From positions 1,308,451 to 1,372,450 of the forward strand of contig CAJINV010000010.1 of NCBI GenBank assembly GCA_905178155.1: a stretch of DNA of 64,000 nt, read 5' to 3'. The notes under the pieces are model-generated. The model did not search any database, had not been told where the DNA came from, and was given only the letters and a program-made list of their open reading frames with translations. Source of the stretch: Amoebophrya sp. A120. Taxonomy: Eukaryota > Protista > Dinoflagellata. Position 1 is the first letter of the stretch, and each line of letters begins with the position of its first letter. Shown piece by piece: positions 1-64,000 of the stretch. A program made the translations under genes and the position numbers.

Positions 1-1794
1 GAAAACGGATCCGAAAACTGGCAACCCGCCGAGCATCGTAACGACTGATTTGCTTACGGTGGAAGACTACATTTGGCGGTGGGACGCGGATTGGTTTTGG
101 TGCACACAAATTTTCCCGGGGCTGCAATTTCAATTCATTCGGTATAGAGGTTAGTAGTCTTGTCTTGATGTTGTATGGCTCTTTTGCGCCTTTTCGGCTG
201 GCAAACTAACTCTCGACTCAGACTAAACGCTGCATCATGACAAGTTTTGTGCAGAAAAAATCGTAAAAATCGTCCAAAATTATCAGGTACCTCTGCGGCC
301 CGCGCCTCCTTCGATCTGATATGTACAAAGTTTTCAACGACAAGTTCACCCGTCTCCTCGCGAAAATCTTCCCGAAAGCGCAGGATATCCCACGAAAAAA
401 CTGCTTCACTGTGATGATTTTGCAAGATCTGCATTACAAGTTTTTTACACATGACACTGCAAATTTGACATGCGCGCTTCCCAAGGGAAAACGCGCCTGA
501 ATATCCCATGCCTTGGAGGTGTAGCAAGACAAATAGTTCTGTGCTCCATTTTCTGCATCACAAGTGCACAGCGCAGCAGTTTTTTCTTGCGATGCAGGAG
601 AACCAGGAGCTGGTGATCCAAGACATTGAGGTTCCGGTGGAAAATTCTGCTCACTGGTATCCACAGTAAATTCGCCGTACACGTACACATGCGGTCTCTG
701 CATGACAAAACTTGATTTCGATCCTAGTCTAGCATGACAAGTTTTACGCTCCAAATTGGTGAAATTTGTGATGCATGTTGTAAATGTACCGGAAATTTGT
801 ATTGCATAACTGGCTCCGTGAGCACTGCCGGATCGTCCGGTCGGATTTGTTCGGAAAAATCAAACTGATATGGATTGCAAAAATGTCTGGGTCTGGAAGG
901 ATGTAACTTGTGATGCTGCATTTGCATGCTACGAAAATCTGTATTGCATGAACAGCAAAAGAGGTCCAGTTTTTGCCATGGCGAGAGGGCATTTCTCATG
1001 CGGTATAGGCATCAGGAAGCCCTCGCAAAATCGGTGATGCTAGGGCATGCATCACAGACGTCAGTAATCATGCAAAACGTGCATGACAAACCTTGCATCC
1101 TGCCAGACCCAGGCATTTTTGCATTTGATAACTGAACTCGGATTACAACGTTGCGGAAACCACGACTACGGATTTGCCATGCAAACTGGAAATAATCGGA
1201 GGCACTACAGCAACTTCTTCTACACCGAATGTTATTGAATCAGGGCAGACACTGCTGGCTGCGGATGTTGAAGATGATGAAAACAAGCCGGCAACAAGTG
1301 GTGCCAACATGATGCGCGAGAGGAAAATTATGAAGGAGTCGACTTCTACTACGACTTGTTCTACGACTCCTCTCAAAAACCCGCCACGCCCGCTGTTCCC
1401 CTTCCACCAGCAGCAGCAAATCAAGAGAACAACCCGGCCCGACACGGTGCCGATCTGGCTATGTCCGGTGCGAGGGACCAGTGCGCCCTTGATGCCGATG
1501 GATGAGAATAAGCTGTACATCAACTTTGGGTTCTGGGACGCGCTGGAAGATACGACCACGAGACCCAAGGAGAGATGTACGACCCTGGGCGGGAACCAAG
1601 CGGGGAACGTGAACAGAGGGCTGGAGGCGATCTGCGACGAAAACGCGGCGATCAAAACGCTGTATTCCACGTGCTACTACACGGAAGAAGAGTTTTACCA
1701 GAAGTACAACGGGGAGCATTACAAGAAGATCAAGGAAAAATACGACGGGAATGGGCGGCTGCGGAGCTGGTTTGCGAGGGTGCGGGGGAGTTGA
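1..1794 (+). CDS. FAD-linked oxidoreductase, Delta24-sterol reductase / actinobacterial Rv3719(TmsA/BfaA)-like; 5' end lies outside the window
   Basis: Joined exons give EDYIWRWDADWFWCT...ELVIQDIEVP...PIWLCPVR...LYINFGFWD...KTLYSTCYYTEEEF...YKKIKEKYD. Removed segments: 142-286 (GT-AG), 386-599, 658-813, 869-1135 (element plus one TSD copy). Stop at 1792-1794. Confidence 0.75.
386..594. mobile_element. Introner family E (209 bp)
   Basis: TSD CAGGA; TIR TATCCCACGAAAAAACTGCT...AGCAGTTTTTTCTTGCGATG; sister copy at 53293 in opposite orientation. Confidence 0.85.
658..808. mobile_element. Introner, singleton (151 bp)
   Basis: TSD ACTGG; TAT...ATA ends; removal restores HW-LREH. Confidence 0.8.
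869..1130. mobile_element. Introner family A (262 bp)
   Basis: TSD ACTGA; TATGGATTGCAAAAATGTCTGGG...CCCAGGCATTTTTGCATTTGATA. Confidence 0.9.
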
Positions 1795-2029
1795 AGGAGG
1801 AGTTTGTGTCAGATTTGACAGTCCTCGCGCGAAAGTGGTTTTGATTTTGATGAAGACAGCACTTGAATTAGAGCCTTTGGCTGAGTCCTCGTCGGTCCTC
1901 GCAGGTTGTGCACTTCGAGGGAGGCCGAAAATGACTATGGCTCACAAAAACTTCTATACTTTTCTCGTCAATTTTCGAAGAGAAGGAATGAAACGAAGAG
2001 CACGATGAATACAATAGAAGACTTCGCCT

Positions 2030-3300
2030 GCGAGCAGTGCGACTTTTGTCGCAGCCCGCGGCCCGCCCGGAAGAGCATTTGTTTCCAGTGTTCAGGAAGT
2101 TTTTAAGAGCAACAGCGTGCCCCGTCGTGGTCCAGATTGGGTTTTTTTCTCTTCGCTTACATCTCGCGCAAGAGAACAGCGCCCCGCTTTTCCGCCGCAG
2201 AGCTACCGGCGCCGCCTGCGAGCGGGGGTTGGTGGGTTGTCTCTCGCCACACGTCCGGGAAATTTTGGCCAGAAGAGCTTTGCTCTCCGCGTTCCGTGGG
2301 CGCATGCCGGCTTGCGCGCAAGCTAACGCGCCGGCCAGGCCGACGCGCAAAGCGGCGGCGCGCAGGCAGTTGGCGCGCCTCTCATGAATGCAGCGCAGTA
2401 TTGCCGGCGGAGCTTCGGCGCCAGCGCGGAACTCCTGCGGAGGGGAACGGAGGGCCGAGACCTCTACACCAAACGCCGAGAGAGAGGCATCCGCGCAGCC
2501 CCCCGCAGTGTCTCCGACTTTCCTGCTTGCCGGCCCGCGCCGCCTGAGTGTGCGCCGAGCGTTTCTGTCTGTCCGTCGTCAATGTATGCCGGGGGGCTGC
2601 CGCCCGGAGCCGCGGGCGCGCCTGGCCGCCAGATCCAGCCAGTGTTCCTTTGCCCGCGTATCGCCGGCATTCCCGCCGAAATCCAGGACACTTCGCCCGA
2701 GGCGGTTCCGAACAACGCCGGCCATGGGGCCCACTTGCTCGCGGACCGCCGTGCGAGCCTCGCCCGCGGCCGGGACGTGCGCAGTTGCGCGGTAGGATTT
2801 TGCAGCGTTTTGCTGGGCCAGCTCGGGCCTTGCCTCGGGCTCCCCCGCCCGCCCCCACATCATGGGCCCTGTCTGTGGCCTGCCCGGGGGCGGGGGCCGG
2901 TCTCTCTCCGCTGGCCTTGCTGGCCCGCCCGCGCGCTAGCTTCATAGTTCTGCACTCGCAGGGTTGGCGATTTATTGGCTGCGCCGCGCCCCGCGGCGTG
3001 TCCGCCGGCCCGCCCCCCGCCCTCGCGCCCCCCGGTCGCACATGCATGATTCCGCTCGCCCGGGTGGCGCCCGCGGGGACTGGGGGTTGGGGCATGGCTC
3101 TTCCGCACATTGGTTAAAGGGCGCCCCCGCCGCCCGTATCCATGGCTCGCTCCCTCGGGCCGGGTGGGATCGGGGCTGCGTGCGCCGCCCAAGGTCCCCG
3201 ATCGAGCTGTATTCGTGAGGCCCGACAGGTGGGGGCAATGGCGTCAGCCATGGGCGGTGAGATGGATGGAAGAGCTCCGGCTGGTCAGTGTCTTTGGTCC
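2030..3300. other. GC-rich non-coding intergenic island
   Basis: Sharp rise in GC content; only overlapping Arg/Ala/Pro/Gly ORFs on both strands; boundaries approximate. Confidence 0.55.
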
Positions 3301-3897
3301 GTTTTGCATGTTTCGTGTTCGCCGATTATTTGATTTTCGATCGTTCACTCACATCATAAGAACTTGGACTAGTGCTCTACCTTTTGTTATTTTGCAAGTT
3401 CATTATTTTCCTCGTGACCAGACAAAGTGTGTCAGCTGGCTCTTCGTGCAGAAGAAAAGGATCCTCCACCTATTTTCGTGCACTTCAATGAAGCGCATGA
3501 AACATGATTATTGAGATATCACCAGTGGAGGCACCAGTTTGGTGCTTGAACTTTACACCGCGTTGTGTTATTCTTGTTGTGGAGGAATATGAATAATGAC
3601 GCATTAAATTACCCCTACGTACGCATCTTCTTTCATACGAGTCGACTCACTATATTATGAGTAAAGAACTGTCCATGTCGGCGTGTTGACTTTTTTGGTA
3701 CTCTGACATCCGGCCAATTCAGATCTAGGCATTACTACACTAGTGTTGCACAGACTTCCACTTTGCGCTTGAGCAGTCATCTCGTTTGTGTTTCACATTT
3801 CATACAATTGCGATCACTACCTACGACGATTTTTCGTTTTTTCCAATTGCGTTCGCCCAAGCCCTTCCTCCTCCAACACTCATTCCCCCAGCGAGCC

Positions 3898-6800
3898 ATG
3901 GCCTCGACGCAGCAGGCCCGGCGTCTTGTCGCGGGCGACGGCCCGCAGATTGCTTCTTCCAAGCTTTTCCCAAACCCAAAGGAGTTCCAATGCGACCAGA
4001 ACGCGGACTACTTGAAGAAGAGGTTGCAGGTGTGGGAAAAGGTGAAGGCCAAACACGAAAAGGCTGTTGCCGCTATTCCGAAAAAGCAAATCACCATCAC
4101 CCTGCCGGACGGGAAGCAGGTGCAGGGAACGAGCTTCGAAACCACTCCTTTAATGATTGCAGAGGGGATTTCCAAGAAACTAGCCGGGGACATTGTGGTG
4201 GCGAAGGTAGTAGAATTGGATAGTTCGTGCAGCTCTTGTATGGTCTGTGCATGACAATGACCAAGCACAACTCTGTTGCGTACTATTGCGCATGAGAAGG
4301 ATGGTTCGTAGTTGTCAACAAACCTATATTATAAGGTCTACTACACCGAGCCCATCGCCTCTTTAACGCAATGCGTCGCCGCGGATGAAGAGCCGGACTC
4401 CGATGCTGACGGATCTGATGACGAAGACGCGAAGGAGGACAAATTTGTTCTGTGGGACATCAGCCGGCCACTGGAGGGGAATTGTACGCCGGTGGTTCTT
4501 TTTGTGTAGTGGATGACTTCTGCAGCTCTTTGCCATTGGTAGCTTGAGGCGCGACCGCCCGTTGCTGTTCATCATGCTTCTGGAGCATGACAATTTGAAT
4601 TTCAACAATTTGCAGGTGCGGAATGTTCTTTGCCAGCATCACTAAATTTTGTTCTATAGGTACTCTCCACCTTTTGAAATTTGAGGACAAGCTTGCCTCC
4701 AACGTGTTTTGGCATAGTTCCGCTCACGTCTTGGGAGAAGCCATTGAGGTCGAATTTGGGGCGCACTTGACCATCGGGCCACCCTTGGAGCGTGGGTTTT
4801 ACTACGACGGCTTTTTCGGCGAGAAGAAAATCTCCACGACGGAAGACTTGCCGAAATTAGAGAAGCGCTGCCAGGAAATCGTGAAGGAGAGCCAGCCGTT
4901 TGAGCGGGTCGCCTTAAGCAAGGAGGACGCTCTGGAAATGTTCGCGGACAACCCGTTCAAGGTGCAGTTGATCACGAACAAAGTCCCGGATGGATCCATG
5001 ACCAGCTGCTACCGCTGCGGGCCGCTAGTCGATTTGTGCCGCGGGCCGCACTTGCCGTCCACGGGTAGATGCAAGTCCTTCTGGATCCACAAAAACAGCG
5101 CGAGCTACTGGTACTGATAATCTTCTATTTTGCATGCGACTGACGCTGATTTTCTACTGTTCCTGGTAAAAATAGTGATTCCATGATACAATGCCTTGTG
5201 ATTGTGTACGTGTACGACCTGCACTTTCAACACTTGGCGTGAAAGATAAAACCAGAAGCACGATTCACCACTTCCACCTAGGTTGGGGAAAGACAAGAAC
5301 GACTCCCTCCAGCGCATTTACGGTGTTTCTTTCCCCTCCGACAAGGAGTTGAAGCAGCACAAACTGATGCTGGAAGAAGCCGCCAAGCGCGACCACCGAG
5401 AAATCGGGCGGAATATGAACTGCAAAAGTATCGTACTAGTATAATTTGCATCACAAATCTTGGCAAGAAGAAGAGTGGAATTTGTAATGCTGTGTTACCT
5501 TAGAAAGGAGATTTGTAATGCATATTTGCAATTAGTACAAGTGCGATAGGTTTACACAGGATACGGAAGCAGGAGCTCTGGTTTTTCTCCGACTATTCCG
5601 CCGGGTCCTGCTTCTGGATGCCGCACGGCGCCCGGATCTACAACAAGTTGGTGAGCTTCATGCAGCGGGAGTACGCCATTCGCGGGTTTCAGGAGGTGAT
5701 CACACCAAACTTGGTGCACGAGAGTCTCTTCAAGGCTTCGGGGCACTACTACAAGTACAAAGACGACATGTACAGTATGAACATCGAGGGGGAAAGGTGG
5801 TTTTTGAAACCGATGAACTGCCTATGAGAGTGCACAACCCTCCCTCCCCCTCATGTGTATGGCATGAACAGCAATACAAGCAACAGCAGAAAATGGGCTT
5901 TCGCATGACAAATCTGCATGCGGATTGTAGTACTATGTATAGTTTGTCATGCTAACAGCGCGTACGAGCAAGGTGCGAGTTTGGTACTTTGCATTACAAA
6001 TGAGGGGGAGGGGGAGATGTGCACTGTAATACTGCCCCGGCGACTGCGTCATCTTCGGGCATCGCGTGCGGAGCTATCGGGAACTACCCTTGCGGATGGT
6101 TTCCTTTGGCGTGCTGCACAGAAACGAAAACAGTGGGGCGTTGAGTGGTAGATCTAAAATGTGCTGGCTTGAGTATTTTCTCTCTGTCAACATGATAAAC
6201 AGAAAACATCATTTGGAATAGTTGCATAGCATGTCGTATAGAAGTCGCGTGATCATGTTTTGATGCTTCAGCCGAAACTAAATAGCGAGATCCCTGTATA
6301 TACGTTTTAGGTCTGACCCGCGTCCGTCGCTTTCAGCAGGATGACGGGCATATCTTCTGCCGGATGGACCAGGTGAAGAGCGAAATCAAGTACGCGCTCG
6401 CTTTCGTGCGGTTTGTGTACCAGACGATTGGCTTGGAATACACGATGGTGCTCTCTACCCGGCCGAAAAAAGCCATTGGCTCTGAGGAGGTGTGGACGTA
6501 TGCGGAGAAGGAGCTTGCCGAGGCTCTGAACGAGAACGGTGAGCCCTTGGGCTTGAACAAGGGCGACGGGGCGTTTTACGGACCGAAGATCGACTTCAAA
6601 GTAGAAAATGAGAAACCGTGAGTTACAAATTTTCTTACCGTGAATGTTGGTAGATGAAGTACAACACGATCTAATTTAGGCCAGTTTCAAGCTTCAAAGC
6701 CGACAATTCCATAGCAAAGCTACTCAAAAAACAAAAAGTTTAAAACCGCACCAAACAACTTCTTTTCGTCATCTTCAGGCAAAAGACGCCCTGGGTCGGC

Positions 6801-9726
6801 AGCACCAATGCGCGACGATGCAACTGGACTTCCTGTTTCCGATGCGATTCAACCTCCAGTTCCGCACACAGGCGGACGAGCAGAAGGAAGCTGGCGAGCA
6901 GGCGGCTTTGGGTAACAAGGAAGGAGACAAGACAACTGCAGTTCCTCCGAAAGGCAAAAACGCCGCTTCTGGTGCCGCTGTTGCCATAAATGGGAACGCG
7001 GCCGCGCTGGCCTCCGCGGACGGGGACTCGGCGGGAACCAAATCCGCTGTCGACAAGGAGAAGGAAAAAGAGGCGAAATTGGATATAACCCGCTCAGGTG
7101 TTACAATCTCAAACGTTGCAATAGAGTATTGAAATCTGTGATGCAAGATTGCATGATCTAGCCAAGTCTCATAGGCTTGCGCATGACAAGTTCCAGAGCC
7201 CCAAGCCCCACTATAATCTCGCGAGATTTGTATTGCAAAAGGTGGAAAGCTGTGCGAGTCTGTCATGCTCATCATGCAGCACAAATTCCACATTCTATTG
7301 TAACGTTTGAGATTGTAACGGTTGAGCAAGTCATATTGGAAGCGTACGGGTTGGAGGGCGTCTTGAAACCGGGGCACGAGCGACCCGTGGTGATTCACCG
7401 GGCGATATGGATTGCAAAAGTGCCTGGGTCTGGAAGATTGCAACTTGTCATGCTAAATCCGAATCATGCAGAAATCTGTGTTGCATGACCGCCAAAAGCT
7501 GCCCACTTTCGACCATCTTTGGAAGAAGTTTCTCATGCAGGATAGGCATGGCAGAGACCTCACAGACTCTGTCATGCTAGGTCCCGCATTCCAGACCTCA
7601 TGGGTCATGAAAAACCTGCATGACAAGTTTACACTTACTTTTCCAGACCCAGACACTTTTGCATTTGATAGGCGATTATGGGATCGGTGGAGAGGTTCAC
7701 AGGTAGGAAATAGCAAGGATTCGAATTCGTACTAGTCCTAGTCGTGCTGCTTTACGGCCTACATTTATTTTGCATCATAAGATGAAATAGAATGAAGATG
7801 AGCATAATCTTCCGACGAGTTGTACCGCAATTTATAGATGATGCATGTTCATCAGCGCGTTCTTTATTTCTATCGCACACAAACACAAACACAAACTCAT
7901 ATAACTCATAAGTACGTACCAAACATACAGGCATCCTGTGCGAGCACTACGGTGGTAAGTGGCCATTTTTCCTCAGCCCGCGGCAGATCTATCCTGAGTA
8001 AAAACGTACCCACCCCAGAGTTGTCATGCAGATTTGCCATGACAGGAACATTTGTGATGCGCAACCCCATGACAGGCATTTTCAATCGTGTTTGGGAACT
8101 TGTAATGCTGTAAACAGGATCAGGAGGTCGATTTGTGATGCGGCTTTCCTTGCTAACTTGCACTACCTTACGGACTGAGACTTGTCATGCGTGACTCCTA
8201 AAGCTCCTAGGTTTGTGTTGCAAAATCCTCATCCTGACTCTGGTGTGGGTGCGTTTTTACTCAGGATAAGATCATGATCGTCCCCACCCACGCCGGCCTG
8301 AACAAGTACTGCGAGTACGTTATGCATTGCAAAAGTATCGTACTTCCAGTAGGTGTAGGAACACTCGCATTACAAATTTCCCCAAGAACAAAAATGGAAC
8401 TTGTCATGCTAGATCAGCTACAAGATTCGATTTGTCATGCAGGACTGCAATTGCCAAGAATCCGATGTTTTTGCGATGTATATTCATCGCGGAGCAGTAC
8501 CGCAACTTTGGTCTTTTCGCCGACGTCGACACCAGCAGTAAGACCATGAACAAGAAGGTCCGGGAGGCCCAGCTGGCCCAGTACAACTACGTTGCGATCT
8601 GCGGGGAGAAGGAGCAGGAAAACTTGTCAGTTAATTTGCGGGACCGGGACACGGGGAAACCGGTCGGGGAGTTCGGCTTGAATGATTCGGTGGACATGTT
8701 TGTCGCGAAATCCAACCCGAACAGCAAACCAGCGAACCAGTTTGACGCGTTTGAGGGACGCGTGCCGAAGCCGGCTAGTGCGGGAAGTAGTAGTTCTACT
8801 TCATCATCTGGAACAGGAACATCAACTGGAACTGCGACGAACTTCTCTGTGCAGAAGACGGACAACGACAAGAAGACATCTGCTGCCACTGCGGAGACCG
8901 CTGGCGCAACATCCACGACGAGCAACAAGAAGGAAAATCAATCCAGTATCAGAGGCAAAAATCCCCCCTCCCCATATCGAACAGGTATGCTTCCGAAAAT
9001 TTGTGTTGCTGATTTGAGGTCACGAATCTCGTTTGTCTTGCAAGAAGACAAGGGCAGAAGCTTCCGCCTCATTATGGAATTGATTTGTCATGCTGTTGGG
9101 CCTAAAGGCAAAGGGGAGGCGTTTGCCATGCTGAACAACTAGAGGACCCATACGCCCCTACCTAGCCTGGGGATCTGGCCGCAGGAGTGCCTCTGTGCAA
9201 TACAAACCGGATTTGCGTACACAAATCCAGCATCAGAAATTCCGTTTTGATATGGGGAGGGGGGATTTTTCCTTTCGATATCCAGCAAGAAAAACTGGGA
9301 GGCGCACTTCGCGGAGTTCCCGTACGCTGAGGGGTTTGAACTGTCTGAGACCGATAAGATATGCATTGCAAACATGTCTGATGAATCTGGAAGGATGCAA
9401 GGGTTGTCATGCTTGTCTAGCATGACTGAAGAGTTTGTGCTGCGTGTCCAAGAAGAGACCCTTTTGTTTGTCATGCAAAACGCAGTTTGTCACGCGGAAA
9501 GCGCAACACTAAGAAGCGCAAATATTTCTCATGCTTCGCTGTGCAATACAAAGAGTTCACTATTCACAATTCAGCATTACAAGTTTCCTTTTCCAGACCC
9601 AGACATATTTGCATTTGATATAAGAAACTCTTCGACGACTGCAACAAATCCGGGATGCCGAGCTCCGAGAATTTTCAGCGGTGGTTCGAGCATGTGGGGA
9701 GCTTGGTGCGGGCGGGACGCTGCTGA
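3898..9726 (+). CDS. TARS: Threonyl-tRNA synthetase, eukaryotic cytosolic type, copy 1
   Basis: TGS domain (ITITLPDGK), editing domain ([17 protein letters not shown]), core motifs [48 protein letters not shown], and anticodon domain ([13 protein letters not shown]). GT-AG introns: 4207-4335, 4484-4659, 5111-5281, 6148-6310, 6601-6778, 7703-7930. Also 8 introners. TGA at 9724-9726. Confidence 0.95.
5414..5563. mobile_element. Introner family B (150 bp)
   Basis: TSD CGGAA; TATGAACTGCAAAAGTATCG...CAGGATA; absent from ThrRS copy 2. Confidence 0.9.
5823..6031. mobile_element. Introner family D (209 bp)
   Basis: TSD CTGCC inside the KPMNCP motif; TIR with AGTGCAC and CTCCCCCTC. Confidence 0.9.
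7084..7335. mobile_element. Introner related to family F (252 bp)
   Basis: TSD TTGGA; ~40-bp imperfect TIR containing GTTACAATCTCAAACGTT. Confidence 0.88.
7406..7670. mobile_element. Introner family A (265 bp)
   Basis: TSD GGCGA inside IHRAI; same TIRs as the element at 869. Confidence 0.9.
7990..8268. mobile_element. Introner family C (279 bp)
   Basis: TSD AGATC; TIR TATCCTGAGTAAAAACG...CGTTTTTACTCAGGATA. Confidence 0.9.
8321..8482. mobile_element. Introner family B (162 bp) with decayed right TSD
   Basis: Left TACGT, right TTCAT; TATGCATTGCAAAAGTATCG start; paralog reads EYVAEQ without interruption. Confidence 0.85.
8947..9280. mobile_element. Introner, singleton (334 bp)
   Basis: TSD TCCAG; TIR AAAAATCCCCCCTCCCCATATC / GATATGGGGAGGGGGGATTTTT. 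Confidence 0.88.
9360..9620. mobile_element. Introner family A, subfamily A2 (261 bp)
   Basis: TSD TAAGA; close sister of the element at 20743. Confidence 0.9.
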
Positions 9727-10978
9727 AACGGAAATGGCAATATGCTGTCTTCTTGGTACAACAACGTCAACAGCTTCGGGTCCTTTGCCTTTCAGATACG
9801 GCAAGGAAAATTTTTACAGCAACTGAAAAACTATGTTAAAAACGAGGGCGCCATGTGGTTGATAGATGAAATGACAGATACGGTTACGGAGAACAACCTT
9901 ACCTAATCATGCAACTTCTGAGGGAGGTGTTGTAGTTGTAGAGCCCCCTTAAAGAAACAGATAGAATGAAATGGTTTTTGACATTCGATGAAAATGAAAA
10001 TTTGTATTCGACCATCTCGTTCTTGAGAGGTTTCCGATGAATGTAAAAGGTAGACTTTCGGTCTTTTTGGTGAATGATATTGATTTTGCTTTGCGGGTTG
10101 CTGACGTGACAGACGCAGCGAAGATCCGAGAAGAATATACTTAGCTTAGTAGAAGTGGCGGATAACTGTAAATACGCAAAATTTCGAATAGAGCAACGAG
10201 CTCCGCATCACATGATAGAGTGGTTTTGTATAAAGTTGATGTCGGACGAAAGTAGTTAGGAAAAAAAAGAATTGAATAAATTTGGTTGACCACACGAGGA
10301 TTTTCCACGAAATGGTTTCGAACGATGATCATGATATCAATGGGAAGAATTAAGTCTCGAGCAAGACAGGCAATTGAAGAGAAACATTTATAGCTGTCCC
10401 GAGAAACAGAAACATGACGAAGCTGTCAGCAAAAATCAAATCAGCCGGTGGCATGCGCTGCTGGTGTTGTTGTTCAGCCACATGTGTATCACTACGAAGG
10501 ATCATCCCGAACAAACTTTTTTACAAGGAAAGATCATCATGTTGATCATCAGATCAGCTTGCATTGTTTCTACTTTTTGCCCGGACAATACATGTAGCGA
10601 ATTTAATCGCATCCAGTAGAAGATCTATTACCATCGCAAGATCGCAATCACTTTATCAAAGCAAGAAATTATTCCTACGTACATGAACATGGAACGCACG
10701 GTAAGAATTGTTCTTTGCGTTCTAAAATCTTCAGGCACTCCGGATTTGCGAAAAGTTAGATTTTTGACCTTTTATTTCGTACCCATAGTACGTTCGACGC
10801 ATTAGCATTACCCATACATTACACTTGCATCCACCCTAAACTTGTGCGTTTGATGTCCTAACAAGAAAATTTCTCAGAAACACCCCACGACATTCACATT
10901 CACCACCAAAGAACCTAAAAGATTCACATTTTCCACCGTCAAAGGCGTTTTTACGTCGCCACCGCACTACAACAAGCC

Positions 10979-13900
10979 ATGGCCACGACGCAGCAAGCCC
11001 GGCGTCTAGTCGCCGGCGACGGGCCGCAGATTGCTTCTTCCAAGCTTTTCCCGGATCCGAAAGAATTCAAATGCGGACAGAATGCGGAATACTTGAAGAA
11101 AAGATTACAGGTGTGGGAGAAGGTGAAGGCAAAACACGAGCAAGCGATCGCGAAAATCCCAAAGAAGGAGATCACGATCACACTGCCGGATGGCAAGCTG
11201 GTAAAGGGGACGAGCTTTGAAACCACGCCAGAATCGATTGCTGTTGGGATATCGAAGAAGCTGGCAGAAAAAATCGTCGTGGCTAAGGTACTGAGTGTTC
11301 GCGAGTAGAATCATGATCTTCACTTTGCTTTATGCAGAAGTGTGCCCGTGATGTGGTCTTCCTTTCAATCGGCGTCTACTACCGAAGAAAGCACGCGTTT
11401 TCATTTTCCGCATGACAAGCTAAATCACATTACAAAATCAGGTCTATTACTCCGAGACCATTGCGTCACTGTCTCAAGTAGTAAACGCCGATGAGGAGCC
11501 AGAGTCTGACGAGGATGGGTCAGATGACGAGGATATCCTGAGTAAAAACGTACCCACACCATAGTTGTCATGCAACTCTGCATGCTTAAAATGTTTCTCA
11601 TGCGGAGCCCCATGAGAAGCATTTTCTAATGCGGTTTTGAAATTTGTCATGCTCCAATCAGCACGAGATACTAGATCTGTAATGCTGCTAAACTAGCTTA
11701 AACAGCACTACACTACGCGGAGAAACTTGTCATGCCAAACAACCAAAGCTGGCTGATTTGTCTAGCAGATTCCCCATCTTGACTCTGGTGTGGGTACGTT
11801 TTTACTCAGGATAGAGGAAGACGCTAAGGACGAGAAATTTGTCCTCTGGGACATCTCGAGACCACTGGAAGGAAACTGTATTCTTGCAGCACTTCTTGTT
11901 TTTCAATTCTAACTCGCGTTGATCACTAAGCTCGGGGGCGTACTCCGCGTTGATCACTAAGCTCGGGGGCGTACTTATTTCCGGCAAGCTTTAATGCATT
12001 TCGCAAAGAAGCGAGCCGCCGGGCATTCAAGCCTGGGGCCTAATTTTTCTGTCCGACTTCCACGATCCTCAAGAGGCGACGGGGATAGTGGTTGTTTTCG
12101 TCGGGGGCTAAGGATTCTCTCCAGCTCTTAGGAAGTATCTTTTGAACGCCAAGCGTGAGGGTGGTAGCGCGAAGCGAACCCCAATTGAACTTCCCTTCAC
12201 TGCTAAAACGGGTGGTGTTGCGTCGTTCGAGATGCCTGGCTCTCAATGCAATCCAGAGCAGATGATTAGCCTTCAGAAAATTTAAGCGGTTATTAGTGCA
12301 GTTTCTGGCTCACCTAGGTAGCTCCTACAGTACCGAAGAAGCTTGTGCTGAATTGTTTTTCAATTCTGCACACCTTGGCTGCGTGACAGAGTTTTTTTTT
12401 GACGTGCATGCATTGCTTCTGGTTCTTTGCACTTCAACAAGCTGCTCTACTTTCTCGAGGCGCCTGTTTGCAGTGCTTTTCTGTAGTAGGTACAACCAGA
12501 TGAATTCATTTGTATTGCAAGACGACCATGAAGATCATGATCAACCGGCACGGAAATCATATCAGGCACCCTCCACCTCCTGACGTTCGACGATAAGCTT
12601 GCGTCCGACGTTTTCTGGCACAGCTCCGCTCACGTGCTGGGGCAGTCGATCGAAGTGGAGTTCGGAGCGCACTTAACCATCGGGCCCTCGTTGGAGAAAG
12701 GGTTCTACTACGACGGTTTTTTCGGAGACAAGAAAATTTCCACGACGGACGACCTGCCGAAATTAGAGAAGCGTTGCCAGGAAATCGTGAAGGAAAACCA
12801 GCCGTTTGAGCGGGTTACTCTGACCAAAGAAGACGCGCTCGAAATGTTCGCGGATAACCCCTTCAAAGTGCAGCTGATCACGAACAAAGTGCCGGACGGA
12901 TCCATGACCAGCTGCTACCGCTGCGGGCCATTAGTCGACTTGTGCCGCGGACCGCACCTGCCGTCCACGGGAAAATGCAAGTCCTTCTGGATCCACAAGA
13001 ACAGCGCAAGTTACTGGTATCATCTTTATATATCACGATGGTGTATGTTGTAGGTTTTTCTTGCAGCGAGTTTGAGACTTGCATGAAACTCAAGATGAAC
13101 ATGAAAGACGAATAAGTTGTTTTACCATCGTACCATCGGCTTCATCGTGTCACATAGGTGTGACGTCAATTATACCGATCTTTGTCAACAACAGTCCTCT
13201 GCGTCTGCGCCATGGCATGCGAGATGCCTATTTGCGTGGCACCGCACGCCTTTTCGCCACCGCACGCCCACGCCCACCCCTGCCGCCCCAGCTGCGCATA
13301 GCATGCTCGTCGCTCCGCTTTACGCCGCGCCGCGCTGTCTAAAACCAAAACCGCAACGCTGCGGTAGCAATATGTGCTTCCCAAAACGAACAAAATGCAA
13401 ACTCTAGGGAAGGAACTACAGCAACAAAACGAAAAGCATCATCTTGTTCCTCCCGATCATCCAAAACAAAAGTAGGCAAGAACCGCCCGAATGATCAAAC
13501 TAACGAACTACACAACTTCACCACAACAGGCTGGGTAAGGATAAGAACGATTCCCTCCAGCGCATCTACGGTGTCTCCTACCCCTCCGACAAGGAACTGA
13601 AACAGCACAAGACACAGCTCGAGGAAGCGGCTAAACGCGACCACCGGGAGATCGGGAAAAAGCAGGAGCTCTACTTCTTCTCCGACTTCTCCGCCGGCTC
13701 CTGCTTCTGGATGCCCCACGGCGCCAGGATTTACAACAAGTTGGTGGAATTCATGCGCCGGGAGTACGCGATTCGCGGGTTTCAGGAGGTGATCACGCCA
13801 AATCTGTACCACGAGTCTTTGTTTAAAGCGTCCTATGCATTGCAAAAGCATCGTACTAGTATAAATCGCAATACAAATTTTCTCAGAAGGAGAAATGGAG

Positions 13901-16381
13901 TTTGTAATGCTGATTTGGCTAAGAAACAAGATTTGTCATGCATGATTGCAATTAGTACTAGTGCGATACTTTTGCAGAGCATACGTCCGGACACTACTAC
14001 AAGTACAAAGACGACATGTACAACATGGACATTGTATCAAACAAAAAAGTGTTAACGTTAACGGTTTTCATAGATTGCAAATATGCATGACACATTTTGC
14101 CTAGCATGCGTGCTATGCATGACAAATTTGGGCGCGTTTTGTGATGCGTTACTGCATCACAAATTCCGTTGACGTTAACGCTTTTTCCTGTGATACCTTG
14201 AGGGGGAAAGATGGTTTCTGAAGCCCATGAACTGCCCAGGGCATTGCGTGGTTTTCGCGCACCGCGTGAGGAGTTACCGGGAGTTGCCGCTCCGGATGGC
14301 GTCCTTCGGAGTCTTGCACAGAAACGAGAACAGCGGGGCGTTGAGTGGTATACTTTTGTAGCCAGGGTTTTTTTTCTTTGACGCGAAGGAATGTGTAGTC
14401 AAATCAAAGTCGTGCACACTGTGCTGCGGTCCAGGAGGGGCTTGTTGAATGCTTGTATTGCGATGCTTTCTCTACTAAGTACGGGAGTACGAAATCCGTC
14501 TCAACATACAACTCGCACACCCAACCAATTACCAGGTCTGACCCGTGTCCGGCGGTTCCAGCAGGACGATGGCCATATCTTCTGCCGCATGGACCAGGTG
14601 AAATCCGAAATCAAAAACGCCTTGAAATTCGTGCAGTTCATCTACGAGACCATCGGTTTGGAGTACACCATGGTCCTTTCCACCCGCCCAAAGAAGGCAA
14701 TCGGCAGCAAGGAAGTGTGGGCCAACGCGGAGAAGCAATTAGCAGAGGCTTTGAACGAAAGCGGACTCCCGTGGGGGCTGAACAAGGGAGATGGGGCATT
14801 TTACGGACCGAAAATCGATTTCAAGGTATGTCGAGTTTTATTGGGATAGATTTTCAGATCCTTTTCGTTACATCACACAACATCTCGTAGTTGCTAAAGT
14901 TACAAGTTAGTATGCTTGTCGTTGTCACGCCGCATGTTGACACCAAAATCGGATTCTCATGATAGTGGCGTCAGGCTCACAAAGAAGATCAATCAATACT
15001 AGCGTCAAATATCATGCTTGTGTACATTCGATTGTGAACTCCCATTACCCCAGGTTAAAGACGCGATCGGGCGTCAGCACCAGTGTGCGACGATGCAATT
15101 GGATTTCCTTTTCCCGATGCGTTTCAACCTGCAGTTCCGCACGCAGGCGGACGAGCAGAAAGAAGCCGAGGCTGCCAAGGCCGAAGGAGAACAAGCACAG
15201 GCAGCAGGAGCTGCTCCGAAGGAAACCAAGGAGAACAAGAAAGACAAAAAAGCCGCTGCTGCTGCCGCTGAGCCGAAGGAACCGCGAGCGTCTGCTACGT
15301 CTGCAGATGGCGGTGCACCAGCGGCGGATGCTGGAAAATCTGCTGCCGACAAGGAGAAGGAAAAGGAACAGAGAATGGAAGCGGTTGGGTTGGAAGGTGT
15401 GCTGAAACCCGGTCACGAGCGGCCGGTCATGATCCACCGTGCCATTCTAGGATCCGTGGAGAGGTTCACAGGTACTGACGTGTAAGGGAGTCATGTAAGT
15501 TAAGATCTAGTGAGGTTTTTTCTTTGATGATGCAATAAACAATGTTGCGCTTCATCTACAACTGAATTGAAAGTGCAAGTGCTGTCTGCATGAAATCCAC
15601 ATCCAAATCAGGTATCCTGTGTGAGCACTACGGCGGCAAGTGGCCGTTCTTCATCTCCCCGAGACAGGTGATGATCGTCCCGACGCACGCTGGTTTGAAT
15701 AAGTACTGCGAGTACGTCGCCGAGCAGTACAAAAACTTCGGCATCTTCGCTGACGTCGACACCAGCAGCAAGACCATGAACAAGAAGGTCCGGGAAGCGC
15801 AGCTGGCCCAGTACAACTACGTTGCGATCTGCGGGGAGAAGGAACAGTCGGCGTTGGCGGTCAACTTGCGGGATCGCGACACGGGCAAGCCGCTCGGGGA
15901 GTTCTCGATTAAAGATTCCGTGGAGATGTTCGTCGCGAAATCCAACCCGAACAGCAAACCTGCGAACCAATTTGACGAATTTGAGGGCCAGAAGCCGGAG
16001 CCAATCGGCGCCGGGAAAAATGGTGCGTCTTCAAGCAGCTCCGCAGCTTCTTCTGCATCAAAACCAGAAAAGTTATCCGCGGAAACAGCAGGTGCGTCGA
16101 GCAAAAACGACTCTACTACTTCGAAGGAGACCACTGCAGCTGCTGGAGGTGCGAAGAACAAGAAGCAGGAACATCAGAATAATGGTGAGAACAACAAGAA
16201 CGGGGCAATAAAGAAGGATTGGGAGTCGCACTTCGCACAGTTTCCGTACGCTGGCGGATTTGAGATGTCCGCGACAGACAAGAAATTGTTCGAGGAGTGT
16301 AAGGGCGGCATGCCGAGTTCGGAGAATTTTCAGCGGTGGTTCCAACACGTAGGAAGCTTGGTAAGAAGTGGGATTGTGTAG
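10979..16381 (+). CDS. TARS: Threonyl-tRNA synthetase, copy 2 (tandem paralog)
   Basis: Same motifs as copy 1, with KPMNCPGHC intact. GT-AG introns at the same codon positions: 11288-11441, 11878-12565, 13017-13529, 14348-14535, 14826-15053, 15472-15611. Three introners. Confidence 0.95.
11534..11813. mobile_element. Introner family C (280 bp)
   Basis: TSD GAGGA; near-perfect TIR TATCCTGAGTAAAAACGTACCCACACC. Confidence 0.9.
11911..12352 (-). mobile_element. Probable 5'-truncated non-LTR retroelement fragment inside a GT-AG intron
   Basis: Exact 15-bp direct repeat TTGTTTTTCAATTCT at 11896-11910 and 12353-12367; ~31-bp tandem repeat at the left end; the equivalent intron in copy 1 is only 176 bp. 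Confidence 0.55.
13834..13983. mobile_element. Introner family B (150 bp)
   Basis: TSD CGTCC inside FKASGH. Confidence 0.9.
14035..14195. mobile_element. Introner, singleton (161 bp)
   Basis: TSD CATTG/CCTTG; TIR with GTTAACGTTAACGG / CCGTTGACGTTAAC. Confidence 0.85.
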
Positions 16382-17089
16382 CTGATGTGGAGAACCGTTG
16401 TCAACAAATGGAGTTGTAGATCTTTGGAGGAGGAACAGTAGTGTAATGCAGCTCTTCTTGTCACACAGAAGTTGAAAATCAAAAAGAACGCTACCTTTAT
16501 CGATGAATAAAGCGCTCGCTTACTCTTATTTCACCAGTCTCTAATTATAGAGGAATATCGCTTACTCACGCTCATATTTCTGATTGTATCTATTGCTTTC
16601 TGCTGGTTCTGGTAGCGAGACGCAAGTCGCAGGATCACGTGTGATTTTTGCGGAAGTAGAGCCTTTCTGGTCACGTTAACACAATAAGCGGTGAAGTGAA
16701 AGAGACGACGCAAACTTTGAATGACTTTGAATCGATATCAGCGACAATGCCACTTCATGTTTCACTTCAAACTGAGGAGAAAGTAGGCTGCGTCATTCAA
16801 AGAGAACGAGAGCCTTTTGGTAGCACAAACGATGATCAGACTTTACGTCGAGACGCGCGGCCAATCTTAAGAAAAAAGATGATAAAAAAGTAGAATGAAA
16901 TTAAAGCGTAAGTGCGAGAGCTTCACCTTCATGCTCGAAGACGAGCTGCGCGAAGAGACTATTGCTGACACTGATCATGGAGTGTGTTCCCCTGGTCTAC
17001 TACATTGGATTTTGCTTTTGTTGTGTCTGTCTTTGTTCTGGAAACAGCAGCAAAACTCTGCGCATCACCAAGCCTACCAGTCCGTAGGC

Positions 17090-18420
17090 GCCAAGGGAGG
17101 AGCTAGCTGCGGGATAGGCTGCGGGCCAGCGCGCTAAGCGGCCGAAAGTTCGGCGGGGTTCTGGGTGGGCGCCTTTCGTGTAGCAAAATAAACGGGGGGG
17201 GCGGCGGTCGCGCAGGCCGGGCAGTGCGTGCGTCGTGGCGCTGGTGTGGCGCCTCGACCCCCGGGGGCTGGTTCGCGCGATCACCGGGAGACGCACGCGC
17301 CCGCCTGCGCTTGTTATTGTTGCCCCGCCGGCGGCGTTGTGCCATGGACCCGGGCGGGCGGGCAGGCGGCAGCCTGGAAAGAGGGCCCGAGCCCTTTGCC
17401 AGAGCCCGAGCCAGGCCATGTGGGCCACGTATGCACCGGGCGCCACGGTAAAGGCGCGCCATGGATGACCCAAGGCCGGACGGGGCCCAAACACTGCCCC
17501 ACCCCCCGCCCTCAGGGCATCCCTGGGCGCACCGGCCTCCGCGCCGAGCCTGGCTGGTGGCGGACGCCGCCGGGCCGCCCTTCTTTGCCAAAGTGCAGGC
17601 CCTGGCTCGTTGTGCAGCGGCGGCGCCGCGTGCGCCCGCGCTAGGCTGCGCCCGCCCCGGGGAGAATCGCCCGAAGGGCCTTCGCGCGGGGCCGGGGGGA
17701 GCATGGCGCGGGCGGCGGGCGAATGGGCGGGGGGCCCGTGGAAGGATGCCTCTTGCGTCCAGCCCCTTCGTCGATGAGGCTCGCCCCGCCGGGAAGCCGT
17801 CGGCCCGCGCAGTGCCCCGCCCCAATACATAGCTAGATGCTCACTGGCGGGGCCGGGCCGCCCCGCGCCTTGCAGGCCGGCGCGGCCGCCGCTTGGCCCC
17901 CCTGCCGACAGGCCGAAGGCCCGCCCGGGCCGCGGTCGCCCAATCGCTTCCCGCCGCCGCCGCGGGGCGGTGGCTTTCGTGGTGTCTTCGGTCGGATGGG
18001 CCGGGCCGGCACCGCGGCCGTAGCGCTGCCGGGGCGCCCGCGTCGCTGCCCAGGTGCCCAGGATCTCCCTTGCCTCGCCCCTGCCCCGGGCCGGCTTGGG
18101 GGCTGGCAGGCAGAGGAGGGAGACTGACCCACCCGGCCGGGTTCCTCGGTTTGATTGGTGGGTGGGCCAGTGCCTATTGTTCTATTTGGCGCGTCGCGAA
18201 GCGCGTGTGGCTGGTGCCATCCGTGTGCGTTGTTAGTTGCAGCGGCCCTACTCGCGTTGACGCTCGCAATGGGTAGCCCCTTGCCGCCGGGCAGGCTCTT
18301 GCAATATTATATTTAGAGAAGGAACTCCAACTCGCCTGCCAGGATGGCCTCGGTGGTCGATGGTAGGTGGCGGCCGCGTAGTGGCTCATTGGGCGACCCG
18401 CCCGAGGTGTTCACCCCGTC
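17090..18420. other. GC-rich non-coding intergenic island
   Basis: GC content jump; no recognisable protein; boundaries approximate. Confidence 0.55.
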
Positions 18421-19632
18421 CGTGATACCGAACCTCGATGCCCGTTCTGTTTGCGAAGCTTTCTTTGTAGTTTTGTTTCGCAATTCTTTCTCTTGGTTTT
18501 GGCGTTGCGTCATCCATGGTTTTGTATCTGTGGAATGCCCGACCTCGACATGGTCTTCCCCGGGATCTCTAAATCGGCGCTATGGCGTATTAATTTTAGC
18601 CGGCAAATGATAGCCAGGCCCCGCGATTTCAATTGTATAGCAAGAACTGTCCTCGCACTAAGGACACGCAGCTCCTTGTGTTGTAGATTGAGAGATGAAA
18701 GCGGCACTTAAAAAACTCAAATTCTTCTTCTGGCAAATAGAGCGTTCTTGCGTACTAACAAAGATTACCTATCCCAAAGGTGAAGATGAAGGTCGAGTTG
18801 ATGTGCTACAGCGACGGCTATCCTTGAAAGTAGAAAATCGGAGCAAATCGAACTCTCCAGCGACTTCCAGCGTGAGGTTGAGAACTCAGTAAGTGAGAAG
18901 TTTGTCATAGAGCACATTTTGATCCATATCCAGCTCTCAGGCCAAGTTGCTGGATTGTTGCGTAACTACACCTAAACTTCTATTGGACGACGAGTCTCCT
19001 TATGTCTCTGGACGATTGATGCGAGCGTGACGAGTGAAGAGACCACAACACACAAGATGGCCAATTTTTTCAGATGACAGTGGTGCCCGAGCAGGAGTCT
19101 GCGTCCGAGACCCGAAAAAAAGTGCTTTGCAGCTAGTAGCACTGGTCCTCGTGGTGCCAGAAGTACCAAGAGTAATTATAACACGCTGACCTACAATAAC
19201 CTCGAAGAACATCAAGCAGTAGACAACTCGAGAAGGACTACCACACTTTCTCGCACTTGACGACGAGGAAAGCAAACGCAACCGCAACCGGCACAGATTC
19301 ACACTCAGGGCTGTCCCAATAAAACAAACTACAAACCACGCACTTGTTGCGTCGAGCGGACGAGTTCGCGGCAGACAGAGGCTCGTTTGCGTTTCCTGCT
19401 CTGTCTCAACTACATCTCCTGGTCCTCCCGAACCGTCGTTACTGACACAGCAAACGACCCTTGCTTGTTTTGTCACGACGACATTGGGATCTTGTCTTCA
19501 ATACGGCGGATTCAAAAGAGCACCTCCTCCTTCCCGACAACACAACAAAAGCGTTAGCTTCACATTGTCAGTAGAACACCAGACCCAGCAGAGGGACAAG
19601 CACCCAGGAGTAACAAAAACCAGCCCTCCCAA

Positions 19633-22600
19633 ATGGACGCTGCCACCACGACCCTCACCCCCGATCAGGAGGAGCAGCTCACCCTGTTCCGGGAGGTGAC
19701 GGCGAACGAGGACCGACAGCGATGTATCCAGTACCTGGAGATGAGCAACTGGAATGTGGAACAGGCCATCAACTTGTCCATGACCGGCGCATTAGACAAC
19801 ACACCAGCAACAGGCTCCGACCACGCGGCCGCCATGAACTTCATAACCGGCGACCACGAACCGGCAATAGGACCACAACAGCAGACCAGGCCGAGTGGGG
19901 GGGTAGAGCAGAGCTTCTTTTTGTTGAGGATGATAGATGCATGATTACTTGTCTTCTAGTTGGAGATCGTTGGATGGGACATACTACCTGTCTTGCGCGA
20001 TCAACATCGGGTCGTGCAGCTGTTCTATAACCCGCCGTGCGGTGCTTCAAAGTAAGTAAATGTAAATCGACACTACAAGAGACAACAATACAATATGCTC
20101 AGTACAAAGAAACAACTCAAACCAGGACCCCGACGCATCCCTCGCCCAAAAAGTGGTCGAGAAGGTCGGCAACGTATCCTGTGCAAAAGTATCGTACTCG
20201 TATTGCAATCATGCATTACAAACTTTTTTCTCAAGGGAAAACAGCATTACAAATTTTATTTCTCATGCTGAGGGAATTTGTCATGCATTTATACGAATAC
20301 GATACTTTTGCAGTTCATACAACGCCGCCAGCAAGGTACTCAACGGCATCGGCGGGTTTCTGCACTCCATGTTGATCCCGGACGAAGTATGAACTGCAAA
20401 AATGTCTGGGTCTGGAACATTCTAAACTTGTGATGCTGTCTCTGGATTCTGAAAAAATTTGTATTGCATGACCAGCAAGAGGGCTCCAGTTTGTGCTACG
20501 CAGAGCGGTCATTTTTCATGCTGTAGAGGCATCACAAAGCGCTCTAAAAATCTGTGATGCTACGGCATGCATCACAGACATCATGAGCCATGGAAAATAT
20601 GCATGACAAATCTAGAAATCTTCCAGGCCCAGACACTTTTGCATTTGATACGATGACGGGTATAACAACAACACCTCCGGCGGAAGTAGTTCCAGCAGCA
20701 GCAGTGGTAGAGCGAACCGGAACAGTTTCAAAGCGTACTACGTATCAAATGCAAATGTGTCTGGGCCTGGCAGATTGTTTGTCATGCTTGTCTGGCATGA
20801 CTGAACAGTTTGTGATGCGTGTCAAAGAAGAGACCCGCCTTGTACAACTTGTCATGCAACAACGCAGTTTGTGTTTGTCATGCGGAAAGCGCAACACTAA
20901 GCAGCGCAGATATTTCTCATGCTTGGCTGTGCATTACAGAGCATCCACTATTCCCAACCCAGCATTACAAGTTTCCAGAACCAGACATATTTGCAATGCA
21001 TACTACGAGCGACAATACAAGACGGACGCTTCGACCGCCTGCCCGGACTTTTTCGACGGAACGTTTCAGCAGGCAATAACGAAAGCGAAGGACAACATGA
21101 AACTCCTTATGGTCTACTTCCACTGCGAAACCGCAAGTTTGACCGACGACTTTTGCAAAAACTGTCTCAACAACGACATCGTGACAGTGATGTTGAGTGA
21201 CACGTGCGTCAGCTTCGGGGCCGACATAAACGACCGGACCAGTTACGACTTGGCAAGGCAGTTTCAGGTATTTGTTTTGTTCTTGTGGACGCGGACGTCG
21301 TCGTGTTTGGCTGCATGACAAAAATGCCAGAATTGACGACCGCCTGCAAAACGAGTCGTGATACATCATGAACGTGAAGGAAAGTAAACAGATTTTTACA
21401 AGCTACACGACTCATGTGCACCATGAATCACACAAACAAACTTCATGACTTTTCAGGTTCAACGCTACCCGTACCTGGCGCTGGTGCTTCCCGTCTCCGC
21501 AACGGACTACAGGATACTTCACAAAGTCGACGGGCAGGTATGAAAATGAAGTTATTTGTGACGTTGCATGACAAAGTGAAGACACAGAAGTGGCGACGAT
21601 AGATTTGCCATGCTATGCTGAAAGAAGAAGTAGATGCAGTGCTGCTCATACGACTTTGATTATTTTGTGATGCAAATCATGTATCCAAACAGCAAGCCGG
21701 ATCAGTTGACGGCCTCGTCGCGCTTTTGACCCAAGCCGCCGACGACCTGGAGCAAAATCGTATCAAGTGTAAAAGTGTCTAGGTCTGGAAGAATGCATGC
21801 TTGTCTGGCATGCTTGTCTGGCATGACTCGAGAATCTGTGTTGCATAGGCACGAAAAAACCCTCTGGCCTGTCATGCAAAAGCGCAGTTTGCCATGCGGA
21901 ATACGTAAGACATGGCAGCCAAAAAAATTGTCATGCATGTTATCATGTCGTACTGCAGTGCGTCTATCATTATTTTTAGCATATACAATTTTCCAGGCCC
22001 AGACATATTAGCAATCCATAAACCGGGCCCAGCTAGTAACGCAAGCGAACCAAGTTCAGCACGACAGGCTTCTGCGCGCCGAGCAAGACAGGGAGTATGA
22101 AGAGGCTTTGGCGAAGGTACAGTGTGGCTGGTTTGTCATGCAGACTGTCAATGCATATACAACAGCGTTGTCCTCCTGCTCCTCACGAGTGCGCAACACA
22201 AGTTTTTTTCTGAAAAGAATCTTCCTTGATAAATTTCATATCACCTCCTCCACAGGACCGCGAAGCCGAGGCCGCACGGCAGCGGGAGGAGGAGGCCCGA
22301 CAGAAGGCGCTGGAAGAGGAAAAACAGGCCCAGCTCGCCAGGGAGCAAGCGGCGAAAGACATCGAGGCGAAAAGGAGAAAACTGGCGACCGAACTTGTCA
22401 CTGTGGACCCAAGCACGACGGAAGCCAAGACGAAGATACAAGTGAAATTCCCGACGGGGCAGAGGGTATCTTTACTTTACTAAAACTAGGAATGAATTTG
22501 TTTCTATTTTCACCACTTGGGTCAACGTCGTCATGCGGTACCAGCATGCTAGGCGAAGTGGAAAGAAATCAGGCTTTGTCTGTTGCAACATGACAAATTG

Positions 22601-22916
22601 CATTCCGTTGTTTTCGTTGCATGACAAACTTCTGAAACTCGGTAGCAATGTCTGATGCATCATCCACAATGCAAATTGCTATCAGGTCAACCGTACGTTC
22701 CTCCAGTCCCACACACTGAAGGACCTCTTCAACTGGGTCGAGGCGGCAGAGTACGCCGAAACGGGGACAAGTATCAAAGTCCCGAGCAAGTTCTCCCTCA
22801 ATACGTCCTTCCCCACGAAGTTGCTTCAGCGCAGCGACGAAAGCCTGAAGGACGCCGGGCTGGTGCCCAACGCGCAGGTTTTGCTACAGGATCTGTCCAG
22901 CGACGACGAAGAGTAA
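19633..22916 (+). CDS. UBX-domain p97/Cdc48 adaptor, FAF1/FAF2-like (UBA-UAS-coiled coil-UBX)
   Basis: UBA-like N-terminus (LEMSNWNVEQAI), UAS domain (PDFFDGTFQQA...KLLMVYFH), LRAEQDREYEEAL, UBX domain (IQVKFPTGQRVNRTF...TSFPT...SLKDAGL). GT-AG introns: 19903-20125, 21268-21456, 21538-21692, 22117-22255, 22466-22685. Four introners. Confidence 0.88.
20175..20319. mobile_element. Introner family B, reverse orientation (145 bp)
   Basis: TSD CAACG; TATCCTGTGCAAAAGTATCG...TTTTGCAGTTCATA. Confidence 0.9.
20388..20650. mobile_element. Introner family A (263 bp)
   Basis: TSD CGAAG/CGATG; family A TIR core. Confidence 0.88.
20743..21002. mobile_element. Introner family A2 (260 bp)
   Basis: TSD CTACG; sister of 9360. 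Confidence 0.9.
21761..22020. mobile_element. Introner family A2 (260 bp)
   Basis: TSD AATCG/AACCG; TATCAAGTGT...GCAATCCATA. Confidence 0.85.
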
Positions 22917-23569
22917 CAAGTTCTTGAGCGGGGAGGAGGAGGTGGTGTTCATAATCGCGGCAAACTACCCGGCGGCTGGGATAGAGCGCACGGTGGTGAT
23001 GGTGCTCCTGTGGGATCATGTTGAGTAGAGGAGCCCCCGGGGGTCATTTTCCGTGGTAGAAGTGCTACGCCTACTGAAAGCCGAGGCTAGTGGAAGGGGG
23101 CTGTTTATTGCTCCATCTTGCGGTAGGGGAGAGTCCCTGATCGTTTTTTGTGACAAGGAGCTGAAGAAGTAGAATGATGAGTGATCGAGAAGGGACTGGT
23201 GGATCGATGATTAGCGATCAACGCGACTGATCATGAAAACTCTACCTAGTGGCATCGTGCTCAGCAGGCGAAGAATAGTCAGTGCAAGCTTCTACGATAG
23301 TCGTGAATGTTGGTAGAACTGCGATTGCGGCTTGATGCTGTGTGTAGGAGCTCGAATCAACCACGACGGTCCGGACGCTACATTGAATCACTTCTACAGC
23401 CACTCAAAGGCGATAGTTTTTTCGTTGTGCTACACGTACAAGGGAGAGCTAAAGCAACAAGAACACGCTGTAGAAACGCAAATCGCTATGGCTGACTTGG
23501 AAGCCTGTGCCATCGAAGCCGTTGCTGTGGTCGTCTGATGTTCTGCCACTTACCTTGCTGGCGCTTTAC

Positions 23570-25000
23570 CATCTGATGCGCAGTGCGAGCTACTCCTACC
23601 ATCATCCGACGTCTCAGGGAGTAGGCCAGGGCGACACGTTCCGCCCGCGCCCGCAAGTGCAGCAGGGCGCGCGGCCTTCGGGCATCATGGGCCGACCGGA
23701 TCCAAGACCCGCCTACAGAGCGCGGCGGCAGTCCAGGCCGGGGCAAAAAGAGCGGGGGCGCCGTTCGCCATGTCGCGGGGCGCAAGCTAGTAGCCATGGC
23801 CAAGCGCTGTGGCCGCCTCGCCCAGCTGCTGAAGCTGGTGGCGATCCCCTTGGCCCGCGTGCTACACTTGCATCAGGCGGCCCGGCCGCATTCGCGCCCA
23901 AGGCCCTTCGCGTTTCCCCTCGGCCCGACTTAGCCGCCGACAGGAATCCGCGACGCGGGGTCCGGGGGCCGGCCTGCGGGTGCTTTGGCGCGCGCTTGGC
24001 TTTTTTTTGGCCGGCGTGCGTGGCGGATGGCGCGCGCCCCCAGTGCAGGCGGCGAAAGTGTCCTTCGAGGCGGGGGAGAAAGCCATGGCGATGAACGTAA
24101 GGCGGGCCCCTTTATTGGGCGGCGCCGGTCGTGTCGTTTCTCCCTCCGGCCGGCGCGCGGGCTTGGGCCTTTGGAGGTGGCGCGGAAAGGAGCGGCCGGG
24201 GCCCCGGGGCAGTGGCGGCGAAGGCAGGGGGGAACCCCTATCCAGCTGACGAGTGCCGCCCTGGGTCGGGGGCAGTTGGCCGCGTCTGAGAAGAGTGACG
24301 GGCCGCCGCCCGCCTTGCCCATGCCGCCCCCCGGCCAACCGATCAAGATCTACTGCAACCACGCGGCGCCCGCCTTGCTTTCTGCCCGCCCGGCATTCTA
24401 AGCAACGCATGGCCGGCCCGCCGGCCCCTCGCTCGCTCTGGGTCGGCCGGCGCGGCTTGCGCTGCCTGCCTGTTTGGGTTTTGCCAATTGCCACCAAGGC
24501 CGGGGCCGCGCTTCGCTTCGGAGTCCGTGAATCCGCTCCCCTTGGGGCATTTCGCGGGCCCTGCTTGCCCGCCCGCCGTGGTTGCAGCTTCTGGGGGCGT
24601 TGATTGTGGCGTTGGGTTTTCTGTGCTGCCGCCGGCTAGCCCCGCCCTTTGGCACGGACGGCGGCGCGCCGGTGCGCCTTGCCCACCATTTGCATGCGCA
24701 GGCCGCGGGCGCCGGCTTTGTTGGCAAGCGTTGGGCGGCGCAGCTCCTCGGCCCGAATGTTGGCGCCGCCCGCCCCCCGGTTTCGCTGCTCTCGCAATGC
24801 CTATGGCCGCACTCTTCCTTCGTTCCACCCTGCTTGCCGCGGCACCAGATAGAACCGCAGCGGGGGGGGGGGGGGCGAGCTACGGAAGCCGGCACGCCGG
24901 CAGGGCCGGAGTTCGCTTGCCCCTAGCGCGCAGCGCTAGCCCGAGCAAGGGGCTTAAAAGAATATACAAGAAAGCGCGTGCACGACGCGAGTGGTGGCGG
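23570..25000. other. GC-rich non-coding intergenic island
   Basis: GC content jump; no recognisable protein; boundaries approximate. Confidence 0.55.
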
Positions 25001-25346
25001 TGTTCCTTTGCGTTGGGCATTTCAGGCCATGACGCAGGGAGTGTGAGTGTGTCTGTTCTTCTCCGATATAAACCATCCAGAGCTCATCTCTGCCTTTCGT
25101 CACAATATTTGCACAGCGTTTTTTGCGTTTGCGTCGTGTCGCCAGCTTTTTCTTCTTGGTTGTCGGTCCTTGCTGTGAGGTTCAGTTTTTTTCTCATGCT
25201 GATGCTGACGCAGCTCCAACTCCCTGTCCTGCCTGTGTATCTACCGCGACCGAGTGAAGCAAGCTAGCAATTAGATAGGAAATCAGAGCTGTTTAGTTCG
25301 CAAGCGAGGCACAACCGTAATAACCTAACAAGCACCCCTCTCCAAA

Positions 25347-26354
25347 ATGGGCAAGAAGCGCATGAAAACCCTCTCCGACCTCAAGGTCGCCATTATCGGA
25401 GATGAACAAACCGTGACCGGGTTGTACGAGAAAGAAAACTTCTTGAGTTCCGGCCGCAAAGTTTGTATCTCTATTGCATAAGCATGACACGCGTTTGTTG
25501 AAGATGATTTAGAGTTGCACCTGCAGAAAAAAGGCATTCCTGAACAAGAACAATTTGTGTGTAGTAGTCCGAGGACTCAAGACTTCGCTTCCATATTCTA
25601 GTCTTGGGCGGTGGTGGCATGGTCGATGGGCAGGGGAAGAAGAATTTCATGGTCGTCGACGGCGCAACGCGGAATCACGAGGTATAATAGAGACAATGTT
25701 TTAATACGACGATACCAAGTACGACTAAACTTGTGATGCAGCACAATCTGAATGACATAGTCATAGAATCGATGCGGATGCCACTTCATTTTCATTCGAA
25801 ACAAAAACCTCAGATCGCCGAGCAGTTTCAGGAGTGGACGACGCGGAAGGATCTCGCCGTGATCCTGATCTCCCAGACGGAGGCGGGAAAGATCCGAAAC
25901 GTCGTCGACGATTTTGCCCGCAGCGGGCAGGTGATCCCCGCGGTGCTGGAGATGCCGACCAAGGACGTCGCTTACGACCCAAAGAAGGACTATGGAAGCG
26001 TCAGGTTTGAAATCGTCAAAGTTAAAATAGTTTGGCACGCATAAAATCGATACCGGTTGGAAGCCCAATTTCCAAGCGGCGCATGACAAATTTTCGGAGT
26101 ACCGGAATCCAATTTGTCATGCTGTTTGGGCACAGAAGACTGCTTTTGTCATGCTTGTTCAGAAGCTCTATCCCAAACCCTAAATAGGCTCACAATCTGC
26201 CTCGCTTGCCTTCCCGGCAAGACAGGCACTTCATGCCTTGCATTTTATGCATGACAAATCATTACAACTTTGACGATTTCAATCCTGACAGATCCATAAG
26301 GACCCGATCATGCAGCGCGTGCAGATGTTCTTCGGAAGCAACCCGGTCATGTGA
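25347..26354 (+). CDS. ATP6V1F: V-type H+-ATPase subunit F
   Basis: MGKKRMKTLSDLKVAIIGDEQTVTGLVLGGGG...KNFMVVD...RKDLAVILISQ...IPAVLEMPTKDVAYDPKKDPIMQRV. Removed segments: 25425-25600 (non-canonical), 25682-25813 (GT-AG), 25991-26303. Confidence 0.92.
25425..25595. mobile_element. Degenerate (old) introner
   Basis: TAC...ATA ends; residual inverted repeat TCTTGAGT/ACTCAAGA; TSD lost (GGTTG vs TTCTA); the adjacent GT...AG join gives the wrong frame. Confidence 0.65.
25991..26298. mobile_element. Introner family G (308 bp)
   Basis: TSD AGGAC; TIR GTCAGGTTTGAAATCGTCAAAGTT / AACTTTGACGATTTCAATCCTGAC. Confidence 0.9.
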
Positions 26355-27249
26355 GGAGGTTCTCCGAAAGAACGACGAGGGAAGGCGAAAACCACTTAAT
26401 TTCCTATCACAAGAACATTTTTTCACCTGCTATTTTTGAGGTAAGTACTACTGTCAGCACCCTGTGCAGCTACAACATTTATCTGGCGCACCAGTTCGAA
26501 GATGTAGTTGCCAGGAACAAGCTGTGACAATTTTTCATCTGATTTCTTAGTTCTCTGTGGTCTGTTAGTATGGTAGAAGTTCTTCATCTCTCACTGATTC
26601 TTGTGCTTACGTCGCGTTAGTCTGCGGGGTAGGGAATGAATCGGAATAAAACATCAATTCGGGTTGACAGCTAAAGAATTCATTGTCGATGTGCTAAAGC
26701 AAAAAAAATTCCTTTATCGAAACAAAAAAACAAAGTAGAGCCGCGACCTTCGCGCGACCAAAGATAGCAATGCAAGCCGCTAAGCATAGCTGGTGAAAAA
26801 GGGTGTTCGATATATCAAAACTTGGCAGTGAAAGAAGATGAAGATCCGAAAAACGACACGCTCTTGTCATTAATACCAACTCGCCTGCGCTTCGCTTTTT
26901 TCGCAGAGAAAATCACTTCTACATAGTGACGTCGCTTTACTGTGTTAGAAGCACCCTGCTCAGGATCAGAAACCAATGTGTCGTCTCTACTGGTAGCCTG
27001 TTTGAATGATTATACCCATACGAAGAGAGCTGCTAGTACGAGTACCTTGGATGGCTATCGCTTTCGATGATGTGAGTAGTACTCAGCGCTACGCATTTGT
27101 TTACCAGGACGGGACACAAACATGGAGCGCGCGGCGTAGTAGTAAAAGTGAAAAAATGTCCACGTGGTCTCCGCAAGAAGTCCGTCTTGAAGAGTTGTAC
27201 ACAAGTGGTCCCAAAGTGTAGCTGACTGCTCTCGACGATTATCCGCCAG

Positions 27250-30200
27250 ATGCGCAACCCCACATCAAGCACGTCCACCGGCAATCCCCGCCTCGGCGGG
27301 GACGATGACGAGGGGCCGATCCTTGTGGACCGCACCGAACATGTCATCGACGAAACCACAACTGCGCTGGAAGACGAGGAGCTGCTGCTCCAGCAGGAGC
27401 GAGAAGAGCGCGAGCAAGAGGAATTGTTTCAGAAACAGCGCTCGGCGGACAGGGGCAGTAGAACTGGTGGCGCACCAGCCAAAGGCCCAGGAGGTACTAC
27501 CAGTGCTTCGGCCTCCAGAGAGTCCTCGAAGCAGTTTCCTACTGGTGGTAGTGCTGTCGGACTCGGGCAGATTTCAGATGGAGACAGTCAGCAGCAGCAG
27601 TTGCAGCAACTATCTCAATCTGGGTCTCCCACAGGGGCACCGGATCACCACCCTCTGCTTGATGGGCAAATAAAACTGACCCAGCAGCCGCTTTCCGACC
27701 ACGATTCAGGTGAGTCTACCACTTCCGAAGACCATTTAAACGATGTTTTTGAAATCCGGGATTTCACCGCCGTGTCGCCGCTGGAAAAACTCTCTCGGGA
27801 GCTGCAACTGATCGTGAAAGGCTGGAGCAGCCACTTCAAATCTACCTCGGGATGTTTGACGTCCGTGGTAGATTGCCGGGATACCGCACAGTGTTTGAAA
27901 TTGTTGGAGCAGATGCGGAGAAATAGTGGCGGAACTTTTAGTGCCGCTGGCGGGAAAACATCAGCAAACATCGCGAAAACAAATCAAAATCTTCCATCGC
28001 CCGCGGCTTCAGTTCTAATCGACCACCAGGAAAAGGAGTTTAAAGCTTTGACCCTGCAATTCCAGCAAGCGCTGCAGTTTTACAGCGAGCACAAGTCGTC
28101 GCAGGGCCGGATGATCGCGAGATTTCGGTTCAACAACATGAAATACCACCTACATGTGTACTACGGCCGCCCGGTACCGCTGAACGTGACGGATGAGCTG
28201 TTTCATCGGTTTACGAATCATATAGCTGGTGGTGGTGGTGGTCTTCGTCTTGTTGTTGGCGGCGGGCCCACAACGACAGGCGCTGCTAAGTCGTCCACTG
28301 GTATAATCGCTGCTAGCTCTAGCGCAACATCAACTGCCCCCGCCTTTCCACCGGTCCTGAAAGAGCTCGCGGACCTACTCGCGCAGGAGCAAAAATTTCC
28401 CGTAAAGTGCCACCCGAATACCCGGAGATTCGGCGTCCGGCAGTTCATCATGGTGACCCGGGAGCGGGTACCAAATGCAAAAATGTCTGGGTCTGGAAGG
28501 TTGGAACTTGTGATGCTAACTTTGGAGTCCAAAAAAATTTGTATTGCATGACCAGCAAGAGGAGTCTAGTTTGTGCTACGCGGCGGGGAGGGCGTTTGTC
28601 ATGCGGAGTAGGCATCAGCAAGCCCTCTAAAAATCTGTGATGCTAGGGCGTGCATTACAGACATCCTGGGTCATGCAAAATATGCATGACAAGTCTCAGA
28701 ATTATCTTCCAGACCCAGACACTTTTGCAATCCATAGAGGGAGTCGCAGGAAATTTCAAACGACTCCGCGAACTTTCTCCTGTCCGCGATGCTGATTGCG
28801 TATGAACGCCTCAGGTTTGAAATCCTGAAAGTGGAAATGATTTGTAATGCAAAAAAACGATTCCAGTTGAAGTGGCATTTGTAGTCGGCGCATGACAAAT
28901 TTCCCGGGCACTTAAAGCGTGTCTGTCATGCAGCTCAAGGCAAGGGGGGGCCCTTCTGTCGTGCTAAGCAGCACTCCAATTCTTGACCCCTAGCAGGACA
29001 ATAGTCAGCCTCCATTGCGTTCTCTGCAATACAGTCTTTTTTGCGTCGCATTTCATGCATCACAAATCATTTCCACTTTGAGGATTTCCATTCTGAGGCT
29101 TTCATATTGCGGTGCGAGCGGCGTTTCCGACCGCCGGGTTCAAGAGCCTGGAGTGCGGGAGGAAGGCAAGGGGTGCAGTACAACTAGCTGCGTCGAGTAG
29201 TCGTGGCCCCGGGGCGAAAGCACTGAATAAGAATAATATTAAAGCGGGTAGAACAAGAACATCTACATCTTCTTCAACATCACCCGCATCAGGAACTACG
29301 ACTATTGCAGTCCCTACTACTTCTTCTTTCTCCGACACTGCCCTGGACATCCCCTGTTTTGTGAACCAAAACCCGGGTGAGGTATGGATTGCAAATATGT
29401 CTGGGTCTGGAAGATTGTCAGCTTTGTCATGCATATTGGGCACGAGGACCCATGACGCCTGTAATGAATGACCTAGCATCACAGAATTTCAGAGGGCTTT
29501 CTGATGCCTTTTCCGCATGAGAAATGCCTTCTCCGCATAGCACAGACTGGACTCCTCTTGCATACAAATGCTTCGCGGGTCCAAAGATAGCATCACAAGT
29601 TGCAACCTTCCAGACCCAGACATAATTGCGATGCATATGAGGGGGTAAATGGCAAAACGATCGGCGAGGGGTTCTTCCTTCTCCCCGACAAGAAGACGGC
29701 TTTGCGTCGGAATTTTCTCTCCTGCGCGCGGTCGAGTAGACACGTAGACCCGCTACTGAAGGACCTACCCGGATTGCTGATCTTCTGGGAAAGTTTGAGA
29801 AATAAGGTGCCGAGGGAGGTCAATTTGAAGTACAGAAAGGACTGCACTTGGACGAAGGCGGAGCATTTGACAGAGCTCTTTCACGCTTGTTCTCGTACGG
29901 ATGTTTCTGGTGCAGCTACGGTTGCATCTTCATCTACTGCTGCATTTATGTTCCCGCAACTGCAGCAACCAGTTGAAAACTATACAGGGAAGACCTCCAA
30001 ATCTCTTACCCCAAGGGAATTAGTCCGCGTCCAGCACGGCCCGCAGATTCGCGCCCGGTTTGTGTACCTTATGGCGCTCTCAACTGTTACATTCTCAACT
30101 GTTACTTACATGAATTCGTGATGCAAGAATGGCAACAGTAAAAGGGGCTAGCTTGCTGCTTTCGCATCACAGATTTGGCACAGATTTAGGCGCTGTTGAG

Positions 30201-33200
30201 TCCTTCGGAAATTTGTCATGCGAAGCAGCTTGATTATCTGTCGGCTTAAGGTAGTTCCGCATGACAAATCATGTAACAGTTGAGAATGTAACAGTTGAGA
30301 ACGCCATATACCTCTGCGAAGAGTTCGACGCCATGAACTATGACCCAATTGTGGGGAAAACTTTGGAATTGATGCAGTTGTTCTGCCTCTGGGGACCGTT
30401 TTCGAAGGGGGACTACTTTGGCACCACGGGCATGTATGATGAGGAAGATGAAGTAGAGCTAGTGCTGTCCTCATCTACGGCCGCGCAGGAGCAGGAGGAG
30501 CCGGGTTCCTCGCCTCAGAAATCACCTGCCGCTGGTCCTGCTGTGGTTCCAGGCGGTGAAGACTTACCCGTAGCACCAGTGCCCGGAATATTAACCACGG
30601 ACAGAGTAGATGAGCAGGATCCAGACCGGGGCTTAGCAAACCACCTGCTGGAAAAAGAAACTACGTCAAAAACCACTTCGAGCAAAGGGAGTGATCCTGC
30701 TGAAACAGTTACACTTACAGCACCACCGGCAGATTTTTCGCCAAATAAACCTGCCCCACCACCACCTCCACCCCCGCCTCCGCCGCCATCGTCCCTCCCG
30801 GCAGCGACGAGAACGAACCAAGATGACACAAAAGAGCAGAGACCGTCCGTCGCGTCTTCTGTGCCCTCAAATTTGAGCAGATCTCAACAGCAACAGCAAC
30901 ACCCTCCCAACACCGACGACGAGGAAGAGGATTTTCTGAACCCGTACAAAGCCCAAGTTTGGCAGTTCCGAGTGACGTGCACGGAGGCGGAGAAACGGCG
31001 AAGTTGGATCCGAGAGCACATCGAGTACTTCCTGGATTTCGAATCGGAAACCTCGGACACAGAATCCCTCACCCAGTTTCTCGGTACGACCACTGGGTCG
31101 ACCGCTAGCGGACAGAGACTGAAGAACCAGAACACCGAGCAGCAAACGGGCTTTGGGTTAACCGCGTTAGGATTGCATCTCGCCAACGCGTACCAGGATT
31201 TCATTTTACCCTCGGAGAACGAGCAGCTGAAGATTTTGGACTCCTGTTTCACGCGGATAAGGTCCAACACGGATGCTATCGTGTATGACCAGGTCATGGA
31301 ATTGTTTCACCAGTATGAGTCACAGTGTATCGACACCCGACGCATCGTGTCCCAGGAAAACCACAACTTCCGCGAATCGGAAAAAACGGAAATCCTGGAG
31401 GACTGGGAGGGACACAGCTACAGGAGTTTCGTCGACGCATTAGAGTCGACCCTTGGGGGACTGTGTATCGAGGCAGATGTTGATAAAGATAATTTGCTTG
31501 AAAAGAGCAGAAGTAAAAGCAATTCACCTTTTGAAAATAGAGCTGAACGAAGTGGAAGTGCACCTCCATCTGCGACAACAAGAGGAGCGAATATGGTGTC
31601 AACATCAACCAGCACTCGCTCTTTCACCAGCACTCTCCGTACCTTGAACGACCTGCACAAGATTACGCAGACTAGTTTGAAGGGCGCGCCGGCGATTCTC
31701 TCCACTTTGTTAGAGGAGATTGTGGTCCGGAAGGGGGTTTTGAATTTCCGTTATGCATTGCAAAAGTATCGTACTCGTATAAATGCATTACAAATCTCCT
31801 CAGCATGAGAAATGAAATTTGCAATGCTGATTTACCTTCGGAACAAGATTTGTATATGCATGACTGCAATACGAATACGAGTACGATACTTTTGCGCAGG
31901 ATATCCGCGCCATCTGCACCATGTACTTCAAATTAGTGCAGAGAATACGGCTTTTCTGGTATCCTGAGCAAAAATGTACCCACCCCAGAGTTGTCATGCA
32001 GATTTGCAGCTACAGGAAGATTTGTAATGCGCATACACATGAGAGGCATTTCCAATCACGTTTTGCGCTTTGCAATGCTGTCGACAGGATGAGTAGATGG
32101 ATTTGTGTTGCGGCTGTGCTTGCTAAACTGCACTACAATACCTCGACGAACTTGTCATGCTGGACCCCCAAAACTTCTCGATGTGTGTTGCAAAATCCCC
32201 ATCTTGACTCTGGGGTGGGGACGTTTTTGCACAGGATATCTGGAACGAACGACTCCTCAACGGGGCCAGCGCTGTCGCGTCGAAAGCTGCAGCAGATGCG
32301 CAGCCGGGGGCTGGAGTGGGAGGAGCGGCAGGTGCTCTTGGTTCCGAGCAGCAGCAATTTTCGCAGCCCTGGTTTGTCACTAATGATCTTGGACAAAGAA
32401 TATCTCCACCGACGTTGGAAATAGATGAAGACGCAGCAGCTGAAGCGAAGCTCACAGCGAAACGGAAGCGCCGCGCTCTCGCGGACTTGGGCTTGCGAAG
32501 GGCAAATGTGACCGATTTCCAGAATTGCTTGCTCTACCAAAAGTTTCACGTCGTTTTCTACTGCATTGAAGCGGAAAAATCAGCTTCGAACAGGAGGGGA
32601 CTGGAAGACTCCGTGGAATTCATCCGGAACTTGTCAGCTACGTCAAGTTCAAGTGGCACGACAACTGGTGCCGGAGGAGCCATATTAAATGGAATACAGA
32701 CAGGACTGAATACGCCAATGTCCAGCACGACTGCGCCCGATACAACACCCGGACGGGAGGAAACAAATTACTCTCCTCCCGTCAGCGAGAGAAGTGACCA
32801 GCATCAGCCGCCGTCGTCCGCGAGTTCTGGCATCGTCCATGTGCAGCATGACAATGTGCCCCCCGGCGGCGGCGGGTTGCAGCTACCGGAAGGAACAAGA
32901 AGCGGAGACAAGAAACAAACCGCAACGACGAGAACCACGACCCCAGAACACCAAAATCGTTCGAAAACGAAAATCGAGGGCGGGATTTTGGAAACTGCAT
33001 TCTTTTCGCACAGTAGTAGTACTACCTCGTCCGGAATAGTGAACGCTACCTCTGGAGCTTCCACCGCGAGAAACAAGCACGACAGAGGTAGCTCCTCGAC
33101 CAGGTCTAGTAGTTCAACGAGCATCAAGCGAATGAATAAGCGAACTGCAGCCCCAGAACAGCAATTTCCAGTAAAAAAATCCACCGACATCCCCATCGCC

Positions 33201-35845
33201 ATAGCCCCCCTGATTGCGGAGGACACGCTCGGCCGGAAGAAGCAGGCGCTGGGGCCTTTGTTAGAAAAAGCGAAAATCGCCCGGGCGAAAACAACGAAAG
33301 CAGCGACTCCGATTCCTTCGCAAAGGACTGATATGATCACCAAAGGAACTTCATCAAGCAGCACAGCGGGCGCGTCTCGGAACTACAAGCTAAGTTTTCC
33401 TGCTAAAAAGCCTGCAAATAAGTTGAGCCGGAGGCAAAGGGAGAATCTCGCGCTACTCGTGAGGCTGCAACAGCAAGTGCCGAAGCTGGACTGTGAGCAA
33501 TTTCTGATGAACTTTGCTGCGAAGACGAAATCACAGACCAGTCCGAACCAGGAGGACTTTGTGAAGTGGTACACTGGCATCTGTGACTTCTTCGACGACC
33601 AGGAGTTGGCGCTGTTAAAAGGTGTTTTCGCGGAAGTCTTGTGCGAGCAGGAATGTCCTTTACCGATTTACAATTTTCCGCAGGAACCAGAGAATCTGGA
33701 CCATCTGGTTGCGCATCCACAAAGCACAACTCTCAGCACAAACAGTTCCGACCCCGATTTAGCGGAGGATAAAGCGGCATCGGAGCACTTGAAGCAAGCG
33801 ATTCAAACGGCGAATAGTGCGAAGATTCAGCACGGGTTGGTGTCGATGAAAAAACCTGAAAGTTTTATGATGGAGAAAGAAGCTGCTGGTGCTCCTGGTG
33901 GAAAGAACAGCAATAGTGGGGAGGTTATCAATAGCTCCCAGGACAGCAGTCCGAGCAGTTCGAGGGTAGTGGTGTCAAAAACTTCTACCGACGCGGGGGC
34001 CACTGCACCGGTCGAAACTACACAGCAAAATGGCAAATCGTCTTCTACTTCCTCGCGAACAGGAGGAGGTGGATTTATTGCTCCTAGTACATCGTCGACA
34101 AAGATTCCGACTTTCATCGAAAACTTAATCGATCCGGCGATTTTTGATCCGGAAAAGGACGCGGAAATGTCGTTGCACTACCTCGTATGCATTGCAAAAT
34201 CATCGTACTAGTAGAAATCGCATCACAAATTTTTCCAGCATGACAAATGGAATTTGTCATGCTGTTTTACCTTGGGATGGAGATTTGTAATGCATGGCTG
34301 CGATAATGGTTACGAGTGCGATACTTTTGCACGGGATACCTCGAGAACGTGCACACGCGGGAGCTCTGGTCGCAGTTGTTTCATGTCGTCGTGCAGGTTT
34401 TGGTGAAGGATCTGGTGCAAAAGCACCTTCGCCTGATCTTGCTCTACGAAGATTTCTTTTTGGAAAAATTTCTTCAACCCTTGAACGAACTACTGCAATC
34501 AATCTTCGAGACCGCAAAGCAGGAATGGAAAAAGCAAAGGCTTCTCAGCATGCGCATGGGGGAAGATAATGATAACGAAATTGAGGACTTGGAGGACACC
34601 GCGTCCTTTGCGTCTGTCAGTTCGGAGGAGGAAAGTAACCTCCAAAACGAGCAGCAAGTAGAAAGGGAAACGGAGAATATTGATGTTGGTACAGCTGTTG
34701 CTCCTGATGCGAAAGTGAAAGACAGTCTCGCAATGCAGCTGGACGACATAGAGAACCCGTTTGATGTTGATGCAGCTCCTGGACGAGGTGTTCTTGAGAA
34801 GAGTTCTCCTGCCGCTGTGTCGTCGCCCACAGAAACTCAAACTCGACCCACCCAGCCAATGCTCGGGATCGTGTCGCCCCCCTCCAAGAAAAACCGCGGG
34901 ACATCATCAGCAGGTGCAACTGCATCATCTTCACTTGGAAGTAACAGTGCGCAGAAGACCAGCACGAGGACTGCTCAGATGAAGAACATTGCGGAGTTTT
35001 TGCCGACTATCTCCAGCAAGGAAGTTCAAGGCCCGTTGTCTTCCTCCGGTGCAAGAGCAAGAGAGCATCATGATGAATCCGACGAGAAGAGAAAAATAAA
35101 CAACGACTCATATAACAACTACACCGAAGGTGACCTCCATGATGACGACGACGACCCCTTTCCAGACGGTTCCTGGGCCGACTCAGGCACAAATCCCGTT
35201 CCGAGCCACCGCGATTTGGAACCTCTGCTGGCGTTGCTCGACAGCTTCTCATTCCATCTGGAATTGTGCGTAGCGCTGGACAACGTCTTTTCCTCAAGTA
35301 GTACAGGAGGGAATATTAACGATTCATCTTTGAGCAACATCAAAACAGCGACGACGAATGGCAGCGCTGGAGGTGGATATAATGATCACGCAGCTCGAAA
35401 CAACACCAGCAAAAATTCCGCCGAGCAACTGGCCAAGAAGCACTTAATCGAGCAAATCCTCCAGAATCCGCAGCGATTGGCAAAGGATCTCGACCCGAGA
35501 AAGGATGTTTTCGCAAGGAAGATACTGGCAAGTTGCTTCTTTCGGAAGAACAGATCTCGCAGCGTCGATTCAACAGCGAGTGGGCTGCAGCATATGGCTT
35601 CTCAGAGCGCTGGAAATTATACTACGACAGCCGGCGCCGGTACTACCCCAGGAACAAGCGGGATGAGCCACACGGCCGCGGAGGATCATTTTCTTCTGCA
35701 GCAGCAGGATGAAGGTAGCCACGACAATATCGTTCTGAAGAAGCCGTTTGTGCAAGAGTTTCTGATCGAGGACCCCTTCACGCGTGTGTACGCGGAGGTC
35801 AGAGATCCCTTCACGCGAGTAGCGACCGCGTATGCGATGGCATAG
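27250..35845 (+). CDS. RAB3GAP1: Rab3 GTPase-activating protein catalytic subunit-like, expanded with Ser/Thr-rich inserts
   Basis: Motifs DVFEIRDFTAVSPLEKL..W, RRFGVRQF, NFLLSAMLIA, DFQNCLLYQKFHVVFYCIE, PLIAED, EDFVKWY, FDPEKDAEMSLHYLE. The frame is continuous once 7 introners are removed; no GT-AG intron is needed. Confidence 0.8.
28469..28736. mobile_element. Introner family A (268 bp)
   Basis: TSD GCGGG/GAGGG; TACCAAATGC...GCAATCCATA. Confidence 0.88.
28801..29106. mobile_element. Introner family G (306 bp)
   Basis: TSD TTGCG; TIR CCTCAGGTTTGAAATCCTGAAAGTGGAAATGA. Confidence 0.9.
29383..29637. mobile_element. Introner family A, reverse internal orientation (255 bp)
   Basis: TSD TGAGG; interior is the reverse complement of the 869/20388 type. 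Confidence 0.9.
30070..30308. mobile_element. Introner family F (239 bp)
   Basis: TSD TACCT; TIR TATGGCGCTCTCAACTGTTACATTCTCAACTGTTAC. Confidence 0.9.
31752..31903. mobile_element. Introner family B (152 bp)
   Basis: TSD TCCGT/TCCGC; TATGCATTGCAAAAGTATCG...CAGGATA. Confidence 0.9.
31960..32238. mobile_element. Introner family C (279 bp)
   Basis: TSD TCTGG; family C TIR. Confidence 0.9.
34186..34338. mobile_element. Introner family B (153 bp)
   Basis: TSD CCTCG inside LHYLE. Confidence 0.9.
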
Positions 35846-36613
35846 TGAAGTAGAGGAAGAGCTGCAGCGAGACACAGATGAATTCGTCCAGATGTGAATG
35901 TGATGAGTTATGATCAAGACAAGGCACCTGCTTGAACTCGACGGAGATGATCATGACAGCGAGTTTCATTTTGAAAGCACGAGACCCATCAACATCCGTG
36001 CGACTTGTTCTTCGCGCGCACTTCTTGTGTGGGGACTACAATCAGAGGTGAGTCGATGCGGCGATGCAGATCATTATAGCGCAGCGATGCGAAAACAAGA
36101 TATCCTCGGTAGTTCCACATCTAGTACCCCGGATGAGCAGTGGTCTTTGCATTTGCTCAGTTGTTGGTCTTTTTTTCGTGTATGCGAAGATCTTGTGCGA
36201 GGACTCTAGTGACCTAGAGATGAACAAGAAGAAGAATGCACAGCACACGATTGTCTGATGAGCAGCGCGGTCTTGTTGTGCAGCCGTACTCAACTTCTGA
36301 TCTCCTTTTCGTATATGATTTGTTTCCTCGTCTTCCTTTTCAGGACAATGTCAAGGAGAAGCATTCGCTTGTAGCTGTTAGCTCCTTTGTTCCGCTTAAA
36401 AAAACAAAAATCATTTATGACCATTGTGGTACTTTTTATTGCTGTTGCAAGTGCAACTCATCCCGAAGTAGCTTCGTATGTGTTTAGTACAAAATTTTTC
36501 TATATCGTATCTACCAAAATTATCACTAACAAAAAGAGAGAGTAATATCTAACACAAGATGAAGAGAAACTCAAGAGAAGATCATTCGGAAAAATAAAAT
36601 ATCGAACAGAAAA

Positions 36614-39600
36614 ATGATGGAAAGAGAACGAATTTTTACGCGAAAAGCGCTGACCGGCCTCTTCCTCCTCCGGTTTCTTGCGGTCCACGAAATAGTTTCT
36701 CCCAGTGCAGCTACGGCAGCTGCCTCGGCAAGTGGAAAGAAAACAACCACTGATGAAGAGACTGGCGGAACAAGTAGAACCAAACGGAAATGGGACGAAG
36801 AAGCTGAAGTAGATCCACCTTACGCAGCAAGAACTTCAACTTCTGACGAGCAGCATCATTATCATACCGAATTCCAATTTTTACCAACTATCTCTAGTGC
36901 AGCGGCTCCTGCGGTGGGGGAACCCGCACCGGCACCATGGTTTTTTGATCAGCCTGATTATCGCGGCCGGTTAGGTAGCTGTAACAACTTCCACTACGTC
37001 GAAAAAGGAGCGACTGATTTTTTGCAGCAAGAAGCCCCTGCGCAGTTCCTGCAAGCCGAGCAACCGCCCCAGCGTGGAAGACCCTCATCTGATGTCTCGA
37101 CGACATTTTTGTACCAAAGAACACGACCAGTGCAGCAGCTGGAGCTGCCCAGCAGCAGTAGCTCAAGCTCTAGCTGCGCTCTCTCGACGACGCGAATAAA
37201 GGAAGATCCACCGCGGCCAGCATCTCACCTTCATCATCCTTATTTGAGCCGTGGACAACATAATTCCACTTCTACGGGGGGGACGAGGTCCTTGTCGGGG
37301 ACGACATCGACGTCGTCCCCCGGGACCACCATGAGCTTCCTAGCTGGAGGTTTTGAACAAAGCACGTTAGGCATGGGTCCCAGCGTTGAAGTTGTTCATG
37401 ATCTACAGTGCGATTTAGACTCTGACACCAAGAGAAACTACCGAGATCATATATTACTGCTGCCAGCGACATCAACTACGGAAGCTTCGTCCACGAGGCC
37501 GGGCGGAGAAGGAGAAGTTTCGGAGACAGTAGGAGGATATTCTAGCGGGAGTGGTAGTTTAGCTACTCTGCTGCATAATCAGGGGATCTACAACATTCTT
37601 GGTGGTGAAAATAATGCGAGGCAGATGAACACGACGACTTTGCGCGGCGAACATCACGGTGTAAAACGATCCGCACTTGTTCTGAAGAGTTGCATTCGTA
37701 AAAATCGTAGCTCCGGCGCTCGAAGCTCCGTTGACTGCATTGGCGGCGAAACTTCGCTCGCTGCGACACCCTTGAAGATGTCGACGTCCCAGCACAAGGA
37801 AGTGGTAGGCGAAGAAGTAGATGACTTATCTACTGCAGGAACAAGAATGCGAGTAAGAACTACTGACCCGCACCACGACCACGAGCAGAGCCGCGCTGAC
37901 CTAGGGTCAAAAGTACTCAAAATCGCTGGGATTTTTTTTGAATTAAAAAATTTTTTTTCCAATGATTCCATACCCGGAGCAGTGGCCGTCCGAGGAAGTT
38001 GAGAGCCGACGGTGGGGAGTGCAGTGGCATATGGTTTAGAGCGGGGGCGAATTCGTCTTGAAGAGTGGGTTTGGGGCTACTGCCTCGCAGCCGGCGCAAA
38101 GAAACTGTAACAGGAGAAAAGCCGGCACACTGTTCAGGGCTTGAGCCTGGCCACTACAAAACAACACCAGCCTCGCCGGGCGAAGCCGCTGGGCCTGGCC
38201 TGAAACGGCCCGGAGTTTGGCTACTGTCTGCGCTGCGGCGTGTTTCCAGGCCGCGCCATACTACAAGGCGCGCCAGTGGAGTTTTTGTGTCAGATCTCTC
38301 TGCTGCGCGTCTGCATGAAAAGAACGTTGCGACGGTGCCACACGACAGGGCCGCCGGCTTTCGTCCGCGCCAGCCCTCACTCGCGGTCCCAGTTTGGGAC
38401 TGGCGCAGCGAAATTGCCTGTACTCCGCGGGGGGGCAAGAGCTGTTTTTCGTGTGTTGTAGATTGTTCCTTTTTTTTGTTCCGTCTGGGTCTACTACTTC
38501 GCCGCCCGATGGTATACCCGACGCGGGCTTGCAAATCTCCGCTGACGCCGGATTGCAAATCTTCGCTGTCCGAGTTCTCATCTCCGCGCCGATCCCCTGT
38601 TCGGATCCCCGGTTCTGATCCATTTTCTATTTGAAATTGGATCAGAACAGGGGATCAGAACAGGGGATCAAAACAAGGGATCAGAACAGGGGATCAGAAC
38701 AGGGGATCAGAACAGGGGACCCGAACAGGGGATCCGGAACCGGCTTGGGAAACGGACATCAAAATAGCACATTTGTGTCGCGGTTTCGGATTTGGTTTTT
38801 TTGCAGCTTGCTGGCCAGCCGCGGTGCCTGGCCTGGCTGATTCTGGCCCGGGGGCCTTCTGCTCGGGCTTCTCGTGTTTTGGAAATTGTCAGCAATCTGC
38901 CATAGCAATAGCGGCGAATCTGGTCGCAGGGGTCATGTTGCTGAAACATGTGCGCCAGTGCCGGCACGCTTTACATACGGGCGCTGCGGCAGCTCGCCGC
39001 CGACCGCATGCGGCGGCTTTTTCCAAAAGGCGTTTGCGGACTTGCGTCGGGCTTGATGCTTTTGAATATGAGTGAAGAGAAGTTGCGTGAAGAGCTTTGC
39101 ATTGCATAGGACAGGGTGGGAGGGTGGTTTGTGTGTGATGATCAGAGCTGACACATGTTGGCAACTAGGCCTCACCCAAGTGCTTTCTTGCTCTTCGTCC
39201 GAGAGCGAAGACGAGCACAAACTCCGCCGGGCATTCTCATGGCTCGGCGCTAACCCTCCGCTTCAGCCACCGAGCAATCTTTCTTTCCGTCTCGGCGCGC
39301 TTGCCGCCTCAAAAAAATTTCAAAAATAAAAAAATCCCAGCGTTTTTGAACGTTTTTGAACACTGGTCATGCGCTAGGGGCCTGCCCAACTTGAGAACTA
39401 CTGACCCGCGCCACGACCACGAGCAGAGCCGCGCTGGCTCGCCATCAAGTAGCCAAGAGAACTATAGTACTTGCAGCAACTAGAGCCAAACCTGGAACCG
39501 AACAAGGCTCAAAGAAGGCTACTTGCTTTATTTCTGAAATCTGCATGCTACTGTGGTGCAGACTAGGCTCAAACCTGGGCCAAGAAGGATCAAATCTCTA

Positions 39601-41728
39601 GAGATGACCTTTTTTTTCCTAATTTTCCTTGGTGAATCACCACGCTCCTGCGAAAAAAGATTGATAACGATTAGGGCGAACGCCTCTAGAGCTCAAAAAC
39701 CTGTAGAGCTCAATCGCTAGAGCTGAATCTCTACAGCTGTTTGGTGATGTTCTAGAGCCTAAGCTCTACAGCTTCCGCCTATAGCGAGCACCTACAGCTC
39801 GACAGCCAAAAGGCTTTTTTATCGTTTCTCACACTAATCAGCTGCAGCTACCCGGCCGGTCTGTTCCTGTTGCCCCTGGTGCTTGCCTAGGAAGCCCAAC
39901 ACCGGGAGCACAGAAGCAACGAACCAAACGCGGTGGGGCTGGGGCTAATTCATCAGAAACAACCAGCCGCATGGCTGTTGCCTCCATGCTGTGAGGCGTG
40001 GCCGCCGGTGCCGAGAGTAAAACTCAAAAACATAAACAGCACTGGCAGGCGTGCCTCTTACTTAGATTTGTTGGGAGGCAACCACCAGCAGCTGCGTGGT
40101 CCTGCTGCTTGCTACAGGGTATCGGGCCAAGTAGCCTCGCCGAAGGGCAGCCCGGATGGAAAAGCATGCACACAACAAGCCCAAGACCATACGCAAGAGA
40201 AACTTTCGGCGCACAGCGGCAGGCTGATGCGAAGGCAACAGATGTGAGCCGCCGCAGAGGTTACGTCCGTGCAGCGGCGCAGGTGCCTTCGGCAGGTTGT
40301 AGCGTTTTCTTTCCACGCCGGGCGGCCACCTGCTACGACGAGTACCAACGCGACGGCCAGGAGCCGCACCTAAAAACAAAAACGCACTTGCGGGCCGCAA
40401 AGGCTCGCTGGCGTTCTCGCCCTAGCTGCCTGCGCTTGCTGGGTAGCTGAAGTAGAAGGAGGGGAGGCCGCCCGGCGCGGGTCTGCTTTCCATTTCCTAG
40501 AAGGCAGACGGCACAACTACGGTGAGGCGCACCAAGCGGAAGCGCGTGCCCTTATCGACCTCTACCATACCTGACCCGGCTTTTGGCACTACAGAGGCCG
40601 GACGGATCTGGCGCGCTAGGCGTTGGGCTGCAGTTGGTGGGCCGGTCGCTCTGCTGGCCGCCTTTTCTTATTCATTTTATGTTCCTGGCTACGCGTGCTC
40701 TTCCTTTTTGTTTTTGTACTTTGTTGCCATCAAGCTGTTTGCCATCATCGCGCGGCGTTAGTGCGTCGGCTGCCCTTCCGGGAACAGTCAGCCCCAAAGA
40801 AAGCACGCTCCAGCTCTTCGGCCAAGCCTCTTCGAACTGTTTCTAGTTGCTGCAGTAGCAGTACTGCTTTTCTATTGTTATGCGCAGATCCCCGCACCAC
40901 GACCACGAGCAGAGCCGCGCTGGCTCGCCATCAAGTACTGCTTCTACTTGTGCCTCTAGAAGGTCCTCTTCCTCACCACGAGAAAAAAAGGTGAGGTTCA
41001 ACGTAGAAGAAGAAGTACAGGATCACCTTCCCGCCGAAGCAGATGAATCACAAACTTGTGCTGCCGGAGCTCCTGCAACAGTTGCGAAAATTAACAGCTG
41101 CGGAAGTAGAACTTTTCCATCCTACGTAGTTTCGTCTTCCTCTTCTTCTGCTTCTAGCAGTTGGGCTGGCGTACTGGCAGGTAGTGGAAGTGAACAAGGT
41201 AGTACTAGTGGAACAGGTGGAGAGAATGAGAACAACCAAGAAACAACCATGTCGCTGTCGAGGATGCAACAAGCATCGCCAACATCATCCGTGTCGTTTC
41301 TTTCTTCGTCCAGAAGTAGTACTACTAAGACCAATACTTCTTCTACTCCTGCTGCTTTTTCCTATTCTGGTTTCCCGCTAAGTTGTCCAGACGTCGATCA
41401 TGCGCGGATCGTTCAAGAAGAAAGCAACCAACGCCTCCTTCTGGCTTCTTTGCAGGATATCACCGTGAAAAATCCAGCTTATGTGAGACCGGAAAAGACC
41501 ATGGCGGAGCGACGCAGGAAGGCGGAGGAAACAGCGGAACAGGAGAAAAAACGGAACGCGATGCTGCAGCAACTCCAGCAGCAGGAATCAGAGGCACAGG
41601 AACACCAATCGTCCCATCCGGTTCTGTCGCCGATGGGAATGCTTCTGCATCCCATGATTGAGATGAAAGATCAGGACCTTTTTTTGAAAGCTGCGCTGGA
41701 AATGGACGGACCAATGCATGGTGCGTGA
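36614..41728 (+). CDS. Orphan Ser/Thr-rich protein with hydrophobic N-terminus, interrupted by a ~3-kb double insertion (possibly a pseudogene)
   Basis: ORFs 36614-38002 and 40880-41728 both encode PHHDHEQSRA; removing 37899-40922 joins them in frame. Confidence 0.55.
37899..39393. mobile_element. Non-coding 1.5-kb insert with subterminal inverted repeats, flanked by a 43-bp direct repeat
   Basis: IR CGCTGGGATTTTTTT (~37924) / AAAAAAATCCCAGCG (~39328); direct repeat at 37856-37898 and 39394-39436. Confidence 0.7.
38590..38740. repeat. ~14-bp GATCAGAACAGGGG tandem array with inverted copies to its left
   Basis: About 7 copies at 38639-38735; reverse-complement copies at ~38591-38621. Confidence 0.85.
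39452..40890. mobile_element. Non-coding 1.4-kb insert flanked by a 47-bp direct repeat
   Basis: 13-bp IR TGCAGCAACTAGA at 39472-39484 and 40842-40854; direct repeat at 39405-39451 and 40891-40937. Confidence 0.65.
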
Positions 41729-42659
41729 TACTATTTTTTCAGGAACAAGAACGAGCCGCGCAGGAGATGGTGACCACACATCAGATAGTACTACATCGTC
41801 TGGAGGCAGTGGAAGTGCCAGTTGCTGTTGCAGCTACATTGTGATAATTTTCGGAGTTACAGGAGGGTGAGGTTCTCGTATCCATTGAAGATTATAATCT
41901 AAAAAGTCAATGAGTTTATTGGGAGGACTCATCAAGAAGAAGAACTGAAGATAGACCGATGGACAGCATTGCTGTCAGTTTGCAGGACTATCCATCGTGG
42001 TTGATAGAAATAAAAGAAAGCTCCCGGCTTCCAGAATGGATTTAATAAGAAAGGATTTCATATTTTCAATTTCAATGACATTGACATGTAAAGCACGACC
42101 ACGACGAACATCACCTCCAATACACCGTAAAAAAAAAAAAAAATGCTAGTCGTCTACTACGTACGATGGAGCTCCTGACGGAAGTGTTGTCATTTTTGTA
42201 ATGTGTTGTTTGGTCATCCTCCAGTTCCAGTTGTCTCGCAGTTCCTCCTTTCCTATTTCGATCATTCCGCACGTAGATCACGAGGCAAACTAAACAGCGA
42301 AAAAAGTTGTATCATCTACTTCGGTCAAATCTAGGGCTTGCTGCATTTTTTTATTTGTGGTACTTACATGACAGATGTTGAGATCAGAACAATTACAATA
42401 GTCTTGTACCAACTATAGATTGTTGACAAACTGAACCGTGCGAAAGAGGACGAAGCGGAGGATCTAGGAAGTAGATTCAAACTACGTCAAGTAGACAACA
42501 CCATCGCAGTATGATGGACGTGCTGCCAAAAGATCCATACTAAACCACTTACATACCATTTTTTTTTTTCTGAAGAAGAAGGGACATTTTGCTGGGAAGA
42601 TGAAGATGAAGATGGAGCTAGACTTCTACCGACCAGCTGCATGGCCGACGACCTTATAA

Positions 42660-43627
42660 TTACAGCACTTTATAGGTTAGGGGCTAGGGACCTTTAGGGA
42701 CCCTTAGGGGCTTAGGGACCTGAGGTCCAGAAAGCAGCCTAAAACGAACTCTAAAACGCATGGTATGCTCGCAAAATGGCCGACCATTTTACCCCCCCCC
42801 CCATTTGGGCCCCCCCAGAGTGCTTCGGCGGCTTCGGGGCTTCGGGGTCCCTTGCCGTCACTTGCCAACAAGTGTGGGCTCTTGATGGTCGAATATAGTT
42901 CGTTAGCCGATAGCGGATGCCACGGACGAGTGGCATCTAGGGGGCCAAAAATTCCCGCATGCGTGTCCTCCACGCGGGCGGCCCCTGGGGCGCTGCTGTC
43001 GTTATCCATCAGGGAAAGTTGAAGCGGGCACTTCGATTTTCCCTCGATGAGGGAAAGTTGAAATGGCCAACTCAAATTTTCTTCGATGAGGGAAAGTTGA
43101 ACTTCAATTTTCCTTCGATGATGGAAAGTTGAAGTGCCCATTTCAAATTTCCTTCGGTCATGGAAAGTTGAAGCGGCCACTTCGAATTTCCTTCGATGAG
43201 GGAAAGTTGCAGCGGCCATTTCAAATTTCCTTCGATGGGGGAAGGTTGAAGCGGTCGCGTCGATTTTCCTTCGATGAGGGAAATGCGAAGTGGCCACTTC
43301 AAATTTCCTTCGAAGAGGGACATTTGAAGTGGCCATCTTAAATTTCCTTGCTTCGATGAGGGAAAGTTGAAATGGCAACTGCGAACTTCCTTTGATGAGG
43401 GAGCGTTGAAGTTAGTGGGCACTTCGATTTTCCTTCGATGGGGGAAAGTTGAAGGGGCCATTTCAAATTTCCTTCGATGGGGGAAAGTTGAAGTGGCCGC
43501 TTCAAATGTCCTTCGATGTGCGGGCGCGCGGTGCTCGTTTGCCTTCGAATCGATGCAACGCCATTGACTGCGTATGAAGTGAGTGAATGCGCGCGCGCAG
43601 CGCGCGCGCGAAATTTTTTTTGGTTCT
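42660..43627. mobile_element. ~1-kb insert with a telomere-like left end and a 39-bp satellite, lying between direct repeats
   Basis: Direct repeat ATGAAGATGGAGCTAGACTTCTACCGACCAGCTGCAT at 42606 and 43628. Confidence 0.55.
43007..43518. repeat. 39-bp palindromic minisatellite, about 13 copies
   Basis: Unit CGATGAGGGAAAGTTGAAGTGGCCACTTCAAATTTCCTT; appears as a 13-aa repeat in ORF 42704-43378. Confidence 0.9.
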
Positions 43628-43664
43628 ATGAAGATGGAGCTAGACTTCTACCGACCAGCTGCAT

Positions 43665-44937
43665 TTACGGTAGCGAAAACTGTCCCCACTACCCCGGTTT
43701 TCCCCAAATCAAAATTTTTTTTTTGAAGTGATGGAATAGCGTTGCCGCCGGCTCCACAACCTAGCCGGTCGGTGTCCGCCATTGGCTCTCCTTCGCAGAT
43801 GGCCTCTGTGGCTGCTATGTAAGCAGAGAAGCTAGCAGGACAACGACGTGGCCAAGGCACTGCACAACCGAACAGGGCGCCAAGATGTGTCAAGGTGTGT
43901 AGCTGCTTCGGTGCTGGCTGCGTGTGGGCTACTGCAACGCGGGACCGCCCCGGTGGCCTTGTTTGTGTGGTCGCGGGCGCGGCGCTGGGGAAGAATGCGT
44001 TGCGCAGTTCCCCCGGACGAAGCGCCCGGACTCTGTTAACGACAATTGAAGAGACCGGGCGCCCAGTCTCCGTTGAAGAGCCCACCGGGGCGCGGCGCTG
44101 CCCTCGGGGGCTGGGCGCCTGGAAGCCCCGCGCGGGCCCGCCCGCGGCCTCGCCCGGCCATGACCCTGGCGAAGGCCCAAATGCCCGCCGGGCCGCGAAG
44201 GCCGCGCCCAGGTTCTGGGACGTCGGCCTCTCCGTTTCCCTGGAGGTCGTGCATGCGTACCTTTTCGGGGGGCTTTCCGGTGCTCGTTTTGATGGCCGAA
44301 AGCCCGTATACAGGTGCTTAGGACCGAAATCCCCAGCATACGTTTTTTTTCTTGCCAGCGTGTGCGAGCATGTACCCAGGGAAACGGTTCCGGCAAGTCC
44401 AAGCTGGAGAAGACAGGCCTTGTCAAATAAGGGGCTTCGGATCCAGCCTGGGCGGCGGGAGCCTGGGCGGACCCTGGTCCTTTTCCTCAAAAACCGGGCC
44501 CGCCCCCTGGCCGCCCTCGGGGCGGCAAAGTGGTTAGGCTTTAGGACTCCGGGCGCAGCGGGTCCTGCGCGACAGAGCTGCTGGCGTATGCGCGCCCCTT
44601 GTTACGCGCAGCGCCAATCTTAGAGAGGCGCAAGGGGGTCCGCCGCGGAGAAAGTCGGCGAGTTGCTCTGCCATGAAGGGTAGGCAGGCAGCTGCGCCCG
44701 GAGTCCGGATCGCAGTGGCCTGTCCTGCGTTGCGCGCATATTTGCCGAGGGGCCGCGAGCGTAATCATGGCGCGCCGTTAGCTAGATAATATCTTTCGTT
44801 ACATTAAGCAGCACACCGAGGGGGGCGGGCGTCTCGGTCTGGCCGTTCGCGGCGTAGGCCGCCAACGCAGGGCCCACCCTGCTCACAGTTGAATCGAAAA
44901 AAAAATTTTGCTTTTGGGGAAAACCGGGGTATATGGG
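43665..44937. mobile_element. GC-rich non-autonomous TIR element between 37-bp direct repeats
   Basis: TIR TACCCCGGTTTTCCCCAAA(T)CAAAATTTTT at ~43690 and inverted at ~44897-44931; direct repeat at 43628-43664 and 44939-44975. Confidence 0.75.
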
Positions 44938-47823
44938 GATGAAGATGGAGCTAGACTTCTACCGACCAGCTGCATGGCCGACGAGCTCATAAGCCAGTAG
45001 CAGCATTGCAGCGAGCGTGGGCGTATTTTTCGCAACGGATGAAGATCTCAGAATCAGATTAGCATTAGTGCCGCGTGGGGAACAAGACAGTTCGGATCAT
45101 GTTATCGTCCAGATTTTTGCGTCGATTTTTGATATCTTCGCGACACTTTTCACATTTGTACTAGATGTGCAAAATGTCGCAGAAAACGAGCAGCGCGGGT
45201 CGGAAGAGCAGAAAACTGATCTCATTATTCATTTGCAGCGCTAGGCTACAGCGCAGTAGCGAAATGTAAAAAGCAAAAAACGGGCTGGCAGCTGGTGGAT
45301 CCGTTCAACGCGCTATTTTTCTATTTGCTTGTAGTTGAGCTATGTGGTCTACCGCTTCTTCATCGACCACGACGAGGATCCTACTACATTTATTCCAGAT
45401 AGAATTTTGCGGGAAGCGAAATTTCATCGTTGTGACACAACAAAACCTGATTGACAGAGACGCTGCCCGTGAGCAGGTTCTTCTGAATAAAGTAGGACCG
45501 CGGCATTGGACAAGAAAGGCAATATTCAGAAACTGAAAGAATATAGTGTAGTAGAAAACTGACTCTCACAATTTCAACATCGGACACAGACCCTGTCTGA
45601 CTAAGAGATAGAACAATTCATCCACTACTTTTGATAGGGGTGATTGCTACGATGAGCGTACGGATACTTCACGCAGGAGTCTTATGTATAGAAAAATACG
45701 TAAATAAGAACCAGAATTATAGACAAGAGCACAAAGTCTATACAAAGCTACGATAACAACGGTAGTCGTAGTGAAGTATGACCCTTTGTCAGCATTGAAC
45801 TTGACCTCACGTCAGAAAGTCGTGGAATGTAAAGGATAGATATGAGGCCAGTTCGGATAGTCTAGGCTTTCATCAATGAAAATTTGTCGTGATAATTTTC
45901 AGCAAACGCACAAGAAGCAAAAGCCGAAGTAAGTAATCCAGGGTGAACGGCGATAAAAAAAGGTAGAAGGGCTTCTGGCGCTAGTCGTGTTTACCACGTA
46001 AGCACATATTGTAAAAAAGCCCAAGTAGTCCTCCTCTACCCGCGAGTAGCCTGTTGGACGACTGTATTTCGGTCTAGCTCTTTGTCTTTCCTCGATTTCT
46101 TGGACGACTTATTTTTAAGATGGTAAAACGAAAAACGGACCACAAAGAAGACAATTTTTGTTTTTCGAAAGCGGACTAGATACCAAGTTTGTGGTAGTAG
46201 CTTGAGAAGCATCAATCTTTACACTTTTTCTTGAGCAGGAATGATGATGACAGCTCAGATGATGTGCTGGTGACTTTTTCTGAGTAGCAACATTTATTTC
46301 CTTTGTTTAGCGGTTGTAAGTAGATAGACTTTCATTATGGTTTTGTGACGACGTAGATATTCAAAAAAGCGGACGACGACGAGACCTGAATGCCTTATAC
46401 GACATCTTTCACACATCATAGTCATACTTTACAACGACACGCTGCTACGCAGCTGCCTGGCAGAGCGCAGCTTCAATAGAGAGCGGCAAAAAATTCTCAC
46501 CAGGTGGAGGTCACCGCAATACCTATTGCCAGAGCTAGACGACCAGCGCTGCCTTCCTCAAGTTGTGAAGGTGGGCGCGAGCAGCTAGTTGTCGTGGTAG
46601 AAGTACTACTATAACGGTTTCTATTATTGGAAAAGCAGGTGCGCGCGCGGGTGCGCTAGCTGTACGAAATCCAAAACTAGCGAGAAATATATCGAAGCGT
46701 TTTATTCAGCACATTCTCGTACATACCTACCACTGAGAACACTTTGACGTGCTGGCATAGCTGCACGATAACAGACCACACGGACCACGCGACCTGTATG
46801 TTTACAAGTCCTGCTTTGCGGCCGAAGATCAAGATTTAAAAAAAAAGAACGATGTAAAAAACGAAGACCTAACAACAGCGAGAACCTGCTTCGAACCAAG
46901 GTAAGTAACAAGATTCGAAATTTATCGTTTCTAGTTCTAGGCGGCAGATGAAGCGGCCGAGTTTTATTTTAGCCATTCAACATCAACATTCATAGTACAC
47001 ACCGACACTCAACATTCATAGTACACACCTACAATTCGACACTCACAACTCGCTTGTTCTGGGCAGCAGAGTCTATCTGTCGTGTCAAACAAGATCTAGA
47101 GGATCTGTTCTTCGCGGCAGATATTGACTTTGCGTGCTAAGGCAAAGCAATAGTACCATTCATATTTTAATACCCAACACAACCCGACCCAACCCAACCC
47201 CAAGAGGCACGCAGCCCACCTCGCCCAAGTAGTAGGTACCTCAATTTTTCAAAACTACCCGATACAACTACGCGTACGCATTGATTCTTTGACTATCACA
47301 AGCTGTTTCTAAATTCATATATACTTTTTTTTTTCTACTTTCACACACCAAAACCGCTCCGGCTGATTACTATTTAATTATCTGCGCTTTAAGAAAGCAC
47401 CCTTCAACATCAAGGGCCTTTTCCTTTATCTTCATCTTTGTTTCGCCTTTGATCAAACACCAGCCGCAAAGGCAGCAGACCTTGGCATTCGGTCAACATT
47501 GTTTTTATTTTCGAAAATTTCTTCTAACAAATTTCATTTTTTTTTTCGACCTGATTTTTAAGGATCCACTTTTTTTTTCAACCAAGTAGAGCGTTGGCTG
47601 TACCACGTTCGAAAATTGTGTATGATCCAGCCCTTCTTGATGATGATCTAGATTTTGCCTGTCTTCTCGACTGTTTCGATTATTATCTTTGAATAACCTG
47701 TCAAGGCTGTAGTACTCATCCAATACCAAAAATTTTCAATATAGGTAACCCGTTCTCTCCGAAAAAATACGGATACGGGGTGGAAGGTTCTTGTTTCCAG
47801 TTTCGCTGTACGAATTTGTGTTC

Positions 47824-50800
47824 ATGATGATCAACTTTTGGTTCTTTTCCTCCGTCGCTCACGCGACAGGAGCCAGCAGCAGCGTTATTTCATCCAGTAC
47901 AACTAGAGCCCCCGCCTACAACACGAGTCCGAGACTCGTAGAAAACGGGGCCGCACCACCAGCAGCAGCACGGTCTCGCTCCTCCAAGACCACATTACGG
48001 CGCATGGGAAAAAGCAGAGGCTCCATGTTGAATTTGGAAGCAGCGGGATGGCACAATAACCTCGGAGCAGGCGGGATGATTAACAACAACTCCGGTAGTA
48101 CTAGTCAAGATCTTCAAGAAATAAGACAAGCTCATCTACCCTCCTCACCTGGGACGTTTACGATGGAACAAATAGGCCCCTCCACTTCATCTGGTGCGGC
48201 GCGGCCGGAAGTTGATGGTGCTGCATCAACTTCAGCAGCGCGGGGAACAGCTTCTGGGGTCGTATTGACCAGCACGCCTACTTCTCCACATCAAGATCCT
48301 GTCGCTTTCCAGCCCCAGAAGAAGTCTCGTCAGCAGCAGAATCTTGATATGATAGTGCACGACTCCTCCTCCACCCTCTCGTTTGTGTTGCATGAACAGC
48401 AACACAAGCGCTGACAAAGATGCAGCTTTTGCATGAGAAATTCCTGGAGGATTTTAGTGCTGTTTTGGATTCCGGATTCTGTCATGCAAACAGTGCTAAC
48501 AGGCATAGGGTGGACTTGGAATTTTGCATGACAAATGAGGGGGAGGGGGAGTTGTGCACTTTCATACTTGAGCGGGCAAATCGACGAAACGTTCCCGGTG
48601 TCCCAAAGCCAGGGGCTCCAATTAATATCGGCGTACAACTACAGGCAGGGCAGTCACGACCCTTCGTGTCCGCAACTTTTCTTCCGATAGGAGATGATGG
48701 TGGGACGACAGCACCCGCTGGTAATACTAATAGCGGAGCGGCACGTCAACCATCGGCTAATTATCATGCGGGTGACGGTGGTGCATATGATTATCCGAAA
48801 AGTGATCCCACCGCTCTTGCTGCTGGTGATTTGGCACACGCACAAGGAAGTGGCGCTGCGCAACAAAGCACCGATCCGATAACTTCACCCAGTGGGGGTG
48901 AACCACGACGAAATACAGGGCCAGCGGCCAGCAGCGGAGCTACTTCAGCAGCCATGCCGCTGAGTCTTGAACAGTGGTGGGATCAGACTACGAGGGACAA
49001 AGACGACACGCTGGCCTCGTCTATCGTGCGGGCTAGAGTATGCAGTGCAAAAGTATCGTACTCGTCGTATAAATGCATTACAAATTTTCTCAGCATGAGA
49101 AATGTAATGCTGATTTACCATAGCATAAGAAGAAGATCTGTAATGCATGATTCTTGCAATTACTACGAGCAGTACGATACTTTTGCACAGGATACAGAGA
49201 GCAGCGCAGCAACATTGGCGGGTCATCGGGGACAGGATCTTCTGCGGGGACCATTGGAAGTACGAACGATGTTGTGGGCGGAGTCTTGTCTCCCCAACAG
49301 AGTTCTGGGGGCGGGTACGCAGCGCTGCAAAGTGGCCAACCCGTGCAGACGTCCTCGCAATCTGCTTTCAGCAACAGCGGTCTTCATGCCCAAGAAATAA
49401 GTCCGATGCAGCGCCGCAATTCTGTCAGCGGACGCCTTTTTGGAGCAGGACAAAATGGAGCATCTACTTCATCTCCATCGCCAACGTCGGTCTTCAACAA
49501 CCACGGCGTCTTCCAGAAACATTTTCATCGGCAGCAAGTGATGTCGAGAAGCGTGGGCAACAGTCCGGCCGCTGGGATGAGATCGGCACAGCAGATGAAG
49601 AACGTAGGACCACAGGCGCAACGACTGTATAGTACAGACTCAAACGACCGTCTTGGGGGCCGCAGTAGAGGAGCTGACTCGACGACAATGCGCCACGTTG
49701 ATGTGACACCACATAGTACTTTAACTGATCAACATCACCTCACCATGAAAGCCTCGAGCGGCCGTGGGCGATCGCTTACGCAGGGCCGCTCCTCCAGGGC
49801 GGGCGCGGGAACAACTACCGGTGGAGCTGGTGCTACGGGGAATATTAACATGCGTGGAAGAGGAAGTTGCGCACAGCAAAATCAACACTATCACCATGCT
49901 CCTGCGTCTCAATACTCCGGATCCTCCTGCAGTCCTGGCGTGACCTCTCCGTTCGCGCCCCACGGGCGCGGCCACGGGCTCATTACCAGAACTCTGTACG
50001 AAAGTCACTTGCAGCAACATCAGCAACAGCTGTACGAGCAGGAGCAGGAAGATGCAAGAAGAAGAGCATTATACATCAACCCATACGGTCGCCCACCAGC
50101 ACCTTACGGACAATCCCCCTCCCCGCCCTCCGATAATATGTCGCAGTCCCTTCCGCGGACGATTGGAACGATCAGCAGTTTTTTGGGTGGCGAAAGCCGC
50201 GCCCCGTCAGGTTGTCGACACGTAAGCAGCTGCGGGAGCATATCTTCTCCGGTGGAGCATGATATTGTGGTGGACGAAGTAGACGATCCGTTTCCGTACA
50301 GCTGCAGGAGGTCTTGTTCCCGTGAGGACCACCCGCTGGGCAGAAGCATGTCCGCGACGTCCCGAGAGGCTGGTGCTGGACCACGGGGGGGCAGCTCTAC
50401 AACTTCCAGAGAAGAAGTAGAAGACGTCGCTTTTGACCTCCGGCCCACCTCTCTTGATGCCCCTGCTGCTGCTCGTCTCGCACGGGCGTCAGCATCTTAC
50501 CATTACCTGATGAGCGGCGGTGATTTGTCGGACGATATTAACAACATTCCCGACGTCGAGAGAGGGAACTCGTCAAGCAATCTATGCATTGCCAAAGTAT
50601 CGTGCGTAGTATGAATCGCATGACAACAAATTACTTTATAAATAGTCTCAAGAAGAAACTTGGAATTTCTCATTCAGGTACGACTACGAGGCCAGATTTG
50701 TAATGCATGACTGCAATTCAATACACGATTGCGATACTTTTGCAGAGGATGCGACTGGTTCCAACAACTGCTCACCTATGGTCCAGGAACTCCATTATCA

Positions 50801-53700
50801 AATGCATATTGCATGTCTGGGTCTGCTGGTGGAAAGTTGTGATGCAAATCGCTGAAGAATGGTGGCCGCGGACTCCTGCAAAGATAAGCAGCCAAGCATA
50901 ACAAATTTTTGAGCAGCTATGTGTTCCGTTTTTCGCATCACAGTCACAAACTGCGTTTTTTCTTTTATTTCTCCTTATGCATCACACAGTTAAGAATTAT
51001 CTCAGCCCGCTCGAACATGTTGAGAAACTTGCACTCTTGTTCCATATTAGTTATCACCCAGACATATTTGCTATGCATATTCCCCGCCAGAGGAAGAGTT
51101 CGCCGATAGCGAGTGCTCGCACAGGAGCAGGGCGCATTCACCGCTAGTGAATCAAAGGGCCAGCTGGGTGGATGAGCGTCATGCTCATGAGGTGTCTGAA
51201 GCCAGCAGCAGAAGCTCCTCGCCGGAACTTCGCCCGGGCGGAGTTGTTGATGGTACTAGATGCTGTATTTTACTTAATACTATGGTGCTCTTGCTGAGGG
51301 ATTCGGTTTACATTCAGCGTTCAGCACTGGTAATGTTATTCTGCAATAAAGTTGCTGACTCTGTTGATGAAGACCGCGACGCGATGAAGATGTTTCAGTT
51401 TCGGCATCGCTTCTTTATTCGTAGGGATTTTTCTGTTTCTATTTAGTTTCTTCAATTTCCTTTCCGTTTCCGGTGTGATTGAATACAATTGACGAGGAAA
51501 ATTTCAACCTCTTATTTCTTCATCAGGTCCTACTATGCAATTGCTGTCCACGGTTGCAGCTACTCCCGCGGGACCACATCCGTTAGCGCCACCGTCCGAT
51601 CCGGAGCAAAGCCGGCGCCAAGAGGTTGAGGTAGTGAGATCTTTACGAGATGTTGCCCTCCTGTGCTGATGTTTGATGTGCAGGCGCACGTAGGTGTAGT
51701 TTCTATCTAAGTAGAACTACTAGAGTTAGGAATTTGTTGTTAACGAAAATCTTACCTTGTTCGCTAAGCAAGCTCAATGGTAATGGACCACTTCACCGAC
51801 CGCTGCATTTGAAAAAAAAAAAATGCTAACAATTTTGTGCAGGCCTCGCCACAGAATCAAGTTTCTTCGGCTAGTAATGCAGGGCATCAAGAACAAGCGG
51901 AGGCTCTTTCTTCCGTGGACGACCGGGATCAACATCTGCAGTTGCTGCAAGTGCTTCCCTATAATCATCCAGACGCTGCATCTGATCGTCGTCCCAGAAG
52001 TAGCATCTTCGTCCCGCCGCGGCAGTTTTCTTCTGAGGGTCGTTGCACGACTGACCCGCCCTTTTCTCGACAGAATACCGTCAGCTCCCAAGAAGAGTCG
52101 TCGTCTGGCAACAGCGGTTCATTGCAGCGCGCAGGAGCGGTCTCCTCTTCGGTTAGTACAGAAGCAGTACGACGAGTGTCCAAACGGGGCTTGCACGACC
52201 AGCACCAGCACGGGACGAGCCAACTGTGCAAGAACAGAGCGGCCTGGGACGATAAAGGGCTGTCGTCTACTCCTGATTCCGCCGACGGGCGGGTGATGAC
52301 GGGCGGTGCAGCTGGCGCTGTCGATGACGGTACTACTCAGATGGAGATGAATGCAGATGCTGGCGATGCAGCTGGTGAACAAGAGTACTATACGGATGAA
52401 AATTCTGACCATGATTCCGTGGTCTCCGGGCCGCAAACCCTCAGCCAGCTTCTGGGATTGCAGCTCCGGAACGACGGAAACAGTAGGAGCTCAAGTAAGA
52501 CACCTTCTTCATCGTCTTCGCAAGAAGAACAACACGATCCAGACGGTGCAGTAGAAGTAGAGGCGGCTCGCCGACGAGACACAGACACCTCAACATCTTC
52601 CCCAGCACATGGATCATATGAAGATCCGAGGGAGATGATGATCTTCCCACCAACTGGCGGTGCTGCCCACACCGGTCCACCACAAATGTTGACAGCTTGT
52701 TCATCTCTCCAGAGAGTCGGATCCTCAGCATCTGCCTCTGCGATGCAGCTGCACCAAAAGGGAATAAATACAAAGGATTTATTGTACTCTACTACTTCTA
52801 CTACACTGAGCTGCACAAGAACTCCTGGTGGTAGTTGTGCCACGAGGACCTCCCAGGAGCCGGCGCGGGGAAGTAGAGAAGTCGGGGATCGTTGTGGTTC
52901 TCATCGTGCAGAGGGGTCAGGAGCGCCTGCTGGTTATGGTTTCCCGCCGAAGACTAGTAGTACATCAACTTCCGGACTACTGATATGGCGTTCTCAAACG
53001 TTACATTCTCAAATGTTGCAGGGATTTGTGATGCAAAGACGGCAAAAGAGAAAGGGGCGAGCTTGCAACTCTCGCATCACAAATTCGGCACAGATGTCGA
53101 TGCTGTCTAGCCTTTAGCCCTTCGAGAATTTATCATGCGAAGCAGCTTGGTAGTCTGCAGGCTCGTGGTCATTTTGCATGACAAATCATGTAACAGTTGA
53201 GAGTGTAAGGCTTGCGAATGCCATAACTGAAAGCGAAGAAAAACTCGACAAGCTTCTCGAGCGGACTATCTGACTACATGCTCAACATGCACTATCGCAA
53301 GAAAAAACTGTTTCACTGTAAACTTGTAATGCAGAAACTGTATCTCAAAAGTGTTTGTCTTGCTACACATGCAAGACAGGCGATTTTTGGCTGTGTTTTC
53401 CCTTAGAAACCTCGCATGGCAAGTTTTCCCTGTCACGTGTAACGAACTTGTCATGCCAAACTTGCAAAATCCTTACAGTGAAACACTTTTTTCTCACGAT
53501 ATGCACACACCGAAATATCAGGCTGAAGAAAATCTTCACCCACAACTTCTGCACCTTCGAGTTGTAAGTAAAGTCATTATGCAAGCTGCATATTTTATAC
53601 CACAAGCATTTGTTTTTGTGCACGTATTTATGCATGCATGATTTGTGCGAGTTGAAAACCGAAATTATCACGGATGGTCGATGAAATAGAAACTGTTGTT
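47824..53700 (+). CDS. Orphan low-complexity (S/G/T/Q-rich) protein with signal-peptide-like N-terminus; 3' end uncertain, possibly extending to 54072
   Basis: ORFs 47791, 48420, 49154, 51147 and 51837 join in frame after removing 6 introners and GT-AG introns at ~51253-51526 and 51631-51842; a further donor GTAAGT at 53564. Confidence 0.6.
48348..48566. mobile_element. Introner family D (219 bp)
   Basis: TSD CTTGA; TIR TATGATAGTGCAC / GTGCACTTTCATA. Confidence 0.9.
49039..49194. mobile_element. Introner family B (156 bp)
   Basis: TSD TAGAG/CAGAG; family B TIR. Confidence 0.88.
50583..50751. mobile_element. Introner family B, degenerate (169 bp)
   Basis: TSD CAATC/CGACT decayed; ends in GGATG. 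Confidence 0.8.
50796..51079. mobile_element. Introner related to family A, degenerate (284 bp)
   Basis: TATCAAATGC...GTCTGGG / CCCAGACATATTTGCTATGCATA; TSD TCCAT/TTCCC. Confidence 0.8.
52984..53225. mobile_element. Introner family F (242 bp)
   Basis: TSD ACTGA; sister of 30070. Confidence 0.9.
53293..53501. mobile_element. Introner family E (209 bp)
   Basis: TSD TGCAC; TATCGCAAGAAAAAACTGTTTCACTGTA...TACAGTGAAACACTTTTTTCTCACGATA. Confidence 0.9.
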
Positions 53701-54667
53701 GAAGCTGAAGTAGTTGTAACTGGTCGTAGTTTTCTTCAGTATACGACGTTTGCCCCGGTCGACAAGCAGGACGTAGTCCCTTCCGCGAGGATCCACGACA
53801 ACCCCTCTCTAGTAGTACTTGAAAGCAGCTTCGCCGGCGGCGGTGTTCGTAAGAACGGATTAGAAGCAGAACAAGATGATGACCGCGTCGATGATCCGCA
53901 GGAGGTGAATTACACCGCAGCGTTTGGTGGTCTTGGTGCCGAGGAGTTATTTTCCTTGCCCCCAGCATTTCCGTATCCGTGTGATGCCTACCTGCTATGC
54001 GCAATTACATCGATTAAAGATGTCAATCTGGGTCTGAAAAAAGATGATTTGCATGCATTTGTTGAACGATAAGTTGTGTCCGTTCTTCCGTTCTTTCCTT
54101 GCCAAATAATGCTATGTTTCTTCCTCGTGTACTAATCTTCTCCGCGAGGCAAAAAGTAAGACTCATCAAACGCATATGGATATAATGCATGTTTGAAAAA
54201 AATAAACGCGCGTCGTTTTCGTTTCTTCAAAAGAAGTCCCAGGTATGTTGCTTTTCCTAAGACTACATACCGCGGGGGGTGATCGTGCTGGACAGTGCCG
54301 TGGCTGTTTCATGAGCGAAAAGTTGCGGCCGCTTGTAGTTCTCGGATGTTGCTTTGTCTTTTTTGCTTGATTTGTTTTCGTCATCATGCGGCAGCCTCCA
54401 GGCAGCATGATCGTTATCATCAAATTAAATTATATTTAGGTACGATGGCAATTTTCTGATGAACTTTTCTAAGCTGTCGAACTACTGAAAAAGCGTCTAC
54501 AAAACTAAGCTACCTATAATGAGGCTACTTCGCGCTAAGTGCGCGATCTCTAAAAGCAGGAGAGCTAGTCACTATCTTCTGAAAGGGAGGCTTCTTGTTT
54601 TTGCAACATTTCACTTTGACAAGTATCTTCTCCATATGCCGTTCCTTCTTTAACCTTACAGTGGTAA

Positions 54668-55195
54668 TGTTAGTGGACTTGAGAACACTCGCACACACTT
54701 ACACACGTTTGCTCCACTGAGCTCGTTATCAACAGCAGTTCAATGAATTCTCTCAATTGCAAGAAAGCAAGCAAGTGACGCAAGTCTCTTGCTACGTTAC
54801 ATCCTGTAGGTTCAATTCATCCAAATTCATCACATTCATATGGACCAAACCTGGTCAGAGTCAAGTGGCCAAACAGCAAGGGAGTCCACTCCTCAACCTG
54901 CTCAGATTGGTGCTCGACCCTGGTGGGAGTCAAGTCCCCCAGGGTTACCATTCTGAACGTCTGGACCGAGCTGAGTCCATTCATTTCACTACGATCCTGA
55001 TGGCTTTGCCTTCGTAGTATTTGGGGGATTCGCGGAACATGGTGAAGAGTTTCCTTTAGGATCTAGATAGATTCTGACCATTTCCCTAAGGATCTAGCTA
55101 GTTCAGGTCATTCAGAGCTGTCATTTCATTGAGGAACAGGCGTCATTTGGGGCGATCGTGTTACGCGTGTGTGGGATCGATTTCCATGACCAACA
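54668..55195 (-). repeat. 3' LTR
   Basis: About 6 mismatches by eye to 60369-60896. Confidence 0.95.
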
Positions 55196-55288
55196 CCCCT
55201 CCTCAATCGCTGCGGCGGTGGTGCTAACCTGGATAACGTCCTACCGCACTCCCCTCCTGAACGCGCTGTGGTAAACTAGCTACCCTCT

Positions 55289-58200
55289 CTAGAAACCAAA
55301 ATAAATCGAATAAGTATAGCCTACTTTAGCCTTGCCCTTGTGATTCCCCTCTATAAACGTTTCTAAATCATCCTCATCGTCAGAGGAGTCACAAATAAAA
55401 GACTTAGGGTCGGGGTTATCAATATGGTGCAAGAGTAAGCGTCTCTGCGGCGCACTACACTCGAGCTTCGTAAGACCGTCTGCCTTCATTAGGTAGGTCG
55501 GGCAGAACATGATCTGGCTCGCTGCGTCTCTCACGCGGAGATATCGCAGTGCGTAGCGCCTCGATTTCGGTTTGTTGTCTGTGCTCTTAGCTGTAGTTGT
55601 CGCGGACTGGTTGCCGATCCACAATATGGCATCACCCAGGGAGGGAGATAAGCCATTCTGCTTTTCCACCATGACAGTGGGTAGAGGTTTGAAGAACTCT
55701 GTTTGTAAAGTCATTTTGCTCGCTAAGCACAATAGTGTCGGAAGCAGCTATATACTCCGCCTCCGCCGTGGAGTACGCCCTCACGGTCTGCCGGTTGCTA
55801 CGCCAACAGATCGGGAAGCCGCGGAAGTACATAACGCTACCACTAGTGCTTCGCATGGTCTTGCAGCAGTTCGCAAAACTAGCATCCGAAAACAGATTCA
55901 CATCAGGCAAGTCTCTCCCTTCGGGCAGTAGCTTGCTGTAGATTCTGTTAAATTCTTCCTCAATTTCCGGACTATACGACAGACCCTGCTCTTTCGTTGT
56001 CAGTAGATACTCCAGAATCTTCTTACAGGCGTTTACGACAGGCCGAGTCGCCGGCTTGCCCACATATCTGGCGACAGTGGCAACCGGGACAACAATGTCT
56101 ACCCTGCAGGTGGTTGCAACCCACTGCAGAGAGCCAGCGACCTCTCGAAGGGGAAAACCTTCAATGACTTTAGCTCCTTCAACTTCTTTAGCGAGTTCAG
56201 ACTCGTCGAGGTTTGGCGAGTGGACCGGCTTGCCCGCTTCTGAGACGTGGAATTTCTTACAAATCTTGGATATGTACTCTGTCATCACGATCCTAGCGGT
56301 TCGTAGATTCCAGTTGTAGTACACTATTGACCCGAGGAAGTCGAACTTCTTGGACACAGAGTTAAACTCCGGAACAAGCTCGACGTCGATCATGCGCCCC
56401 TTGACGTGGTGCAAGATCTCCGCAAGTTTTCCAGCCAACTCGGACCCAGTCGGAGGACCTGTGATAAGATTATCGTCGACATACGCTGCCAACTTCAGAA
56501 ACTTCCCAGGGTATTCCAAGCTCGGTTTCTTCCACAGACCTGGCGCAGAGGGACAGGGTTCCCAGCCTAGCTTGGTCAGTACTTCCTCATACTTCTTATG
56601 CCAGAGCCTGGGGGCGTCTTTCAAGCCGTAAAGCGCTTTCTTGAGCTTGGCGATCTCCACGCCGTGCTTTTTCGCCCAGATGGGTGGCAAGCGGCAGAAG
56701 GCATCGCGATCAAGTAAGGCATTGAGAAACGCACTATCAAGGTCGAGCGGGGTCACATCGTCACCGTCTGCGGCTGCAGCGGCTAGAAGTAACCTGTTAG
56801 CGGCATGGGACACAACAGGAGCGAAAGTGTCCAGCTCGCCCGAACGATCAAGATTACCGAGTGCTACTGCTCGCGCTTTCTTCGTACCGTCACGCTTCTC
56901 GGTAAGAAGGATAGCAATAGGCAAAACCTGCTTTGCGGTCGCTAGCTCCTCGTCAGTAGCTGGCTCCCACACTTTATAGGCTTCAAGTCTACAATCTTCC
57001 TTGTTGGTTGCTGCGTTCCATTCGACTGAGTCTTTGCAACGAGCAGGATCCAACTTGGCCGATGTAGTCAAGTAACACTGGACGTCAAGGAATTCCTCGC
57101 CTTCCTCTCTATCATCCTGTGCTGTTATTGCTGCGGCAAAGGCACTAGCGTCCTTTCTCAATTCTGCGAGCTCTTTCTTAGTACGTCTCGCGCGCTTTGT
57201 CTTGTCCTTTCTCCCCTTGGGACGGCCACGACCTCGCGGCTTGGAGTTGCGGTTGCCAGCCACAATCCTTGCCGGAGACGGACTCGTCTTTCTTGGACTA
57301 GATAAGCTGCTGTGAGTGGGGTGATCGTCCAGATTCCCCTCCTCAGGTTTAACACCTTCAGGCTCGGGATGTATCTGGCCCGGATCATCTTCCCTATCCA
57401 AACTTTCAACCACCAACGTCTCTTCAGGACCGTCAGGCTGCCTACCAGTGTGCTCCGAGACATCCACCCCCAGCCGGTGCACAGCCCTTTTGATCAGACC
57501 GAAACACGGGAGAGATGGCGCACACGACGCTCCACTAGGTAGGGCCTCGATTGCGTCACACTCGACAGAGATACCCTTGGAGTTAGGAGCTAGGTCTTCA
57601 ATATTCTTCACGAGGTACTCCTCACGGAACTTGACGTCGATGGTAGAACACTCCATCCAACGATGTCCCGCGGCGGACCGGCCGTCCGTGACATACGTCC
57701 CAACCCGCCAGCCCGAAGACTTAGGACAAAGGCCGAGAAATACACCACGACGAAATGGCGCGGCCAGCTTTGGAGCAACCACCTCTACTCCCCCCTCAGG
57801 AGCTTCATGAGCTTCGCCTTTCTTGACTTGTTCACGAAAATAAACGAGACAACCAAAACGCCTTAGCATCCTTGTGCCAACTTTTGAGCTGTTTCTTCCA
57901 GTTCTCTCATCCAAAATCTCTGCAGGAGTCTTTCCGTCGTACTCAGGCACTTTGCTATACTTATGCGGAAGGCGGTCCCAGCATGCTGCAGCGTACTCGA
58001 CCGAGTAGCACCACAGACGCTTGCCCACGTTCACCAACATCGCACGCACAGCGCCGAATATGGTCCGCGTAAAGCGTTCGCAGGTTCCGTTCTGCTCTGG
58101 GTTGTGCTCTGGGTTGTAGGGAACCGCAGGAGCATCACCGACCCGCAGCGATTGCATGACCTTGGTCATGGATTCACTGCCCAGAGCTGGCTCATTGTCC

Positions 58201-59123
58201 CAACGGACGAACCATGCCGCTTTGTCCTCGAGGGTCAAAGCGTAGCTCTGGCGAATGCCTTTTGTTACTTCTTCCAAAACCTCAACGCAGTCACTTTTCA
58301 GCTTAAGAGGGACACAGAGACACTTCTTGACGGCATCACAGATGACCACAAGCACGCAGGTGCGTGACCGAATCGATACAGGTTTAATACCTACCGCGAA
58401 ATCCGTCGCTAGTAGTTTCAATGGTTCAGGTTTGTAGTTACTAGTGTCGCGCTCTTTTGCGTGAGAGCTTCTTGCGCCCTTCGCTTTGTCGCATTCGGGA
58501 CACTGGACACTAAGACCATCTACATGAAAGCGCCCGAATCTTCTATGTTGTTCTAGACGCGTAAGATGACAGCTAGCAATACTTTCTTCGATTGTAATGC
58601 ATGCAATATCCTCCGCAGTGTCTCTAGTCGCCTGACCCCGGAGGCCCATCACGAAAAGATCACACCCAAGGACTGGGAGGGTCAACCTCTCGTGGTTCTT
58701 GATTGGTAGCATCTGACCGGATTCCCTGTTGACGAGAGAACCGCCAGAGCTGTTGAAGTTCAGATCCCACCCACGATCACTGAGATTGTCCTCACCGAGC
58801 CACGGAAGAATGCGATCAATATCTCTTGGCAAATGTTTAAAATAGACGCCATAGGGCAAACCTAGAGCGTTTTCCTTCAGTTTTCCTACAAAGCCATCAC
58901 GAGCCCCGGCCGTGCCGTTGATGCGACAGACGTTGCTCGAGATGTCAATAAAATCCGATTTGTGTCTAGATAAATACTTGTTTGCACATGAATCGACCAA
59001 GCTCACTTCGTCCTTGGTCTGTGCAGTAAAACAGCTAGAAGAATCTACATCAGAATCCCCTAAATTCTCGAAATTTAGCACACAACTACCATGCTCCGAG
59101 ATATAAACTCCTCCGTGATCTGG
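55289..59123 (-). pseudogene. pol: copia pol (protease, integrase, RT, RNase H) with a frameshift in RNase H near 55700
   Basis: LVDSCA, HRRFG..CPEC, LATDF/WDNE/QNGTCER, KKALYGLKDAPRLW, YVDD, FSDASFA, STAEAEY; the RNase H end (NQSA...KADGLTK) is in a different frame, ORF 55289-55732. Confidence 0.88.
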
Positions 59124-60311
59124 TCAGGCTGGTCCTTGCCAGACCCAACCGCCCTGCTTTCCACCGGCTCCTTGCCCTTGATTCTGGTTGTTCATCTGGT
59201 TCTGGTTCACCGGCGGACACCACTGCGGCTGCTGGTTTCCCCAGGCACCACCCCACTGACCTTTCCCTTGATTGTTAGGATTCCAGCGGCAGCGGTCCGC
59301 CTTATGGTTTTCCTTGCCACAGATCCAGCATTTGGGTTTGGTCACAGTGTTGTAGGGAGTGCTCTGGTTCCGACCAGTCTTGCCACCACCTTTCTGGCCA
59401 CTTCCACCCTTAGTGTTAGACTTCGGGGGCAGGCCATGGGCAGCCAGGACACTCGCTTCGGTCTGCTTGCGTAGTTTGGCTTTCATGCGTTTCAAGGCTT
59501 TCGCCGAGAACACCTTGCCAGAAGCAGCATTCTGACCATCATCAGCGGAGTCCGGCTCCTCGTCATCGTCGTCATTTTTCTGACGCTTATTTCCCTTCTT
59601 GTTCTTCTTCGACTTCTCCTCAACGACCGGGAAGGCCTTGCCGAAGGACGGGTTCGCAATCTTGTGCGACCCCTCCTTGACCAACTGCGCGAGCTTCTTC
59701 TCGAGACGGTTCCCGATCTCCTGCAAGGTGATGCGATCGGACTCGTCCACGCAGCGGTCGATGGTCTGGCGGAAGGCCGACGCAAACATCTTGGGCAACT
59801 TGTCCAGAATGTTCTTGACATGCTGATCTTCAGCCGGACGCCCGGGCTCCGGGACGTAGACACTCGGCGCCATCTCCATCAAGTCGTGGATCTGGGCCAG
59901 GAACGTCGGAGCATCCTTCGGCGCGTCGCGGTTGTCGAAATGCATGGCGTCGATCGAGGAGGTCTTGATCTGCTGCTGGTCACGGGATGCAACATTGAAG
60001 CGACCCACATCACGAACACGCATGAACAACTGCGCAGCGTCGTCGTTGATGTAGTGCTGACTGTTGACCCACGTGGACACGGACCCGGTGCGCGACTTGT
60101 AGATGGCATCCCTCAGGTCGCGCCACTTCTCCCGGATCGCATTATTGGCAGTATTGTTCGCCTGCGGAATCCCCGGAGGGTTACCAGCAAGACGATTATC
60201 CCAATACTCCTGGAGCCCGAGGCGAGAAACCTCGTTCGTGACCCCGCGATGCCAGGCGCGCCAGTCCTGCGCGCTGGACAGCTTCGCCGTCAATTTCGCC
60301 TCTTGGCCCAT
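59124..60311 (-). CDS. gag: copia Gag with CCHC zinc knuckle
   Basis: CWICGKENHKADRC; ATG at 60311. Confidence 0.88.
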   Translation of the reverse strand: MGQEAKLTAKLSSAQDWRAWHRGVTNEVSRLGLQEYWDNRLAGNPPGIPQANNTANNAIREKWRDLRDAIYKSRTGSVSTWVNSQHYINDDAAQLFMRVRDVGRFNVASRDQQQIKTSSIDAMHFDNRDAPKDAPTFLAQIHDLMEMAPSVYVPEPGRPAEDQHVKNILDKLPKMFASAFRQTIDRCVDESDRITLQEIGNRLEKKLAQLVKEGSHKIANPSFGKAFPVVEEKSKKNKKGNKRQKNDDDDEEPDSADDGQNAASGKVFSAKALKRMKAKLRKQTEASVLAAHGLPPKSNTKGGSGQKGGGKTGRNQSTPYNTVTKPKCWICGKENHKADRCRWNPNNQGKGQWGGAWGNQQPQWCPPVNQNQMNNQNQGQGAGGKQGGWVWQGPA

Positions 60312-60368
60312 CTTCAATCTAACTTATCTGACTAGAAGAGCCGGCTTGAGTCTCAAGGCGTAGCGTAG

Positions 60369-60896
60369 TGTTAGTGGACTTGAGAACACTCGCACACACT
60401 TACACACGTTTGCTCCACTGAGCTCGTTATCAACAGCAGTTCAATGAATTCTCTCAATTGCAAGTAAGCAAGCAAGTGACGCAAGTCTCTTGCTACGTTA
60501 CATCCTGTAGGTTCAATTCATCCAAATTCATCACATTCATATGGACCAAACCTGGTCAGAGTCAAGTGGCCAAACAGCACGGGAGTCCACTCCTCAACCT
60601 GCTCAGATTGGTGCTCGACCCTGGTGGGAGTCAAGTCCCCCAGGGTTACCATTCTGAACGTCTGGACCGAGCTGAGTCCATTCATTTCACTACGATCCTG
60701 ATGGCTTTGCCTTCGTAGTATTTGGGGGATTCGCGGAACATGGTGAAGAGTTTCCTTTAGGATCTAGATAGATTCTGACCATTTCCCTAAGGATCTAGCT
60801 AGTTCAGGTCATTCAGAGCTGTCATTTCATTGAGGAACAGGCGTCATTTGGGGCGATCGTGTTATGTGTGTGCGGGATCGATTTCCATGGCCAACA
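60369..60896 (-). repeat. 5' LTR
   Basis: Direct repeat of 54668-55195. Confidence 0.95.
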
Positions 60897-63807
60897 GGTA
60901 AGGTCTGCGGATATAATTTTTTTTTTTTGGTTTATTTTTTGCGAGGCAAGATATCCAAGCTGCGTCTGCAATGGATAGAAAACTGTGGCTGCTTAAAAAG
61001 TAGGCATATGCAGCAGGCAGGTCTCCAGCTCAGCTCCTCGGAGCGTCAGTTTTAGTTTCTTTAGTTTTAGTCTGCAAAAAGTTTAAGCGTTAGCTATCTC
61101 TCTCTCAGTTCCTGCATTGAAACTTCTGACAAGCGCAAAGCTGTTCTATGGCCGACGTGGTGGTTAGGATTGCCTGACTGCTGCGTTGAGCCCGGCCCGT
61201 TGCCATTTTGGCTCAAGGAGCCTAACTTAGTAGAAACCTGTCGAGGGCGGGGCCCTCTGCACGGGGCCCCTGGAGAGTATGCGTAGGCAGCCGGGTGCAG
61301 CCGGCTGCGCCCTAGATTCATGTAAGCTACGCCTGTTAGTCACCGCCGCCACCACCCAAGTTGGTTCCATCCGGCACCACCGTGCAGCTCAGTGACCCGA
61401 GGGAGAAAGTCACCAACGCCAAACTCCAACCGCCGGCAGCGTCTAGTGCGAGGCCGTGCAGCAACAAGGGCAAGCACGACGCGACCGGTGGGGGTTTCTC
61501 CCTCCACCGCCAGAGGCATTGTGGCGCATACCGACCTCGCCAAGACCTCCGCACACCGCCGGAGGATCTTCGACGACGGACCGCGCCCGAAGCAAGCCGA
61601 CCGCAGAAAGACTAGCTCGTCGTGGTGTTTTTTCAGCGAGCGGCGGAACGTGTGCTCGTGGCAAGGAGTCTCTGTTCGAAAAGCTTCCACAGGCCGCGAT
61701 CGTCCACATTCTGGGCAAGTTGTGGCGCCAAAGATTACGCCTGCACTGTCGTCGGGGGTTTGTATGTGCGTGTGGTTACGGTGGAGTATGGATAAACTTT
61801 TTCACTTACCTATTGTTTGTGTCATGCATAGACTTCATATTCTACAGCACGTCCTCGTCTTCGCCGTTAACTACGCATATTTTGAAGTGTTTGTCTAATT
61901 TGCAGATACATTCGTTGTCGGTCCCCGCGAAGCTGTCCTGTCATCGTTCTGCGCAATTATTAATATCAGGTATACTACATGACTGCGTTGGATTTGGGAC
62001 GAGACAAGCGATGGAACGGCGACGGATGAGCACTGATGCTTGCCGAATAGGGCGACATGGTGTGGCGGGCACCTCGCCGCCATTTGGCTTCCACCAGAAC
62101 ACCCTCGCGCTTCGCGGAGAAAGCCACCCGACCCGTCCTGAAGCACCTCAACAAGCCTAAAAGCCACCGACTGCGGCCCAGGACAGCGAGCCGGGCTTGT
62201 AGTTCATCCAGTAGCGCGGCAGCGCATTAAATGAGGTTGAGGAAGCTGTGGACAGCAGGTTTTTTGTATGTGGCGAAAAAAAAAAAAGCTAGTCTGATGT
62301 TGGTGAAGAACACAGCGAGGCTGAACGCAAAGGAGTGGGGCCAGAGTAACTAAGTTAGAAAGAGCGTTACTAGTTAAAAGACATATACCCGGCGACGATA
62401 TAGTCTAGAAGTTTGTTATACTTAGCGCCCCTGTTGCAGCAGGAGATAAACACGTAAGAACTCATCGACCGGCGTTATTTAGACGGGGATGCCTAGAATA
62501 GGCCTCAAAGGCTTAGCTTATTACATCCCCCGCACTGCTGTTGCATCAGCAGTTGCGGCGACACGCGTGACGTTCGCGGGGCCCACCGAGGTGGCTAAAA
62601 AATTTGCATTGCGGTCCGCGGATCGCTTAACTGCCGTGGCCGTCACCCTTGCGTGATCGTGTAGTACATGCCGCGTAGCGCTAGCGCCCGCCTCGACCTA
62701 ACTCTAGTGGTAGCGCACAAGACCACTGCGCGGCTCGGTGGCACTAGATGGAAAAAGTTCGGTCCTGCGTTTTGTATGCACCTCGGCCACAACATGCATT
62801 CTAACGACAACAAAAGTAGTGCTCGTTCAGAAAAAGAAAAGTCAAGTTTCCAAGGGAAAAAGATAGAGAAGATCCTGCTCCCAGTGCTGTGCATTGCATG
62901 CCGCCTCCGGGCGGTGTGTGTGTGCATGCCCGTGGTGCTACTAATCGGATCCAAATGTTTATCTTCAACAAAAGGGCTCGAAAAGAAAAATGTCAAACAG
63001 GCCGAGGTGAGTGAGATGCATGAAAAAGCAACGCTTTGTATTGTTAGAAGGAAAAACTAGTACGTAAGTGACTGATAACTTAGACAGGGTTTAGGGTTCG
63101 ACGTGTGCTCCCGTCTGGCGCGTGAAGTTATTACATTGGCCAGTATAAGACTCTCGGTGGACCTGCCAGGGTTGGGCTATTTCCCCGTCCCCCCTGTAAG
63201 CATGTTGATCTTAAGCCCGGGGTTTGTATGACACGAGGGAGGGGTGCAGGTTCATCGTTAGCCGCCTCTACTATAGCAGTAAGCGTGGTCAAGCTTAGCT
63301 CATGAAAGCACTCGCCGGAGCTCTTACAGCCCCGAGTGCGCCCCACTCCAACGGCTCCAACGGCTGCGCCACGTGCGCCGACACCTCTGATCTGATCTGA
63401 TCGTGGGAGTGTAGTTTTGTTCTTTGGGTGGACGAGGTATCATGGCCGGAGGTTGACCTATGGCCATGGTCAACTTTCTTGTGTGGAATCGTCCGGAGTA
63501 GTGGTCTTGATTCGTCCGTCGTCGTCGTGTCATGTTCGTGCCATAATTCCTAGCTTCCAGCTCTATCGTATTAAAAGCATCGTCTTTTTCTTGGCCCTGT
63601 CGTGCTGTCGGGAGGCGAGGCTGGGACGAAGTCATCTTCGTACTTATTACGAGCCCTTGGCGCGGGCCCTTCGGGGGCCCGCTGGGCTCGCAAAGTCGAT
63701 TCCTGTAGTGTTGGTAAATACGGCGCTTGGGTGGTGGTGCTTTGGGCTTTGGTCTTGGTTGGTTGCGAGTCGCCAAACTCGCAACCAGCCCGGAAGGTGA
63801 CGGCACT

Positions 63808-64000
63808 AATAGCAAGCAATAGCAAGCCTTTTTTCTTTTCCTTTGCTTTTGGCTCTTTGCTATTGCTTGCTTGCTATTGCTTGCTGGCTATTGCTTGCTT
63901 GCTATTTCTTGCTTGCTATTGCTTGCTTGCCATTGCTTGCTTGCTATTGTTTGCTGGCTATTGCTTGCTTGCTATTGCTTGCTTGCTATTGCTTGCTTGC
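63808..64000. repeat. (GCTATTGCTTGCTT)n simple repeat running off the window end
   Basis: Array from ~63857; short inverted copy AATAGCAAGCAATAGCAAG at 63808-63826. Confidence 0.9.

Follow-up and report, generated by a model that had tools for sequence, protein, structure and literature searches.

The locus described here raises the question of how a protein-coding gene of Amoebophrya sp. A120 came to carry one short stretch of its own coding sequence three times, around two large non-coding inserts, and what kind of process leaves direct duplications of more than 40 bp behind. The organism is a parasitic dinoflagellate of marine waters. The length of the duplication made at insertion serves to classify transposons. 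We address the question within a window of 64,000 nucleotides (contig CAJINV010000010.1, positions 1,308,451 to 1,372,450 of the forward strand), using positions counted from its first letter.

The gene that was struck is an orphan of low complexity on the plus strand, whose first exon lies at 36614..37900 and is reached by RNA-like contigs up to 37896 in both X3 and X4. Its public protein, P0001 (734 aa), is an Amoebophrya sp. A120 record; a profile scan found no Pfam family in the host protein, and a protein search found no homologue beyond that record itself, hence no orthologue carrying the peptide once. Sequence comparison pairs 37856-37898 with 39394-39436 over 43 bp and 39405-39451 with 40891-40937 over 47 bp, each with one mismatch, and the mismatch is in both cases the same base, the G at 39410 where the outer copies have A. 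For an exact 26-mer pair no more than 4 kb apart, the chance bound in this window is about 4e-7. The two duplications have no boundary in common. Target copy 1 (37856..37898, plus strand) is the left copy of the 43-bp duplication, target copy 3 (40891..40937, plus strand) is the right copy of the 47-bp duplication, and between them stands a 58-bp middle copy (39394-39451). The first-pass annotation had counted three copies of a 32-mer, and the count stands, with true starts at 37867, 39405 and 40891; the positions that it gave for the first two, 37856 and 39394, mark where the two copies of the 43-bp repeat begin. It had also held that collapsing both inserts restores one reading frame, and indeed a single open frame of 696 aa, counted from the first Met, results, the remaining host ORF running on the plus strand from 40938 to the stop codon at 41728. 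The target is in-frame coding sequence of the host gene, and all three copies are retained in P0001.

Insert 1 (37899..39393, 1495 bp, non-coding) has inverted-repeat arms at about 37897-37955 and 39311-39369 that form a clear end-to-end duplex (z -5.9). It carries CTAGGG at 37901 and again at 39374, a hairpin starting at 38591 and a 13-bp tandem array at 38639-38734, and its left arm appears shortened and joined to the target through a GCGC-TG likeness. Insert 2 (39452..40890, 1439 bp, non-coding) has an inverted repeat with a 13-nt core, whose arm is set in by about 6 nt on the left and by 17 nt on the right. Subterminal inverted repeats had been proposed for both inserts; those of insert 2 are the weaker, with a duplex z of -3.7 and an alignment score of 27 that exceeds the 95th percentile but not the maximum of shuffled sequences. 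The two inserts are unrelated to each other, as had been supposed.

No single contig spans the region, which would suit an artefact of assembly. Yet X1, possibly the sample behind the assembly, has contig ends at 37896 and 44967, a contig start at 44955 and cover by a contig over 40908-42634, breaks that fit the triplicated model at 4/4 boundaries checked: a 31-mer graph of the assembled sequence predicts all four, whereas an empty-site model predicts one unbroken contig. Moreover, insert 1 and the middle target copy are joined in one contig of X4 (39127-39440) with zero mismatches, and the middle copy has a substitution of its own. The triplicated structure at site 1 is accordingly confirmed as real, with its 43- and 47-bp duplications, and an artefact as its cause is scarcely credible. 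No empty allele was found in X8, X10 or X11, each of which gave only 1-2 short contigs; the raw-read runs X12 and X13 placed 1 and 0 reads and carry no weight either way.

The arrangement is not confined to the gene. At a second, intergenic site 1.7 kb away, two further unrelated inserts are accompanied by duplications of 46 and 37 bp of a target that differs in sequence from that of site 1. Here the first target copy (42605..42651, 46-47 bp) is followed by insert 3 (42652..43627, 976 bp), which has TTAGGG-like repeats near its left end, a 39-bp tandem array at 43011-43518 and a strong GC palindrome about 17 nt from its right end, and which shows no significant end-to-end inverted repeat (duplex z +1.7). 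The 37-bp middle copy (43628..43664) shares its first target base with the 46-bp duplication; then come insert 4 (43665..44938, 1274 bp), with a 45-bp inverted repeat of 89% identity that reaches the right terminus exactly and leaves 19 nt outside it on the left (duplex z -6.5), and the third copy (44939..44984, 46 bp, or 47 bp if the G at 44938, possibly a chance match, is counted). The two duplications thus have one boundary in common and differ in the other. Collapsing the inserts gives no long ORF, and X3 has no RNA-like cover at 42209-43141. The suggestion that one site is used repeatedly is therefore upheld, the pattern being present twice in the window.

Long, locus-specific duplications of 37-47 bp accompany all four inserts, at two sites with different targets, their ends being ambiguous by 1-6 nt. 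Three of the four lengths (37, 46 and 47) fall within 1 bp of 36.5 or 47, that is, near 5 + 10.5n, with 43 off the series in what is a small sample. The inverted-repeat arms are asymmetric in three of the four inserts, 0-8 nt from one end and 17-34 nt from the other, and three inserts have extra bases outside one arm, for which nearby DNA offers only scattered 10-11-nt matches as a template. The four inserts have no sequence in common when all are compared. The targets of the two sites are weakly alike (21/28 columns, p about 0.01 on one of two strands); a common target motif was set aside, the cut points being out of register.

Among 49 ORFs scanned across the four inserts, none reaches a curated Pfam cut-off, in keeping with their description as non-coding; four weak matches among 40 short insert ORFs fall below it and have nothing to do with transposition. 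A protein search found no longer relatives of one insert-2 ORF, and neither the scans of the insert ORFs nor that search turned up a transposase partner. There is no poly(A) tail in any of the four, a tRNA scan found no tRNA gene, and 18 Rfam matches are generic hairpins, all below the gathering score.

The inserts are repeated elsewhere in the genome. Depth in X1 is 105-181 over insert 1 against 41-44 in the flanks, 280-448 over insert 2 and 474-1130 over insert 3 (three bins, 42831-43763), and insert 4 is represented by a contig (44247-44967) at 46.6; relative to the flanks this amounts to about 2.5 to 25-fold for inserts 1-3 and 1.3 to 9-fold for insert 4, depth not being equivalent to copy number. 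Along insert 1 the X1 depth is roughly flat. Of 238 contigs aligned to the window, 144 are less than 99% alike, and among the best 40 of 286 variants all 40 lie inside inserts. Diverged copies of insert 2 are present in the RNA-like run X4, where one contig holds a second copy whose match begins at 39450 and which then has a differing flank of 8 letters, TTTTCGTT. In X8, an estuary sample, a low-depth contig (39104-39394) stops one base past the insert 1 terminus; the outer bases of insert 1 are identical in it as far as 39394, so that this end is perhaps fixed. With the raised depth, the diverged contigs and the second site, the first-pass view of mobile, repeated inserts with long, locus-specific duplications holds. 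No further copy appeared with both of its flanks, and the long duplication is thus at most a presumed trait of each family. Exact-pattern scans of viral and metagenome contigs returned other insert copies at 0 loci.

The fate of the inserts in the gene is partly visible in RNA. Insert 1 is removed as a non-canonical CT..CT intron of 1475 nt (37901..39375, plus strand), off the register of the duplication: the junction 37900->39376 occurs in one X3 contig at depth 7.3, and P0001 has the identical junction. It is present in one of the two A120 RNA-like runs (X3, not X4), at one third of the depth of exon 1. A giant non-canonical intron had been anticipated, and for insert 1 removal is directly observed, but the junction keeps both target copies where a collapse of the repeat had been expected. 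Both copies and 18 nt of the element stay in frame and are predicted to lengthen the protein by 21 aa. The second exon (39376..39451, plus strand) accordingly comprises those 18 nt from the right end of insert 1 and the middle target copy, and a 76-nt contig represents it at depth 44.6. The observed junction is offset by 2 nt from the CTAGGG repeat, and splicing in step with that repeat would break the reading frame. For insert 2, the annotated second junction 39450|40886 is absent from X3 and X4; contig structure points to its being mostly removed along with one target copy, which could be a reverse-transcription artefact. In-register removal here looks no different from RNA that ends at the insert, or from a template switch between direct repeats, a mimic described previously (PMC8240250). 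Gene models at such sites are unreliable, since short-read aligners do not see in-register removal and reverse transcriptase can mimic it.

Our preferred explanation, to which we assign a probability of about 0.5, is that the inserts belong to four unrelated families of repeated, non-coding elements and are probably non-autonomous DNA transposons that entered between nicks 37-47 bases apart. An enzyme would nick the two target strands at this distance and gap filling would create the duplication; a second element would then likely insert into a fresh copy, giving repeat-insert-repeat-insert-repeat, and within the gene the paired insert ends would likely guide the organism's non-canonical splicing. 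That the duplication arises at insertion, that the intermediate is DNA and not RNA, that the elements arrived in this order and that hairpins guide the splicing are inferred. A DNA element is favored because the inserts have no poly(A), tRNA gene or Rfam match at gathering score and depth over insert 1 is roughly flat, and that one enzyme serves all four inserts is an assumption, since they have no sequence in common. The boundaries of site 2, one common and one differing, are what a first nick at a constant place and a second at a varying one would leave, a pattern that suits target-primed reverse transcription equally well. We regard a broader proposal as possible though rather doubtful: that Amoebophrya has a eukaryotic DNA transposon class not described before, whose enzyme duplicates 37-47 bp, prefers earlier duplications even of other families and so builds repeat-spacer-repeat arrays, which hairpin-guided splicing would allow to persist in exons, leaving in-frame peptide repeats and thereby opening a direct route to fast protein divergence.

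The inserts could instead be non-autonomous retroelements mobilized by a LINE-type enzyme, with a first nick and a distant second nick setting the boundaries during target-primed reverse transcription. Non-LTR elements typically make long, variable duplications (126 bp for R9, a median of 900 bp for Dualen-4b; PMC9977147) and non-LTR retrotransposons exist in A120 (PMC7789003); the common boundary at site 2, the seemingly shortened left arm of insert 1 with its likeness to the target and the diverged insert 2 copies in X4 can all be read in the same way. We nevertheless judge this unlikely, for the inserts have neither a poly(A) or simple-repeat tail nor a tRNA head, inverted repeats stand at both ends, insert 1 has no clear depth excess at either end, and the left end is identical in two copies of insert 2. 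Less probable still is the break-repair capture that the first-pass annotation had also entertained, in which a fragile region of 7 kb suffered staggered double-strand breaks and took up existing repeats there, possibly in twos and with re-copying of the target, so that the duplications are a repair product. Such a process accounts for the clustering of four unrelated families as two pairs within 7 kb, and tandem duplications of 31 and 26 bp that contain no insert are present in the window; yet capture would give random fragments, and three of the four inserts have inverted repeats close to both junctions. It is disfavored because two insert ends coincide with ends in other copies.

Circular elements recombining in at a carried att-like site of 40-50 bp, also raised at first pass, would yield direct repeats of the right length together with re-use of the site, and the weak likeness of the two targets is in its favor. 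However, the four duplications are four different intervals of two sequences, their cut points are off any motif register, and the target at site 1 is host coding sequence; a constant att site is disfavored further by the differing flank next to a second copy of insert 2, and we consider this explanation very improbable.

Known systems offer several partial parallels. The introners of Amoebophrya A25 and A120 are likewise repeated non-coding inserts with inverted repeats joining their ends (inserts 1, 2 and 4, not 3) and non-GT-AG removal from RNA (directly for insert 1, by inference for insert 2), and CT is a common donor in large A120 introner families (PMC12130899). Unlike the present inserts, with their subterminal asymmetric arms, stacked pairs, lengths of 1.0-1.5 kb and duplications of 43 and 47 bp at site 1, introners have direct repeats of 3-5 nt at their boundaries (PMC7789003), and the 58 published A120 families list target duplications of 2-11 bp (PMC12130899); Farhat et al. 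(2021) analyzed only introns of 40-1000 bp (PMC7789003). Replitron-1 of Chlamydomonas reinhardtii has one fixed end, makes target duplications of variable length and carries direct repeats of 6 bp at its termini (PMC10288648), these last recalling the CTAGGG at both ends of insert 1; no terminal direct repeat was noticed in inserts 2-4, and the targets have no common RG. Replitron-1 alone also has a 'fuzzy' right end of variable sequence derived from the donor's flanking DNA, with which the extra bases outside one arm in three inserts may be compared, those of insert 1 being unchanged in the X8 contig. In the excerpts of the same source, Replitron proteins, which are Y1 Rep HUH transposases, are reported neither in alveolates nor in TSAR outside stramenopiles (PMC10288648). 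Helentron, HINE and DINE-1 elements resemble the inserts in having subterminal inverted repeats that are asymmetric, tandem repeats in the middle (inserts 1 and 3) and a palindrome near one end (insert 3), but these hallmarks are spread over different inserts and no single one has all of them; rolling-circle elements built in this way are described as leaving no clear duplication of the target and as favoring T-rich or TT sites (PMC4067079), in contrast to the long duplications and GC-balanced targets found here.

Long duplications have more precedents than the first-pass annotation implied. Those of the non-LTR elements CRE/SLACS are about 22-49 bp long. Dualen-4b and R9 also make long, variable duplications from two separate nicks, although the present inserts show neither a remnant of reverse transcriptase nor a tail, and no clear truncation at the 5' end. 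The DDE elements IS1549/IS1634 produce duplications of 8-514 bp, IS1634 being prokaryotic (PMC2266710). IS481EU of parabasalids, likewise a DDE element, makes duplications of 4, 15 or 25 bp and has flush TNT..AYA ends (PMC10045372); lengths of 37, 46 and 47 would extend this ladder, with 43 off it, but the ladder stops at about 25 bp and neither TNT..AYA nor TA..TA termini occur in the first and last 15 bases of any of the four inserts. Because LINEs, IS1634 and IS481EU already make long duplications, and Replitron-1 variable ones, we regard the locus as a new variant and not a new principle. A search of open-access papers found no prior description of long duplications in Amoebophrya.

Among eukaryotic inverted-repeat elements, the longest duplication in the excerpts compared is the roughly 25 bp of IS481EU. 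If true, a group making 37-47 bp would suggest that integration follows another chemistry, and pipelines built for short duplications would overlook such elements or place their ends wrongly. The locus couples intron gain to exon duplication, one splice form being predicted to add a 21-aa near-tandem repeat, and so ties introners, in a way that can be tested, to rapid protein change in a parasite for whose lineage fast divergence has been reported. Elsewhere in the window, four other blocks (three GC-rich and intergenic, one beside an LTR element) have no long flanking direct or inverted repeats that exceed those of shuffled sequence, and 26 small introner candidates have end repeats of 4-7 nt, many with flush TAT..ATA ends.

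At site 1, the coding target in the host gene, sequence comparison recovers the arrangement proposed in the first-pass annotation, three target copies around insert 1 (37899-39393, 1495 bp) and insert 2 (39452-40890, 1439 bp): a 43-bp pair (37856-37898 and 39394-39436) and a 47-bp pair (39405-39451 and 40891-40937) are present, and the middle copy carries a single substitution, at 39410. Its statement that collapsing the inserts restores one reading frame likewise held, as removal of both, each with one target copy, leaves a frame of 696 aa. One database record, labeled Amoebophrya sp. A120, is a 100% match to the host protein, whose KKVRF, encoded at ~40985-40999, presumably resembles the PP1-docking RVxF motif. 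When direct repeats were sought across the window (17 or more of 20 positions matching, spacing 300-4000 bp), one further set of long near-perfect copies outside the introner families emerged, at 42605-42651, 43628-43664 and 44939-44984. This second site is intergenic, differs from site 1 in target sequence, and encloses insert 3 (42652-43627, 976 bp) and insert 4 (43665-44938, 1274 bp) within duplications of 46 and 37 bp that share a start base. Like site 1, site 2 thus holds a stacked pair, and each of the window's four inserts with long duplications belongs to such a pair; rough arithmetic puts a chance landing within 60 bp in 64 kb at ~0.002 per pair, a rate biased by the window having been picked for oddness.

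The pattern is real and recurs within the window. Run X1 is read as DNA because its depth is flat (41-44) over coding and intergenic flanks. Contig boundaries in this run fall at 37896, 40908/42634, 44967 and 44955, exactly the breaks predicted by the 31-mer graph of the assembled sequence, where an insert-free genome predicts none. Zero-mismatch X1 contigs within inserts 1 and 4 stand at a depth of 46-50; most molecules therefore carry these two inserts, and the two observations together indicate that the structure is not an assembly artefact.

As the first-pass annotation had it, one site was used repeatedly (at both sites, in fact), and the inserts are non-coding, by a Pfam scan of 49 ORFs across all four, and unrelated to one another in sequence. 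The subterminal inverted repeats it described in inserts 1 and 2 are there, their arms set 0-8 nt in from one terminus and 17-34 nt in from the other; insert 4 shares this layout, and a search of insert 3 found no such repeat. The inserts are repeated sequences: summed depth is 105-181 in insert 1, 280-448 in insert 2, 474-1130 in bins of insert 3 and 54-373 in insert 4, 144 of the 238 contigs placed on the window are less than 99% alike, and all 40 of the variant rows listed, from 286, fall within inserts. A contig from X4, an A120 RNA-like run, matches insert 2 from 39450 after a foreign 8-letter flank, and a 291-nt contig from X8, an estuary run, matches 39104-39394 exactly and stops, possibly by chance, 1 base beyond insert 1; these contigs, one at low depth in each case, suggest that elements end at the insert junctions and have different flanks from copy to copy. 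Among the contigs placed, none showed another copy together with both of its flanks. Other copies of insert 4 lack 43950-44199 (joint at depth 200 in X1), and the window copy therefore has an extra internal segment of 250 bp.

Transposition leaves a locus-specific duplication around a repeated element by nicking both target strands and filling the gaps. Here, insertion would have occurred between nicks 37-47 nt apart, with gap filling making the duplication, and we put the probability that insertion was element-driven overall at about 0.8. At site 2, insert 3 would have arrived before insert 4, which entered the right copy at the same left boundary, an order that is forced; at site 1, either insert first fits. 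A DNA element is an even bet, given the paired subterminal arms, the lack of a tail or tRNA head (both looked for in the inserts, neither found) and the flat depth along insert 1, features that make a retroelement the less likely of the two. Candidate enzymes are of HUH type (Replitron-like) or a long-reach DDE transposase; three of the four duplication lengths lie near 5 + 10.5n, which is no more than a hint. A site might be hit again because the end of an element already there is nicked, because insertion follows a loose target motif, or because the locality is a hot spot; the targets of the two sites are alike in 21 of 28 columns (p ~0.01), with cut points not in register.

The inserts share splicing behavior with Amoebophrya introners but not their short direct repeats, which measure 3-5 nt in a study that analyzed introns of 40-1000 bp only (Farhat et al., PMC7789003). 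All 58 rows for A120 families in Dataset S2 of Gozashti et al. (PMC12130899) give duplications of 2-11 bp or none, by a method that may not register long ones. Between 865 and 53225 the window holds at least 26 small introners with inverted repeats (~130-310 bp, from several families), of the kind described for A120, many with flush TAT..ATA ends and a 5-bp duplication; in 26 of 26 candidates no direct repeat close to the ends exceeds 4-7 nt, and the large inserts are distinct from them. Helentron-type elements have a similar end layout but no duplication (PMC4067079), likeness to Replitron-1 is limited to one insert (PMC10288648), the termini of IS481EU are absent (PMC10045372), and long duplications are already known for IS1549/IS1634 (PMC2266710) and for Dualen and R9 (PMC9977147). 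The inserts are assigned to none of these families. A search of the open-access literature found no prior description of long-duplication inserts in Amoebophrya; duplications of 37-47 bp on inverted-repeat elements, and their stacking, would surprise specialists. The evidence consists of four inserts from a single window and of one RNA junction seen directly.

That junction bears on the earlier suggestion that the inserts are removed as non-canonical introns, which stands for insert 1. X3, an A120 RNA-like run, joins 37900 directly to 39376, skipping 1475 nt with CT..CT ends and no shared letters and keeping both target copies, at a depth of 7.3 against 21.4 over exon 1 (36614-37900). Slippage at the long duplication does not explain this joint, because it is off the duplication's register. 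The removal keeps the frame with a predicted gain of 21 aa (717 vs. 696), and a predicted stem would pair 37893-37901 with 39365-39374, stopping one base before the 3' cut. The public protein of the gene, P0001 (734 aa), retains all three target copies, with exons to 37900, at 39376-39450 and from 40886. The first joint was not found in X4, nor the annotated 39450 to 40886 joint in X3 or X4, and contigs 40356-40920 and 40400-40920 pass 40886 unbroken, where the annotated model predicts a break. X3 depth is 44.6 in exon 2 and 43.7 in exon 3 against 12.2 and 10.5 at the ends of insert 2, and a 31-mer graph model that skips the inserts, each with one copy, exactly reproduces the four main X4 contigs; both favor, without proving, the in-register removal that the first-pass annotation proposed. 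RNA halting at an insert would yield the same contig graph, graph cleaning may prune short paths, and a further alternative to in-register removal is template switching where direct repeats flank a hairpin, reported in one study in up to 70% of cDNA reads (PMC8240250). RNA contigs also start within the right ends of insert 1 (39127/39140) and insert 2 (40356/40400), which may be outward promoters or retained intron ends; as insert 2 provides an in-frame ATG at 40880, just upstream of the third copy, a shorter C-terminal protein is possible.

Elsewhere in the window, 54664-60896 holds a minus-strand Copia-type LTR retrotransposon with an RVT_2 match, whose 532-bp LTRs are 98.7% alike. Some 300 bp from its LTR, 61202-61217 exactly matches 16 nt of what we take to be the dinoflagellate spliced-leader end, and may mark a retroposed message. 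Tandem threonyl-tRNA-synthetase-like paralogues (~3900-9730 and 10980-16380; Pfam tRNA_SAD, tRNA-synt_2b, HGTP_anticodon) differ in introner positions, and offer a natural pairing of empty and filled introner sites. GC-rich (0.67-0.73) intergenic blocks at ~2000-3300, 17000-18500 and 23500-25200, where a search found no long flanking repeats, are possibly other repeats. Insert-free tandem duplications at 11915-11975 (31 bp) and 46983-47033 (26 bp) could be staggered nicks filled without insertion, and a 14-bp tandem array at 63857-64000 continues past the window end.

Follow-up and report, generated by a model that had tools for sequence, protein, structure and literature searches.

Two mobile-element copies are inserted side by side at one locus of the marine parasitic dinoflagellate Amoebophrya sp. 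A120 (42605-44984 of the window, i.e., the whole 64,000-nt stretch of contig CAJINV010000010.1, assembly GCA_905178155.1, that was analyzed), and they are flanked and separated by three copies of a 37-46-bp direct repeat, which is host DNA and not the end of an element. Both inserts, referred to as A and B, have an intact left end and a clipped right end, which is joined to the adjoining repeat through 1-3 nt of microhomology. We tentatively propose, at slightly less than even confidence, that A and B were each joined by one end only and that host repair finished the insertion, duplicating 37-49 bp instead of the usual 5 bp. The features of this locus and of a twin locus upstream are summarized in Table 1.

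Table 1. Features of the A/B locus and of the twin locus (positions in the window)
Feature	Position	Strand	Description
Host direct repeat copy 1	42606..42651	.	46 bp; reaches 42654 with one mismatch vs. copy 3
Insert A	42652/42655..43627	+	TA-ended, non-autonomous; keeps its left terminus but lacks its right one (at least 69 nt)
Satellite inside A	43011..43518	.	39-bp unit, 13 copies, internally palindromic; the relative L001 has a satellite too
GC hairpin near clipped end of A	43589..43609	.	Kept in L001; 43575-43670 folds with z -2.27
Host direct repeat copy 2	43628..43664	.	37 bp; first 3 nt are microhomology with the continuation of other A copies
Insert B	43665/43666..44938	+	GC-rich non-autonomous TIR element; left terminus intact; ~17 nt of right TIR missing
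Host direct repeat copy 3	44939..44984	.	46 bp; unique DNA continues downstream
Host gene of twin locus	36614..41728	+	Gene of annotated protein P0001 (734 aa; belongs to no Pfam family); inserts C and D lie within the gene
Twin repeat copy 1	37856..37898	.	43 bp, coding
Insert C	37902..39393	+	TAG start; candidate right end
Twin repeat copy 2	39394..39451	.	58 bp, two overlapping duplications; coding mini-exon
Insert D	39450..40890	+	Another copy starts at 39450 (TAG)
Twin repeat copy 3	40891..40937	.	47 bp, coding

Repeat copies and assembly

The direct repeats claimed at 42606, 43628, and 44939 in the original prediction are real: a 37-mer is present in three exact copies (42606-42642, 43628-43664, and 44939-44975; 0 mismatches), which are its only occurrences in the window. 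The 47-bp match claimed for the outer copies also holds (42605-42651 vs. 44938-44984), although the 47th base is the last G of B and lies outside the middle repeat. The copies measure 46, 37, and 46 bp, and the duplications are 46-49 bp for A and 37 bp for B, while the longest exact direct repeat expected by chance at a distance of 150-4000 bp is 13-17 bp (30 order-4 Markov simulations of the window). The suspicion that the 37-mer is the end of a dispersed high-copy element is contradicted by its three occurrences in the window and by the summed contig depth, which is not a copy number, of 108 at the third copy, compared with 25 in the flanks and 1621 at the real left end of B. The repeat has no fold of its own (fold z 0.62), the locus has no Rfam match, and the junction of its in-silico empty site is crossed by no open frame longer than 75 aa in six frames. 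Elsewhere in the window, the GC-rich blocks at 2201-3301, 17101-18301, and 23501-25001 lack long flanking repeats.

The other doubt attached to the prediction, misassembly, is countered by the DNA contigs of X1, possibly the sample behind the window, which reproduce three junctions (upstream/repeat, B/repeat, and repeat/downstream) at 0 differences and break at 42634, 44955, and 44967, exactly as the 31-mer graph of the assembled junctions predicts. The A-then-B order and the junction of A with the second repeat rest on the assembly, and no displayed contig spans a whole repeat copy. An artefact at the repeats would be in keeping with that and with the membership of both inserts in repeat families; furthermore, a B-then-A order fits the same 31-mer graph and would explain the extra G. 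However, the three X1 junctions, the use of both Illumina and Nanopore reads for the A120 assembly (as stated in the accessible part of PMC7789003), and the presence of the extra copies at the twin locus in the annotated protein and in transcript-type contigs make an artefact barely credible.

Element families of the inserts

Insert A (976 bp, GC 0.51) corresponds to the predicted ~1-kb satellite-bearing insert and carries a 39-bp satellite in 13 copies. It starts with TAT, and at the left it can be aligned with the corresponding end of a complete, TIR-bearing relative (L001). At the other side, A ends 18 nt beyond a GC hairpin; A-family contigs in X1, X4, X5, and X6 extend beyond 43630 into a TIR-like end, and the distance from a conserved T-run is 128 nt to the terminus in L001 and 6 nt to the repeat start in A. 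The microhomology at this clipped end is 3 nt (naive chance 1/64). No flanking repeat of at least 9 bp is present around L001, the sole locus from one metagenome scan.

Insert B comprises 1274 bp (GC 0.63) with an inverted repeat between 43684-43726 and 44894-44939 (89% over 46 columns). The size and GC richness of the predicted 1.27-kb element are borne out, whereas its ~30-bp TIRs require revision: the true left TIR is 18 nt longer (from 43666), and its right partner is clipped. The B family begins with TACGG, at 43665/43666 in two X5 contigs with differing flanks, and other copies have the full right TIR; a third X5 contig continues beyond 44931 into the TIR part missing from B. A candidate 19-nt filler at the left of B was rejected, as it is the family terminus. 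The microhomology at the clipped end is 1-2 nt, with 2 nt matching the flank of repeat copy 1 and only 1 nt that of copy 2.

Both families are multicopy, with a summed contig depth of 150-1600 at element ends vs. ~25 in the flanks and with several diverged contigs. A and B belong to two different TA-ended transposon families of A120, both multicopy and non-coding, of which they are clipped copies. The ORFs of A, B (two ORFs), C, and D have no Pfam match, an integrase-type DDE transposase being absent from those tested, and the longest ORF of B (317 aa) has no homologue among 7995 candidates of 174-555 aa. In viral contigs, an A motif and a B motif each had 0 matches. RNA-type contigs of X3 and X4 leave 42172-43005 and 43840-48000 uncovered, and the raw RNA run X9 has one read at the locus, neither of which is evidence of silence; over 43530-45030, the RNA-type contigs of X5 and X6 cover only family-shared parts.

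Amoebophrya harbors tens of thousands of non-canonical introners, the movement of which is an open question according to the accessible part of PMC7789003. The printed direct repeats of Amoebophrya introners are 3-8 nt in the same portion of that source (Farhat, PMC7789003), and the 58 A120 rows of Dataset S2, from the available material of PMC12130899, list duplications of 2-11 nt where given, including family 38 (Ginger, 5-bp TSD, TA/TA termini). In the window, 14 of 18 hand-picked short TA-ended introners have an exact 5-bp duplication, and four of the 18 have one with 1-2 mismatches. As compared with these introners (PMC7789003 and PMC12130899, in the parts available), the inserts described here are alike in genome, TA termini, inverted repeats, lack of a transposase, and, at the twin locus, apparent non-canonical splicing, but unlike in their 37-49-bp duplications, in the clipping of one end, and in the duplicate that stays in the exon. 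A 5-bp duplication with both ends kept is not what A and B display (37 and 46-49 bp; right ends missing). If the last 5 bp of the long repeats are read as a normal duplication, 4/5 positions match for A and B and 5/5 for D; the single mismatch at A and at B is not unusual because four of the 18 short introners have 1-2 mismatches. Five element motifs had no match in 13 supplements of PMC12130899, and the accessible parts of PMC3636483 and 10.1101/2021.04.23.441226 hold no usable duplication lengths.

The twin locus

A second locus with like architecture less than 2 kb away was also predicted, and it is indeed found: it spans 37856-40937, ends 1668 bp upstream of the A/B locus, and shares no sequence with it (blast). 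The two duplications are 43 bp vs. 45-47 bp, and their starts lie 11 bp apart. In one X3 transcript contig, 1475 nt of C are skipped (joint 37900 to 39376) and 17 further nt are kept in the exon; the splice donor of C is located 1 nt before its TA terminus. C might be a complete element with 17 extra nt, an element clipped at its left, or one delimited by a 6-bp repeat of its own. A second transcript apparently begins inside C, near 39130. For D, a 1435-nt intron fits the annotated protein, through which alone its splicing is read. Loose ends of the D family occur in X4 and X1, and one copy continues beyond 40895 after 5 nt common to the repeat, i.e., a 5-nt microhomology at the clipped right end (naive chance 1/1024). 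The inverted repeats of C and D are asymmetric, and the 16-17 extra nt at the right of both have no exact source longer than 8 nt within 36000-46000.

P0001 retains all three repeats, which amounts to +38 aa and three copies of a 14-19-residue motif. Precise element removal restoring the gene (713-aa open frame) was considered and dropped, as the annotated protein holds all three repeats. The twin locus illustrates a route whereby introner insertion lengthens a protein rather than leaving it unchanged. Four long-repeat insertions (A, B, C, and D) are clustered within 7 kb, and 0 are found in the remaining 57 kb of the window. The left end lies at a TA terminus or within 3 nt of one in all four, and a clipped right end with a microhomology join is present in three of the four, namely those with another copy visible.

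Origin of the long duplications

In the one-ended reading, an integrase-like (Ginger/IS3EU-type) transposase acting in trans may have attached the left end to the chromosome; at the right, the free 3′ end would have been cut back, have served as a primer at a short stretch of matching bases 37-49 nt left of the join, have been extended by copying the target back to the join, and have been sealed. A probably inserted first because repeat copy 1 is full length, and B would then have entered the right-hand duplicate of A. In a coding region, the insertion would be tolerated because the element is spliced out as a non-canonical intron, with the duplicate left in the mRNA, as proposed for the twin locus. 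The footprint of one-ended integration, i.e., one normal end, a truncated end with short homology, and a long host duplication, is shared by A, B, and D, and its occurrence in unrelated families points to a host step. This footprint has been published for one-ended HIV integration and for Helitron2 elements of Chlamydomonas; a literature search covering few subscription journals found no report of long duplications or clipped ends in Amoebophrya or in TIR introners. One-ended integration of HIV-1/ASLV, as described in the accessible part of PMC5041404, has all three attributes and uses the 3′ end as a primer; by analogy, an enzyme would have joined the intact end and a host polymerase would have been primed from the free end. 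The HIV-1/ASLV events are, however, drug- or mutant-induced in cell culture, extend over hundreds to thousands of bp, and include deletions (same part of PMC5041404), whereas the Amoebophrya loci are natural, fixed, made of TIR elements, limited to 37-49 bp, and stacked in pairs.

Several observations speak against one-ended joining. No transposase gene has been found or tied to A or B, and each microhomology is drawn from one contig or contig class. Both duplications at the A/B locus start at the same base (±1), and this shared start, together with the better match of B to the flank of copy 1 than to that of copy 2, which is the one that B would be expected to have used, would be a coincidence if the events were sequential and independent. 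Either polarity and also deletions are predicted, yet all four inserts share one polarity (p=1/8), and all four events fall within 7 kb; retroviral duplications of this kind are mostly hundreds to thousands of bp in the available text of PMC5041404, and not a narrow 37-49. Furthermore, the model does not account for the landing of the second insert inside the duplicate of the first at both loci, for which a local hotspot or some coupling of the two events would be required.

Insertions left half finished reveal the intermediate: they indicate which end was joined first and whether DNA or RNA served as the donor. Should the four events be no more than repair accidents that cluster locally, their value would be modest, as a natural eukaryotic example of the retrovirus/Helitron footprint. 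It is doubtful, yet conceivable, that Amoebophrya has a recurrent pathway in which mobile DNA, possibly reverse-transcribed spliced-out introners, is inserted with a 40-50-bp duplication, the duplicate is re-targeted, and arrays grow; internal protein repeats and new mini-exons would then be made genome-wide, since splicing removes the inserts but leaves the duplicates in the exon. Such a pathway, if true, would be a direct engine of rapid protein evolution in this lineage.

The final structure would be identical if a normal insertion with a 5-bp duplication were later broken at one element end by abortive excision and the end chewed back, the host side re-priming at the left target duplication, copying 37-49 bp of the left flank, and rejoining by microhomology. 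The resemblance of the last 5 bp of the long repeats to a normal duplication agrees with this; nevertheless, it requires an extra template switch ~1 kb away and leaves the stacking and the reworking of 4/4 long inserts but 0/18 short ones unexplained, so that we regard it as unlikely. Somewhat less probable still is one repair event per locus, in which a break captured two excised elements serially and synthesis returned to the same target stretch through template switches. A single step would then account for the adjacency of the inserts, their common polarity, the identity of the repeat copies, and the left border that they share, and several templates can be appended to one 3′ end in aberrant integration (accessible part of PMC5041404); on the other side, the twin-locus duplications start 11 bp apart, B begins exactly at its terminus without clear microhomology, and two free elements at one break would be needed twice in 7 kb. 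We give the same low weight to a route in which introner RNA, once spliced out, is retroposed by an enzyme of LINE or Penelope type, with priming by microhomology near the trimmed 3′ end of the RNA, copying to the exact 5′ splice end, and a second nick 37-49 bp away. Non-LTR elements yield long, variable duplications (Dualen and R9; PMC9977147, in part) and can mobilize DNA-transposon RNA (PMC11195612, in part). Some A120 families are classed as non-LTR, RNA-type contigs from other loci contain A, B, and D sequences, the left junctions have 0-3 extra nt with the splice donor of C close to its terminus, and a nick site used twice would account for the shared border. Target-primed reverse transcription, however, usually leaves an intact 3′ end and a truncated 5′ end; neither end of A or B has a poly(A) or repeat tail, although tail-less intron RNA would be compatible, and a LINE- or Penelope-type enzyme is not identified here.

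Rolling-circle copying by an HUH enzyme, with a precise start and a fuzzy stop, has a very close published footprint. In the available parts of PMC3627910 and PMC10288648, the Chlamydomonas Helitron2 elements CRe-1/2/3 and Replitron-1 are precise at one end but truncated or fuzzy at the other, and their long duplications vary in length, with 44 and 50 bp among the values; for Helitron2, PMC3627910 gives 7-19 bp and values reaching 44, 50, 93 bp and above; in Replitron-1, the left end is precise and the right end fuzzy (PMC10288648). The stop of A shortly past its GC hairpin and the asymmetric inverted repeats of C and D are also in line with it. These elements differ, within the same portions of both sources, in their HUH enzymes, lack of symmetric TIRs, fixed target motif, and absence of stacking in the duplicate; by contrast, complete relatives of A (L001) and B carry symmetric TIRs typical of DDE elements, and the four left junctions differ in their bases and have no common target dinucleotide, which makes HUH copying very improbable here.

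Hardly more probable than an artefact is an integrase dedicated to long staggered cuts, which would return to the duplicated site and so build up an array, either IS481EU-like (4+10n) or by CRISPR-like growth. The repeat-insert-repeat-insert-repeat layout is seen twice, and 37 and 46-49 bp are near 5 bp plus three and four helical turns; 43 bp, however, fits no turn. CRISPR spacer acquisition is prokaryotic and builds arrays with a constant repeat length through Cas1-Cas2; the repeats here are 46/37/46 and 43/58/47 bp, and no adjacent integrase gene is found among 19 ORFs scanned. The parabasalid IS481EU elements, eukaryotic TIR transposons related to integrases, also show unusually long duplications within a single family, but these are of 4, 15, or 25 bp and both ends are kept, unlike in A and B (PMC10045372, in the part available). 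Bacterial IS1634/IS1549, which are prokaryotic, duplicate tens of bp of target around the insert (covered in part by PMC2869330). Concerted integration keeps both ends, in contrast to the clipped ends of A, B, and D with their microhomology. The original prediction of a mechanism rather than an accident stands insofar as four insertions in 7 kb share their polarity and a second insert within 100 bp of the first has p ~0.003 per locus under uniform placement (a rough estimate); what does not stand is a fixed repeat-and-insert array system, since duplication lengths vary within each locus (46-49 vs. 37 bp; 43 vs. 45-47 bp) and the inserts are clipped copies of ordinary transposons.

Repeat architecture and clipped inserts at the main locus

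The main locus (42605..44984) comprises three copies of a host repeat around insert A and then insert B, and its predicted architecture is borne out: the 37-bp repeat at 42606, 43628 and 44939 is identical over 37 bases in each copy, the outer copies match over 47 identical bases, the first insert bears a satellite, and the second is GC-rich with inverted repeats (see table). The twin locus (37856-40937), for which a different repeat and different inserts had been described, shares no sequence with it. When the window was simulated 30 times with a Markov model, the longest comparable repeats were 13-17 bp. The repeat itself belongs to the host. Its 37-mer has three copies in the window, and the summed depth of copy 3 is 108, versus 25 in the flanks and 1621 at the left end of B, which argues against the refuter named in the original prediction, i.e., that the 37-mer is the end of a dispersed high-copy element. 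Unique contigs of the DNA sequencing run X1, possibly from the same sample as the source of the window, begin or end 29-30 bases within the repeats (42634, 44955, and 44967) with no differences; since a 31-mer graph built from the junctions as assembled requires these positions, the junctions are present in the data. The order of A then B rests on the assembly, which was made with long reads, and no displayed contig spans a whole repeat copy.

Insert B is a clipped terminal inverted repeat (TIR) element. Run X5 has two contigs whose flanks differ and which follow the window from 43665 and 43666, and thus the B family starts with TACGG at 43666; a third B contig continues beyond 44931 into the reverse complement of the left end of B. 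The window copy ends approximately 17 nt before the right terminus (8 nt seen directly, the remainder by TIR symmetry), and one base is shared at the passage from B into repeat copy 3, or two if the flank of copy 1 is the reference. A B-related family with higher X1 depth lacks 250 nt (43949-44200), with 5 other letters instead, indicating that B has deletion relatives.

Insert A is clipped at its right end in the same way. A-matching contigs (a 179-bp X1 contig and contigs of X4, X5, and X6) agree to 43630 and then extend a further 53-147 nt, reaching a TIR-like end; the depth of the X1 contig is approximately six times that of the flank, and the final three bases common to the contigs and the window are the first three bases of repeat copy 2. 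A complete relative at a single metagenome locus (L001) has the satellite and hairpin of A and an inverted repeat at each end, and its left end can be aligned with that of A; its right terminus lies 128 nt beyond the T-run, whereas in A the repeat begins 6 nt after the T-run. This alignment and the TA rule suggest TAT at 42655 as the left terminus of A, with which the duplication would be 49 bp with one mismatch. Further contigs depart from A at 43606 and 43621, and the A module therefore has several right-hand contexts. The relative itself (L001:2221-2960) has no visible 5-bp duplication, and its right end adjoins an apparent second small hairpin element.

The twin locus within a host gene

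The twin locus, where inserts C and D are enclosed by repeats of 43 and 47 bp, partly fits the main-locus pattern. For D, one other copy begins at 39450 (TAG), and a different one runs beyond 40895 after five bases in common with the repeat, each observation being from one contig with 8 loose letters. The TAG with which C begins (37902) is 3 nt away from the repeat; C may have a complete right end with 17 extra nt, be left-clipped, or lie within its own 6-bp repeat. The locus is situated in a gene (36614..41728), and removal of both inserts with one duplicate each yields a 713-aa open frame; the annotated protein retains all three repeat copies; it has 38 extra residues, and its introns measure 1475 and 1435 nt. 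The joint of the first intron (37900 to 39376) is seen in one contig of X3, a run taken as RNA from an automated guess and patchy cover. RNA-type contigs of X3 and X4 begin within the right part of C (39140 and 39127, respectively) at approximately the depth of the upstream exon, and the downstream exon has 2-4 times the upstream depth, contig depth being a poor measure. A second transcript possibly starts or is trans-spliced inside C, near 39127-39451.

Ordinary introners and the origin of the long duplications

Invasive non-canonical introners (intron-forming elements) are described from the A120 genome; their inverted repeats are short, and their direct repeats span 3-5 nt (PMC7789003). The window, one frame of which is 100% identical to an annotated Amoebophrya sp. 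A120 protein, is full of introners; among 18 short TAT...ATA elements hand-picked from repeat scans, the 5-bp target duplication is exact in 14, with one mismatch in 3 and two in 1. Dataset S2 of PMC12130899 covers 58 A120 families with duplications of 2-11 bp where given, including family 38 (Ginger; 5-bp duplication; termini TA/TA), and this survey, being of intron borders, may be blind to long duplications.

Aberrant retroviral integration, in which integrase inserts a single DNA end and a host polymerase uses nearby DNA to extend the 3' end left free, is described as leaving one end intact, the other trimmed with short homology, and a long duplication (PMC5041404). Inserts A, B, and D have the same three-part footprint, and an integrase-like transposase could plausibly act on TA-ended elements that make 5-bp duplications (family 38; PMC10045372); no such transposase was found here. 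On the basis of this match and these substrates, we tentatively favor one-ended insertion completed by repair, at slightly under an even chance. An integrase-like transposase would join a single element end, and, with nearby DNA as template, a host polymerase would extend the free 3' end, generating the long duplication. The same or a very similar footprint would be left by normal insertion with one end reworked afterwards, which is unlikely, and by a single repair event capturing two elements or retroposition of excised intron RNA, which are equally probable and less so than reworking. HUH-type one-ended copying (PMC3627910 and PMC10288648) would also leave such a footprint and is improbable; a dedicated long-duplication integrase, with which the clipped ends are hard to reconcile, is the least probable of these alternatives.

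One-ended insertion leaves the stacking of the inserts unexplained. The second insert lies inside the duplicate of the first at each of the two loci (p about 0.003 per locus, a rough figure under uniform placement). The duplications start at the same base at the main locus and 11 bp apart at the twin locus, and all four insertion events have one polarity and involve 1-1.5-kb elements within 7 kb; the other 57 kb of the window contain no comparable events. Together, the stacking, duplication starts, common polarity, and clustering favor a coupled or hotspot process behind the four insertions. A bolder and unlikely reading also draws on them: a recurrent pathway of insertion with long duplications that goes on to re-target the duplicate. 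The footprint is already known for retroviruses and Helitron2/Replitron elements (PMC5041404, PMC3627910, and PMC10288648), and a literature search of incomplete coverage turned up neither this footprint in Amoebophrya or TIR introners nor any account of stacking or exonised duplicates. The long-repeat insertion finding is real.

Other features of the window

Features of the window and their coordinates
Feature	Coordinates	Strand	Details
Insert A	42652-43627		39-bp satellite, 13 copies
Insert B	43665-44938		GC 0.63
Satellite inside insert C	38591-38734		13-bp satellite plus inverted copy
Short TAT...ATA introners	867-53501		at least 18, several families, 5-bp duplications
Nested or paired short introners among these	28476-29637, 20182-22020
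Two tandem paralogous genes	3894-9700, 10975-16400		presumably tRNA-synthetase-like, judged by eye; introners at differing sites provide natural empty sites
Copia-type LTR retrotransposon	54668-60896	minus	528-bp LTRs, 6 mismatches; 5-bp target duplication; RVT_2 match
GC-rich blocks	2201-3301, 17101-18301, 23501-25001, 61301-62201		up to 72%, without flanking repeats
14-bp tandem array and inverted partner	63811-64000		at window end

The three GC-rich blocks inspected are intergenic and could represent promoter islands or decayed elements. The tandem array is possibly the start of another element.
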